Notes: generated by a model not told the origin, from the letters alone. Counted from the stretch's first letter, positions 1-64,000 are shown. The stretch: 64,000 nucleotides of DNA from Chara braunii (GCA_003427395.1 BFEA01000036.1:111871-175870), one strand, 5' to 3'. Program-made: numbers and translations.

Positions 1-849
1 TAGTAGGTCTAGGCAGAGGGTAGAAGTAGCGGGCAGGAAAGTTGGTTTGGGTCTTTTCATGTTTTGTTGGCCGGGGAAAATCTGCCCGTCCGTTGCTGGA
101 GCGCTGCTGCTCTATTTTGGGTGAGGTCATCTTCTTCCTCGAAGCCCAGCCATAGCTGGGGTTGGGAAACGAAGTTGAAGATAGCACTGCTGCTATTTCG
201 TAGCTCTGCATGAGAGTTTTCACAGGACTGTGTTGTTGGGTTTGGGTGCTGCCATCTTCCACTTGGCAGCCATATCTGCTGTTCCTCCTCTCGAGGAACT
301 TTGTTCTTCTTCGAAGTGCTGGATCGGTTGTCTCCTTCTTCATCAGGACTTCCAGCGCTGCACTTCCGTGCGGGTGCTGAGCTGGCGCTGTTATCATTAG
401 GGTTGTTGGTTCAGATTGGCACGTTGTGACAGCTGTGGGGTTACTGCTGCTACGGCAGCCATAGCCAGGGGTATGAGGTGGCGAGGAGGAAGAAGAAGAC
501 TCCTGCATACTTCGTTGAACACTTGTTTCTGGTTGTTCGGGGTTGTTGTAAACACGGTTGTGATTCTTGGAACAAGTACTCTGGATTGATTGGAGGAGGA
601 CGAGGGATTGCAGAATTGAAATTTGTTTTTCAATTTTGTGTGTATTTTGAGCTTCCACTGTGCATATCTTCTCTCCGGTTTTTGTGTGGATTTGCCTCCT
701 CCAAGTCTACTCTAGCAGCAGTGGAAGCTGCAGCAGTGGAAACCACAGTGGGAGCTGCAGCAGTGGAAACTGCAGTAGCAGCAGATGAACAAGCTGGGAC
801 AGGACGGGAGCGACGTGGGGGCGAAAAGTGGATGATGCAGGGACCATCG

Positions 850-2090
850 CAGCATGCGTCGGAACCATTGAGAGAGATGCGTCACATGCGTAGGATAGCA
901 ACGTTGGTGGGAGCGCATGGACCCTTTAGCAAGGGTTGGTAGGGAATGCCCACGAGAAAGCATGCGATGAGTAAGTGTTGTCGCCACAGTTCATAAGTCA
1001 TGCCAATTGTTACAGATTTGTTCTGGTCAATTGCCCAGTGAACACACCTGCCGGTTGATGGGAAGGGATGTTGGAGGTAGCACTAGGATAGCGAATGACA
1101 TGGAAATCCCCGCCAGCCGCTTTATCAAACACGCTCATGCGAAGCGAGCCATCAGAACGTACTCATAGATGCATACCTAAAAAGGTACACGAGCCATCTG
1201 TCGCCGCAGTTTCCTTCCAGCCCATTGTGCTCTGAAGGAGGAGGTAATTGGCGCCATGACAGAACATCATCAAAGAGGTGATAAGTGAAGGCGTATCGTT
1301 GAGCGGCTTGGAGATCATGTTGACGAATGTCATCAACAAAGAATGCTTCATCACAATAGAGTTTCATATTAGAAATTTCTGGGCCAGCATTTGTTCCCAT
1401 TGGAATAACGATGATTTGCTTTCGAAGAAAAGTGTTTTGTACAACAAAACACTTTTCTGGGCCATCTCTAGTATACAGAAAAGTGTTTTGTACAACAAAG
1501 CGAAGATGTTGGAGAATTTGAGAAATGGAAAGGGTGTCCGGGCCTGAATCGGTTGTCCATTGGCCAGAATGAGGTCCTCGAATAACCATGTTCAAGGCTC
1601 TGCAGCGCGAATGCGTGCGAGTATGCTGAAGGGCATAAGCATCAGCTTCATCAACAACTTTTGCCACATCATTCAAAATGCGGTCATGAGGAAGGTTGGT
1701 GTATATTGTGGTGAAATCAATTGTGCGAGGCAAGAGGCCGCAAAAAAGAGGATGCATTGTTTTCAGGTCAATCGCCACCTCATCGGCACTCTAGAAGATC
1801 CAGTACCGTCGAACACCAACCTGTTGATAGAGCTCCGTGTCTTTCTCGTGAAGAGTAGAGATCACTCCTTGCAAAGCAGCGCTGAGATATGGTTTTTGAA
1901 TACTCTCTTTATTGTAGGAAGGCACCTCTTTACACTACTCTGCCTCGAGTGCGATCATCTTCTAGCCTGACCCCAGAGCAGGGCAAACCCACTAATCCGC
2001 CCCTGCCCCGCAGGATAGTATTCCCAACTTCTGTGATTCATACGGCTCCAGTCTGCAACTTCGCGTTCATGTCGGCTTTTGCTGTGAGAC
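850..2090 (-). mobile_element. Degraded Penelope-like retroelement (Naiad/Chlamys-type RT plus thumb), probably intronic in TRS120
   Basis: ORF 1152-1778 has PLE RT motifs TIDFTTIYTNLPH, IPMGTNAGPEISN and a degenerate catalytic FDD. Frameshifted sequence downstream reads VFDKA..FHVIRYPSATSNIPSHQPAGVFTGQLTR...MLSRGH, resembling the Naiad/Chlamys thumb region. Boundaries approximate. Confidence 0.75.
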
Positions 2091-2141
2091 TCCTATATTG
2101 ATACTGATCTGCCATATTCATTACAAAAACCTAGTATCAAG

Positions 2142-2781
<640 letters not shown>

Positions 2782-2796
2782 CTATCCCCTCCCTCT
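2782..2796 (-). promoter_or_regulatory. Polypurine tract (PPT)
   Basis: Minus strand AGAGGGAGGGGATAG immediately precedes the 3' LTR. Confidence 0.9.
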
Positions 2797-3835
2797 AGAA
2801 GGCAACGTCCCGGCTGCCAAAAATCATGAAGCAATGCTGAAATCTGTGAAGGACGGGACGGGGCCGATCATTGGTTAACAAGTCGAAAGAGAAGAGGGGT
2901 ATAATGTGGGTGGCATGGGCTGCAGGAGTAAGAGGGAACAGGGTTTGGTACGGGTTTGGTACCGTCGAACAGGGTTGTCCTACTGATGAGCTAGGGACGG
3001 CAAGGAGCAGGGTGGTCCTACTGATGAACTAAGGGGACTGCATGGTTGGCTATAGGTTAAGGGGGAACAAAGTTCAGGGAACAGGGAACTTCTATTGATG
3101 TTCTACTAGGTAAGGGAAACGGTGTTCAGGAAAACAGGGTATTGCTAATGATGTTCTACAGGGTTGTCAAAGTCGGAAGAAGAGAAAAAATAAAAAATAA
3201 AAAAAAATGAAAATGTTTGTTCAGGATACGAGGGCTGGTGTGTCCGAAGAAGCCACATCTCATGTGGGAACAAAGTGTCCAAGTGTCTTGAAAGGAGGTC
3301 TGCAGCGGTCTTGATCCGGTTTTGGAGTAGGTGGTGGTAAGCGGTCTTCAGTGGCTGCAAGGGGTAGAAGTCCAAGAAGCATAGCAGTAGTCCAAATGTC
3401 CAAAGTCCAAGTGCTAGGGTGTGTCCGGTACATGAACTGCAATGAGGTCTGATATAGAAGCAGGTAAGTCGCAAACTGATGCAAGTATCCATGTCGCAAG
3501 TTGCTGCTCCAGTGAGTCTGCAAGTCGGGATGCCGGCCGATGAAACAGCATGGTGGCCAAACCAGCTGCATAATCTCCATGAACAGTGAGGCAGCTGGCC
3601 ATCGTCCTTGTGCGCTTGCCATTAGATCCTTTATCGCGAGCGTCACGCGGGTCCACAAGCATTGGACAAGGGAGACAAGGTAGTGGAGAGGACAAATGGG
3701 ACAAGGCTAGGCGAAGGTAAGGGCAGATCAGACATCAGGAATCAGGGTCAAGGGGAGGGTGGCTGGGTTCAAGGGTGTGTGTAGAGCAGGGTTGCCAGGG
3801 TTTAGCGGGGGTTTATGCCATAGTTATATAGGTAT

Positions 3836-6800
3836 CTAGGACATAGGATTAGCACGATCATAAGCGCGGACAAGTTTTATGGCGTTCTTAAGATTAGAGA
3901 GAGGTTCCCATGTAGATTCTTCGTCGGGGTATCCGGTCCATTTGACTTCGTATTCAGTGATTGGTTCCGAATGATCAGATACCTGAGTGGTTCGTCGGCC
4001 TATGATGGTTTCGACAACGAATTCAGGGCCTGTGGGTAACATGATTGGTGGAGGTCTAGGATATGGGCGGTTGGCGAACTGGGGCGGGGATTCATGGTAT
4101 TCTTTTAGGTACTCGACATGGAAGACTGGGTGGACACGACTCATGTCGGGGGGAAGTTGGAGTTTGTAGTTGATGGGGGAGGTTTGTTCAATGATGGGGA
4201 AGGGATTGAACCATTTGTTGGAGAGATTCTTGGACAAGCCATGTTCGGGTCCAAAGCGTTTGGCGGAGAGCCCTTTGTCCCCTACTTTGAATGACACGTT
4301 GCGTCTATGTTTGTTAGTCTTGTTGGCTGCTTGTTCTTGGGTTCGTTCAATGGCTTCAGAGGCTTCTCTCAGGAGTCTGTTCATTGTTGCTACCCATTCA
4401 TTGAGAGAGGGGCAGGGGGTGGATGCGAAGGGAGCAAGAAGTAAGAGGGCGAGCGAGGGTGGTAGCCAAGGTCGAGGTAGAATGGGGACATGCCGGTGGA
4501 AGGGCAGACGACGTTGTTGTAGGCAATCTCGGCGGTTGTGAGCAAGTGATCCCAATCGTGTTGGTGTGGATGACAATACTTCTGCAGGATTCTTTGGAGA
4601 GTAGCATTCATCTCTCTGTTTGTCCATCGGTCTGTGGATGGAATGCAGTGCTATACTTTAGCGTGGTTCTGTAGGCCGTGAAGAGGTGTTTCCAGAATTG
4701 TGAGAGAAAGCGAGGATCACGACCACTGATGATGTTCTCGGGGAGGCCGTGATGGCGAGCAATGTGGTCGAAGAAGAGTGTGGCGACGTCTTTGGCACTG
4801 TGCGAGGTCGTGCAAGGGATGAAGTGGGCACATTTGGTCAAGCGGCAGACAATGACGTAGATGCAATCATGCCCACGGTCAGTCTTGGGGAGGCCGCAGA
4901 CGAAGTCCATGGAGATGGACTGCCACCGGTGAGCTGGGATGGGCAATGATTGGAGCTTGCCGGGTTTGGCCCGGTTCGAGGGGTTGACAACTTGACACGT
5001 GGGGCGTGAGCGAATGTATGCTTTGACGTCAGCGAGCAGGGAAGGCCAGTAGAAGTAGCGGGAGATGGTGTCGAAGGTTTTCTGGAAACCGAGGTGTCCT
5101 GTGGTCTTGGCGTCATGGTGCTCGGCCAAGAGTTGAGTATGGAGACCACGTGCGTCGGGGATGCAAAGTCGGTGAGTGCCTTTGGTATCGGTGTAGAGAA
5201 GGTTGTCGTGAAGGGAGTAGTTGGGGACTGGGTCAAGATCGTGGAGCTTGTTGTAGATGGTGGCGAAGTTTGGGCAAGAGAGGTAGCCTTGGGTGTATCG
5301 GTGATGGAATGATGGGAGGAGTTGGATATGAGTCATGGCGTCGTAGACTTTCTCGGTGGGCTTGTGGTCGGGTCGTCGAGAGAGGGCATCCGCAATGCGG
5401 TTGCTTTTGTCGGGGTTATGGCAAATGGTGAATGTGAACTGGGTAAGGAAGTCTAGCCAGTGGGCTTCACGTGGAGTGGTATCTTTCTTGGAGAGGATGG
5501 AGGAGACGATGGTGTTATCAGTGCGGATGGTGAAGTATTGTCCGTCGAGGTGCGGGCGCCAGACTGTGAGGGCGTGAATCACGACGAGGAGTTCCTTCTC
5601 GTTGGAGGGGTAATTCATCTCCGCAGGAAGGAGCTTCTTGCTTGCGAAGGCGATGGGGTATTCACCAGGTGGAGCCTCGGGTTGAGTGGGCAAGTTTGAT
5701 GGAGGGGGTCTCGGCGGTGTCGCGGGGGAAATGCTGGGAGAATACGGCTCCAATGGCGAAGTCGGAGGCGTCAGTGGTGACATAGAAATGGCGAGTGGGG
5801 TCGACGATCTTGACAGGGGCCGTGGTGATGGTTTGCTTGAGTAAGTCGAAAGCGTGTTGGCGGCGATCGTTCCAATGGAAGGGCTGGTCCTTGCGGGTGA
5901 GTTCATGGAGAGGGTAAGAGATCTCGGAAAAGTTGGGAATGAACGGGCGGTAATAGTTGGCAAGGCCAAGGAAGGAACGAAGTTCGAGGAGGGTCTTGGG
6001 TGGGGGGTATTCGACGAGGGTTGTGACCTTCGAGGGGTCCATACGGATGCCTTCAGCGGAGACAATGTGGCCGAGGTATTCGACACTCAAAGCGGCGAAC
6101 GTACATTTGCTGAGCTTGGCGTAGAATTTTTGCTCTCGGAGGATCGAGAGGACTTGGCGGAGGTGTTGAAGGTGGGACTCAAAGGTGGGGCTGAAGACAA
6201 GGATGTCATCAAGGTAGACGACGACGCAAACTTCGAGGAGGTTGCGGAAGATGTGGTTCATGGTAGATTGGAAGGTGGCGGGGGCGTTGGTGAGTCCGAA
6301 GGGCATCACGAGGAACTCGTAGTGCCCGAACCGAGAGCGGAAGGCGGTCTTGTGGGTGTCTTCCTCGCGGATACGGATCTGGTGGAAGCCACTGCGAAGA
6401 TCGATCTTGGTAAAGTACTTGGCTCCACGGAGACGATCAAGGAGCTCGGAAATCCGAAGTACGGGGTACATGTTTTTTATCGTGATCCGGTTCAAGGCGC
6501 AGTAGTTTGTGCACATGCGGAGTTCCGAAGTTCCACCTTTCTTGACGAAAAGGCAGCCGGTTCTGAAGGGGGATGAACTTGGCATAATGAACCCTTTTTC
6601 AAGGAGTTCGCTAAGTTGCTGCTTCATTTCTTCGGCTTCGGGGAGTTGGTATGGAGGGCCGCAAGGTGGAGAATGTGCGGGCTCCAAATCGATGGTATGG
6701 GATACACCACGATCCGGAGGTAGTCCGGTGGGTAAGGACTCAGGAAAGACGTCCTTGAACTCGTCGAGGATTGAGGTGATGGCAGGGTTGGAGGGGGGGG

Positions 6801-7401
6801 CTTGATCGGGTTTGTCCTTCGGGAGTAAGTCCTTGGGACTTTCGCGATCAAGGACAAGACAATAGTAGGCGGAGTCGGGGTTCAGGCAAGCCATGTGGAG
6901 GAATTGGTGCAGGGTGACGGAGCCTTGGGAGGTTGGATATGGAAGATAGGGGACGTCGATGGTTGTATCGGGGGGTTTGGTGAGGCGAAGGAAGTGGGGG
7001 TGGAATGTGTATGGCATGTAGCGGTCCAGCCACGGGGTTCCAAAGACGATGTCGCACATCAAGTGCATGACATCGAACGAGACCTGACTGCGGAGGGTTC
7101 CGACGGTCATGGTGGTATCGGGAACTGTGCGGTCTACGATGATGGCGGTGTCTTTGTCCCCTAGGCGAATCTTGATCGGGGAGTCGTAGCCGGTAGAGGT
7201 AAGACCGGCTTTGCGGACACACGCGTCGGTGATGAAGTTACCGGTGGCTCCAATGTCGAGGAGGGCCCGAAACTTAGTTGTAGACGCACCAAGTGTGGCG
7301 GCGATGAATTTGAGGTGGAAACGAGATGAGTTGGCGGTGGAGATGATGGTGTTGAGGCTGCGTTGTTCGTTGCCTAAGCGGACAAGCCGATCGTGTCGAG
7401 C
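3836..7401 (-). pseudogene. pol: Gypsy pol (PR-RT-RH-IN-chromodomain), frameshifted
   Basis: Overlapping ORFs 5662-7110, 4608-6086, 4390-4611 and 3836-4627 carry consecutive pol domains in different frames. Confidence 0.93.
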
Positions 7402-8135
7402 NNNNNNNNNNNNNNNNNNNNNNNNNNNNNNNNNNNNNNNNNNNNNNNNNNNNNNNNNNNNNNNNNNNNNNNNNNNNNNNNNNNNNNNNNNNNNNNNNNN
7501 NNNNNNNNNNNNNNNNNNNNNNNNNNNNNNNNNNNNNNNNNNNNNNNNNNNNNNNNNNNNNNNNNNNNNNNNNNNNNNNNNNNNNNNNNNNNNNNNNNNN
7601 NNNNNNNNNNNNNNNNNNNNNNNNNNNNNNNNNNNNNNNNNNNNNNNNNNNNNNNNNNNNNNNNNNNNNNNNNNNNNNNNNNNNNNNNNNNNNNNNNNNN
7701 NNNNNNNNNNNNNNNNNNNNNNNNNNNNNNNNNNNNNNNNNNNNNNNNNNNNNNNNNNNNNNNNNNNNNNNNNNNNNNNNNNNNNNNNNNNNNNNNNNNN
7801 NNNNNNNNNNNNNNNNNNNNNNNNNNNNNNNNNNNNNNNNNNNNNNNNNNNNNNNNNNNNNNNNNNNNNNNNNNNNNNNNNNNNNNNNNNNNNNNNNNNN
7901 NNNNNNNNNNNNNNNNNNNNNNNNNNNNNNNNNNNNNNNNNNNNNNNNNNNNNNNNNNNNNNNNNNNNNNNNNNNNNNNNNNNNNNNNNNNNNNNNNNNN
8001 NNNNNNNNNNNNNNNNNNNNNNNNNNNNNNNNNNNNNNNNNNNNNNNNNNNNNNNNNNNNNNNNNNNNNNNNNNNNNNNNNNNNNNNNNNNNNNNNNNNN
8101 NNNNNNNNNNNNNNNNNNNNNNNNNNNNNNNNNNN
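7402..8135. other. Assembly gap (N run)
   Basis: Run of N. Confidence 1.
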
Positions 8136-8571
8136 NTCGTCAGGAGTCGGGGGGGGGGAAGGGCGACGGGAGTCGGGGTCACGCGGAAGATAGCACGGGG
8201 GGGGTAGAGTCGGGATTGCAATCGGGGGCCGGGGGGGGAGTAAAAGAAGAAGAGGAGGAGAAGAAGAAGAAAAAGAAAAAGGATAGGGAGAAGAAGACGA
8301 AGAAGGAGAAAGAAAAAATAAAAAAAAAGAAAATTGTCATCGATTATTTATCTGCGCGGGTAGCAACGACGATGACGAGGATGGCACGGCGCGGCGACGA
8401 GGACGACATGCACGGCGATGGTGACGTGGCATGACGATCGCGACGGTGACAATGATGACGTGGCACGACGATGACGATGATGATGTAGCACGATGGTGAC
8501 GATCACAACGATGACGTTGATGATGGGCAGGTGGTGACGACGAAGCAGGGTGGGTCGGGCGGGTTCGAATC

Positions 8572-8583
8572 GCTCCGATACCA
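8572..8583 (-). promoter_or_regulatory. Primer-binding site, tRNA-iMet type
   Basis: Minus strand TGGTATCGGAGC starts 1 nt after the 5' LTR; one mismatch to the canonical TGGTATCAGAGC. Confidence 0.9.
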
Positions 8584-8584
8584 G

Positions 8585-9055
8585 TGTGACGGGGCTGAGG
8601 CAACGAGGCTGGGAGAGAGAGGGAGAGAGGGAGAGCACACACACACACTCACTCAACTCAACGCAGACTCGACACGACTCGACGGACGCAGACACGAAGT
8701 GGCAAAGTGGTAAAGTCGAAGTCTTGGATTCCCGAACACAATGTCGAAGCAAGTCACACCGAAGCACAAGCACTGAGGCCGCAAACTGAATGCCCGTACT
8801 GGGCTTGGGTCCGATCTTAAGTATTGGACTCAAGTTCAGTCCGATGGGCAGACGTGCAATTTGCCCAGGGCTGAACTGAAAATCGAAAGTTTGAAATTGG
8901 GCGCCAGAATGCCGGATGGCGTCGAGTGTCCCAATTCAGAAAAATAAAACAAAGAAAAAAATAAAAATAAGAAAAACAAAGAAAAGAAAATGTGTGCAGT
9001 TAACTGCGGTTAGCGTCCCGCGGACCAGTGATCGAGCCCTGTGTAGTCCGTAACA
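8585..9055 (-). repeat. 5' LTR (471 bp)
   Basis: Direct repeat of 2310-2781, adjacent to the PBS. Confidence 0.95.
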
Positions 9056-9864
9056 GTGTGTGTGTGTGTGTGTGTGTGTGTGTTCGGGTTTGCTGTTGTG
9101 GATTGTAGATCTAATGGTGGGCTTTGTGAGCAGGGCTGGCATCAAGGATCTTTCTGTTTTTCCTTTTTGTTCGTCGTTTTGGCTCAGTTTATTTCCCAAC
9201 TTTCTGCTGATCGGAGATCTCTCTAGATGAAAGCTCATGTGGCATTGTGCGGGGAGCTGTGCTGTATTTACGCCCTTTAGCACCATTTCCCTGTCTTCAG
9301 TTTTATTCTGTCTTTGCTCCTGTCCCCACCTAGCTTGGGTCTTCCTGTTCATGTCTTTATAGTAAGTTTATACCAACATGGATGTTGTTTCCACTTGTTC
9401 TTCTGTGAGTGTGGGCAGGTTTTTACCAGCTGTCTTTCTCCTGTTCTCCCCCAATGACCTGCAACTTGTCATTGATGCCCTTCCCCCTCCTCCTCCCTCG
9501 TCCTCCATCGCAGAATGGTGTTTGCAAAACTGTTTTTGTGTGGTTGTGTGCGGATGGAGGGTAGCGGACTTGATGCCCCACCAATCTGAGATGTTGAATC
9601 CTGGCTAAGTTGCCAAGTTTTGCTACTAAGAGTGCTGCAGAGTATTTAGTGCTAGTACCGGCGCTCGGGGCATGTAGACAGCGGCAATCCCTTATGTGCT
9701 CAGAGGTTGCTGAGGCACTGAGGTGAATTTGGTGTGTGAGAGAGCACAGCTTGTATGCCTTTTGCTGTCTGACCACTTTCTATGCCTTTCTCCATCTCTG
9801 ATGTTTTTGCGCAGGGGCCATGCTAATCTTTTTCTGCCTCTGATCTCTTTGCCTGTCTTTGCAG

Positions 9865-9924
9865 GCTGGGAACTGTGTCATTTGAGGTGGAGGCTATGTT
9901 AAAGGTGGCTCGCTTTCTTTGCGG
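9865..9924 (+). CDS. TRS120: TRAPP II subunit TRS120/TRAPPC9, internal exon (upstream exons not found in window)
   Basis: tttgcag acceptor and gtcagt donor. Encodes LGTVSFEVEAMLKVARFLCG, similar to plant TRS120 SFELEATLKLARFLCR; phase joins exon 13810. Confidence 0.85.
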
Positions 9925-10071
9925 GTCAGTTGAATTGTAGGCCTTTCCTCCCCTTTTTACCGTAGCTTAGTTCTGTGAACAAATTCTGTCCCTTAACTCA
10001 GTTCTACAAACTTCTGCCCGTCTCCGTTGGGGCGTACTCCGCTGATACTACGATTGTTGGTTGCATTGAAG

Positions 10072-10118
<47 letters not shown>

Positions 10119-10530
10119 GTTTGCACCGGTCAGTTGCCTCCACCACGGATGCATCACCTGTCGTAATTGTTTTTGTGAATGAAGCCGCAACAGGTCATCT
10201 AGTTTTTTTCTGTAAATAGCTCTAAGGAGGGATTTTGGAAGTTTTCAGGTTTCTCTGCTAGCACAACACTTGGAATGGGCTTCAACAGCATCATTTTTCG
10301 GGTGGTCCTTTATGTCAAATCTCACCCTTTTTCAGAAACCATGAAAACAGCATTGTGGAGGCCGGATTCTTTTGTTTTCGGGAGGAGGAAAAGAAGTCAT
10401 AATCAATCAAATCACTGTTTTCTCGCTACATTTCCACTTAGCCACCAGCCAGCTGCATTCTAATGTGAATACTTGGTGCCTCTCTGTGTTGTCATGTTCA
10501 CTTCAGTACATGACTCCACAAAAGAAACAT

Positions 10531-10597
10531 GAGACTGTTTTGTTGGACTTTCACCGACTTTCACCGACTCGTCAGGAGGTTGAGCCCCGACAGTCTC
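10531..10597 (-). ncRNA. Type III hammerhead ribozyme, degenerate copy
   Basis: GAGACUG UC GGGG CUCAA CCUC CUGACGA GUCGG UGAAAGU [10-nt duplication] CCAAC AAAA CAGUCUC. GAAA is mutated to AAAA. Confidence 0.8.
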
Positions 10598-10608
10598 CTC
10601 AGGATGCA

Positions 10609-10642
<34 letters not shown>

Positions 10643-10671
10643 GAAGGCACTTCACGAATACTTTCGCCATC

Positions 10672-10718
<47 letters not shown>

Positions 10719-10719
10719 N

Positions 10720-10769
<50 letters not shown>

Positions 10770-10860
10770 TCAGATCCCACGGCAAATCCATGCCATGTAC
10801 ACCACCACCACAGTGGTACACCAGACCCTGGTCATGTCCAAACTAATGCTCTCTGCTGCG

Positions 10861-10895
10861 CCAACTCATCAGGAGGCTGAACCCTCGACAATCTG
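10861..10895 (-). ncRNA. Type III hammerhead ribozyme, 3'-deleted copy
   Basis: CAGAUUG UC GAGG GUUCAG CCUC CUGAUGA GUUGG, then a jump to downstream family sequence (CGCAG). Confidence 0.75.
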
Positions 10896-11431
10896 CTGAA
10901 TCTCCGTATTTGATGGTTTGGGTCATGAACCCTTTGACCCTTGTTGAAGGCAGACTGTCCCCAAGCGGAACATTGCAGCGGGCAGCAACTCTATGGAGCA
11001 CCAGGCAGCACAGTAGAGGCAACACGGCTGCACAACGCCAAGAACGACTGCGAGGAACGACATGGCACGCAGGACATGCAGCACGGCAACCGTGTAGTGA
11101 AGCACAAGGCAACACAAGCAAGGTAGCCACACTACAAGGTACGACAGGGCGAGCGGACCAGCAGCTCGGCAAACGTGGAGCAAAGCACAAGGCACCAGCA
11201 ACAAGGCAACCATCCAACAAGGCCTGCAAGCAGCAAACATGGAAGGTACGGCCTGCGGATGGGCGGCGAAGACAACATGCAAGGCATGCAAAGAGTGCCA
11301 GGCACTCCAAACGAGGAATGACCAACTGTTTGGCACTGCTTAGAGGTGCTTGCTTCGACAGGGATAAAGTACCTCGAAAAAATTGAAGAATGAAAGACAG
11401 AACACGCAGAGAAAGACATACAAAACTGATC

Positions 11432-11496
<65 letters not shown>

Positions 11497-11545
11497 GTCA
11501 TATTTGCTATAAAGTAGTATAAACTCAAAAAAAGCATGACTGCGC

Positions 11546-11602
11546 CAGACTGTTTCATCGGACTTTCACCAACTCATCAGGAGGTTGAACCCCGACAGTC
11601 TG
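11546..11602 (-). ncRNA. Type III hammerhead ribozyme, intact catalytic core
   Basis: CAGACUG UC/GGGG UUCAA CCUC CUGAUGA GUUGG UGAAAGU CCGAU GAAA CAGUCUG. Perfect stem III, GUC cleavage triplet, CUGAUGA and GAAA cores, stems I and II. Confidence 0.9.
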
Positions 11603-11916
11603 CCCAGGATCCATTTGACTGGTGGATAAGGACTCACCACATCGCCCAGAGTCAGCGATAGCCCTGAGAAAAGTGGTTGACTTTACTCACACCAACCCCG
11701 CAATCCTAGTGTGTGTGGGGAGGGGCAAGGGGGGCGTGATATTAATGAGCTGCTGTGCTTCTAGTGTAGCATGTTGAGACCAGTGGAGCGGTGTTTCACA
11801 AGGACATGGAAAACATGCCCACAATCGATGCACTAAAGCGAGGCCCAAAATAAAGTCGGTAGTGAAACCACCCGGAAAACAGAATTTCAGTAAGAAGAAA
11901 AAGATGAGGATGGTGA

Positions 11917-11974
11917 CGAACTGTTTCCTCTGACTTTTACCGAGTCATCAGAAGGCATAACCATCGACAGTCTG
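11917..11974 (-). ncRNA. Type III hammerhead ribozyme, divergent copy
   Basis: CAGACUG UC GAUG GUUAUG CCUU CUGAUGA CUCGG UAAAAGU CAGAG GAAA CAGUUCG. The first stem II pair is swapped from G-C to C-G. Confidence 0.82.
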
Positions 11975-13809
11975 CAGAATCCCCTCGTAACGTGTTGAAC
12001 CGTATTCTGCTTCAACCTTTGATGCAAGAGAGCACGGAAGTGGGCGAACAACAAGGCGAAGAGGAAGGAGGGAACAGCGGGGCATGGCAAGCAGTGAAGA
12101 TACATGTTAAGCGGCAGCAAGGCAGGCGGTATGGCAGGCAGCAAGCCACGGCACAGGGCATGCGGGCACTTGAACAGTGAGGTAAACAGGAAGGGAACAA
12201 GACAATGAGCAGCAAGGCAGGCAGGCAAGAGGGCAAGCAGTGCAATGAGAAGCAAGGCGAGCAGGCAAGAGGGTGGGCAGCGCAATGAGCAGCAAGGCAG
12301 CAAGGCAGCAAGGCAGGCAGTAAGACACAGGGACTAGCAAACGAACAACAAGCAGGCGCAAGGCTCAATGGCAGGAGGGTAGGGGCAGTTTGGGCAGCCA
12401 AATGACAAGGAACGCAAAAGGAGAAGATGGATAACAGCTATAAGGTGAATACGTGCAAGGGAGGCCAACACAGTGAGCAGCAAGGCAAGCTGCAGCATGA
12501 CACAGAAAAACATGCGCGCACAGCAAGGATCAGTGCAGCTATCAGCTACCCACGTCATATGGAAAATGCTGCAGACTGGAGGTTCACGCCACCAGAAAAG
12601 AGCCAGGGAGTCAAAACATGACTGTTTTGTCACTAGACTCACTACCAGGGAAATCAGGGACACATGCATCCTGGACACAGAAGGCCCCCAGATAGTGTTG
12701 CAGGCACTTCGGCACACCTTCAAGGAACATGGGAAAAAACAAGAGTGCAAAGTTGCAAACAAACTGGACAACTAATTAGAAGAAGAATCAAGATGAAGAA
12801 AATAATGTAAACAAGTTAGAGTAATATGATGCTCTGTGTGTGTAATACCGTCAATACGTTATTGTCGTTACAGCAGGGCCAACGGTTGGGCTGAGCAGCA
12901 TCGGCTCTGGCTGCTTGGGTTCTCTGCATTGTGCTGGCATGCCCCTGGTCAAAAAATTTAGAGAAGCAGAAGGGGGCTATACAGGAATCTGGAAAGAGAA
13001 CTACATTGCGGAGAATTGCACTTCGGATTTACTCCAGTGAATCTTAGGACTGACTTCAGTAATTCTCAGCCGCACTTTCTGCTTCCAACTTCAGATTGTT
13101 AATCATCGCAGGTTCTTTTTTTTTTTTTTTTTTTTTTTTCATCGCAGGTTCTGATCATGATTCAAAATTCAAATCTCTCTCTCAACATGAACAGGTCCCA
13201 TGGGACCGTGGGGTTTTTCAGTAACCTTGTACGCACCTTACTGCAGGGGTTGATTGCGTGGGGGCATTTACATACTGCACCTTGGGTTTGGCTTTTACAA
13301 GTTTTATAACTTTTATTACATACTGTATCTTAGTTTCCACAGGACCACAAGCCTGCATTTTGTGCTGGCAATTTGGCGAACCTGTTTCCGCAACTGATTG
13401 GTCAAAACTTCTCAAAAGTCTTCGGCTCTTGTTTCGCGACTCTTTTCATGATGTTGTCATATTTTTGTGGTTGATTGGAAAGGTGCTCTGTCATTTCCAA
13501 GGATGGATAGTTTTTGAGTCTGCATCACCGTCAGGCCACTTTTGCTGGAGACTCCTGTGAGTCGTTTAAGCGGACAGCATGTTTCTTTGTCTTTGAAAAA
13601 GGTCTCTCCGATCATTATGCATTGTTCACGATATATGTGTCTGTACGTTTTAGCTAATCCATAGGAATGCGTTGATGGCAGTAGAGCAACATGCAATAGG
13701 TAAGTCAATCACGAACAGGGACAGGAAGGCGCTGGTGGTATCAGGTTCTGCGGCAGTTGTTTCAATAAACTGACAAAGTCTTGGAATTGGGGTGCGGTGT
13801 TGTTTGCAG

Positions 13810-16667
13810 GCGGGAAACACCCAAGGAAGTCACTGATTTGCTGATGCTGGCTGTGGGCATAGGGAGGGGTCTCACGGATCCCTGTGATAAGCTGGTACTC
13901 AATGTGGAAGTGGCACGTATCTTTGGATTACTGGGGTTTGAGCGCAAGGCTGCCTTCTTCTCGCGCCAGGTGGCCCAGCTTTATCAACAGCAAGACAGTA
14001 GATGGGCAGCCATGAGTGCACTTCAGGTGTTGATGATTGCTGCACCTCTTTATAGGGTTCCTATACAAAGTGCCCTGAAGCAGCAACAACATGGTTTGCT
14101 TGCGCTTACGGAGAGTGTGGTCGCTCTTTCACGAGACCAGGAGCAGAGGAGGAATGAGAGGAAAGAAGGCGGCATGCAGATCACCAAGAGAAGTAGCTCA
14201 GGGGTATCGCATGCCGTGCGAGGAGTGTTGCCGATGGAGGGGCAGTGGAACACCCTGCAGATGGAATTGCTGGGCGACATGCTGGCAGCTGCTATACGGG
14301 CACAGGACCCCATAGCTGCCTGGAGTGCGGCGGCAAGGTTGTTGAGAGGACACTACAGCTCCATCCTGCCAAATGGGCAGCTTGTCCTCTCTGCAAAGCT
14401 TGTGGCCGCAGCCGAGCGGATGCCGACAGGAAGCCGATGTCTTGATCCTGCCCTGCCGATTGTCAATCTGCACAGCTTTGTTGAGGCGGCCTCAGTGCTG
14501 CAGATTGTCAAGCGGTTCTCAGGACGGAAAGAATGGTGGGTTGACAGTGGCCAACCCACAACTCCTTTTATTTACTCTCCTTTTGCTTCTCAGGGAGGGG
14601 GTTCAGGAAGAGTAGGCAATAATAAGGTCCCACAGATTGTTTGGGTGAGTGGCGAAGTGAGCCAGGTGGTGGTTGAGCTTAGGAATCCCTGTTCATTTGA
14701 GGTTGTGGTCGATAGTCTGTTTCTCAGTGTTGAGGGTGGTTCTTACGATCCATTCCCAGTTGCGCTAAGCTTGCCAGCGAATACAGCTGGACATCTTGTC
14801 ACCTTATCGGGCGTACCCCGATCTGTGGGGCCAGTCAATGTGAGAGGATGTTTTGTGCGAAGCTTTGGCGTACTTACCGAACATTTGTTCAACAACGCTG
14901 TGGACGTATTGGGTCGTAGCAAGGTGGGAGGCTCTGCAATCGTACGGTCTGGGGGTCGCCAAAGACTGGGGTCACATGTTACTGTCGTACCACATTTGCC
15001 GCTACTTGTTGCGACTGTCGCCGGAGGAGAGGGAGCAGGAGTGCTGTATGAGGGCGAGATAAGGGATGTGCAGCTCAGTCTTACGAACGTCGGTGCAGCA
15101 GCAGTGGATGAGGTACACATGTCTCTCTCTGGAAGAAATCGGGAGCAGGTCCTTTCCATAGGGCAGGACGTTTTGCAGTCAAGCTTGCCCCTGTTGCCAG
15201 GAAGCTGTGTGTTGGTGCCTATACGCCTTCGCGCTGGCAAAGCAACCATGGAAGCAAAAGGAAGCGACGGACCAGCAACCCTCAGCCGGCCCAGCACTGC
15301 ACGAGCTGGCGTGAGCAATCAGAAAGCAGGGAGCACCGTTTTGACAATTCACTATGCTGGGAAGGGGCGGGCGGAAGGCTCTGCAGGGGTTGGAAACGTG
15401 AGCACAGAGGCTCTGCCACCAGGGCGTCGGCTGACAATCCCTTTACAACTGCATGTGCTGCAGGGGCTCACACTTGTCCGTGCCCGACTTCTTCCGATGG
15501 ATGTGCGCCCTAGGTCGGCAAACTTCATCGTGGCAATGCCTGGCCGGAGAGGAGCAGCAGCAACAGGACATGCAAGCAAGGGTGCCGGAGGCGAACTGGA
15601 GAGGTACCCTGGTCCTGGGCCTGGACTGAGGCTGATGGAGTTGGAATTGTTCAACACAACAGATGTACTTTTTGAAGTGAGTGTGATGATTCGGCAGCAG
15701 GAAGCACACACACGAGTGCTTCCCGATGGTGAATGCGAGGAAGACCCGGTGGGAACACCAAGAATGGTGTTGTATAGGTGTCATGTTTCAGAATCTCCAG
15801 TCACAGCGTACCCTGCAACCCGCATTGACAGGGATTGCTCAGCAAGGTTGTTGATACCGATTCAACGGTTTAGATTGCGGCCAAGTGCAGGAGGAAACAC
15901 ACCTAGAAATGCAAGGGATAATCTGACACCGAGCATCCAAGGGCAGCAAAGAGTAAGAGGATCAAGCAGCACAGGAATGGCAGACCCAGTGAGCTCAAGG
16001 TCGTTGGCCGAGCTGGATGCCACAGTTGATTCGCTGGCCTCGCAGATATGCGTCCGTTGGCAGTCTGGACGAAATAGTACTGGCGAGCTGTCTATAAGGG
16101 ACGCGATCCGTCAAGCGCTTGAACCCCCAGCGTTTGATCTGCTCTTTCCGGATCCGGTCACATTTACATTTGTTGTTGGGAGGTCAGTCACTCAGCTTCC
16201 TCAGCCAGTGTCTTCTCCATCTGCTCGAGTGTGTGATAACACGCCCTCAGGTCATGGTAACGGAAGGCCTAAGCTTCAGATCTCTGGATCGACTCTGCGG
16301 TTGGCATCACTACGATCTCCTGGCTCCTCCCCGATGGAATCGCCATCAGCAGTAAGCAAATTTGCATCGCCGGCTGCCAGCTCCCCGGTAACAGCGGTCG
16401 TAGCATATCGTGCCGCGGATGAGGGAGAAGCATCACCTCGGTCTGCAAATGCACAGGGAGGAGATCTTGTCGACCAGAAACTGCCTGGAGAGAGTTCCGA
16501 GTTCCTTTGCATGAAAGCCACGGTTCGGGAGCTGACGCCAATCGTGCTGATAGTGCGAAATAATAGTCCACAGCTGCAGAAAATGGCAGTAACGATCTCT
16601 TGTCAGGATGTTGCAGGCTCCAATTGTCTGGGTTCGGAGGCGTCAAAGGCAACAGTCCTATGGGCAG
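13810..16667 (+). CDS. TRS120: TRS120/TRAPPC9, large internal exon (2858 bp)
   Basis: Open frame with TRS120 motifs GFERKAAFFSRQVAQLY, PFIYSPF, ELRNPCSFEV, LYEGEIRD, RWQSGRNSTGEL, CQDVAGSNC and VLWAG. tttgcag acceptor, gtgagt donor. Confidence 0.95.
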
Positions 16668-17232
16668 GTGAGTGTGCTTTCCTGTGCTAAGTTCGTCCTT
16701 TTTTCTTCGTCTTCTTTATTATTGCAATGCTGCATAACATATCTTTTTTCAGATTTTTTTCAATGTTTTTAAGTCAGATTTTTTTTCCTTCGGGGCGGGG
16801 GGGGGGGGGGGGAGAGTGCTAAGTCACTTCTACTTTGCAGATCAGACGGCGATGTCTTCCATATGTGTTTGTTTTACAGCTTCTCTTTCATTTCACATGC
16901 AGCCTTTAGATATTCTGGATCTGCTGGACTGTCCATTCCATTGCAGATGCATCGACTCTGTGTAATACAGTTCGATTGGCGCGATACACACTGGTCTACA
17001 ACTCTACAGAGTCTACACTCCTCTGGGTTCTGACCTGCTTAAATGTTAGTGTCATCTGGTCATCTGTGCTTATATCACCTTGTGGGGGTTGACAGGGCTC
17101 TGGTCCTCTTATGTGGGTGCCATTGCCATGGGCACAACATCAGACTGGTGTATAACTTTGTATTACAACAGTAGTCTTCACCCGACTAGAACGCCCGGTC
17201 ATTATAGCTGTTTTTGGGGGCAACTTCCATCT

Positions 17233-17270
17233 CTGTCTCTTATACACATCTAGATGTGTATAAGAGACAG
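17233..17270. other. Nextera mate-pair junction adapter (two inverted Tn5 mosaic ends); sequencing artefact
   Basis: CTGTCTCTTATACACATCT followed by AGATGTGTATAAGAGACAG, an exact match. Confidence 0.98.
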
Positions 17271-17287
17271 CTTCTACTCAATCAGCC

Positions 17288-17392
17288 CCGTCTTCACCCG
17301 AATAGAACGCCCGTCATTATAGCTGTATTTGGGGCCAACTTCCAGCTCAGAAACAGCGATAATTACCAGGCATTCTATTCGGGTGAAGGCGG
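17288..17392. repeat. ~105-bp foldback element (family also in RPL18 introns)
   Basis: Arms CCGTCTTCACCCGAATAGAA / TTCTATTCGGGTGAAGGCGG with internal GTCATTATAGCTGTAT. Confidence 0.75.
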
Positions 17393-17837
17393 TAGCGGTT
17401 CTGACCCTCTTGAATGCTTGTGCCGTCTGTGCTTGTATCGCCCTGTGGGGGTTGACAGGGCTTTGGGCCTCTTATGTGGGTGTCATTGCCATCGCCCAGG
17501 GTTGTTCTCCTTTTTATTAGTGTTAGCCCCCCCTTATTATTGTATCCATCATCAGGATTTGAAGCCTTCACTGTTCATTAACAGCTACGTGTGTGACACT
17601 GTGTGTATCATTCCGCTCTGTTTATCCGTCTTCTTGTTCTCTTTCCCTTCAAAGACTAGTTCACCCGAACCTAAGCCGGCCTCCTACTGGTCTACACAGC
17701 AAGGCCATGACGCTTTGTGAAAGCGGAAGGCCACTAGTGAAAGTGGAAGGCCACTAGGGAAAGGAACAGTTGGAGGCTCACGAGCCTTGGAGGGTCGCTT
17801 CGTCATCTTAGGCTCATGTGAGCTGGTGTGTTTAACA

Positions 17838-17882
<45 letters not shown>

Positions 17883-18116
17883 CACCTTTGCGCTTTCGCC
17901 CCCCTTTGACAGTGGTACATATCTTGTTGCATCGATCGAGATGACATTTAGACCAGTGTGAAGTTGCAGCTCCACATTTGCCTCTCGCACCCTAGCGGCC
18001 CCCACCCGCACGCCCCCTGCCAACCCGCTTTTCACTCACTCCCTGCCTTCTTGATTGCTTTTGGGTTGTCAGTGGCTGGATTACAAATGACTGTCGTCAT
18101 CGGTGATCGTTTACAG

Positions 18117-18382
18117 GTACCTTGACAGGTGCAGAGCTGGTCGTGGGTCCATGGAGCGAATGCATGCACAAATTTGCTCTCTACTTCCTGGTGCCGGGAA
18201 GCTACACGTTGATTGGGTCATGCTTCATGTTGAGTGACACATGGCAGAAAGCCATAGCTGACCAGAGTGATGGCGGTGCTAGGTTCAGGACTGGCATCCC
18301 AGAGGTCAGCAGTCCGCCGCTTTCGATCATCAAGGGGCTGCAGCACATTGTTGGAGAACCGTTCAAGATACGGGTTGTGTGA
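18117..18382 (+). CDS. TRS120: TRS120/TRAPPC9, terminal coding exon
   Basis: tttacag acceptor; in-phase GTLTGAELVVGP..HKFALYFLVPGSYTL...GEPFKIRVV stop, matching the plant TRS120 C-terminus. Confidence 0.9.
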
Positions 18383-19860
18383 CCCTTGATCTCTGAAGTG
18401 GGTGGCGAACAGTTTCGCAGCTGTCAAATTGGGAGTCAGCAGTCGGTTCTTAACTTCATGAGGTGGGTTCTTAACTTCTTACAGCTTTTGTTTCCCATCT
18501 TGAGAGTGCGAACGACTGTTTTGAAACCGAGCGAGCTGTAGAGAAAGGCCTCAAAGTGGAGATCTGCCAAACGTCGACTTGTGCACCCGGTTTCCCTCAT
18601 TTCCCCACCCACCTGTGGGAGCGGTAGGCCTCATGGGTTGGTTTAAACAAGGGGGGTGGGGTGGGGTGGGGTGGGGTGGGAACGAGTCCAGGCAGGTGCT
18701 CGTAGAACATCTTGAGCAGGGTGCTGTGATGCTTCTGATGGGTGAAATCCTTTTCCTCTGAGGCAGTGACAGGAGGACAGGTCCGTGCTGCCGAGGGCTT
18801 TGTCTTAGGGTTTGATGCTCTGCTCTTTGCTGTCGAAGTAGGAACAGGGGTCGGACGTGGTTATGGCAGGTGGTGGTACCGTTTGGTGCGCACGAGTTCT
18901 TTTTTCTTTTTTTTCACATAAAGGGTCAGCCCATAACATTATTGTTTTAATTCGATTCCGTTCAGATTCGCAGATTCGAACTCGTAATCTGTTTTACGGA
19001 CAGATACATGTGTATACCATTCAGCCACCTGGGTTCTCGACAGGAAGGTACGCGGAATTCTGCAGACTGCCGAAGATTACAATGGATATGTCTTGACTCT
19101 TGATGTTTCCACACAGTTGCTCAGTTGTGGAAACTCAGACAGAGTCGGAGTGAGTGTGCACCCGCCTTTTCTGTCAGAGTACTTCATTAGATGCGCTTGT
19201 TACAGTAGTCTCAGGAAGAGGGGCATGCAGATGTGCTTTGCTGTTAAAGATTTTATCACCCCTCTTATGGGGCTGCAAACACATGGGTTGCGCCTGTCCA
19301 TTCCGTCAGTACTTTGGTAGTAGCACTCGTTAAGCCACCGAGCAAGGTCCACCGGTTGGTGTGCCAGCCTTTCGTGGACGTATGCGCCTGCCTGCACACT
19401 GTTAACTTCAAATGGTTTCAAGAGGCGCGCAGAGGGCGAAAAAGGAAGGGTCCCTAGAGTCGTAAGACAGGCGGTTTGAGAAGAGGAGGGGCGTGCATGC
19501 ATCATTGGCTGTGGCTGTTGAAGATTTTCTCCCCTTGTCTGGGGTTGTCGCAGTTTTCACATGGGCTGCAGCTAGCAAAGACTCTGATTCGAAGAGTTCT
19601 TAATCGCAGAAAGAAGAGGCTGGATTGGCCATTAGCAGCAGGTCTTCTCGCATGTCATTGCTGCTTGGTTCTGCTTCACTGGTTCAGGGTCAAGGTTGCC
19701 TTTTATTATTTGTATTTCTCTTTTTGTTGAGGTTTGTCTTTTCATTGTTTTCAATATGCACCACTTTGGCTGTTCTGCATTCAAGGCACTGCCAACGATT
19801 GTTGTCTGAGCTGTTGGGTGTTTCCCCCTCCCACCCCGCCCTTCTCTTGAGCAATGTTGC

Positions 19861-19891
<31 letters not shown>

Positions 19892-20623
19892 GGGGGGGGG
19901 GGGAGAACCCCTGTTGCAATCCACAAAGCAGCACTGTCGCTTGCACGAAAAAGTTCAAAGTTGGGTGTGTGAATTGCGGCAGCAATTAACCGCATTTTCC
20001 GTTTTTGCCACTCTGCCGGTTCTCCGCACTACGCTACTGGTAGCCCACAGGAACCTGTGCTACCAATCCTCCTGATGTCTTTTATTTTTTATTTTTATTT
20101 TTATTTTTATTTTTTATTTTTATTTTTTATATATTTATTTATTAAATTAATAAATTATTTATTTATTTTTATTTATTTATTTTCGGTGGTGGTGCTCACA
20201 GGACCCATCCCTTTTTTTTCTTTTTTTCTTTTTAATTTAATTTAATTTTATTTTATTTTTTTGGGTGATGGTGCTCACACGGCATCCCATTCCTACCTCA
20301 ACATTCTTCTTCCTTAGCGGAACCCCTACTTCTCCATCTATGGGGGGCACTGTTGACCCTTACCTCGTGGGTGGAGGAGTTTTTAAAGTTATTCCGTCCG
20401 GGTGTAATGCCATGTCGCGACTTATCCTGACCAGATTTCTGCCATTTTGGATATCAGCCGTCAGATAAGCGACTCATTTTTCAGACCCTGTCTGTGGTGC
20501 CCCACAAAGTGCGAATGGAAACACGGGCAGAGTCTCGGAAATCACTAAGTGTCTGCACTTGGATTGGCTCTATTCAACCGACCGAGAAAAGGAAACTTGA
20601 GAAAACAGAAAAGGTCCTAGAGC

Positions 20624-20986
20624 GCCCAAGCAGGCTAGGTTTGAGCATGGAAGTAGGGAGGTCGTGGGTTCGATTCCCCACATCGTCCATTCTAATCCTC
20701 ACAGCCTCCTGTGATGCGCTTCGGGATCTCCAGTGAAGATAATTGGCTTGGGCCTCCTGGCTGGCTGAAAAGCGACCATTTGCGCCTTCCAGCTCGCACC
20801 TGGTGTTAGAAGCTTGGGTGCTGCTCCCCGCACAGAGCAGATGTGGCTTCTTCATAACTTAGGAGAGATTTCCTGCCTTGGGCACGAAAAACCCTGTAGC
20901 GGATTGCTAAGCTGCGTGTAGGTAGGTAGTTAGTGGGAGATGTATCGAGAGACGAATATAAGTTAGTTTTTTGTTTAAAAAAAAAA
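20624..20986 (+). mobile_element. tRNA-derived SINE
   Basis: 15-bp TSD AAAAGGTCCTAGAGC (20609-20623 and 20987-21001), B box GGTTCGATTCC at 20667-20677, poly(A) tail. Confidence 0.85.
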
Positions 20987-21930
20987 AAAAGGTCCTAGAG
21001 CAGATCTCACAATGAAACAGAAAAAACCTACAGCAGATCTTCTGCATCACACAGAAAGGAAAATGCCGGCGCAGCCCAAACTCTGCTTTACCTTTTGGGG
21101 TAGGACCGTTTGCATTTTCCTCTTTGGGCTGCCGGCCCTGCTCCACTAAACATTCGACATACACACCTGGCCTATGTCTGGACCACATCCTTGCGCTGAT
21201 CGAGCCTTTTGAATGTATTGGGACCACTACCAGACCCAGATACATTCAGATGTTGCACAGTGGAGCGAGGCCCAGTACTGAGAGAGAGTGCATGGTGGGC
21301 CTTGCTTCACAATTCGACACTCGATATGTACCTGGACATTTCCATATACATCCGGACTGTTTGAGCCTTTTGAATGTATATGGACAAGTACAAGAATCAT
21401 GTACGTTCAGAATGGTGTGCAGTGGACCCAGGCTTCAGTGACAAGAGAGAGTGCACTTCGCCCATTTTTGTTGAGGCGAGACTCTGCTCGGCACAGCCCA
21501 GAAAGGAACATGGCAAGAAAATGAAATAGGCGGGTTTGCGCGGCGGCAGATGTTCCTCGTGGGCAGCGCAGAGTAGGGTATCGGCTTTGCACTCTGTCTC
21601 GCTAGCACGTGTGTGGCGAAGTGCATTCTCTCTCTCACACACATGCATGGCGAAGCGTGCTCTCTCTCTCACTCACATTTGGTGAAGCGCACTCTTTGTG
21701 CTTCGAGGGGCATAGTCCCATTCACATTTGGTGGAAAAATGAAATACGCGAGTTTGTGCGAGGTAGCGACTGCACTGGAACCAGCCTGGTGACAGGAAGT
21801 GCAGTGTGTGTGTGTGTGTGTGTGTGTTCCAGCCTTGTCATCACCGTGCGTGTTCCCCTACACATAAGGCTTATGGTTGGTTGGCGCAAGGTAGCGACTG
21901 CACTTGAACCAGCTCAATGACAGGAAGTGC

Positions 21931-22005
<75 letters not shown>

Positions 22006-23288
22006 GAGAGGGAGGGAGAGATGGCTCCAGCCTTGTCATCAGCGCTCCAGCCTTGTCATCACCGTGCGTGTTCCCCTACACATAAGGCTTATGGTTGACC
22101 GTCCAATCTTTGTCCTTTTCATCAGCTGATGTGGAGGGGAGAGAACTTGAAAGTCAAAGACAGGGCATGAGGGCACAAGACGAATAGGGTACGGCAGGCA
22201 AATTAAGGTTGTCGGCGTCAAGGGGTTTGTGGAGGGGGTAAACCGTGGAGGAGTATCCTAAGGTAAATGGGAGGATGATGGACCAAATTTTTGAAGAGGG
22301 AATGGGCAGCCTGGATTCTGAGGGAACCAATCAGGCTATGGGATCGATTGGAGGAGGATGGAATGTCAACTAATCAGGGTGAGGATGTAGGAACCAATGA
22401 AGTGCGGGAGAAGGCACGGCAAGGCACGACAAGGCCGCGAGTTGCTAAAAGACAAAACTGCAGGTTGCAGGGGGGGGAGGGGGGGGAGCGGACAAGGTGG
22501 GGAAGGAGAGATTGGAAAGAATTTGGAAGGGATGAAAAGGGCAGAGGCGGGGGAGAAGGATAATAACAAAGGCCCTGAATCACGACAGGGGTAGGGGCCG
22601 CAGGGCAGATGTGGATGTGCCGGTGATGGAGGACAGAAATGAAGAGAGGAACGGTGACTGACAAAGGAAGAGAGAGGACATACTATATCCACATGGGCCA
22701 CATCGGTTATTGGAGTAGGAGATCGGAAAGGATCCCAATGGAGGAGAGAGAGCAGTGTAAAAAGACGGGAAGAGGGAGGCGACAAACACAGGATGAGGAG
22801 GGAAGAAGTTGATGAATTATTTACTTCAGGGTGATGGTGGTGAGAGAAACAAAAGCACAAAACAACCGATGAAACTGCTAATCGCACGTTGTCGAAGACT
22901 CAATCGAACACGTCACCATTTGATCCCCATGCAAAGGTGATGAGCAAATGATGTTGATGTGAATTACACCGACACATTAAATAAAGAGGAGAGATGCAAC
23001 CGGTCTGTTAACATTGCTGCTAGTAATATGGATATTCCAATTGTTAAAAAACAAAAAAGGCATGCATGCAATGGAGTGATGGGAGGACCAACTAGACTCC
23101 AGATGTGAAAAGACGACGACATACCAGTTTATATAAATAAAGAGTAAATGCGCTGAAAAATGAGCGATGAACGATGCAATCATGTCATACTACCAATCAG
23201 TATTTCGTAGTCACATTTATTTCTTTGTTTTAAACATTCCGATTCCTTCAGGGTGGAACTTCGAATGAGGACAGGCTTGCCTCCTTAA

Positions 23289-24074
23289 ACCACCACTACC
23301 CCCGCCGTCCTAAATTATGGGGGACCGGTTGCACAGGTCCATGAGGGCTACCGGTAGCACAGTGGGGGGATCTGGCGGAGTGGCAAAATTGGAATATGCA
23401 TCGAATTGCCCCCATGATTTATTCCGGGGTTGAAATGAATTTTTAATTTGTTAAAAATGTTTCTCCTAAAAAGACAACGACGAAATTTGCGGACCCTCCA
23501 AGTTTCAGAAAATTTTGAGTATTGTATTGGACGTGAAAAATTGTTGGAGTCGGAGTACTTTTCCTGTTGGCGGACACGTGATAGAGCGGCAAAAATGGAA
23601 TGTGGGACGAATTGCTGTGACATTTGTTTTACGGTCTGAATTTTTTTTTCAATTTTTAAAATATTTTTCATGGAAAGTTCACGACCAAATCTACAGGCCT
23701 GTCAATTTGCAGAGTTGTTGAGTCATCCTTCTGAGCGCAAAAAATTGAGGAAGTTGGGGTACTTTTCCCTTTGGCCCACACATTGTAGGGTGGCAAAACT
23801 GAAAAATGTGATGAAATGGCGCGGCATTTATTTGACGGTCTAAATATTTTTATTTTATTTTATTGATATTTTTCCTAGAAAGATCACAATCTAATCTACA
23901 GGAACTCAATTTTTCAGATTTTGTTTTGATTATTATGAGCACGAAAAATCGCCGAAGTTGGCGCTTGAAAATTCATAGACTGAACCCGCGTGCACCTGCC
24001 AATCACCGCCCCCCTAAGAACCTAGTCCGTAAGGCCAGGAAATGTGATTTTAGGACGGAGGGGGTAGTGGTGGC
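23289..24074. mobile_element. Non-autonomous DNA transposon with 26-bp TIRs and TTAA TSD
   Basis: TTAA|ACCACCACTACCCCCGCCGTCCTAAA ... TTTAGGACGGAGGGGGTAGTGGTGGC|TTAA, with an AT-rich non-coding interior. Confidence 0.85.
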
Positions 24075-24242
24075 TTAATGGGAAGACAATGCGCCAACCC
24101 CACTAGGATATTCTTGTTATGTCCCTCTTGCTAGCTATCTTCTCCTGCATCACTCTTGCCAATCTCTTGTTGTTTTTCCCCATGATCCCTCTTTCTCTAG
24201 AGGGTGCGTTCAATCATTCATCTTCAAATGCCCTCTCTCATG

Positions 24243-24328
<86 letters not shown>

Positions 24329-24586
24329 CTCTTTTTGGCAATATATCTTTTTTTTTGTGGGTGTTTTGCTGGTTTGTGATGGGGTGTGAAACGACAGTCT
24401 GTGGAGTTTTTCATCTGGTGTTGGTGAATGATAGTCTGCTTTGATTTTCGTCATGGGTTCGGGTACCTTAAGGGCAGTGGTTGGTACCCACCTCAAGGTA
24501 TCAGTTGTCGCGCAGTCGTTGATGCTTAACCACAACCGGGGTTAAGGTGAATTATCGCTTATAGTGTAATCAGTTAGGGGATTCTG

Positions 24587-24644
24587 CAGATTGTTGAGGG
24601 TTCAGCCTCCTGATGAGTCGGTGAAACTCCAACGAAACAGTTTG
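24587..24644 (+). ncRNA. Type III hammerhead ribozyme
   Basis: CAGAUUG UU/GAGG GUUCAG CCUC CUGAUGA GUCGG UGAAACU CCAAC GAAA CAGUUUG. Core intact, GUU triplet. Confidence 0.88.
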
Positions 24645-24834
24645 TCACATCCCCTTGTTTGTTGTCTTCTTCTCCCTCTCTGCCTACGGTTTATCAGGCA
24701 GCTCTGTTTGACAATATACACCATGATTTTGCAAGCACCTTGCTACGGTTTTCTCTGGTCAGGTCGAGCGGTAGTGGTCGGGGCCGTCACTATATGGCCA
24801 TGTTGTGCCTCTAGTGCCAGCAGCGTGTCCAGAG

Positions 24835-25122
24835 CTAGGCTACCAGCCGGGCCGCCCGGGTCACCCTATTTTCCCGGACGGCCCAGCCGTGCAAGGACCA
24901 TGGAAGGCCCTAGCAAAAAAAAACAAAAAACAAAAAAATCAGAAAAATCCGAAAAAAAACTATGTTATGCAGAAAAGTAACCTGAACAACTTTTGCCTCA
25001 GGGTCACATCGAAATTCTTTACCAATTTTAAAATAAAAAATAAAGTGAAAAAAATATTTTTATTTTTTTATTTTTTTATTATTTTTTGGCCCGGTCGGCC
25101 CCGGGCCACTCTGGTAGCCTAG
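24835..25122. mobile_element. MITE, TIR CTAGGCTACCAG, 8-bp TSD (hAT-like)
   Basis: TSD GTCCAGAG/GTCCAGGG; four copies in the window. Confidence 0.88.
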
Positions 25123-25392
25123 GTCCAGGGTGTATTTTTTGGTTGTGACAAACCTTTCTTTGTTTCGTGGGTGTTTTGTTGGCTTGTGATGGGGTGTGAA
25201 CCGGCAGTCTGTACAATTTTCCATCTGGTGTGGGTGAGTGATAAGTCTGCTTCGATTTTCATGACGGATGCCTTTGAGGGCAGTGGTTGGTGCCCACCTC
25301 AGGGTATCAGTTGTCGGTCAGTCGTTAATGCTTAAACACAGTCGGGGTTAAGGTGGATGATCACTTACAGTGTAATCGGTTAGGGGATTTTG

Positions 25393-25450
25393 TAGACTAA
25401 TGAGGGTTCAACCTTATGATGAGTCGGTGGAACTTCGACGAAACAGTTTG
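25393..25450 (+). ncRNA. Type III hammerhead ribozyme, degenerate copy
   Basis: UAGACUA AU GAGG GUUCAA CCUU AUGAUGA GUCGG UGGAACU UCGAC GAAA CAGUUUG. Core C3 and the cleavage triplet are mutated. Confidence 0.78.
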
Positions 25451-26089
25451 TCACAATCACTCGTTTGTTATCCTCTTCTTCTTCTCTCATAAACTTTACT
25501 CAATGATATATTTAATAACTTTCACTCACACTTTGAAAGTTATTAAATATATCATTGAAAAGTGTTTGCATGTCACGTAAGTTTTTTTTTCGAATAGCGT
25601 GCATCTAACAATTGCGAGTATTATTCCACAATTTTTTTTACTCTTATGTGAGGATAGGCTACAAGTTGGGTGACAATTTTCACCAGTACATATGGTAGTC
25701 CATGTCATCTTTTATATTCACTTAACTTGAGAAGGTAATTTTCAACAACTTTTTTATTTTTTGTGAGGGAGCAACTTTATATGGTTAAATTTTTCACTCG
25801 CGGTACGTTGTCATTCATGCCTTAAAGCACCAGTACACCATACATCGACCCGCTGATGTAAGCATGAAACACCCGCACCACTTCAGAGGCCGATGATTTT
25901 CTTTTCAACAGCATCTCAAACCGCGTGGCCCCTTCGAGTTTTGTTTGTGGCGACAAAAACTTAGTGTGAGGTTGGGGTCGTGTACTGATGGTTTAAACCT
26001 ATATCAGTTAGTGACTCAGACTTTGTGCTGATGTCACTAACAGCTTTGCATAAAAGTAGGTGTATGTCATATATTGACTATGCTTGTTG

Positions 26090-28190
26090 TTTTTTCACTT
26101 TATTATTAACTCGTATATATTCATGTGTGATTTATTTTTTATTTTTTATTTTTTTAAATGGCTCCTTCTATTATGGGGAGCATCAGTTTGGTTCCTATTC
26201 CACCGGCAAGTCGGAAAACACATTATATTACATCAGAAACTCACGCTTCCTCCCGTTTGGCTGAAGGAGCCCTGAACAACATTCATTACTCTACTATTGG
26301 TAGAGGATTGACTGTCAGCTTGCCATGACTCACTCTTTCCTCTCAGACCTGAAAAACCAGCTTTGCCAGATAGTACTATATTACCAACTTGAAGAAAGAG
26401 TTCGCCCATTATTGTTTCTTCTTGCCTGTGCTTCCCCACTCATCAGCCCTACCCGTAAGTCACGATATCCCCTATCCCCTTGAGCCTTTCCCCCTTCTTT
26501 TGAATTCTACTAAAAACCCTAAATCCTAAGCCCTACCCCTCGCTTAGGAGGTATTATTTCCTCTTTGGGTGTACCATGTTTCGCTTAGCTTAGATGTCTT
26601 TCCAATACTGTTGTCATCTGATTCCTCCCATTGGATTCTGATTTATGCCAGTCTTTTCCGCCACCTTGCCTTCCAGCAACCATAGCATGTTGAATCTCTT
26701 TCTGTTCTAATCTTGTAGGTCCTCGTCCTCTGGTAACGATCGCTTCTGGCTCAACCACCTGCTTCGGATTTCTGCCTGCAATAAAGTTTTTGTTTCTGTC
26801 CACACCTTTCATCGCGGATTGGAGAGGCCTTCAATGGTTTTGCCGCATCTTTCCTTCCAAATGACCTACAGTGTCACCTTCTTAATTAATCCAAACCACA
26901 ACTGTTCTGTTTTCTTGAGATGGTCAAGGAGGTTAGTCCAAAGAAGAAGTTGGATAGGATGTTCGGGGAAGGGTGTTCTGAAGAGAGAGTCTCATAGAGC
27001 TGATGCCCGTGCCCAGTATTCCGTAGCTTCATTGCAGTAGAGTAGGCAATGTTATATGTCTTCCTGACTTCCTTCTATGCAAACAATGCATAAGTCCGAG
27101 CTACTTGGATCGTTCTTATAACATCTTGTATTTATCCATTTATGAACCGAGAGTGAAGCATATGTAATAAGCCACTGAAGGCTTCTGATTTTGATTGACT
27201 TTATCGTTTTGTATTTTTTTCAGGGGATCTGGGACAGGTTGTCAACTTCCTGTCCTAATAATTTTTGCCATCTGTTTCTGATTACCGGAGCGGTATCTTT
27301 TGTTTTAGTCAAAAAGTTTATACCCGAACTTAACTGAGTATTAATATATCGGGACCCTAGACTTGATATTGTTGTTTTTGTCTGGTATCCAATCCCATTC
27401 GGCTGGGTCGAATTCCAGGTTCCTCACTGTCGTATCTGGTCTAAAGATCTGTTTTGACCACTGACCTAGCACTCTTATTTTCCTAAGTAGATAGACCTTC
27501 ATAATTACCATTTCCACATCCTTATTTATTATCAATGGCATGCCTTGGAGCGACGATGAGATCGGAAAGGCCGAAAAGACAGCCTGTGTGGTTGATCTCG
27601 GGTGCATATGAGAGAATTGCAAAGCTCTTGAGGGGGGGCGTTCTTGCACTTTAAGTCCCCACTCCCCAGACTTCCACGATATGACCTCTTTTAGGATATT
27701 TTTCAAATTTGAATGGATTCTATCAATAATATAGTGAAAGTTGGATCCTTTTTTATGACAACCTTTCAGGAGCCCGTTCAGTTATTGTTCATTTATCCAC
27801 TTTTTTTTTTCTACCTTCTATAGATGACCGACTGTCCATACCCCGTTTTTGACCCAAGAGAGTCATCTTTGTTCTAAGACAAAGGGATTATTTCCCTCGT
27901 CAATCACCCAGCTGTTACCAAAAAGTGGTTGTCTTAGGACTTCATCTACGGACCTTGGCCTGTTCACCCTTTTTGGGAGAATTTCTCTTCATATCCGGAT
28001 CAGGGTCAACCAATAAGGGATGGTGCATCTGTCCGCGTCTTGTGTTGGTACACCTCTCTACCTTCTCCTTCCTTTTTTGAGCTTTCATTCCCTAGTCATT
28101 ATCCAGAACAGCCCAACCATGTTTTCGAGAGAGGTTACAGGTGCCAGAGCCTTGATGCTGTCGAGTGCCATTTTGTTCCATGGATGCAGT
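26090..28190 (-). mobile_element. 5'-truncated, degraded L1-type LINE (ORF2 C-terminus plus 3' UTR)
   Basis: Minus strand near 27030-27095 reads LCIVCIEGSQEDI*HCLLYC (zf-RVT CxxC..HxxxxC). Trp-rich broken frames; A-rich tail near 26090-26160. Boundaries approximate. Confidence 0.75.
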
Positions 28191-28501
28191 ACATGTGAAA
28201 ATTACGAGTTTTTTTTTTTAATTACATTTTTATATTTTGACTTATAATAAATGAAAACAAGAAAACGCTTACTTTTTGCAATTTCACTCTTTCTGTTCAA
28301 CCTATGAATTATGAAATACAAAATTGACAATCGTTAAACAAATTGAACCTTCAATTCTTTGTACTTTATCTCACTTTTTTTTAGTTTTATAAAAGTTGTT
28401 TTTTTTTAATTAAAATTTGTTAATTGGAATAAAATATTTTACATTTAATTTGATTGTACCTTTAATATTATCTCATATTAAAAATCAAAATTATTTTTAA
28501 G

Positions 28502-28781
28502 TTAGGCTACCAGCCGGGCCGCCCAGGTCCCGGGTGGCCAGCCCGTGCAAAAACCAGGGAAGGTCCCAACAAAAAATGAAAAAAAAAACAAATAAAAATT
28601 TTAAAAATCTTGAAAAAAAAACTATGTTATGCAAAAAAATAAACTAAACAACTATTGTTTCAGGGTTACATCCAAATGCTTCACCAAATCTAAAATAAAA
28701 ATATAACTTTGAAAATATTCTTTGTTTTTATTATTTTTGGCCCGGTCGGGCAAGTGACCCCGGACCATTCTGGTAGCCTAG
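28502..28781. mobile_element. MITE, same family as 24835-25122
   Basis: Same TIRs; perfect 8-bp TSD TTTTTAAG. Confidence 0.88.
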
Positions 28782-29434
28782 TTTTTAAGTGAAAATAATT
28801 TGACAATCCGACAATGCAGTACTTAATGGAGTCCATACTTATTAAGGAGATGAAAAATATATTTCCTTAATATATTTGACCACAATAAAGGCTTAACTTT
28901 GATGCATTTACGGTAAAATAATGTTCATATTTGAGTCATAACAAAATTTTATTGTGAATATACTTTCACACTTAAAATCAAAAGTGGTTGGATTGCCTCT
29001 CAACTTGTAATGCAAAAAAAAAAAAAACAGTAGGAAAAAAACTCTTAACATATTTGTTATAATTGTTTCAAGATTATGGGGATTTATTTTATGTCTTTCA
29101 AATTTGAACGAATGTTTTTTTTTTTACTTACCTCATAACAAATGGGTTCAAAGCCTATCACCTCGTCATTATAATTTAGTGATCTTCGAACAAAATATTT
29201 TCCTCGCTTGACCGTAATTTCAGTCAAGTATGTTACAGCGGTGTTAGCACGAGTACATACTTGAACCAACCCTTTCTTAAAGTGAAAAAAACTAAGAAAC
29301 AAAATTTCACTTGCAGACAAATATGAATATAAACGATTGTATCTTTTAAAAAAATAATTAAAAACTGCAAGAATGTTTAAGGAACCTCTTCTCGACCACT
29401 ATATATAGAAGATGCGGTGAGTGTATGTTTCCAC

Positions 29435-30050
29435 CTGGGTAGCACGGCGTACGTGTACGCGGGTTGCGCGTACACGTGTACACGTATTCCTGTACGCGAC
29501 ACGTACGCGCGTACACGTACTCCCGTACGTGGGAATACGTAAAACAAAAAAAAAAAAAAAACTATCATCGAAAAAATCTGAAAAAAAAGTATGTTATGCA
29601 AAACGATATTTCAAACAACGTTTGCCTAAGACTCATCTCGAAATTCTGTACCAAACTCGAGTTAAGAATCAAAGACACAAAAAATAAATAAATTGAAATA
29701 ATTAAAAAAAACTAGGAAAAAAACACAAAACAGTAAAAACAAACTTCTATAACAAATATATGTTATGCAGAAACATGATAAAAGCAACTTTTGCCCGGGA
29801 TTCATCCCCGAATTCCCAACCAAACTCGAGTAAGAAATTAAAAACTAAAAAAAAGGAAATGTTATCATAATAATTAAAAAACTATTTAAAAATATTTTTT
29901 TTATTTGTTAAATTTTTTTGATTTTTAAATCGAGATTGGTTTGGAATTCGGGTATGACTCCCAGGCAAATGTTGTTTGTGTCATTATTCTGCACAACATA
30001 CTTTTTTATCAGATGTTTTGATTTTTTTTTTTTTTTTTTTTTTTTTTTNA
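29435..30050. repeat. Repeat with a CGTAC-rich head and three copies (one inverted) of a motif shared with the MITE interior
   Basis: TATGTTATGCA...AAC(A/G)TTTGCC...ATC..GAA(A)TTC..ACCAAACTCGA near 29590 and 29760, and inverted at 29925-30000. Confidence 0.55.
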
Positions 30051-30211
30051 GCAGGGCAGCAGCGGGGCGCAGACGAGGCCGCGCACACACTCAACCCGGA
30101 GCAAAACACCACATGGCCAACTCACATCACGAATGAGCCTCGGAAACTGTCAACTCCCACCACCCACTGAGCAAGACTGAATGGCTGCTCTATTCGTACG
30201 TAACCGGATAC

Positions 30212-30252
<41 letters not shown>

Positions 30253-33069
30253 TATCGAACTCTCCCTCGCAGTTCGTCCCCTTCTTCACTCTTCACTTCC
30301 TGCTATACACAACACAACCCCTGTTCGCAAAAGCCTGCCTGATCCGTCTACCTCTAAACCTCTGAAATATGAGTTCTATTATGGTCGAGGAAGGCCACCG
30401 GAACGCCGATGATGGATGCGAAGCGCAGAGCCGGGCGACAACTATAGGAGGGGAGACTTCGACTACAGCCACAACCTCTGTCAATTGGCTCGAGCGTAGT
30501 CTCAGCGCCCTATTTTCTGGATCGTGGTGACTACTACGAAGATCAGTGCTCAAACCGTAGCAACGGTCTGGTTCAAAGATGCAACCACTGGCGAATAGAT
30601 CCTCGTGCCCCTCTTCGCTTGAACCCGCCGATCAATAGGCAAGCCTCGGACTTCGCGACCGTCCACAGCTACTCCCGTGACTAGGCGGGCAAACTCGAAT
30701 AGACCTTCTCCGAGAACTGGAAAGTGTACACAACTTTCTTGTTTGGCGCTCCCGCTCAAACCGCCAATCAACAGGTAAGCCTTCAATCCCATGGTCGGCT
30801 TTACGCACCTTCCTTCAGTAGCATGAGCATCATCCCGGCCGCTGGTCGCTATATTACTGTGCCCATCATGGGCTAAATGAGTGTGAACCTTCCGCTAGAC
30901 TGCGGACAGATGCATTTCACACTTTGAAGCTGACATCCCACACGCAGCCCCAACAACTCGCCGCTACTAACCGGCTTCCCCAATCCAGATTCTGCCTCCT
31001 CCAACGAGATCGCCCTGCCCCAACTCCTTAGTGCAGAGCCTCCTCTCACTCAGGTCGGTCGAGAAACGATCGAAGCTCCCTTATTTCTTCTTCCCTCTGT
31101 TTCCACCATAACCCTGGCACAGTGTCTTTCTCATCTATCTCTAATCTTGCTCTACTAACCTCAAAACTAACCGCACTATCCGTTTCGATCGGGGCAAAAC
31201 CCCCGAGATCGCATCTTTCCCCACCCGATTTCGTCAAGAATCGGGTGCAATAGAAGATATCATCCTCCTCTACTCCCTCACTCCCGCCATATCCCGCACA
31301 CCGTTTCTTCCTCCTAACTATGTTTCTACTAACTTGATAACTAATCTAACCTCATAGTCGTGTTCGCCCGGGGTTAAAACCCCCGGATCGTCTCTCTACT
31401 CGCACAATTCCGCAAGGAATCGAGCGAGCTATGCATATCCCGCTGCGCCATGCCCTGTCTCCACTCCGCCACCCCGTTCTTCGGTGTACATGCACCTGGC
31501 GCGATTCGTCGCCCAGGTCCACTCCTCTCCTTCACTGCCCTCACCCCCTGCTCCCCGACGCTCCACTCTGATACGGCATCTGGGCTGCGGGCGCTGTCCC
31601 TATCGCACGTCTTCTACCTCCTTCGCCTTTGTCCTCCCTCACTGTGTCCGAATGCACCTTCCGTCGGGGCCCGTCTGGATTCACTTGCCTATTCTCCTTC
31701 GTCCCCGTCTGCGCTCGATCCCTGTCTTAGCATTGTTCGCCCGACCGCTCCCCTGTTCCTCTGATCGCCTTTTGCCTCCCTACGCAACACCTCGGCTCCG
31801 GCTCTCTGTCGGGCGACAGTCCGACTAGGTCTTTCGCCGCTATTTCTGAGTCCAGCGGCGATTTGCACGGTGGTGCTCCTGCGAGCCCGCTCCTTTGCGC
31901 CCCTGGCGCCCGCTGTCGCCGATACGAGGGGCGATGCGCCGACCAAAACAGGTAGGTCCCTCCTCGCTATTGCGGCCTCCGCAGGCCGGATACAACCTAC
32001 TTACGAACACTAGCTGCGACCTTCATCCATACAACCCCGACCCCTAGCCTAGACCCCTAAGTCAACTGATACAGGTAGCGGTCGATGGTCAAGCCCGCTG
32101 AAAAGTGTGGCCTGCCTCAGGCGGTCGAGGTCACCCCGCCCCTTCAGCCTCTCAGCGGGCAAGCCCCGTTCCGACTCCTCATAGCAAGCCGTGGAGCCGA
32201 GGGCGCGAGCCTGCTATATGCCCTCGCGCGGCCCAGGTGAAACGGCCCGGTGCAGGTCCTTTTGCGGTGGTCGCAAGTATGCAAATAGCAACCTTGAAGG
32301 TCGACGGGGAGTCGGGTTTCCACGTAGACCACCCGTAAGTCAGACAACAAGGGGCGCATGCTCAAAGCCCTCGACCGCCGACGGCCTCCGATTTCGACGT
32401 CGCGGCCGAGTCAAGAAACACCGGAGCAAAATAATAATATGGCAATAAATAAAAAATATTTAATACTTCTTAACCGTCAAAATATGATGAACGAGGAGAA
32501 AGAACGAGCTACTACCATTCTTATGCCGCCAACGGCAAAACCAAGGGGGATAGCCCCGCCGGGCCCCTCGCGCCACTCTGATGCCCCCGCGTCGCTGCCG
32601 CTCGACCTCGATCCATGAACCCCCTTGACGAAAATCTGATACTGTAACCAATAGCGCTAGACCCAAGACTGGGTCTAGCTCTAGCGGACGCCTAAATAAA
32701 CGGGCACTGCGCGGCGCGCCAAGCTACCGAAACACCTACTTGTTGTCGATGTCATTCTCCGCACGTACGCACAGGTCGCAGACTATCACATCAGTCAACG
32801 AGACATAGTCCTTTTAATCCCTATTTAATCAGACGAAAAAAATCCGGTCGGCAATCACGTCGATTCCTCAATCATCAATCAATTAAGAAGATCACGCACG
32901 CCTCAAATCCGCGCGCCCACACACCCTTTACTCTAACCAACCATCCGGTTAACGTAAATCACAGACACAGCCGCGCCCCGCGCGGTATACTTAAACCTTA
33001 AACTAACTTATTTTCCTGTCACTTGCAAAATCCAGGGCGGATACCCTTGTAAGGGTATTCGCGCCGACA

Positions 33070-33260
33070 GCGGCGGGCGGAGGCGGGCACAGGACAACGG
33101 GGGAGGCGGCGGGCGGAGGAGGTGGCGGGAGGAGGCAGGCGGAGGCGGGCAGAGGTGGGCGGAGGCAGGCGGAGGCGGGCGGAAGCGGGCGGAGGCGAGC
33201 GGAGACGGGAGGAGGAGGAGGCGGGCAGAAGAAGAAGAAGAAGAAGAAGAAGAAGAAGAA

Positions 33261-33291
<31 letters not shown>

Positions 33292-33597
33292 GGCGGGTGA
33301 TGGCGGAGGAGGCAGGTAGGACACCTCAATCAATCAATCAATCAATCAATCAATCCGTCGATCTTGACGGATCATTTCGTTCATGATCTGTTGATATCGA
33401 CGGATCGTGAACGAAATGATGATCCGTCGAGATCGACGAATTGATTGATTGATTGATTGATTGTATGGGGCGGAGGACGACGGACGAGGCGGCGGGCGGA
33501 GGCGGTGGGCGCAGGCGGGAGGAGGAGGTGGCGGGCGGAGGCGGGCGGAGAGGGGCGGAGGCGGGATAAGAAGAAGAAAAATAATAAGAAGAAGAAG

Positions 33598-33644
<47 letters not shown>

Positions 33645-34830
33645 ATTGGTTGATTGATTGGTTGATTGGAGGCGGGTGATGGAGGAGGAGGCGGGTAGGA
33701 CGCCTCAATCAATCAATCAATTAGTGAATCACTCACTCACTCAATCAATCAATCAATCAATCCGTTGATCTTGATGGATCATTTCGTTCAAGATCCGTCG
33801 GTATCGACGGATCTTGAACGAAATGATCTGTCGAGAGCGACGGATTGATTGATTGATTGAATTGAATTGATTGATTGATTGTATGGGGCGGAGGACGACG
33901 GAGGAGGCGACGGGCAGAGGCGGGCGCAGGCGGGCGGAGGTGGGCGGAGACAGGCGGAGGCGGGTGGAGACGGGCGGAGGAGGTGGCGCGCGGAGACGGG
34001 CGGAGGCGGGAGGAGGAGGAGGTGGGCGGAAAAAAGAGAAGAAAAAAAAAAAAAAAACAGTAGATTGATTAATTGATTGATTGATTGATTGATTGATTGA
34101 CTGATTGATTGATTGATTGGAGGTGGGTGATGGCGGAGGAGGGGGGTATGACGCCTCATTCATTCAATCAATCAATCAATCCGTCGATCTCGACGGATCA
34201 TCGACGGATCATTTCCTCCAAGATCTGTCGATATCGACGGATCTTGAACGAAATGAGCCACCGAGATCGACAGATTGATTGTTTGATTGATTGATTGATT
34301 GATTAATGGATGGATGAATGGATGAATGGATGGATGGATGGATGGATGGATGGATGGATTGATTGTAAGGAGTGGAGGACGACGGAGGAGGCGACGAGCA
34401 CAGGCGGGCGGAGGTGGATGAAGAAGAATGAAAAAGAAGAAGACGAAGAAGAAAAATGAAAAAGGAGAAGGCGAAGAAGAATGAAGAAGACGACGAAGAA
34501 GAACAATGAAGAAGAAGAAGGTGAAGAAGAAGAATGAAGAAGAAGAAGGTAAAGAAGAAGAAGAAGAAGAAGAAGAAGAAAAAGAAGAAGAAGAGGAGGA
34601 CGAAGAAGTAGTGGACGACGAAGAAGAGGACAAAGAAGAAGAGGACAAAGAAGAAGAGGACGAAGAAGAAGAGGATGAAGAAGAAGGACGAAAAAGAGGA
34701 CGAAGAAGAGAACGAAGAAAAAGAGGACGACGACGAAGAAGAAGAAGACGGAAAAGAGGAGAAGATGGAGGTGGACTACAAGGACAACGACGAAGAAGAA
34801 GTAAAAGACGAAGAAGAACAATTTTGAATT
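33070..34830. repeat. Complex tandem array: (ATTG)n/(CAAT)n, GGCGGA-rich blocks, (GAA)n and three ~85-bp palindromes
   Basis: Three units about 410 bp apart, followed by (GGAT)n and a long GAA-rich tract. Confidence 0.9.
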
Positions 34831-34924
34831 TGAATTTGAAAGAGCGAGGCCAATCGCTACCCGTCCATGCCTTAGTGATAAACAGAACAACACCTGCACG
34901 GACACTCAGCTCAACGCGCACATT

Positions 34925-34969
34925 CCCCGACGCGTTTCGCCTGGCTCCGCACCAGGACTTCTCAAGGGG
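34925..34969 (-). ncRNA. Minimal type I hammerhead variant in the PLE terminal repeat
   Basis: CCCC UUGAGAA GUCCUGG UGCGGAG CCAGGC GAAACGCGUC GGGG. Stem I C4/G4, stem II, and the palindromic ACGCGU stem III typical of PLE hammerheads; core is non-canonical. Confidence 0.7.
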
Positions 34970-35717
34970 CATCCGCTCTCCAGCATCCACCGTGGCGATC
35001 CTTCCCAGAGCAAAGAGGGTCGTTCTGGCCTTGCCCGCAGTCATATAACAGGCCCAGCTTCCACGTCCGCACCCGCGGCCCACGACGCTGCAACTGACTG
35101 GCGGGTGTCGACTGGACTCACTCGTAACTGACCTGGCGTGCACGTAGGCAAGCCCTTCCTTCCAACAACCTCACGTGTGCGCCTCCACACGCGCTAAGTA
35201 TTCAAATTTGCACGTGCACTGGCTGTTGGTACGGGCTCCCTGTTGCGAAAAGGGCTCACAGCTCTAGCTTTTATATCCCAGGCCAGATTTATGCACTAGA
35301 TTCATACCATTCTGAACCCTCCAGACCACAAACCGGTTCCGACACTACTGGCCCCGGTGACGCTAGACTCTCCCTACTTCCTACTATCCTGCTATCATAG
35401 TATACACCCGGTGCTATTTGATACCGGCCTACTTAGTTACTACCTCATATTCGTTTCTCGTCTACCCCTGCCTCCTGTCTCTCCCCTTAGTACGTGTCAG
35501 CTACCGAACTACACCCCTTTTTTTTCCCCCACCCCGGGCCCATCTTTTCCTGCTATTAACCTACAGCCCGGTTTTACTTTTTTTGGGGGCTCTTATCTTA
35601 CTTTATTTGTACAACCCAGTCGTAACTAGGACCTACCACCCTGTCTCTCGCCCAACCCTGCTCGGCAACTACACCTAGCTATCTACAATATGGTACACGA
35701 GCGCTTCCCCATTCCTT

Positions 35718-38519
35718 CTACATCTCCTTCCCTTGTAGCACCTGTTTAGCGTCCTTGCTCTTCTGCTTCACCTCGAGGTGCTCAATCTTCAGTGCTCCAA
35801 CCAGCTGTTCGGTCAGCGCTTTCATCGCTGCCCCGAACGAACCGGTGGCTCTGGCNNATACCGTCANAGCATTGGAGAANAGCGTCGGGGGGTACCCCCG
35901 GCGCTTCAGCTCAATGCTAATGGAGAGCGTCGCTGGGACTCCCGTTGCTGGGTCACTAGCATGGTGCTTGATCCTATGTAGTGCAGCCACTACCGCACCT
36001 GCCTTCACTCGCTTATCAGAATATGAAGAGAAGTCATGGAAACATCTGAAGGCAAGGGGCTCCTCNAGCGTGGCTCCTTCATTTTTATGTCTGGGGCGAA
36101 TGGTGAACGTGACCGGGCCTGGTAAAGCTGCCACCCTCATTCCCTGGAAATCCCAGGAGTTGGAGCCATCATCAGTTCNTACCAGCACCANCTGCTTCNC
36201 ATATGTCTCCTCAAATTCCTNACGGATAGCTTTCGCNGCCTCTATACTCCGGCAGNNATACATGTCACATGCCACCACTACTGTGACGTCGTCCACCAAT
36301 CTGACCCCGTGCACCAGCTTCTGATCAGCACCCAGNGAGGTTATGAAGTCAACCTCCTGCTTCGCNCATAACACACACGCTAGCGAGGGGCTGGAACTCT
36401 TCCCCATCGGTATCCCTACAGCCTGCTTAAGGATCTCTGCCCTGCACATAACATACGTGTTGTCCAGTTCAAAANTGACCATTCGCCGGATCTGGCTAAA
36501 NTTGACAACCACGTAACCTGGTCCAAGGCTCCTCTGGTTGAGAACCACAACCCTGCCTCGCCTACTAAGGCTCATCTTGAAAACACCTTTCACCTCCCAC
36601 TGCTGCAGCAGCCAGTCCACAGTTAGGGCTATCGCATGGTGTGGCAGCGATGTGAATATCTCCTTGATGTCAAAACTAGCTGTCAGGGCCATCGATCTTT
36701 CTCCGGACACACTGAGTTTCCGTCCGGTNGCTTCCAGATTCTCTTTCAGCAACGNTGTAGCCTTGAGGTTGAAGTGTCTGGCTTTAGGTACTTTTTCAAN
36801 CAGNNAGTTGAGCGNGNNTGCTAGCCTTCTCCCTGCGGTCTTTGCGCCTTCTGCACAAGCTGGCGCGATGGGNCTCCACCTCGTCAGGTCCTTATGCTTG
36901 GGCAAGACATATGCTTGTCCAATCCTGGTTGCCGGGTTTCAGGCCCCAATCGCATCAAGGCCCAGTCTTCTGAACTCCGTCTTAATCTGTATCAGAATAT
37001 CATTCTCAGACTTATCCGGGATCTTCTGGTAAGCCACATTCTGGTTGAACATCAACTAGAGACCAAAGTGGTATGTGGAGGGACACATGACTACCATGTC
37101 CCCATAATTCCTGTCCAGTGGGACCACCACCAAGTGGCTCATCGTTGCCTCGCGCACTTGCTTTTCTGAGGACGCCAGTCTCGTCTTTGCTCATTCTGAT
37201 ATGCAATCCTGAAAACAGGGCTGGTCTATCAAGTGAATCTGGTCTCTCTTCATAACTGCTTTCAAGAATCGTTCCACTACCTGTTGCACCTCTGCCTGCC
37301 TGGCATCTCCTTCACTCTGCAGAATATTCTTCCCGTTATGCAGAAACGTGGGAACCATTGGACACTGCGCAATGTGCGCCAACACATGCCCCTCTTCCCT
37401 CGGCAGTTGATCCTGGCCACAGGTACAGTGTCCACTCTCCATCGTTGCCACCATTCGATGGTTGGCGAGCACCTGCTCCACTGTCTTGTTTTTCTTCCAC
37501 ACCACTCTCACCCGCCCTCGTAACACCGTCTTCAAAATCGGGTGGATTCTGCTCTTGTTTACGCATAGCACCACAGTATCATGTAACTTCCTCTTCTTCA
37601 GCCGATGGCTATACTTCACACCCACGTTAACCTTCATCCTGATATTTACACCGGTCCTCTTCCTAATTACTGCAACGATTTTCTCTTTGAGGGCCCTCCT
37701 CGTAGACTTGGTCTTGAACTCCCTTGCACATCTATATAAAAACACCAACTTAGGTACACTGAAGTACTTAAGTTCCGCTTGCTTCCTCGGAATATGAAGT
37801 AGCAGCCGCAAATATCCTTTACCTCGACACCTTGCACTCATGGTCTTGATAATCGGTGTCACTTCGAATGTGCCTCCTCTTTCTAGAAGTTGCTTGGACC
37901 TTCCCAGGGGATGCTTCTCTCCACCGCCGAAGACGGTCGACGTTCCGAACAACCTCCTGATAATCGACCATTTCTCACCCCACACCTCGCCGCCAGATGA
38001 CACAAACTTCAACTTCTTCGTTCCTGTTGCGAAGGTTTCCTCTAACAGTTCAACCAAGATGAAATACCGCCTCTCCCCTCCCGCACGTAGGAAGGACAAG
38101 AGCCCTGTTCTCCCTGCTGGCGCAATTGTCCTTCCCTTCATCCTTTCTTTCTTACCAGGCCTTGCCTTGCGCTTCGCCCCAGCATTTCTACCGACCACAT
38201 TAAGTGTCGGCGAGAATCTACCTATGAGAGATTTCTCTAGCACCTGCAGTCCGTCCCTGGCTCCCGTCGCAATAGGGAGGACTAGGTACTTCTGCCATCC
38301 GAAGACTTTCAGAAAAGGATACAACTTGGGGGCGTGTCCTTTGTTACCAGACACAGTACATCGGATATGTTCCCACCATCTTTCCCCCGCTTCGCGAATC
38401 GTTTGCCCTATGTACATTTTCTTGCACCAGGGTGACAACACGCAGTACACTGCGGGCCCTCTTATCATGTCCTGCGGGGGTAACCGTAAGCATTTTCTGA
38501 GCCCACGGGACCAACCCAC
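35718..38519 (-). pseudogene. PLE ORF2: GIY-YIG endonuclease followed by reverse transcriptase; one frame with three internal stops
   Basis: AVYCVLSPWCKKMYIGQT..RWWEH..LEKSLI...PTLN (GIY-YIG); LPKHKDLTRWRPI, SFDIKEIFTSLPH, GIPMGKSSSP, RLVDD (RT). ORFs 37191-38519 and 35718-36905 are in the same frame. Confidence 0.92.
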
Positions 38520-38697
38520 TCACCACCAGCAGAAGGAAAATTGCAATCAGCATTTGCTCAACATTAATCCTCGGATTTGTTAAGCCATACGTCCCCCAGA
38601 CGGTTTCCCTGAGCCCCATATATAGCACGAGCTTGTCCCAGAGGTACCTCGCTGGGGGGGTACACCGTCAAATAGCATGTGGCGCTGTGTCAACTCC

Positions 38698-39674
38698 CTA
38701 CAACATATCTTCCTTATTACTCCCGTTGCTATCCGCTCCTGTGAGCCAACCATCGTACGCCGCCCTTGCCTCAGCTGCCGCCAATTCCTTGACCGCCTGA
38801 TCCTTCAACACCCATTTTATATTCTTCGTCTTGCACATCTGTTTAAGTTCAGAGGCATGCTTCCCTTGCAAACTCTCACGCATCTCAAGTACAAAATCAA
38901 TCACCCTTTGTCTGGAGCATGAGGCTACTACTCCTTTCTTCCTTGCATCAACATTCGCTGGTTCCTTACCCTTCCTTGAAACCGCTGTCCTTCTCTTGGT
39001 GATAGGTGCTGCAGTGCTCCTCTCAATGACACGTTCATCTCGTTCGTAGTCATCGAGGTTGAGCCTCCTCTTCGGGTTCGGATATTGCTTAACACTGGGT
39101 CTTCTTGGACTCTCCGGGTCATCTCGTTCCAATAACCTCCGCAGACTGTCGTGCTCTTCTCTTCAAATGTTGTCAGCGTCATTTGCACATGCTCTTTGAT
39201 CTTCTCTTCCAGGGCAATCATCTGCTTGGTGAATGCCTGCGCCGCTGTTGCTTCCATAATCGCCTGTGCTCGTCGTTTCTCCGCTTCCTCTCTTTGATTC
39301 GCTTCTTCCTCCTTCTGTCTCTCCTCTTCTTATCACTTCTTCTCTTGCTCGACTCTTTCCTTCTCGGCTGCCTCCCGTTGTTGACTATCAACGAACATGA
39401 GTAGTTTGTTCATCCGATCGTCTTCTTCATTTCCTTTCTGCTGATTGTAAGTTCTCTGTCCGTAGCTTCCATGCGCCTGTCCTTGCCCGTACCTCCCGTT
39501 CTGCTTATGAGGGCAATCACGTGCGAAGTGCCCGTACTCACCACAATTATAACATGGCCCTCCCGGTCCCGTTGTTGGAGGTGGGGGAGGGGGAGGGGGA
39601 GGTGGGCCAGGGTTGTAGGCAGGTCCCCCATACCCGGCTGGGTAGGGGTTCGATGTCGACTGCGGAGGATACAT
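38698..39674 (-). pseudogene. PLE ORF1: Pro-rich N-terminus, CCHC zinc knuckle, coiled coil, SAP-like C-terminus
   Basis: CYNCGEYGHFARDC; E/K/R-rich helix; HASELKQMCKTKNIKWVLKDQAVKEL. Broken by TGA-TAA near 39333 and one frameshift near 39135. Confidence 0.75.
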
Positions 39675-42474
39675 ATCAGACTGCAGGGCTCCGTCGACTG
39701 CACGTCTAGCTGCGAGGCAGCTTGTCTTCACAGAAAACTCACTTAGGATACGTCAACGTCCAGAACTTTAATCTCCTCGTATCTTCTCCGTTTCTCAACC
39801 CCAACCAACTTTACGCGAACTTAGACGCACTTGTCTTCTCAGTACATAATACAACACGACCACCCCACGACGCAGTCTGACAGTTATTCCAGTTGGCTCA
39901 ATCAGCTTCCCGTCTGTAAGCAACCGTCAACCAGAAGCTAATCAGTAGCATCCCCGTCTGTGCTCTTCTGCCCCCGTTGGTGTTCTACCTGCCAGCCACC
40001 CGTCTTCTCGAACGGAAACTCGATGTCTCCACGTAATCTCAATTCTTAGAAGTCCGTGACTGCTCACCCGTTCTATCTTGGTCAGTTACACTTGACAAGA
40101 TCAAAACTCTACTCAATCTTAAACAGTAACTGAAGCAACGCACGTGTCTTCTCAGTTTTCCAACTACGACCAGTTGCGGACTCACTCATACCACGTAACT
40201 CATTCCCTACTTACACCGTCTTTCACCTCCACTCTTAACCGCCTCACTTACGTAGCGTCAGCTCGTATTCCGCCCTGATTAGAAGTACCACCGACGCGTG
40301 CTCGCCTGCAAACTCAAGTTTTTCTCTTCAGCTACTATACCTGTCTAGACTTCACCCCTCCTTAAGAGTCAGGTAATACGCTATCCGTACTAGCATCCTT
40401 GTGACGATGGTCGTGGCAACCTTACCCTGTTGAACGTTAAGTAGAAACTATCATCAGTTCTCCTCTGGTACAAATAACTACCTACATACAGTCAAGACAC
40501 AAGTACCGCCCTTAGCCCCCCGATAACGTACAACAACAAAATTCCCACGAGAAATGAAAGTTGAAAAAACATTCCATAAAAGAAAAATCATGTATATTTA
40601 TAAATTATCGTTTCAATGTTTGTCCAATTCCAAAATTTTCAGTTTTATTTGATAAGTTTCCGTCTAAATATGATCTTTCCCTTCCAACTACATCCATTTG
40701 TTTAACATGGAATGAAAAGTCTGGACGAGTTTATCAAATGTTTTAATTCAACTTTCATTCTACTATAACAAATATCTTCTAATTTAGATTGGATTAACCT
40801 ATTTATGACTGAAAATCCTTAATTAGAATGACAGTCCAATTAAAATATTTCATGAACTCATCCTGACTTTCATTCCATCTCTAGCATGCAGTTCAAATAA
40901 GAAGGGATACCCCATTCTTGGAAGGAAAATTTTAAAGTAGACGGAAAATTTTTAAATTAGAATGACATTTTTTAAGCTGGAATGAAAATTTAAAATTTAG
41001 AATGTAATTTTACTATAGAATGATTATTTAATTCCGGGAAATTTTTCTGTTTACAAAGCAAAAACCGTACAAGCCTATCCTCCAAACCCTCTCTCTCCTT
41101 TCACACATGGACATACATCAGAACCTTACAGCGACACTTTCTCTCCTCCTAACATACACAGGGTCCACCCTTAGCACGCTGTTACCACAAAAACTAACTC
41201 CGTTAAGAACAACCCCCGATCACTTTCGCCGCTCGCGTCTTTCGCCCGTCTCCACCACGCCCGACCAGCGTCCGGCCAATCACTCACCAGCTTATCATAC
41301 GCACTTACAATTAAATATGCACAGTTACACCACGAAAATAGTAGCACTAATAACTAACTACGTAAAACCCCAGTCTCACCACTGACATACTTCCTTACGT
41401 ATACCAAACTTGTCTGTCCAATGTAGCTCGCTGGGTGTCTGTTCTACGCTCCATACGTGGCGTCGTATGCTTCATACCAACTACTGAACATCTTTGCTCG
41501 GCGTTTCTCGCAACACAGACAATCACCTGAACTTCTCGCTACCATGTGTATCGGGCATCCCCCTGCCGCGACCTGTCGCACGTCTCACCAGCTGGAAAAC
41601 TGCGCCTTCCTGTACGTCTTGCTGGAACTCTTCACTTCAACCGTTGAACGTGACCGTCTGTCTAATGTAGTTCGCTAGTGATCAGCTCTATGCCCTGTAT
41701 TCACCCCAAACTGATCTTCTCAGCTCGACACTTATCTCTACAAAGACGATCACTCGGAACTCACACTAGCGCGTGTATCGAACTTCTCCTGACCTCGACG
41801 TGTCGCACGTCTCTCCAGCCGGAGAACCACCCGTCTTCCTGCACATCTTACTAAATCTCTCCCCATAAACTCACAGGGCAGCTCGTTGAAGAACCACACA
41901 TCGCTCTACTCGCCACTCCGTAACTACGATCGTGTGGCTCTCTGCTCACCTTGCAGGAGCTCTCACCTAACCGTTGAACAGAGCCACCCAAGTAGCTCGT
42001 CAAAAACTACGTAGCTCTTTACTCACATCTCCGTAGTTATGATCGCCTGTTCTCATCGCTTTTGTATGCGTCATACATTAAGCGGTACATACCACCCTCC
42101 GGGTATTGTTGGCTGTATCTACTTCCTCAAAGTTGGACATTCACTATATCACCCGTCAGCTTCTCTTCGCCAGCTCGTCACACCTCACCGTTGTCATTAC
42201 TGGCACCTTGTCAGCATTCTTTTCCTAATTCTACTCGTAATATTCACCTTTCTTTCTCTTAAACCTATCTTCGTCTCCTTCCTCTCTTCTTACTTTCATT
42301 CTCTGCTCGTAACACTCTATGCCGATGTAGACGTAACCACCAGGACGAGTACGACCACTCGTATGGTTGTTGCGCATTCAAGAATTTCAAAGAGTGAGGC
42401 CAATCGCTACCCGTCCATGCCTTAGTGATAAACAGAACAACACCTGCACAGACACTCAGCTCAACGCGCACATT

Positions 42475-42519
42475 CCCCGACGCGTTTCGCCTGGCTGCGC
42501 ACCAGGACTTCTTAAGGGG
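42475..42519 (-). ncRNA. Second copy of the PLE minimal hammerhead
   Basis: Same fold as 34925-34969, with the core further mutated to UUAAGAA. Confidence 0.62.
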
Positions 42520-45500
42520 CATCTGCTCTCCCGCATCCACCGTGGCGATCCTTCCCAGAGCAAAGAGGGCCGTTTTGGCCTTGCCCTCAGTCATATAACA
42601 GGCCCAGCTTCCACGTCCGCACCCGCGGCCCACGACGCTGCAACTGACTGGCGGGTGTTGACTGGACTCACTCGTAACTGACCTGGCGTGCACATAGGCA
42701 AACCCTTCCTTCCAACAACCTTACATGTGCGCCTCCACACGCGCTAAGTATTCAAATTTGCACGTGCACTGGCTGTTGGTACGGGCTCCCTGTTGCGAAA
42801 AGGGCTCACAACTCTAGCATCTTATATCCCAGGCCAGATTTATGCACTAGATTCATACCAATCTGAACCCTCCAGACCACAAACCGGTTCCGACACTACT
42901 GGCCCCGGTGACGCTAGACTCGCCCTACTGCCTACTATCCTGCTATCATAGTATACACCCGGTGCTATTTGATGCCGGTCTAATCAGTTACTACCTCATA
43001 TTCGTTTCTCGTCTACCCCTGCCTCCTGTCTCTCCCCTTAGTACGTGTCAGCTACCGAACTACACCCCTTTTTTTCCCCCCCACCCCGGGCCCATCTTTT
43101 CCTGCTATTAACCTACAGCCCGGTTTTACTCTTTCTGGGGGCTCTTATCTTACTCTATTTGTACAACCCAGTCGTAACTGGGACCTACCACCTTGTCTCT
43201 CGCCCAACCCTGATCGGCAGCTACACCTAGCTATCTACAATATGGTACACGAGCGCTTCCCCATTCCTTCTACATCTCCTTCCCTTGCAGTACCTGTTTA
43301 GCGTCCTTGCTCTTCTGCTTCACCTCGAGGTGCTCAATCTTCAGTGCTCCAACCAGCTGTTCGGTCAGCGCTTTCATCGCTGCCCCGAACGAACCGGTGG
43401 CTCTGGCNNATACCGTCANAGCATTGGAGAANAGCGTCGGGGGGTACCCCCGGCGCTTCAGCTCAATGCTAATGGAGAGCGTCGCTGGGACTCCCGTTGC
43501 TGGGTCACTAGCATGGTGCTTGATCCTATGTAGTGCAGCCACTACCGCACCTGCCTTCACTCGCTTATCAGAATATGAAGAGAAGTCATGGAAACATCTG
43601 AAGGCAAGGGGCTCCTCNAGCGTGGCTCCTTCATTTTTATGTCTGGGGCGAATGGTGAACGTGACCGGGCCTGGTAAAGCTGCCACCCTCATTCCCTGGA
43701 AATCCCAGGAGTTGGAGCCATCATCAGTTCNTACCAGCACCANCTGCTTCNCATATGTCTCCTCAAATTCCTNACGGATAGCTTTCGCNGCCTCTATACT
43801 CCGGCAGNNATACATGTCACATGCCACCACTACTGTGACGTCGTCCACCAATCTGACCCCGTGCACCAGCTTCTGATCAGCACCCAGNGAGGTTATGAAG
43901 TCAACCTCCTGCTTCGCNCATAACACACACGCTAGCGAGGGGCTGGAACTCTTCCCCATCGGTATCCCTACAGCCTGCTTAAGGATCTCTGCCCTGCACA
44001 TAACATACGTGTTGTCCAGTTCAAAANTTTATGTCTGGGGCGAATGGTGAACGTGACCGGGCCTGGTAAAGCTGCCACCCTCATTCCCTGGAAATCCCAG
44101 GAGTTGGAGCCATCATCAGTTCGTACCAGCACCAACTGCTTCTCATATGTCTCCTCAAATTCCTGACGGATAGCTTTCGCAGCCTCTATACTCCGGCAGT
44201 TATACATGTCACATGCCACCACTACTGTGACGTCGTCCACCAATCTGACCCCGTGCACCAGCTTCTGATCAGCACCCAGTGAGGTTATGAAGTCAACCTC
44301 CTGCTTCGCGCATAACACACACGCTAGCGAGGGGCTGGAACTCTTCCCCATCGGTATCCCTACAGCCTGCTTAAGGATCTCTGCCCTGCACATAACATAC
44401 GTGTTGTCCAGTTCAAAANTGACCATTCGCCGGATCTGGCTAAATTTGACAACCACGTAACCTGGTCCAAGGCTCCTCTGGTTGAGAACCACAACCCTGC
44501 CTCGCCTACTAAGGCTCATCTTGAAAACACCTTTCACCTCCCACTGCTGCAGCAGCCAGTCCACAGTTAGGGCTATCGCATGGTGTGGCAGCGATGTGAA
44601 TATCTCCTTGATGTCAAAACTAGCTGTCAGGGCCATCGATCTTTCTCGGAACACACTGAGTTTCCGTCCGGTTGCTTCCAGATTCTCTTTCAGCAACGCT
44701 GTAGCCTTGAGGTTGAAGTGTCTGGCTTTAGGTACTTTTTCAAGCAGAAAGTTGAGCGCGCATGCTAGCCTTCTCCCTGCGGTCTTTGCGCCTTCTGCAC
44801 AAGCTGGCGCGATGGGTCTCCACCTCGTCAGGTCCTTATGCTTGGGCAAGACATATGCTTGTCCAATCCTGGTTGCCGGGTTTCAGGCCCCAATCGCATC
44901 AAGGCCCAGTCTTCTGAACTCCGTCTTAATCTGTATCAGAATATCATTCTCAGACTTATCCGGGATCTTCTGGTAAGCCACATTCTGGTTGAACATCAAC
45001 TAGAGACCAAAGTGGTATGTGGAGGGACACATGACTACCATGTCCCCATAATTCCTGTCCAGTGGGACCACCACCAAGTGGCTCATCGTTGCCGCTAGCT
45101 CGCGCACTTGGTTTTTTGAGGACGCCTGTTTCGTCTTTGCTCGTTCTGATATGCAATCCTGAAAACAGGGTTGGTCTATCATCTGGATCTGGTCTCTCTT
45201 CATGACTGCTTTCAAGGATCGTTCCACTACCTGTTGCACCTCTGCCTGCCTGGCATCTCCTTCACTCTGTAGAATATTCTACATGAAAGACCTCACGAGT
45301 TGCGGCGGCTGGAAACATCACTGATTAAATTTATCAACGATGACCATCATTAGGCCCAACCCCCAAAGAATGCAGCATAAGGCTATACTTTTTTTTTTCA
45401 ACAACATAGAAGTTAATGGTAGTTTAAAATATTATTATTTTTTTGATACGAAATAACTTACCATATATATTAATTAAAATCAAAATAAAATTTATACTTC

Positions 45501-46432
45501 CAACAATAAGGAGAAAAAAAATTAAGACATTAAACATACAAAGAAATATTCTTTGAAAGCTCTATGAAGTGTGGCTCAGTAAGGGAGGAAGGGGTCATTT
45601 TCCAATATTGTATGAATATTTTAAAAATAAAACCTTGTCATTGCTATTTTCTCCCCCCTCACCCTCTCTCATTTTCTTGAATACCCCCTCCCCCAAGGTT
45701 GTATAATCAAACGAACCATAATGAAACTTTATCATCACTACACTATCCACTGCCTTGTTGTTCCTTCTCAACGTTTCCTCATTCACCAACTCTACATTGA
45801 GGAGGTGGTAAATGAAGGAAAGGAGAAGGGGGAAGAGGTGGAGGAGGAACAATGAAAGAAGAGGCATGAGGCGAGAAAGGAACAAAAGAAGGATAAATGA
45901 AAGGGGAGTATATATGTAAGGTGGACAATTGAAGACAATTTCCTTGAGGAGTGTTTGGTAAATTGATGAGTATGGCAAATGAACGTCTTGGGCGGCAACG
46001 AAGGGGCGGATAGGGACACTTTTGGAAAGGGAGATCCAAAGTATTCAAAAATTTAATTTGGCAGTTGTTGAATGACTTTGGGTACAACAAAAGCTCCCTT
46101 GGTCGTACAGGGCTTCCAGACAAAGAGAATTCAAGAGTCTCCTTACTCCACATAGCGCGACAAATTATGCGCCTTGTACTTCAAACTAGGAGCATTACAA
46201 CACCAGTGCATTTGAGCCTCTTTTTGATGAGGCAGACTCCCCCTACGCACCAAGCTTTGACAGAACACCAGCGCAACAATTTTTTTTCCCCCCTTTTCAG
46301 CTGGCACACCAAGCCATTTTGGTCCGGTAGCAGCGTTCACCCGAAATTCGTGGGTCGGCTCAATTTCGATTCTCACGTTCGCATGGGCGACGTGCTGGCT
46401 GCTTAGCGCCAAGTCTCACAGTTGCTATGTGA

Positions 46433-46825
46433 ATGTAGAGCGGAACAAGGCCCTACCGGTCTACCCAGAGCACAGAACACACCAAGTTCAGCAATGGCCC
46501 GGGTGGAATAGCAGTCCACAGCAGGACTTCCCTCATTCCGCAATGTGGCTCAGAACCCTTACCAGGGTCTTTGGAATGAAGGGCATGCCCCACAGTGCAA
46601 TGTTAGTGCTATGCTATAGCGCGAATGTCGCACCAGCTTGGCTTGGTGAATGTGGAGAGTGGAACGAAGGCCCTACGGGTCTGCCCAGAGCACAAAAGAC
46701 AACCAGTTCACGAATAGTCACTGCTCGAATAGCCAAACTCTCCATAGTACGGCTTCCCTCATTCCGCAATAAGGCTCAGAACGCTTACCAGAGGTGCTTT
46801 TGGATGAAGGGCGCGCCCACAATCG
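46433..46825. repeat. Diverged tandem duplication, ~220-bp period
   Basis: GGAAC.AAGGCCCTAC.GGTCT.CCCAGAGCAC and CTTCCCTCATTCCGCAAT..GGCTCAGAAC each occur twice. Confidence 0.8.
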
Positions 46826-47294
46826 TACTTTCCTGGCTGGATGTTCCGGACTGGAATTCGACCCCGATTCCTTTTGATTGAATACGCTGTAAGCCGATAG
46901 CCCCGTGCGTTTGGAAGTCCAAAAACCGCGTGCTTCCGATGGACCGTAGGGCCCGCCCCATACTTTTCACGGACAGGTCGTCTTTGGGCCTCGCAGCACC
47001 GCTCGCCGAACGCCCTTTTTCTGAACGAATCTGGACATACCGTCCCGATACGTTCCGAATGTTGGGATTTAGCGAGTGATGTGGTGAGGCTGTTTGTCTT
47101 GACCCAGTTCGTAGGCCGGGCGGATGGTACGTGTGGGATCGGGTTGTGAGTCGCTCTTTCCCTTCATCCCTGGTGCTCGGGTTTGATCTTGCCCTATATG
47201 CCGCATTCCGACTCATCGCGCCGGTCTCTCTCGGCGGACGTTGTAATCACTCTTCGCTTGCGTTTCGCCGGAGCTTGTTAGAAAGACAGCGACA

Positions 47295-47297
47295 ATG
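47295..47297 (+). CDS. RPL18: 60S ribosomal protein L18 (eL18), exon 1 (ATG only)
   Basis: GACAATG|gtacgt; pyrimidine-rich leader upstream; exon 2 starts at Gly2. Confidence 0.75.
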
Positions 47298-47866
47298 GTA
47301 CGTAGGTTGACGTCAACGGCGCGCTCCTCTCATAGAATGCACGCATCATTGTTCGTTTTTTCCGTGTGGTGCCACTTGGCCCTGAATTGCACGGTTTGGA
47401 TGTGATCTTTTGAGTTTGCTGAGCTATGGCGGTGGCGGAAGGAGAGGGAGGGGGCCCAGATTGGGCCGGTAAGGGCGGATGATGCATGGTCATGGCTGTC
47501 GTGTCCAGCACGCATTCGGATATGTCGGGGAGGAATGGGAGAGCAGGAGCGAATTTGTATAAGGGAAATGAATACCCTAGTTGTCAGTGCGGGGAGTGCT
47601 CTTTTGCACGTGTCCCTTGCAAAGGGATTGAATTCCCTCGGTAGCCTTTCTTGCTGGCTGAGGAAGCTAGCTATGCTAGGGTATGGGCTAAAGTGAACGT
47701 CTTCTGTTATCCTCGTGCGTGTGCTCCTGGATGTTCTGCTGCCTTCGGTCAAGTTGATGTGGTCCTGTTGAAGTTGCTGTTGGTTCTCTTGATATTGATA
47801 TTTCTGAGCTTCGTGTCCTTACGACGCCTTTATACGATTGTGGTGATCTTTGTGGTTTGGCTGCAG

Positions 47867-47956
47867 GGGATTGATCTTATCGCCGGTGGTCGTAATAAGA
47901 GGACCAAGCGTACCGCTCCCAAGAGCCAAAATGTTTATCTTCAGCTGCTTGTGAAG
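47867..47956 (+). CDS. RPL18: RPL18 exon 2
   Basis: [30 protein letters not shown] with AG/GT borders. Confidence 0.96.
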
Positions 47957-49416
47957 GTACATGCTCCACTCTTGATTTCTATTTGTGCTTCTAAATGAGA
48001 CTCGTGAAACAGGGGCAAATGACATCACATGTAATCGCTGCTTGAAAGAGGTCATTACCTGACCGGCGTGGTGTCTGGGAACGAACAAGAGAGTTGCTGT
48101 TGGCCAGCGGAAATCGCAATATGTCTGAACGTGGCGACATGGAAATATTGCGTGGAGATGGGAATGTGCCAAATGATGACAAACGGCATCGCTTTCGATG
48201 GCGGTTTTGATGGAGAACATCGGAGGTCTATCACAAACCGAACAATTTCGGCGAGCGAAAGCTAGTTCGACGACATCTGGATAGCAGAATTGGTTGTGTG
48301 GGACAGGAATTGTATGGGATGTAGAGGATGGAAGGAGAATGAACAGGTGTTACAGGAAAGGGCGATTGACGATATCCGGGTTGTGGTCGTGCTGATCGGG
48401 CATGTTGTATGGCAATATGTCGCTTCAGGCCGGTGACCGACCTTAGTCAGGAGGGTGGAAATGTTGATGAGGTATCCATGAGTGAAGGGCGAAGGAGAAG
48501 TTGGGATTGGCAATGAAACACTTCTGCCGGGTCAGTGGTGACCCATGGTCGACGGTGAAAACGTTATAAATGTTGTGATGGATGGCTGACGCTGGAACGC
48601 TGGTTGCTGGTTGGACCCGTTTTCTCTGTTAGTCATGAAGCCGGACTGGCTTCGGCTGTCGTACAGTGAGAGCACGCACCTAGTCGCGTGTGGTGGATGA
48701 ACAAGTCTGGGTACATCCACGAGTCTGGGTACCATATGTGTTGTTGAGACGACGCGAGCAACAGGGCGTGGGCGTTGGTTTCAGTCTGTTTCCCGAATGC
48801 CGAGGACATTTCCGTGTAACACTACCCTATTTCCCCGAACACAAGGCATCATTTTGCCTGTACCGGACCGTTAATATAGTTTCTATACATTCATTAACAG
48901 GGTGCGTTATGTTCGTTGGAGGATGGGAATTTCCGTCAGGGTGCGGAGTATTGTGGGTATAGCGGTCTATGTCATCTCCTGAGACAATCGCCAGTGATCT
49001 GCAACCTGTCGTTTCACCCTAGTTAAACATCAAGTCGTGTTCACTGTATCTGGACTGGTTGAAAACGATGCCCTATGGAGTCTGGAAGTGCCACCAGAGA
49101 TACGGCAATAATGACCGGGCGTTGTATTTGGGTGAAGATTGTATTGTTGATCTGATTGTCAACGAAGAAGATTGCCATGTAGAGAGTATATGTTGTATTA
49201 GCTTTTTTTTTTTGAAGAATGACCTTGCCTGTATTTGAAAACTGACCTTGCCTCTATTTGCATCTGGTTTGTTATTTGAGTGATTTCGACTTCTTACCTC
49301 CGGTTTTCATCGATTGATTTGTGTGAAGAATGACCTTGCCTCTATTTGCATCTGGTTTGTGATTGGAGTGGTATCGAGTTCTTATCTCCGGTTTTCATTG
49401 ATCGATCTGTGTGCAG

Positions 49417-49545
49417 CTGTATCGGTTCTTGGTAAGGAGGACAGACAGCTCTTTCAATGCTGTTGTCTTGAAGAGATTGTTCATGAGCAAGACGAATCGG
49501 CCTCCTCTGTCATTGTCCAAGCTCGCGAAGTACATGGAGAACAAG
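49417..49545 (+). CDS. RPL18: RPL18 exon 3
   Basis: [43 protein letters not shown] with AG/GT borders. Confidence 0.96.
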
Positions 49546-49792
49546 GTAGGTCCCCTACCTTCTCGCAGTGAGCTCTGGGTTGTTCTTATGTCGTAGATGC
49601 TATGCGTTCCGTGTTATTTGGATGTGATTGTCTAATCTGCTGAAAGCAGATCTTGAGACACTTGGATCTATGAGGGTAAGACTTTTTTACAGTGCTCGCA
49701 TATCGTAGAGCACCAGGGATAAGGCTGGGATATGGAAGAAAATGAGGCGGGTGATGTGAAATCAACGTTGTTTTAATTCGGGAGTTCCAACC

Positions 49793-49903
49793 CTACCTTC
49801 TTCCCCCGAATACAACGTACGGTCATTATAGCTGTATTTGAGGCATCTTTCTGTCTTGATACAGTCATAATCACCGTACGTTGTATTCGGGGGAAGAAGG
49901 TAG
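49793..49903. repeat. 111-bp foldback element with 31-bp perfect arms
   Basis: CTACCTTCTTCCCCCGAATACAACGTACGGT and its exact reverse complement; pairing continues inward. Confidence 0.9.
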
Positions 49904-49909
49904 CGTAAG

Positions 49910-50490
49910 TTGATGTGTGTAATAACGATGGGGATAGGGCTTAGGATCACCATCTCCGCACACAGCTCATGTGAAACGCGATACGCTTGCAGTCTGTAAA
50001 CTACTTAGTGTACTCGTGGGCAGATTTAATTCCTTTTCCGTAAGATTCTACCCGCCTTAATGTTTGCTGATTGATTAGGGTCCCAACCCTAGCCGAAGTT
50101 GATGAGTGTGTAGTAATGATGTGGTTGGGGCTAGCTGCACAGCTCAGGTGAAATGCAATACGCTCCTGCAGGAAGTTTATCAGTGTGTAATAACGATGTG
50201 GTTGGGGCCGTTTGCTGATTGAATAGGGGTACAACCCTGGCGGAAGTAATGTGTTTAAGAAAGATGTGGTTGGGGCCAGCTGCACAGCTCAAGTGAAATG
50301 CGATACCCTCCTGCAGGCAGTTGACGAGTGTGTAATAACGATGTGGTTGGGGCCATAGCTGCACAGCTTAAGTGGAATGCGATAGGCTCCAGCAGTCCGT
50401 AAGCTTTCTCGCATGCAGATATGAATTCTGTCGCCGATAAAATAAACCCGCCTTGATTGATGTTTGTTGACTAGGGTAATCCCAATGTGG
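49910..50490. repeat. Intronic minisatellite, ~75-80-bp unit
   Basis: Recurrent GTGTGTAATAACGATGTGGTTGGGGCCAGCTGCACAGCTCAAGTGAAATGCGATAC. Confidence 0.85.
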
Positions 50491-52491
50491 AGGAAGATGG
50501 TCATGAATGACAAGGCGGTATAAAACGGAAGGCGAAGCAGGTTTTTATCGTACGACAAGCCGTGTCGCCGGTTTCTCTCTTATGCTGATCAGAGCGATAT
50601 CCTGATTGGTTGTGGCAGACCGGATTTGCCGGCCTGCATTATATCGATGACTGGCAGACCGGATTTGCCGGCCTTGATTATATCGATGACAGGGGCCAGG
50701 CCGAGACCTAAACTAGTTGAACCTCCCTGTTCATGCATCTCTGTTGACGCTCCTCGGTGGTTTATGTCGCTAATGGCGATCGATTGCTTATCGCGAGTGC
50801 GACTAGTCCGGCGTGTGTATTTTGTATTGTGACCAGGATTGGATTGGCTGTGAAGGCGAGACAGTCCTGTTGTACGTGCATGTGTAATCGTCTGTTTCGC
50901 GTGTTTTTGTCACTTCTACTGATCGATTGCTTGTCGCGAGTGCGACGTGTCGTGTCGGGTGTGTATTTTGAATTGTGTACCCTTTTCGTGTAACCTTCCA
51001 TGTGTTACTACGTTGTTTTTGTCATTTCTTGTGATCGATTGGTTATCGCGAGTGTTTTTCACTTTTTGCGATCGATTTCTTATCGCGAGTGGGATGTAGT
51101 GTCTAGTGTGTATTTTGTATTGTGATTAGGATTTGTTGTTGATATTACATCTTCCGTAATGTGACTATGATGTCACGCGCCTGATTGTTTGGTTCTTTTG
51201 ACGGATGTCTTGTGCCCTATATATTCTCTCGGGGATTGGGAAAGCGTGGCGCACCGTTTCTTGAGAGTCTTGCTCACCTTTTTTGAAGTTCAATCTGTCC
51301 TTGTCTCATCAAGACGGTAATGATATTACATCCGACCGATTTTCTCTACAGTCCGTATTCTGCAGATAGTTTGGCTGTCACGCTAGCTCTATATTCATTT
51401 TTGTTTCTGTTGTGATAGGCCTAGCGTGTTCTTAATGTATTTTGCCCGTTCGTCCACATGGAATCGTGTTATTTCCAGTCGTTGCCTTTCCTTTTTTTTC
51501 CTGGTCGGCTTTGCTCGCTGTTTTTCACTAGGGAACTGATTGGCGGGTATGGATGGGTAACCCTAATTGTATCCAATGTCTTTGTCTCTCTCAAGGCCCA
51601 GTTTTATGGAGGTATTGTTCCTCTCCGTTACCTTGTATGCAGTGCAGGGGTCTCTTTCCTGCCTTCCGTCTAGCTGATGATTGTGGTAGTCCCAATGATG
51701 AAGAGCACTTATTAAATGCAGCAGCATAGAATCATTGGAACGTTGCCTTAAATGATGTTGAAGATGTTCTTTGTTCGCAGGCTAACGTTCTCTCACGAAC
51801 GTAACGCACCCTTATGATGAATGCAAGCAAGCTATATTTCTGGTCAGTTGCAGCCAAAGTGAGGTTCGTTGTGTTCGGCGGAAGACGGTAGGGCGGGGTA
51901 TGGTGTAGGTTTATGACTGCAGGAAGTGAAGTTTTGGAAAACCCTTCACAGAAGATCTGAATTTGTTTTATGTACGTGTCTAAGTTTTCGCTATGCATGC
52001 CGTTCTTTGTATTGTGTTGACGCTCCTCGGTGGGCGTGTCAATCAATCGCTACTCCTCCCGCGGCCGGAGGGGTCGTTGTGTGGCGTCGATTCCCCCCCC
52101 GCCGGGTATATAACGTGGGGGGTCATTATAGCTGTGTACTTGGAGAAATTCGCGGTTTGGATACGGCGATAATGACCCTTCGGTTATTCGAGGGAAGAAT
52201 GTGGCGGGGGTGTTTTGTGCACGGATTGTTTGCTTGTGAATGATTACGAGTCGGTGGGGGATCGATGTCTTGTAAATGTGTTTATCGTCTCAGATCCTAA
52301 TCTGAGGGTGAAAGACTGGATCGGGAAAAAGGGTTGGACGATAGATTGTTGCGTACAAGGTATGAACTTGTACACGTTGTTGTCTATGTTGAGTCTATGA
52401 GTCGTGTTGTATACTAGACGTGTTGTTGGCTATATTGCGTCTATGAGTGTATGCTGATCCTCTGCTCCCGTCGTTTCTCTCCTGATTGTAG

Positions 52492-52674
52492 CCGGACCAT
52501 ATCGCCGTCATTGTGGGGACTGTCACGGACGACGTCAGACTGTATGAGGTGCCGAAGCTGACGTTATGCGCTCTGCGTGTCACCGAAACCGCCCGTGCAA
52601 GAATCCTGAAGGCGGGAGGAGAGATTCTTACGTTCGATCAGCTGGCTCTCCGAGCGCCAACCGGGTCTAAGACG
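52492..52674 (+). CDS. RPL18: RPL18 exon 4
   Basis: [23 protein letters not shown]...[15 protein letters not shown] with AG/GT borders. Confidence 0.96.
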
Positions 52675-53218
52675 GTGGGTATACGATATGCAGTCATCTG
52701 ACCACTCACGGCTTTTTCTTACGTATTAATAAATGAAAAAAAGAGAAATGTCTTATTCATTCGACAAGATGAATCGTCTTATTCTTTCCTTAACGTCGTA
52801 ATTAGTGTTGACGTCTGATGGAGATCACGCCATCACGACATGGACTCGCAAAAACTAGTACTCCTGGTTTATGTTTTTTCTTTTGCGTGGTTGATGATTG
52901 TTTGTGTAGTTTAGACTTGTTCTTAAGTTTGGTGTTTTTTTTTTAATCTGTTTTTGGTTTAGGGTTTTCTCTTTTGCCTGGTTGATGATTGTTTGTGTAG
53001 ATTAGACTTCTCAAGTTTGGTGTTTTTTTTTTTTTTTTTTTACGTTTTGTTCGACTCCTGAATTTGCTGTAGTGTTTATCTTTCCTTGCGAATTTAAAAA
53101 CTAGAAAAGACGGATAAGGTTGGGGTGTGGTGTCATTTTCTTGTGGCTGGTTTTCGACTGTGTAGGAGGCTCATTTTGGTGGTGTTTTTTGTCTTTTGGT
53201 GTGTTGATCACTGTGTAG

Positions 53219-53377
<159 letters not shown>

Positions 53378-54293
53378 GAAATGCCTCCGGCCGATCTATT
53401 TTTGTGCGACTGCAGGCCACCTCTCTCTCTCTCTCCCTCTCTCTCTGCTTACGGCGTTTCGTTTGCTCTATATGCGATTCAACACGTGCAGCTGCTCTGC
53501 TTGCCGCTGATCCTCGCGGCATCATCTTTTTCCTAAACCGCATCGTCGAGACCTGTGAATGGGATCTGGAAGAGTGGATGATCGAGTAGGTGTTGAACTC
53601 CTATCGGCCTCGGCTTTGGATGGGCTCCCTTCTCTGGAAGGGGATAATAACGTGATGATTACTAATATCCATGAATCCGTGCAAGAACGTAACGACTGAG
53701 TGAATGTTTCTTGTGGTGGACTCATGGATTTTCAGAATTGCCCTTATGGATTTTCAGAATTGCCCTTGTGAAACGGCGGAGTCAGTGTTGTCGAAGCAGG
53801 GTGAGGAATGCAATTCAGCCATTGTTGAAACGATTACGGGATAAAAGGCGGAGCTCCATTCGTATTTTGTGTCTTTCCGTTTGTGCGTTCCTTCTCTTTT
53901 TTTGTTTTTGTGGATTTCATTGGTTTGTGTGTCAAAATGAATCCGCTTTGTGTGAGAAAAAAAGCTGGGGTGGTCAAAATGAATCCGCTTTGCTCGAAGG
54001 GAAGGCAGTGAGCGAATTTGTGTTTTGTGAATTAATGGTCTTTTTGCGGGATTGTGCGTGTGAAACGGTGTGAGCGTTGTCCAAGTAGGGTTAGGAATGC
54101 AGTTCAGCCATTGTTGAAACGACTACGGGATTAAGAAGTGCTGTCTTTTGAAAGCATTCAAAGTTTCTTGTTTGAAATAATCGAAACACATCAAAATGGT
54201 GTTCGTCCATTTGTGTGTCCATTGCACGGGCTCTACATTTCGTTGTTTTGCCTGCCAGTGTCAACACGAATTTCCAGTTTTTGATTATGACCC

Positions 54294-54326
<33 letters not shown>

Positions 54327-54436
54327 GGAGAGAGACTCGGTGAAATAGACATGTCTGTGAAGATGCGGACTACCTGCACCTGGACAGAAAGACCCTATGA
54401 AGCTTTACTGTTCCCTGGGATTGGGTTTGGGCTTTT

Positions 54437-55126
54437 NNNNNNNNNNNNNNNNNNNNNNNNNNNNNNNNNNNNNNNNNNNNNNNNNNNNNNNNNNNNNNNN
54501 NNNNNNNNNNNNNNNNNNNNNNNNNNNNNNNNNNNNNNNNNNNNNNNNNNNNNNNNNNNNNNNNNNNNNNNNNNNNNNNNNNNNNNNNNNNNNNNNNNNN
54601 NNNNNNNNNNNNNNNNNNNNNNNNNNNNNNNNNNNNNNNNNNNNNNNNNNNNNNNNNNNNNNNNNNNNNNNNNNNNNNNNNNNNNNNNNNNNNNNNNNNN
54701 NNNNNNNNNNNNNNNNNNNNNNNNNNNNNNNNNNNNNNNNNNNNNNNNNNNNNNNNNNNNNNNNNNNNNNNNNNNNNNNNNNNNNNNNNNNNNNNNNNNN
54801 NNNNNNNNNNNNNNNNNNNNNNNNNNNNNNNNNNNNNNNNNNNNNNNNNNNNNNNNNNNNNNNNNNNNNNNNNNNNNNNNNNNNNNNNNNNNNNNNNNNN
54901 NNNNNNNNNNNNNNNNNNNNNNNNNNNNNNNNNNNNNNNNNNNNNNNNNNNNNNNNNNNNNNNNNNNNNNNNNNNNNNNNNNNNNNNNNNNNNNNNNNNN
55001 NNNNNNNNNNNNNNNNNNNNNNNNNNNNNNNNNNNNNNNNNNNNNNNNNNNNNNNNNNNNNNNNNNNNNNNNNNNNNNNNNNNNNNNNNNNNNNNNNNNN
55101 NNNNNNNNNNNNNNNNNNNNNNNNNN
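54437..55126. other. Assembly gap (N run)
   Basis: Run of N. Confidence 1.
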
Positions 55127-55482
55127 TTACAGGTCGTATTTAGTTTTTTAGTTTGATTTGTAAATGGATTTTCTAAATAGCATAAGACTAGTGGCTTCTA
55201 TAGAATCAAAGAGTAAAATAATAATACATACATATTATATGCAAATATTCTAAATAATTGTATGAATTATATGTAAATATTGTAAGTAATTACAAGCAAT
55301 TACAATACAATAAATTCAATAGAGGAAAGTAAAGGAGATAGAGCATTATCTAATACAATACAATGATAAATAAACAGAATCTTGTAATAGTGATCAAAAA
55401 AGATCATACCATGTATGTTTCACATACTAGTTCAAGTTTATTGACAAATTTATAAATTAATATAATAAAAAATACAATAAAA

Positions 55483-55668
55483 AACTATAACTCTACAAGC
55501 TCCATTAATAATAAAATTCCCTCTGGCCGTCATTATTGGAATGTTGCCGATTAGTATTAGTTCACTTTTCGTTTTTTCTGATTTTGTATAAGTTATCTGT
55601 GCTGGTACATATAATTCTGATGAATAAGTTGATGCTTGATAAATTGCTTCCTGTTCATTGAAACTTGG
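55483..55668 (-). pseudogene. rpoB: Plastid rpoB fragment (NUPT)
   Basis: PSFNEQEAIYQASTYSSELYVPAQI...LIGNIPIMTARGNFIINGACRVIV in AT-rich DNA. Confidence 0.88.
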
Positions 55669-56689
55669 TTACGAAATATTTTTAGTAACAGTGAATAGAA
55701 TGGAATCCAAATAGATTAAGACTATTAGAATAGATAGATGCAGATCCCGCCGACATGTAATGATATCAGTAGAGCAACAATATAAAAGCGTCTGCCCACA
55801 GAGACATGCAGGAAAGAGTACTCTGCGTAGAGAAGCGCATGCACGCGCGTATGTGGATCACTCTGTAGTTCTACTGTTCGTCGTCTTGGGCTTTTTTGAA
55901 GGGCTTATTGTGAAGAGTTGAGAACTGTTTGCGAAATGCAAAAGAGGATTGTACTACAGAGGAGCATATGCTACGTAACCCTCCTTTTCTCGCCTCTGCC
56001 ATGTTGACAGAGAGCGATTGGATGTAGTACCGTCTTCCCCCTGACTCATCGCACACTGATTATGGATGTACCGGATTGGAAATATAGCTTGGTTGGATGC
56101 ATTAATTACACAGCCTTTAGGTAATGCCGGTGAAATCCCCACCAAAAAATACGCAAGAAAAATAAGCAACAGCGAGATGACAAATCCAGATTAAACCATC
56201 ACATTAAGAGCCAGATAGTCACACTGTGTCCAGAGAGCAGCATGGCACCAATAATACACCAATGGAGGTTCGTAGCACTGAAAACCAATGTCATAGAGAG
56301 CTTTCTCTCTCCTTCAGCAGGATACTCGCAAATACAAAATTTTGTAAATATCAAAAACGAAGAAGGCAGGAGTTTCCCGCGCTGCGGCACTTGAATTGAT
56401 AACCCGTAGGAACAGATTTTAATTCTGTCGTGTGCCCCATTTTTACGAAGTGTTTTTTTTTTTTTCAAACGAAATATTTGGAGTCGATCATGCTAAACCC
56501 GGCGTGGTATGCCTTTACCGTCTATTCGTTTGATGATTGATTTTCAAAAGTTTCACTGGAATCGATGATGACGATCGTCAATTAAGAAAAGATTCGAAAT
56601 TTGTATTTACTCGGTCAAAGACGATCGTCAATCAAGAAATGATGACGATCGTCAATCAAGAAATGACGACGATCGTCAATCAAGATGAG

Positions 56690-59600
56690 GACGGAAATTT
56701 TCCAACGAGTGAGAAAGATGTGTTGTTCAGTTTCATTAACTGTCGCCAGCGCTCGCCTGTGAATCTGCTATCTCTGTCACTAACAATCGTTAATGGGTGT
56801 TCGTAAGCTGTAACCCAATGATTGAAAGAATTCTCTTGTCACTGAGTCTGTCTTTGCCTCAGCAGGCAGCGGACTAAAGCGATCTACTACCACCATCACT
56901 GTACTCTTTCCGATTCTGCTTTTCGCCTGTGTCCATGACGTCAATAGATAGGGAGTGAATGGGACTGTGTGGGACAGGGAGCGGGCTGAACAGGCCAAGT
57001 GGGGATTGTGTTGAATTTTTGTTCCGCCGACACACTTGGCAGACCTGGATATAGGCAATTCGGCCGTGCTTCATGGCGACCCAGACCCAGGTGCTGGACT
57101 GGAGGAGATTAGAATATGTTTCGTCTAACCGAAATGACCGTGTGTCGTGGCACTTCACCAATAGGATCAGAGTTTTGATTGTGTTGTTGTTCAGGATGCA
57201 GTCTGTCGAACCTGACTGTTTTTGCGACGTGTGGTCTGATGGTTACTATGTAGTCCGGGACTTCGTGTGGTGCAGTCTGCACCCTGTTAATTAGCTCGCT
57301 GTGAACGGGATTATCGATGTACGGAGCGGTGATCTGCTGCTGTAGCTCGGCGCCTGCATCTAGGTAAGTCACGACGACGTCCAAGAAGTCTGCGCGCGCT
57401 TTACTCAATGCATCAGTGACGACATTTACATTGTACTTGCCTTTGACGGGTTTCAATTTGTCCAGCCGACCTAGTCAACTTTGGGGTCGTTTGGGCCTTC
57501 GGGTTTTTGACCAGTGTAGGGACAAGGGTCTCGTTGTGAAAACGAGCTTAAACATGTGTTCCTAGGAGATGGTGTCGCCAGAGGTTCAGCGCTTCCTTGA
57601 AGACGAACAGCTTGTGTTCGTACGTCGACGTAGCAACTTTCTCAGTTGGTGACCTTTAAACTAGTACCTCGCCCAGTGTTGGGAAATTAGGGAAAACTGG
57701 CAGTCTTCCCTCGCCCAGTGTTGGGAAATTAGGGAAAACTGGCAGTTTTCCCAAAATCCTGAAAATTCGGAGGCCGGGCCCAAAGACGGCAGCCATTGAT
57801 AAATCTGATCGGCGGCCGTCGTTTCGTTTCGGCCATCCGAAAAGGTCGGAGGCCCACCCAAGGCCTGCTATTTTCCCACGCGGCAAAGGTACTTGTGGTT
57901 TGTACTCGTCTGTACTCGTCTCACTTGTTCTGTTGGATTACAGTGCCAATCTCTAATTGGCTTGCGTAAGAGTGACAATGCATGAAAGTAAAAGGGTCTG
58001 CCACCTTGAGGACCGGGTAGTAGCGGGTACTCGATTAGTGGCTGCTTCAATCTCTTGAAAGGCGGAGGCCCAGTCTTTGCCCCAATTCCAAACTGTTTCC
58101 TTCCTCAGCAGTTTGCACAGTGGTGTAGCTATCATGATGAAATTCCGTAGGAATTTTCGGTAGAAATTCGCTAAGCCTAAAACAACTGCTGTTCAGTTAG
58201 TGTGCATGGTACAGGCCGATCTTTGATTGCTGCTATCTTGGTGTCTTTCTATCGGACTCCATATGCATATATTATGTGGCCTAGATAAATAGCACGTGAT
58301 ACTTGGCCCATTCACACTTTTTGGGGTTCAAATATAGGCTACCAGAGTGGCCCGGGTTCACTTGTCTGGCCGGGCCGAAAAGAAGTTGAAAGTTAAAAAA
58401 ATATATATATTATTGTTTAATTTTCAATTTTATGTTAAATTTGGTAAAGTATTTCAATTTGACCCTGAGGCAAAAGTTGTTCAGTATGTTTTTCTGCATA
58501 ACGCAGTTTTTTTTTTCGGATTTTTTGGATTTTTTTTTTTTTTGGCTGGGACCTTTCCTGGTCCTTGCACGCCCGGCCCGCCCGGGAAAATGGGGTCATC
58601 CGGACGGCCCGGCGGGTAGCCTAGGTTCAGATTGAACTTTGCAGTTCGCAGCTTCTTGAAGATCAAATACAGATGCTGCTGGTGCTCCTTTACAGTCTCT
58701 TACTGAATATGCCCCGTATAAATGAAGGACGTCAAATTTGTCTAGCCATTCACGAAAGAGATTGTTCATGCATCTTTAGGGACGTAGCGAAAGCATTGGT
58801 CAGACCAAATAGCATGACCACAAACTGTTAGCGGCCGTAGCGAGTTCTAAAGGCTGTAGTGTGGTGGTCTTCGGGCCATGGTCTGGGCCCTCTACCTCTT
58901 CCACCTATGGAGGAGGATCTGCGTCCACCTTGAGGGGAACCATTACTCCTATCTTCCGTGCGTTTGCTACCTTCGCTACTACTCCCTTGGTTGCCACATC
59001 CTCTTTCTCCTCTTCCTCTTTGTCGACCTCCATCCTTTCCCTCTATGCTAACAAATATATTTTTGTTCTTCCATCGACCTCCTCTCTGTAGGTCTTTCCA
59101 ATAGTGGCAATAGTTTGCCTCTTGGAGGAAGCCGGCGTGGTGTTCAACCGTCTTGCTGAACTTTTCATATGTCACTCCCTCTTCCTTGGTTTGGACATAC
59201 AGCAAGGACTGGTGAGGTTCGGGGAGTGCTCGGGCAATGTTGTTCAAGGTCTGTGTCGGAGTGAGACCGTGCTCGGGGTACCCCAAGAGTTCATCCATAG
59301 TGATCTTTAGTGCCAACACAGTCGTCCATTTTTGGTCGACTATGTTGAGGATCAGATGCTCCGTACATCCGGTCAGCTTCGTCCTCAAACTGATTCTTTA
59401 AGGCCAGGAAGAAATCTTCGATGCGGGTCCGTTGGGAGAAATCTGCAATGCGGGCCCTGTTGGGAGAAATCTTCGATGCGGGTCCGTTGGGAGAATTCTG
59501 CCATTGATGTGCACCCTGCCTCCTTCCGTAGGGGGAGAGCACAAAACTCGCAGCATCTCTCCCAAGGAGCGAACTTGTTATCAGGACACAGTTCGAGTAT

Positions 59601-59830
59601 GGTATCGTCTGTTAGTATAGGTAGGTGCCCACGTGCGGCTCCCGTTGGTAAAAGTTTCCTTTTCTTTTTTCGTGATAGGTCCAGGGGATCATCACCTTGA
59701 TCTTTTCTCTTCTTTCTCTCCTTTCAGATGAAAGGGTCTTCTTGCCTCTTCGTATCTCCTTCATTTTTAGAGTTCTTGCTCGCCTTCCCATCATCACCAA
59801 ACATAATCTCCACCACCACCACTTCTTGAT
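56690..59830 (-). mobile_element. Heavily degraded Ty3/Gypsy internal region (gag, RT, RNase H, integrase fragments)
   Basis: Broken frames FVVMLFGLT, IATPLCKLLRKETVWNW, WRHHLLG, NVVTDALS, SLSIDVM, VVVDRFS. Interrupted by a MITE and a small tandem insert. Confidence 0.8.
58334..58624. mobile_element. MITE, same family, nested in the Gypsy RT remnant
   Basis: Same TIRs; TSD GTTCAAAT/GTTCAGAT. Confidence 0.86.
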
Positions 59831-59862
59831 GTTATCGTGGCAAGGGTGTCTACAATTTAAGG

Positions 59863-60160
59863 CTAGGCTACCAGGGTGGCCCGGGTGCACTTGCCCAGCC
59901 GCCGTGCCAAAAGGAAATGGAAATTAAAAAATTTATATATTATTCTTTAATTTTAATTTTAATTTTCAATTTGGTCAAGATTTTCAATGTGACCCTGAGG
60001 CAAAAGTTGTTCAGTTTATTTTTCTGCATAAGATTTTTTTTTTCGGAATTTTTGGATTGTTTTCTTTTTTTATTTTGTTGGCTGGGACCTTCCCTGGTTC
60101 GTGCAGGGCCGGGCCGCCCGGGAAAACAGGGTGACCCGGGCGGCCCGGCTGGTAGCCTGG
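59863..60160. mobile_element. MITE, same family
   Basis: Same TIRs and interior; TSD decayed (5/8 match). Confidence 0.84.
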
Positions 60161-62073
60161 TTTCGAGGTTAATATTCCCTTCCAGTTGTTGTGCATATCC
60201 CCCGATGCACTTATCTGTCTGGTGGTCGGTGTCACTTAAACGACCAGTACTTGGCCCATCTATCGGCCGCGGAAAATAATAGTGTAGAAACGTTTCTAGT
60301 TGGATGAATTTGGGCGCTCATGTCGTGGCCCGTACGTTTCTGAAAATCGTGGCGTGTTTATGGACACGACTTCAGGAAGTATTGGTGGTTTCATTAGTTA
60401 TTCTAAGTGCGCTTGAACTCACGATTGTGCTGTTTGAGTTGGGCGACAAACTTGTTTAGAGCGGCGAAATCCTGAGATGGGTATTCTGGAAAGAGATTGA
60501 ACGTCAGTACTATGTAGCAGGGCGTTGATCATAAGAGCGTGGTTGCTTTTCCATTCCCCCTCGCGACTTTTCTGTTCCTTAAGCTGATGTTCAATCTCTT
60601 CCCCTTCAGCTTTCGATCTTCTCTTCTTATCCAACTCCCCCCTTTCTTTACTAGGAGCCACTAATGCAAAACATGTTCCCTTTCCTGCATCAGCAGTTCT
60701 CTCTCAGCGTTGTCCTCCGCCGCGTCCAGCTTTGCTGTGAGTTGAGCCCTCTCTGCCTCTGACTCCTGTCCACTCATCCTTCATGAACCTGAAACTGTCC
60801 AATCCACTCCTGGGTGTGAACTGGGTAGAAATGCGGTTGACAGGACTTCCCGTTTCCAGTCCGCATAACTACTTCAACCCAATGCCTGAGGTAGTCCTTC
60901 CCTCATCTTTTTCTCCTTTTTCTTCTACCACTTCAGCCTGTTCTTTCCGAGTCTACAACAGTTTTAATTTCTCCTCCCAAGTTTGTTTTCCCTTTCTCCA
61001 ATTTCTTTAAGACTTTCACCTCTTTTCTTTTTTCTCCTCTTCCTTTTTCTCATCCTCCTGCTTCTCCGCCAGCATTCTACCGATCTTGGCCTGCTGCTTA
61101 GTGGAGTATGGATTTGTGGATGCTTTGGACCGACTCACCACATGTATGCCAAAGGTCCGTGCGAATCCCAACGGAGAGAGGAAATGGAGGATAGAATCCC
61201 ATATAGCGGACAGGGCCAAGAAGCCAAACATCAGATTGTTATCCATAGCGAGGGTCAACACAGGTAAGTTGACTCCGCCTCCTCACCAGTTAAATTTACA
61301 CGTCAACATTTAACAGTCTTCGAGACTTGTACTAATCTTAATGTAAATCAGGGTGTAACAAATGAATTCCCTTCCCACTTCTGTCACTACAGTTCTCCTA
61401 ACATCCGGTGGACAACCGACAGTGGAAGTTCAGCCAGTGTAGACCTCAGGATTATTTACTGATGCAAATAGGATGTCGTGCCCACCAATATGAAGGATCA
61501 CTCTCAAACCTGATATTGGTTCCTCACTGATTGCAATGGTTTTTGAGTATAACTATAAGCATTGACTAGCCAGGCGGTCAGTATCAGTCCTTGGGGGCAA
61601 TGGCACCCAGAACTTGTGGACTTTAGGTCTCACCCGTACTTTGCCCGTGCGTTATATAACTGGCAAACCCTTCTGCCCTCTAGAACTCCTCACTGAGTCC
61701 CATATAGTCTTCTGTGGTCGCACGCCGGTCAGTGCCAATCATTGGACTTAGCCGGGTTGTTTTACGAGCGCCCGTTGCTCATTGCTTGTGCTCCCTACTA
61801 GGTCTTGACGATACCCGGCCTTCTTCCTTGCCAGCACGTAACTCCAAGCGGATGCAGCGGGAATCAATTTAGATACCACTGAAATGAGCCAGATACTTGT
61901 CAAGTTCGACCTCTCATTCACATGAGAATTCACATATGAGAAGCCAAATTGAGATATGGTCAACACTTGAAGGTATCATCTCCAATATTATGTTCAATGT
62001 ACAAGAATGTTAGTCTCCAACGGCTCTGCTGCACATACACACACAATGAACTTCTATCAGGTGATAGCTATGG

Positions 62074-62143
<70 letters not shown>

Positions 62144-62203
62144 TTGCTTCTCTATCTGACGTGGCTCACCCTGCCTCACTCCTCTCTCTAGTCTCGATCG
62201 TTG

Positions 62204-62251
<48 letters not shown>

Positions 62252-63062
62252 GTCTTGCTTCTCTATCTGATGTGGCTCACTCTGCCTCACTCCGCTCTCC
62301 AGTCTCGATCGTCGCCCTGGATGCACCCACTTAGGTAAGCTTTACCTTTGCGGCTATGGCCGCCCACCTCCAGCGCTACCTCTAGCCTGGCTATGGAGTA
62401 TCTGAGAAGCGTCCTCTTCAAGTTGCCTCAAGGCCCCTTCGCATCTGGTAACTTGGCGAATGATGAGCCACTGCAATGTAGCAGCTAAATATAGGACTTG
62501 GCTTGGCTTGGCTTGCCTTGGCCTGCTTCAGACCTCTACCAGCTGTCTGTTGCAAACATTTTGTTGGTCCGGTACCTTCTGGACTTTTTGGGATATGATG
62601 CAAATTCGACTTGGGACTGCTGGACTGGACTCTTCATAACTTTTCTTGTCGAGTACTAGATAAATTTCTACGGATGCTACCACGCTTCGGTACCGACACC
62701 TACTGACCTCTGACAGTTCGGCTTCTAGACCCTTCGGCCAACCCTATGGGATGACCCTGAGGTTGGGACTTGTCAGGACGGAGACTGTATGTCTGCGGCG
62801 TGAATCCTTTCATTGTTTGTATTTAAATTAAATGTTAAACATCTCTCTCTCAAATCTGTCGGTTGTCTGTCCACTATTCTCCTCAGTAGTAAACAAATCC
62901 GTTGTGACGTTTGTTATCATTATAACTTTTATCCGACTTTATCATCATTTTTTTAACGTAACAAAAATCACTGGCGGTTTAGATACCTTCTGTCTTGATC
63001 GTTTATGTTCTGTGTTTGTGACCTCTTTGTGTTGTCTGGTTGTGAGGGCGACAATGGACAAA

Positions 63063-63155
63063 TGGATTTGCAGGTATATAATTGTCAGGATGTCCCAATA
63101 CGTTAGGTGCATAAAAAACAAAAATGGACAAAAATATTGCAAAGGCTACCCAACC
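63063..63155 (-). pseudogene. cob: Mitochondrial cytochrome b fragment (NUMT)
   Basis: [31 protein letters not shown]. Confidence 0.92.
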
Positions 63156-63644
63156 TGTTGGGTTGATTGTTCGCCATGCACTAGAAAGGACACGATGTAT
63201 CTCCACTTTTTATGATGTAGGTGGATAGTATATGTACCAGACAGCCGCCCCTCGAAAATCTCGGCGTATCTGTTTCATACGCAATATAAAGCGATTTGTC
63301 AAGATAGAGCTCTTCCTAACCAAATACGGCCGGAAAAGGACAAGTGAGGGGATATCGATCGCTAGCACAAACTACCCAGGAGTTGTTTTACAAATATTAG
63401 ATTCGACTCAATTGAAATCCAAAAATAAATAGAATAAAACCTTTTTGAAGTTTCAATAAAATGAGGGTTTTATTTATTTTATTTATTAGTATNAAAATAA
63501 AAANTTTCTTTTAATNAATAGTATATCTATTCTTTGTTTCATTCATAATGAATAACATAATTTTTCGAAAATCAATTAATATAAAATATAAAAATAAAAT
63601 ATTGATGAATAGAAAATATAGAATTGTTTATTATTGAACATAAA

Positions 63645-63724
63645 TGCCGTCACTCGGATTCGAACCGAGATGCGTAAGCACTGCTTCCTAAGAGCAACGT
63701 GTATACCAATTTCACCATGACGGC
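63645..63724 (-). tRNA. trnL-UAG: Plastid-type tRNA-Leu(UAG) inside a NUPT
   Basis: GCCGTCATGGTGAAATTGGTATACACGTTGCTCTTAGGAAGCAGTGCTTACGCATCTCGGTTCGAATCCGAGTGACGGCA. Full cloverleaf, TAG anticodon, close to plastid trnL-UAG. Confidence 0.92.
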
Positions 63725-63746
63725 TTATATGTATTATATAATATAT

Positions 63747-63836
63747 TCAGAACGTCAACTACTTAAGTATGTAACTATCGCCAGAAATGCTAAAGGCCCA
63801 ACAGGCCAAGTACTTTTGCAATTACTTGAAATGCGT
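63747..63836 (+). pseudogene. rps4: Plastid rps4 fragment (NUPT)
   Basis: [30 protein letters not shown]. Confidence 0.9.
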
Positions 63837-64000
63837 CAACTACTACTCCTTTGCGGCTCCCCTGGCGGGCCTGAGTCGTATTATACACTTATTGTGGTCT
63901 TCATGTGGTCTTACGTTATCAACTAAATACAAACTTAGGTCTTTGAGAAAAACAGTGTATCGGTTGGGCAAGGATCTCAAGTGCCCAGAAACGGGTACAA

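What the first reader, a model, noticed from the sequence alone, without database searches (positions are those of the whole stretch)
10531..25485. Dispersed family of type III hammerhead ribozymes (at least six copies): candidate retrozyme/circular-RNA system
Seen: six homologous motifs (minus strand 10531-10597, 10861-10895, 11546-11602, 11917-11974; plus strand 24587-24644, 25393-25450). They fit CAGACUG-UC/GAGG-loop-CCUC-CUGAUGA-GUCGG-loop-CCGAC-GAAA-CAGUCUG. Stems covary: the outer stem III pair is C-G vs G-C (10531 copy) and the first stem II pair is G-C vs C-G (11917 copy). No protein-coding frame accompanies them. Known: type III hammerheads occur in Avsunviroidae viroids, plant satellite RNAs and angiosperm LTR retrozymes, where tandem copies release RNAs that circularise. 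Inference: an abundant non-autonomous ribozyme-bearing retroelement family in an algal streptophyte. I do not recall such a family being described here but cannot verify novelty.
Basis: partly seen in the sequence, partly recalled or inferred. Interest (0 to 1): 0.92.

Follow-up and report, generated by a model that had tools for sequence, protein, structure and literature searches.

The report
Hammerhead ribozyme retroelements in Chara
The six motifs are real but mostly decayed copies of a very abundant non-coding retroelement family of the alga Chara braunii, whose type III hammerhead ribozyme seems to cut the element's RNA before it is copied back into (TA)n or (CA)n microsatellites; this makes it a non-LTR cousin of plant retrozymes, not a classical retrozyme.

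Summary
All six motifs exist at the stated coordinates and are homologous type III hammerheads. Rfam RF00008 gives E 8e-7 to 0.33 for four of them, and none reaches the gathering score. Only 11546-11602(-) keeps an intact core; 24587-24644(+) has one private helix II mismatch, and the other four are broken.

They are not plant LTR retrozymes. There is no PBS, PPT or TSD. The elements end in TGAC(A/G)A plus (TA)n or (CA)n, are 5'-truncated, and one forms a head-to-tail partial dimer (unit about 506 nt once a later MITE is removed).

Reads from Chara braunii DNA and RNA runs show a roughly 120-nt piece, running from the predicted cleavage site to the 3' end, at very high depth. Many copies begin exactly at the cleavage site. 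This suggests the ribozyme cuts in vivo and sets the 5' end of the reverse-transcription template.

The published HHR-bearing Chara Penelope-like elements carried a different ribozyme in the seven sampled loci where a hammerhead could be read. That ribozyme is a minimal type I hammerhead, and those loci share no sequence with this family. The autonomous partner and any circular RNA stage remain unproven.

The scan has flagged this family in other windows of the genome.

Verdict: a new variant of a known kind.

The parts
11546..11602 (-). Best-preserved type III hammerhead (A-type). Helix III is CAGACUGU/ACAGUCUG and cleavage is predicted after C11594. Helix I is 4 bp. Helix II is GUUGG/CCGAU with a G10.1-U11.1 wobble. 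The CUGAUGA and GAAA core is intact.
   Evidence: Rfam RF00008 43.7 bits, E 8e-7. R1 80.1 bits. The hammerhead fold scores -15.2 kcal/mol against -21.6 for an alternative rod-like MFE fold.
11495..11617 (-). A-type element copy 2: about 15 nt of upstream homology, the hammerhead, and a roughly 50-nt tail ending ATGACAA joined directly to (CA)31 at 11434-11495. The 5' extent beyond 11617 is uncertain.
   Evidence: Matches 10612-10476 over 143 nt at 73%. ATGACAACACA occurs twice in the window against 0.05 expected. TRF finds the microsatellite.
10489..10612 (-). A-type element copy 1. It is 5'-truncated about 15 nt upstream of the hammerhead and abuts (CA)15. The hammerhead at 10531-10597 is inactivated by G12->A and a 10-nt loop 2 duplication. 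The tail ends ATGACAA-CACA.
11857..12019 (-). B2-type copy: about 45 nt upstream, the hammerhead at 11917-11974 (weak helix I, C10.1-G11.1 flipped), and the tail. A further piece at 12540-12590 resembles the B1 unit, with a 40-nt minisatellite (12203-12321) in between.
   Evidence: Local alignment 12019-11892 against 25350-25483.. Rfam 23.9 bits.
10861..10914 (-). B-like relic holding only the 5' half of the hammerhead. It ends after CUGAUGAGUUGG, and the rest is deleted.
   Evidence: 87-91% identity to 24569-24621. Alignment A1.
24330..24718 (+). B1 unit 1. It is 5'-truncated next to the (CT)n tract at 24247-24328. It holds the hammerhead at 24587-24644 (cleavage after T24595) and a 74-nt tail ending TTTGACAATATA. 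This is the family's true 3' end.
   Evidence: Repeat pair 24347-24681 / 25154-25487 at 83%. The 3' end is defined by the (TA)n-flanked copies L005:15121-15249 and L006:3396-3494 and by loose ends behind 24710/24712/24718 followed by (TA)n in DNA and RNA runs.
24719..25487 (+). B1 unit 2, head-to-tail with unit 1. It is interrupted by a MITE and cut off 37 nt after its hammerhead. That hammerhead (25393-25450) is broken: C3->A and 16.1/16.2 mismatches.
   Evidence: Family homology and read depth stop at about 25487.
24830..25129 (.). A 300-bp MITE inserted later into unit 2. It is not part of the hammerhead element. Without it the distance from cleavage site to cleavage site is 506 nt.
   Evidence: Copies at 58335-58627, 59864-60162 and 28528-28738. 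The joint 24829->25130 that skips 300 nt is seen in 65 RNA reads and 8 DNA contigs from other copies.
24596..24718 (+). The roughly 123-nt segment that dominates the genome: the 3' cleavage product of the hammerhead (from G1.1 onward) plus the tail.
   Evidence: Summed DNA word depth is 1.0-1.8 million here, against 14-23 in the unique flank and 35-95 thousand in the upstream part of the unit. Joints run 24718->24596/24597/24601 with TA-rich letters between them, in DNA, RNA contigs, raw RNA reads and a second species label. A 132-nt DNA contig spans exactly 24596-24718.

Best explanation
The motifs belong to several related families of short, non-coding, non-LTR retroelements of Chara braunii. 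These families share a conserved 3' module: about 10-45 nt of upstream sequence, a type III hammerhead, and a 50-95 nt tail ending TGAC(A/G)A followed by the first repeats of a microsatellite.

Shown here:
- The elements have a fixed 3' end embedded in (TA)n (B1 family) or (CA)n (A family).
- Their 5' ends vary, down to micro-copies of 9-14 nt.
- They form head-to-tail arrays and carry no ORF.
- The family majority sequence is a canonical type III hammerhead.
- A large class of genomic copies starts exactly at the predicted self-cleavage site.

Inferred:
- Element or read-through transcripts self-cleave at GUH.
- The 3' product, made of the ribozyme body plus tail and about 123 nt long, is the commonest template for target-primed reverse transcription at nicked microsatellites, primed through its microsatellite-like 3' end.
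- This produces tens of thousands of dead-on-arrival copies that lack the 5' strand of helix III.
- Rarer longer copies and partial dimers, such as 24330-25487, keep complete ribozymes. These are the likely source copies.
- A dimer transcript would release a unit RNA of about 506 nt with 5'-OH and 2',3'-cyclic phosphate ends. That RNA could be circularised as in retrozymes, but this step is not shown.
- The reverse transcriptase must act in trans. The most likely source is a Chlamys-type Penelope-like element, which shares the microsatellite targeting, 5' truncation and partial tandems.

The six copies in this window are old insertions, and at most one or two could still cleave.
For: Hammerhead identity.

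Family majority restores helix II (24631 A>G in more than 80% of reads), and no majority change appears in the core.

The 3' ends lie in microsatellites: window 24709-24718; L005:15121-15134; L006:3485-3494; micro-copies at L005:16314-16323 and L006:3739-3748 inside (TA)n; ATGACAACACA twice at (CA)n.

5' truncation at varied points is seen in the L005 and L006 copies and the window copy at 10612.

The cleavage-site start class and head-to-tail arrays appear in DNA, RNA and a second species label.

Abundance: depth of 1.0-1.8 million against about 20 in the unique flank, and B1 copies in 3 of 13 sampled stretches.

No coding capacity.

RNA reads favour one orientation by about 3:1 at the peak.

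Chlamys PLEs target (CA)n and (C)n, Naiads target (TA)n, and both form partial tandems (PMC8557442). Animal non-LTR retrozymes are argued to derive from PLE pLTRs (bioRxiv 10.64898/2026.07.22.740005).
Against: - No autonomous partner was found. None of the 12 sampled Chara PLE loci (282.5 kb) nor the window's own PLE shares the hammerhead, the tail or the unit sequence.
- No RNA ends pile up at the cleavage site in the oligo-dT run (table 6). Such a library is poorly suited to show them.
- RNA depth largely tracks DNA copy number, so much of the RNA may be passive read-through.
- The catalytic fold is 2-6 kcal/mol less stable than an alternative hairpin in the two best copies.
- Summed contig word depths are not copy numbers.
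- Contig ends at 24596 may partly reflect branching of the assembly graph.
- Unit 2 of the dimer lacks the expected complete 3' end.
Confidence: 0.6

Rival explanations
1. The motif is the 3' UTR or pLTR of an autonomous Penelope-like element already reported in Chara, such as the EN-less PLE-X type of Craig et al. 2021. The short copies would then be ordinary 5'-truncated tails, not a separate non-autonomous family.
For: Craig et al. report canonical HHRs in two C. braunii PLE types and microsatellite targeting. An earlier follow-up in this scan reached this reading. First-stage notes mention EN-less PLEs with hammerheads elsewhere in the genome.
Against: In the seven sampled loci (L006-L012) where a PLE hammerhead could be read, it is a minimal type I hammerhead with a palindromic CGCG or CCGG helix III loop. 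In L007, L010 and L012 it sits in both pLTRs. The window's own PLE holds a decayed copy of the same kind. None is type III and none shares the tail. Selaginella PLE HHRs, the relatives of PLE-X, are described as resembling the Schistosoma and human (type I) hammerheads in PMC4209133. The unit of about 506 nt is itself repeated without any ORF.
Confidence: 0.2
2. It is a plant-type LTR retrozyme. The 335-bp direct repeats would be LTRs, the element would be mobilised by Ty3/gypsy machinery, and it would propagate through a circular RNA.
For: Type III hammerheads sit in two direct repeats of about 335 bp that flank a non-coding region. A Ty3/gypsy element lies in the same window.
Against: There is no PBS within 2 mismatches beside the repeats. 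There is no polypurine tract and no matching 4-bp TSD. The family's 3' end lies inside the supposed internal region, at 24712-24718, and abuts (TA)n in other copies. Most copies are 120-nt fragments rather than solo LTRs.
Confidence: 0.05
3. It is a satellite-like repeat spread by DNA-level processes such as unequal exchange or segmental duplication, carrying a fossil hammerhead that plays no part in its spread.
For: Head-to-tail arrays exist. Most window copies have dead ribozymes. RNA depth is roughly proportional to DNA depth.
Against: The copies are dispersed, with a fixed 3' end, varied 5' truncation, micro-copies within microsatellites and differing flanks. The majority sequence keeps an intact core and helix II. 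A 5'-end class at the exact cleavage nucleotide is not expected from DNA-level spread.
Confidence: 0.1
4. The matches to the hammerhead consensus are chance.
For: No copy reaches the Rfam gathering score.
Against: Six homologous copies are present, with E down to 8e-7. The pattern occurs 5 times against 0.33 expected. Pairing is 90.6% against 30-44% in the slid controls.
Confidence: 0.01

Closest known systems
Plant LTR retrozymes (Cervera, Urbina and de la Peña 2016, PMC4918200)
   Same: Type III hammerhead. Non-coding and non-autonomous. The ribozyme lies in direct repeats, so a dimer transcript could release a unit-length RNA. Green lineage.
   Different: No LTR termini, tRNA-Met PBS, PPT or 4-bp TSD. 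The 3' end lies in (TA)n or (CA)n. There is massive 5' truncation, with about 10^4-10^5 fragments against tens to hundreds of retrozymes per plant genome. The unit is about 506 nt with 48% GC and is not strongly self-paired.
Metazoan non-LTR retrozymes (de la Peña et al. 2020, PMC7229834; Li et al. 2026 preprint)
   Same: Short non-coding units in head-to-tail copies, without LTR, PBS or PPT. Very high copy number. They co-occur with PLEs, which are the suspected mobilisers.
   Different: Those carry type I hammerheads and are reported only in animals. They occur mostly as long tandem arrays and have documented circRNAs. Here the ribozyme is type III, most copies are dispersed single fragments in microsatellites, and circles are unproven.
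Chlamys-2_cBra and related Penelope-like elements of Chara braunii (Craig et al. 2021, PMC8557442)
   Same: Same genome. Both carry a hammerhead near the 3' end, target microsatellites, are 5'-truncated and form partial tandems.
   Different: Their ribozyme is a minimal type I hammerhead with a 1-bp helix III and a palindromic loop. They encode gag-like, GIY-YIG and RT proteins. No sequence is shared with this family.
Ribozyme-processed retroelement RNAs: HDV-like ribozymes of R2, RTE and L1Tc, and the Schistosoma Sm-alpha SINE-like hammerhead repeat (from my own knowledge, not checked here)
   Same: A self-cleaving ribozyme defines an end of the retrotransposition template, or sits in a SINE-like repeat.
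   Different: The ribozyme class or topology differs. In R2 the ribozyme stays whole at the 5' end of the element. Here cleavage removes the 5' strand of helix III, so the cleaved template yields dead copies.

Membership tests
Hammerhead ribozyme, type III (Rfam RF00008) | Conserved core of CUGANGA, GAAA and a UH cleavage site | tested here: met
   Intact in 11546-11602(-) and 24587-24644(+), and in the family majority. Broken in the other four copies.
Hammerhead ribozyme, type III (Rfam RF00008) | Three helices, with helix III open and helices I and II closed by loops | tested here: met
   17 pairs, 90.6% of cells paired, against 30-44% when partners are slid. Rfam aligns models 1-54 end to end.
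Hammerhead ribozyme, type III (Rfam RF00008) | Score at or above Rfam's gathering threshold of 48.5 bits | tested here: not met
   The best copy scores 43.7 bits. The window copies are decayed, and the family consensus was not scored.
Hammerhead ribozyme, type III (Rfam RF00008) | Self-cleavage activity | not testable with these tools
   Indirect support only: a large class of genomic copies begins at the predicted cleavage nucleotide G24596. The MFE fold is not the catalytic fold.
Plant LTR retrozyme | tRNA-Met primer binding site directly after the 5' repeat | tested here: not met
   No match within 2 mismatches near 24682 or near the minus-strand copies. The only PBS-like site, at 8572-8583, belongs to the Ty3/gypsy element.
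Plant LTR retrozyme | Polypurine tract before the 3' repeat, and 4-bp target site duplications | tested here: not met
   The sequence before 25154 is pyrimidine-rich. The flanks TTTT and TAAA do not match.
Plant LTR retrozyme | Type III hammerhead in each of two direct repeats of about 300-400 bp around a non-coding centre | tested here: met
   24347-24681 and 25154-25487, 83% identical. However, the family's 3' end falls inside the supposed centre.
Plant LTR retrozyme | Accumulates as circular RNA | tested here: inconclusive
   The 'goes back' joints are also found in DNA contigs. The raw RNA run is an oligo-dT library. No end pile-ups were seen.
Non-LTR retrozyme (metazoan type) | Short non-coding units in head-to-tail copies that lack LTR, PBS and PPT | tested here: met
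Non-LTR retrozyme (metazoan type) | Type I hammerhead | tested here: not met
   The topology is type III.
Tail or pLTR of a Chara Chlamys-2 Penelope-like element | Same hammerhead and flanking sequence as the PLE pLTR | tested here: not met
   PLE loci L006-L012 carry minimal type I hammerheads. R1 and BLAST find no shared sequence with PLE termini in any of the 12 loci.
Tail of a PLE-X (EN-less) element of Chara | Same hammerhead at the 3' end of the RT gene | not tested
   No PLE-X sequence could be fetched, and the paper's supplements are not held.

The most novel reading that the evidence does not exclude
Chara braunii, and at least one other species label, hosts the first non-LTR, microsatellite-targeting retrozyme-like elements with a type III hammerhead. 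In these elements, ribozyme self-cleavage in vivo sets the 5' end of the RNA that is reverse transcribed, giving about 10^4-10^5 copies. They would be mobilised in trans by Chlamys-type Penelope-like elements. That would link the type III LTR retrozymes of flowering plants with the PLE-dependent type I retrozymes of animals.
Probability: 0.4. Interest if true: 0.72.

Novelty: new variant of a known kind. Interest (0 to 1): 0.6.

Why it matters
Genomic type III hammerheads in plants have so far been tied to LTR retrozymes mobilised by Ty3/gypsy elements. Non-LTR retrozymes with type I hammerheads are known only from animals.

A streptophyte alga with a hugely amplified non-LTR family carrying a type III hammerhead would show that the ribozyme module moves between retroelement classes. 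The genomic record itself would give evidence of cleavage in vivo, because copies start at the cleavage nucleotide. That would make the role of hammerheads in retrotransposition directly testable, namely whether they serve for 5'-end processing or for making circles.

It also explains a sizeable fraction of microsatellite-associated repeats in the Chara genome.

In the library I could search, the only paper linking Chara and hammerheads is Craig et al. 2021. The ribozymes it reports are, in the loci I sampled, of a different type.

Tried and rejected
- The Rfam gathering-threshold scan of the window found only a tRNA.
- Looking for this hammerhead in the window's own Penelope-like element (30000-48000) found none. 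There is only a decayed type I minimal motif near 34920-34965(-).
- Twelve Chara PLE loci, fetched via three protein searches and all twelve contig look-ups, show no association of the type III family with any PLE terminus.
- The supplements of Craig et al. are not held, so their HHR figures could not be compared.
- Exact-pattern scans of metagenome and viral contig collections for the helix II and core signature found nothing.
- No tRNA-like or SINE-type head was found (ARAGORN). The bacterial-type promoter scan is irrelevant here.
- The unit RNA of about 506 nt is not markedly structured (z -2.1 linear, -1.5 circular), and the 123-nt product is not either (z +0.5). My first script for this timed out.
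- Two ORFs of about 160 aa between the minus-strand copies have no Pfam match and lie in GC-rich minisatellite sequence.
- Only the plus-strand dimer could be laid with reads, because the single call was used. The minus-strand cluster has no read evidence.

Full report
**1. Observation**

The window comes from Chara braunii. Proteins related to its Penelope-like element map to assembly GCA_003427395.1.

A permissive Rfam scan of 9500-26500 gives Hammerhead_3 (RF00008) hits at four of them:
- 11547-11601(-): 43.7 bits, E 8e-7
- 10532-10596(-): 34.7 bits
- 24588-24643(+): 34.3 bits
- 11918-11973(-): 23.9 bits, E 0.33

None reaches the gathering score of 48.5. The other two motifs, 25393-25450(+) and 10861-10895(-), are homologous by alignment (A1). 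A covariance model built from four of the copies (R1) recovers all six.

CTGATGA..GAAAC occurs 5 times in the window against 0.33 expected.

Read against hammerhead numbering, the copies stand as follows:
- 11602 copy: complete core, with GUC cleavage after C11594 and a G10.1-U11.1 wobble.
- 24587 copy: C x A mismatch in helix II.
- 10597 copy: G12->A and a 10-nt loop duplication.
- 11974 copy: poor helix I and a flipped 10.1-11.1 pair.
- 25393 copy: C3->A and two mismatches at the cleavage site.
- 10895 copy: loses everything after CUGAUGAGUUGG.

Over 8 copies, however, covariation is only suggestive. Three pairs change on both sides, and 56 of 500 shuffles reach that. Pairing is 90.6% against 30-44% with slid partners.

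**2. Anatomy**

Homology among all copies is limited to the hammerhead plus about 10-45 nt upstream and 25-35 nt downstream. The ribozyme is therefore the conserved module of several sub-families.

*Plus-strand pair.* Two repeats, 24347-24681 and 25154-25487, are 83% identical. Between them lies a 300-bp MITE at 24830-25129, with copies elsewhere in the window. Other genomic copies of the unit lack this MITE. The joint 24829->25130 appears in 65 RNA reads and 8 DNA contigs. Without the MITE, the distance from cleavage site to cleavage site is 506 nt.

*Copies in other Chara loci.* These fix the family's true 3' end. L005:15121-15249(-) is a 5'-truncated copy flanked by (TA)n on both sides and ends ...TTTGTGACGATATATA. 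L006:3396-3494 starts within helix II and ends ...TTTGACGATATATA.

In the window, that end is at 24709-24718 (TGACAATATA). This lies inside what an LTR model would call the internal region. The pair is therefore a head-to-tail partial dimer. Unit 1 (24330-24718) is 5'-truncated next to a (CT)n tract. Unit 2 (24719-25487) is cut short 37 nt after its hammerhead.

Micro-copies of only 9-14 terminal nucleotides sit inside (TA)n at L005:16314-16323 and L006:3739-3748.

*Minus-strand A-type copies.* Both end ATGACAA-CACA (10485-10495 and 11491-11501; 0.05 expected by chance). One abuts (CA)31 and the other is flanked by (CA)15.

The shared terminal motif, TGAC(A/G)A plus a microsatellite, together with the variable 5' truncation, is the signature of target-primed reverse transcription into microsatellites.

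No ORF with a Pfam match accompanies the copies.

**3. Reads**

I laid window:24330-25700 with four runs at 80% likeness:
- a raw oligo-dT RNA run
- RNA-like contigs of the same species label
- RNA-like contigs of a second species label
- DNA contigs

Depth peaks sharply between about 24596 and about 24718. Summed DNA word depth is 1.0-1.8 million there. It is 35-95 thousand in the upstream part of the unit and 14-23 in the unique flank. This is a rough indication of tens of thousands of copies, not a copy number.

Loose ends 'behind' 24710, 24712 and 24718 continue into (TA)n in both DNA and RNA.

'Goes back' joints run 24718->24596, 24597 and 24601, with TA-rich letters between them. They occur in DNA contigs, RNA contigs, 18 raw RNA reads and the second species label. 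A 132-nt DNA contig spans exactly 24596-24718.

G24596 is the first nucleotide after the predicted cleavage site (GUU, with cleavage after T24595). A large class of genomic copies therefore begins at the ribozyme's cleavage nucleotide. This is best explained by reverse transcription of RNA that had already self-cleaved.

The family majority carries G at 24631, which restores the helix II pair. No majority change is listed in the core.

The RNA evidence is otherwise weak:
- No pile-up of molecule ends was reported.
- RNA depth broadly follows DNA depth.
- The first-mate orientation bias is about 3:1.

The joints are also present in DNA, so they say nothing about circles.

**4. Is it the tail of a described autonomous element?**

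Craig et al. 2021 (PMC8557442) report that Chlamys-2_cBra has a 'canonical 3'-HHR' and a gag-like ORF. They also report that a PLE-X-like type carries HHRs. They describe Chlamys as targeting (CA)n and (C)n, and Naiads as targeting (TA)n.

The window holds a two-ORF PLE as a partial tandem at 34832-45280(-). Neither Rfam nor R1 finds a type III hammerhead in it. Near 34920-34965(-) it has a decayed motif ending GAAACGCGUCGGGG.

I fetched 12 further Chara PLE loci, 282.5 kb in all, covering proteins 31-73% identical to the window's RT. In L006-L012 the PLE ribozyme is a minimal type I hammerhead. Its layout is CCCUC-CUGANGA-helix II-GAAAC-CGG or GCG-UC-GGGG. Its helix III is 1 bp with a palindromic loop. 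In L007, L010 and L012 it sits in both pLTRs, 5.4-5.9 kb apart. This is the PLE architecture described by Cervera and de la Peña 2014 (PMC4209133).

None of these loci shares the type III hammerhead, its tail or the unit sequence with a PLE terminus. The few type III copies found in them are unrelated insertions in microsatellites.

The PLE-X type could not be tested, because the supplements are not held. According, Selaginella PLE hammerheads resemble the type I motifs of Schistosoma and humans. That makes a type III PLE-X ribozyme less likely, by inference only.

**5. Membership**

The plant LTR retrozyme defining signals (PMC4918200) fail. There is no tRNA-Met PBS, since the only site is the gypsy element's at 8572-8583. 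There is no PPT and no 4-bp TSD.

The metazoan non-LTR retrozyme description (PMC7229834) fits the layout but specifies type I hammerheads.

The unit RNA is not strongly self-paired (z -2.1 linear, -1.5 circular). In the two best copies an alternative hairpin is 2-6 kcal/mol more stable than the catalytic fold.

**6. Mechanism and verdict**

*Most likely (about 0.6).* This is a non-autonomous, microsatellite-targeting retroelement family. Its type III hammerhead processes the 5' end of the template RNA. The cleaved product of about 123 nt gives the bulk of the dead-on-arrival copies. Longer copies and partial dimers keep complete ribozymes and act as sources. A circular stage is possible but unshown. 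The RT is supplied in trans, probably by a Chlamys-type PLE.

*Rivals.*
- Tail of an untested autonomous PLE: about 0.2.
- DNA-level satellite carrying a fossil ribozyme: about 0.1.
- LTR retrozyme: about 0.05.
- Chance: about 0.01.

*Literature.* The only paper in the searchable library that links Chara with hammerheads is Craig et al. 2021.

*Earlier notes in this scan.* The scan has already flagged hammerhead elements in many other windows of this genome. One earlier follow-up read them as PLE tails. My sampling of PLE loci does not support that for the Chlamys-2 type.

*Novelty and interest.* New variant of a known kind, interest 0.6. The six copies in this window are themselves old and mostly inactive.

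Noticed in passing
window 2309-9055 (-): Ty3/gypsy chromovirus with RT, RNase H, integrase and chromodomain ORFs. It has 473-bp LTRs at 2309-2781 and 8584-9055 that are 93% identical, and a PBS-like TGGTATCGGAGC at 8572-8583. It is bordered by (CA/TG)n tracts at 2144-2313 and 9056-9100.
   Followed up: partly
window 34832-45280 (-); L006-L012: Chlamys-2-type Penelope-like element present as a partial tandem with a 7550-nt unit. It carries a decayed minimal type I hammerhead near 34920-34965. Related loci carry intact CUGANGA...GAAAC-CGG/GCG-UC motifs, in both pLTRs in L007, L010 and L012, 5.4-5.9 kb apart. The window copy is followed by a long CTT-rich low-complexity tract.
   Followed up: partly
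window 24830-25129, 58335-58627, 59864-60162, 28528-28738; L005 near 16300: Abundant MITE of about 300 bp with CTAGGCTACCAG-type terminal inverted repeats. One copy interrupts the hammerhead dimer. Read depth suggests very many genomic copies.
   Followed up: partly
window 9771-9866 (-); L005:23338-23440, L005:1760-1850, L007:925-1037: U6 snRNA-like sequences recur in Chara DNA. One scores above the Rfam threshold (75.7 bits) but is followed by an A-run instead of the usual T-run. The others are fragments. These may be U6 retro-copies or chimeras.
   Followed up: no
window 25492-25565: AT-rich, nearly perfect hairpin of about 74 nt directly after the point where unit 2 of the hammerhead dimer breaks off. 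It draws weak miRNA-precursor hits only. It may be a small foldback insertion that removed the unit's tail.
   Followed up: no
window 33247-34313: Dense array of direct and inverted repeats of 140-600 nt, forming long hairpins with many weak miRNA-precursor hits, just downstream of the PLE.
   Followed up: no
window 24596-24639 and beyond (from reads): 151 DNA contigs share the hammerhead up to about 24639 and then diverge into a different, T-rich tail. Further families therefore carry the same ribozyme module with other 3' ends.
   Followed up: no
window 13781-16690 (+): Long exon-like ORF with a TRAPPC9/Trs120 domain (E 1.3e-18). The minus-strand hammerhead cluster lies about 2-3 kb upstream of it, in antisense orientation.
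   Followed up: no
window 63645-63724 (-): tRNA gene (55.4 bits) with extra nucleotides after the anticodon arm. It is probably intron-containing.
   Followed up: no
L012:18467-18513 (+); L005:22927-22950 (+): Further relics of type III hammerheads. One has an internal deletion. The other holds only the core and helix II in a different context.
   Followed up: no
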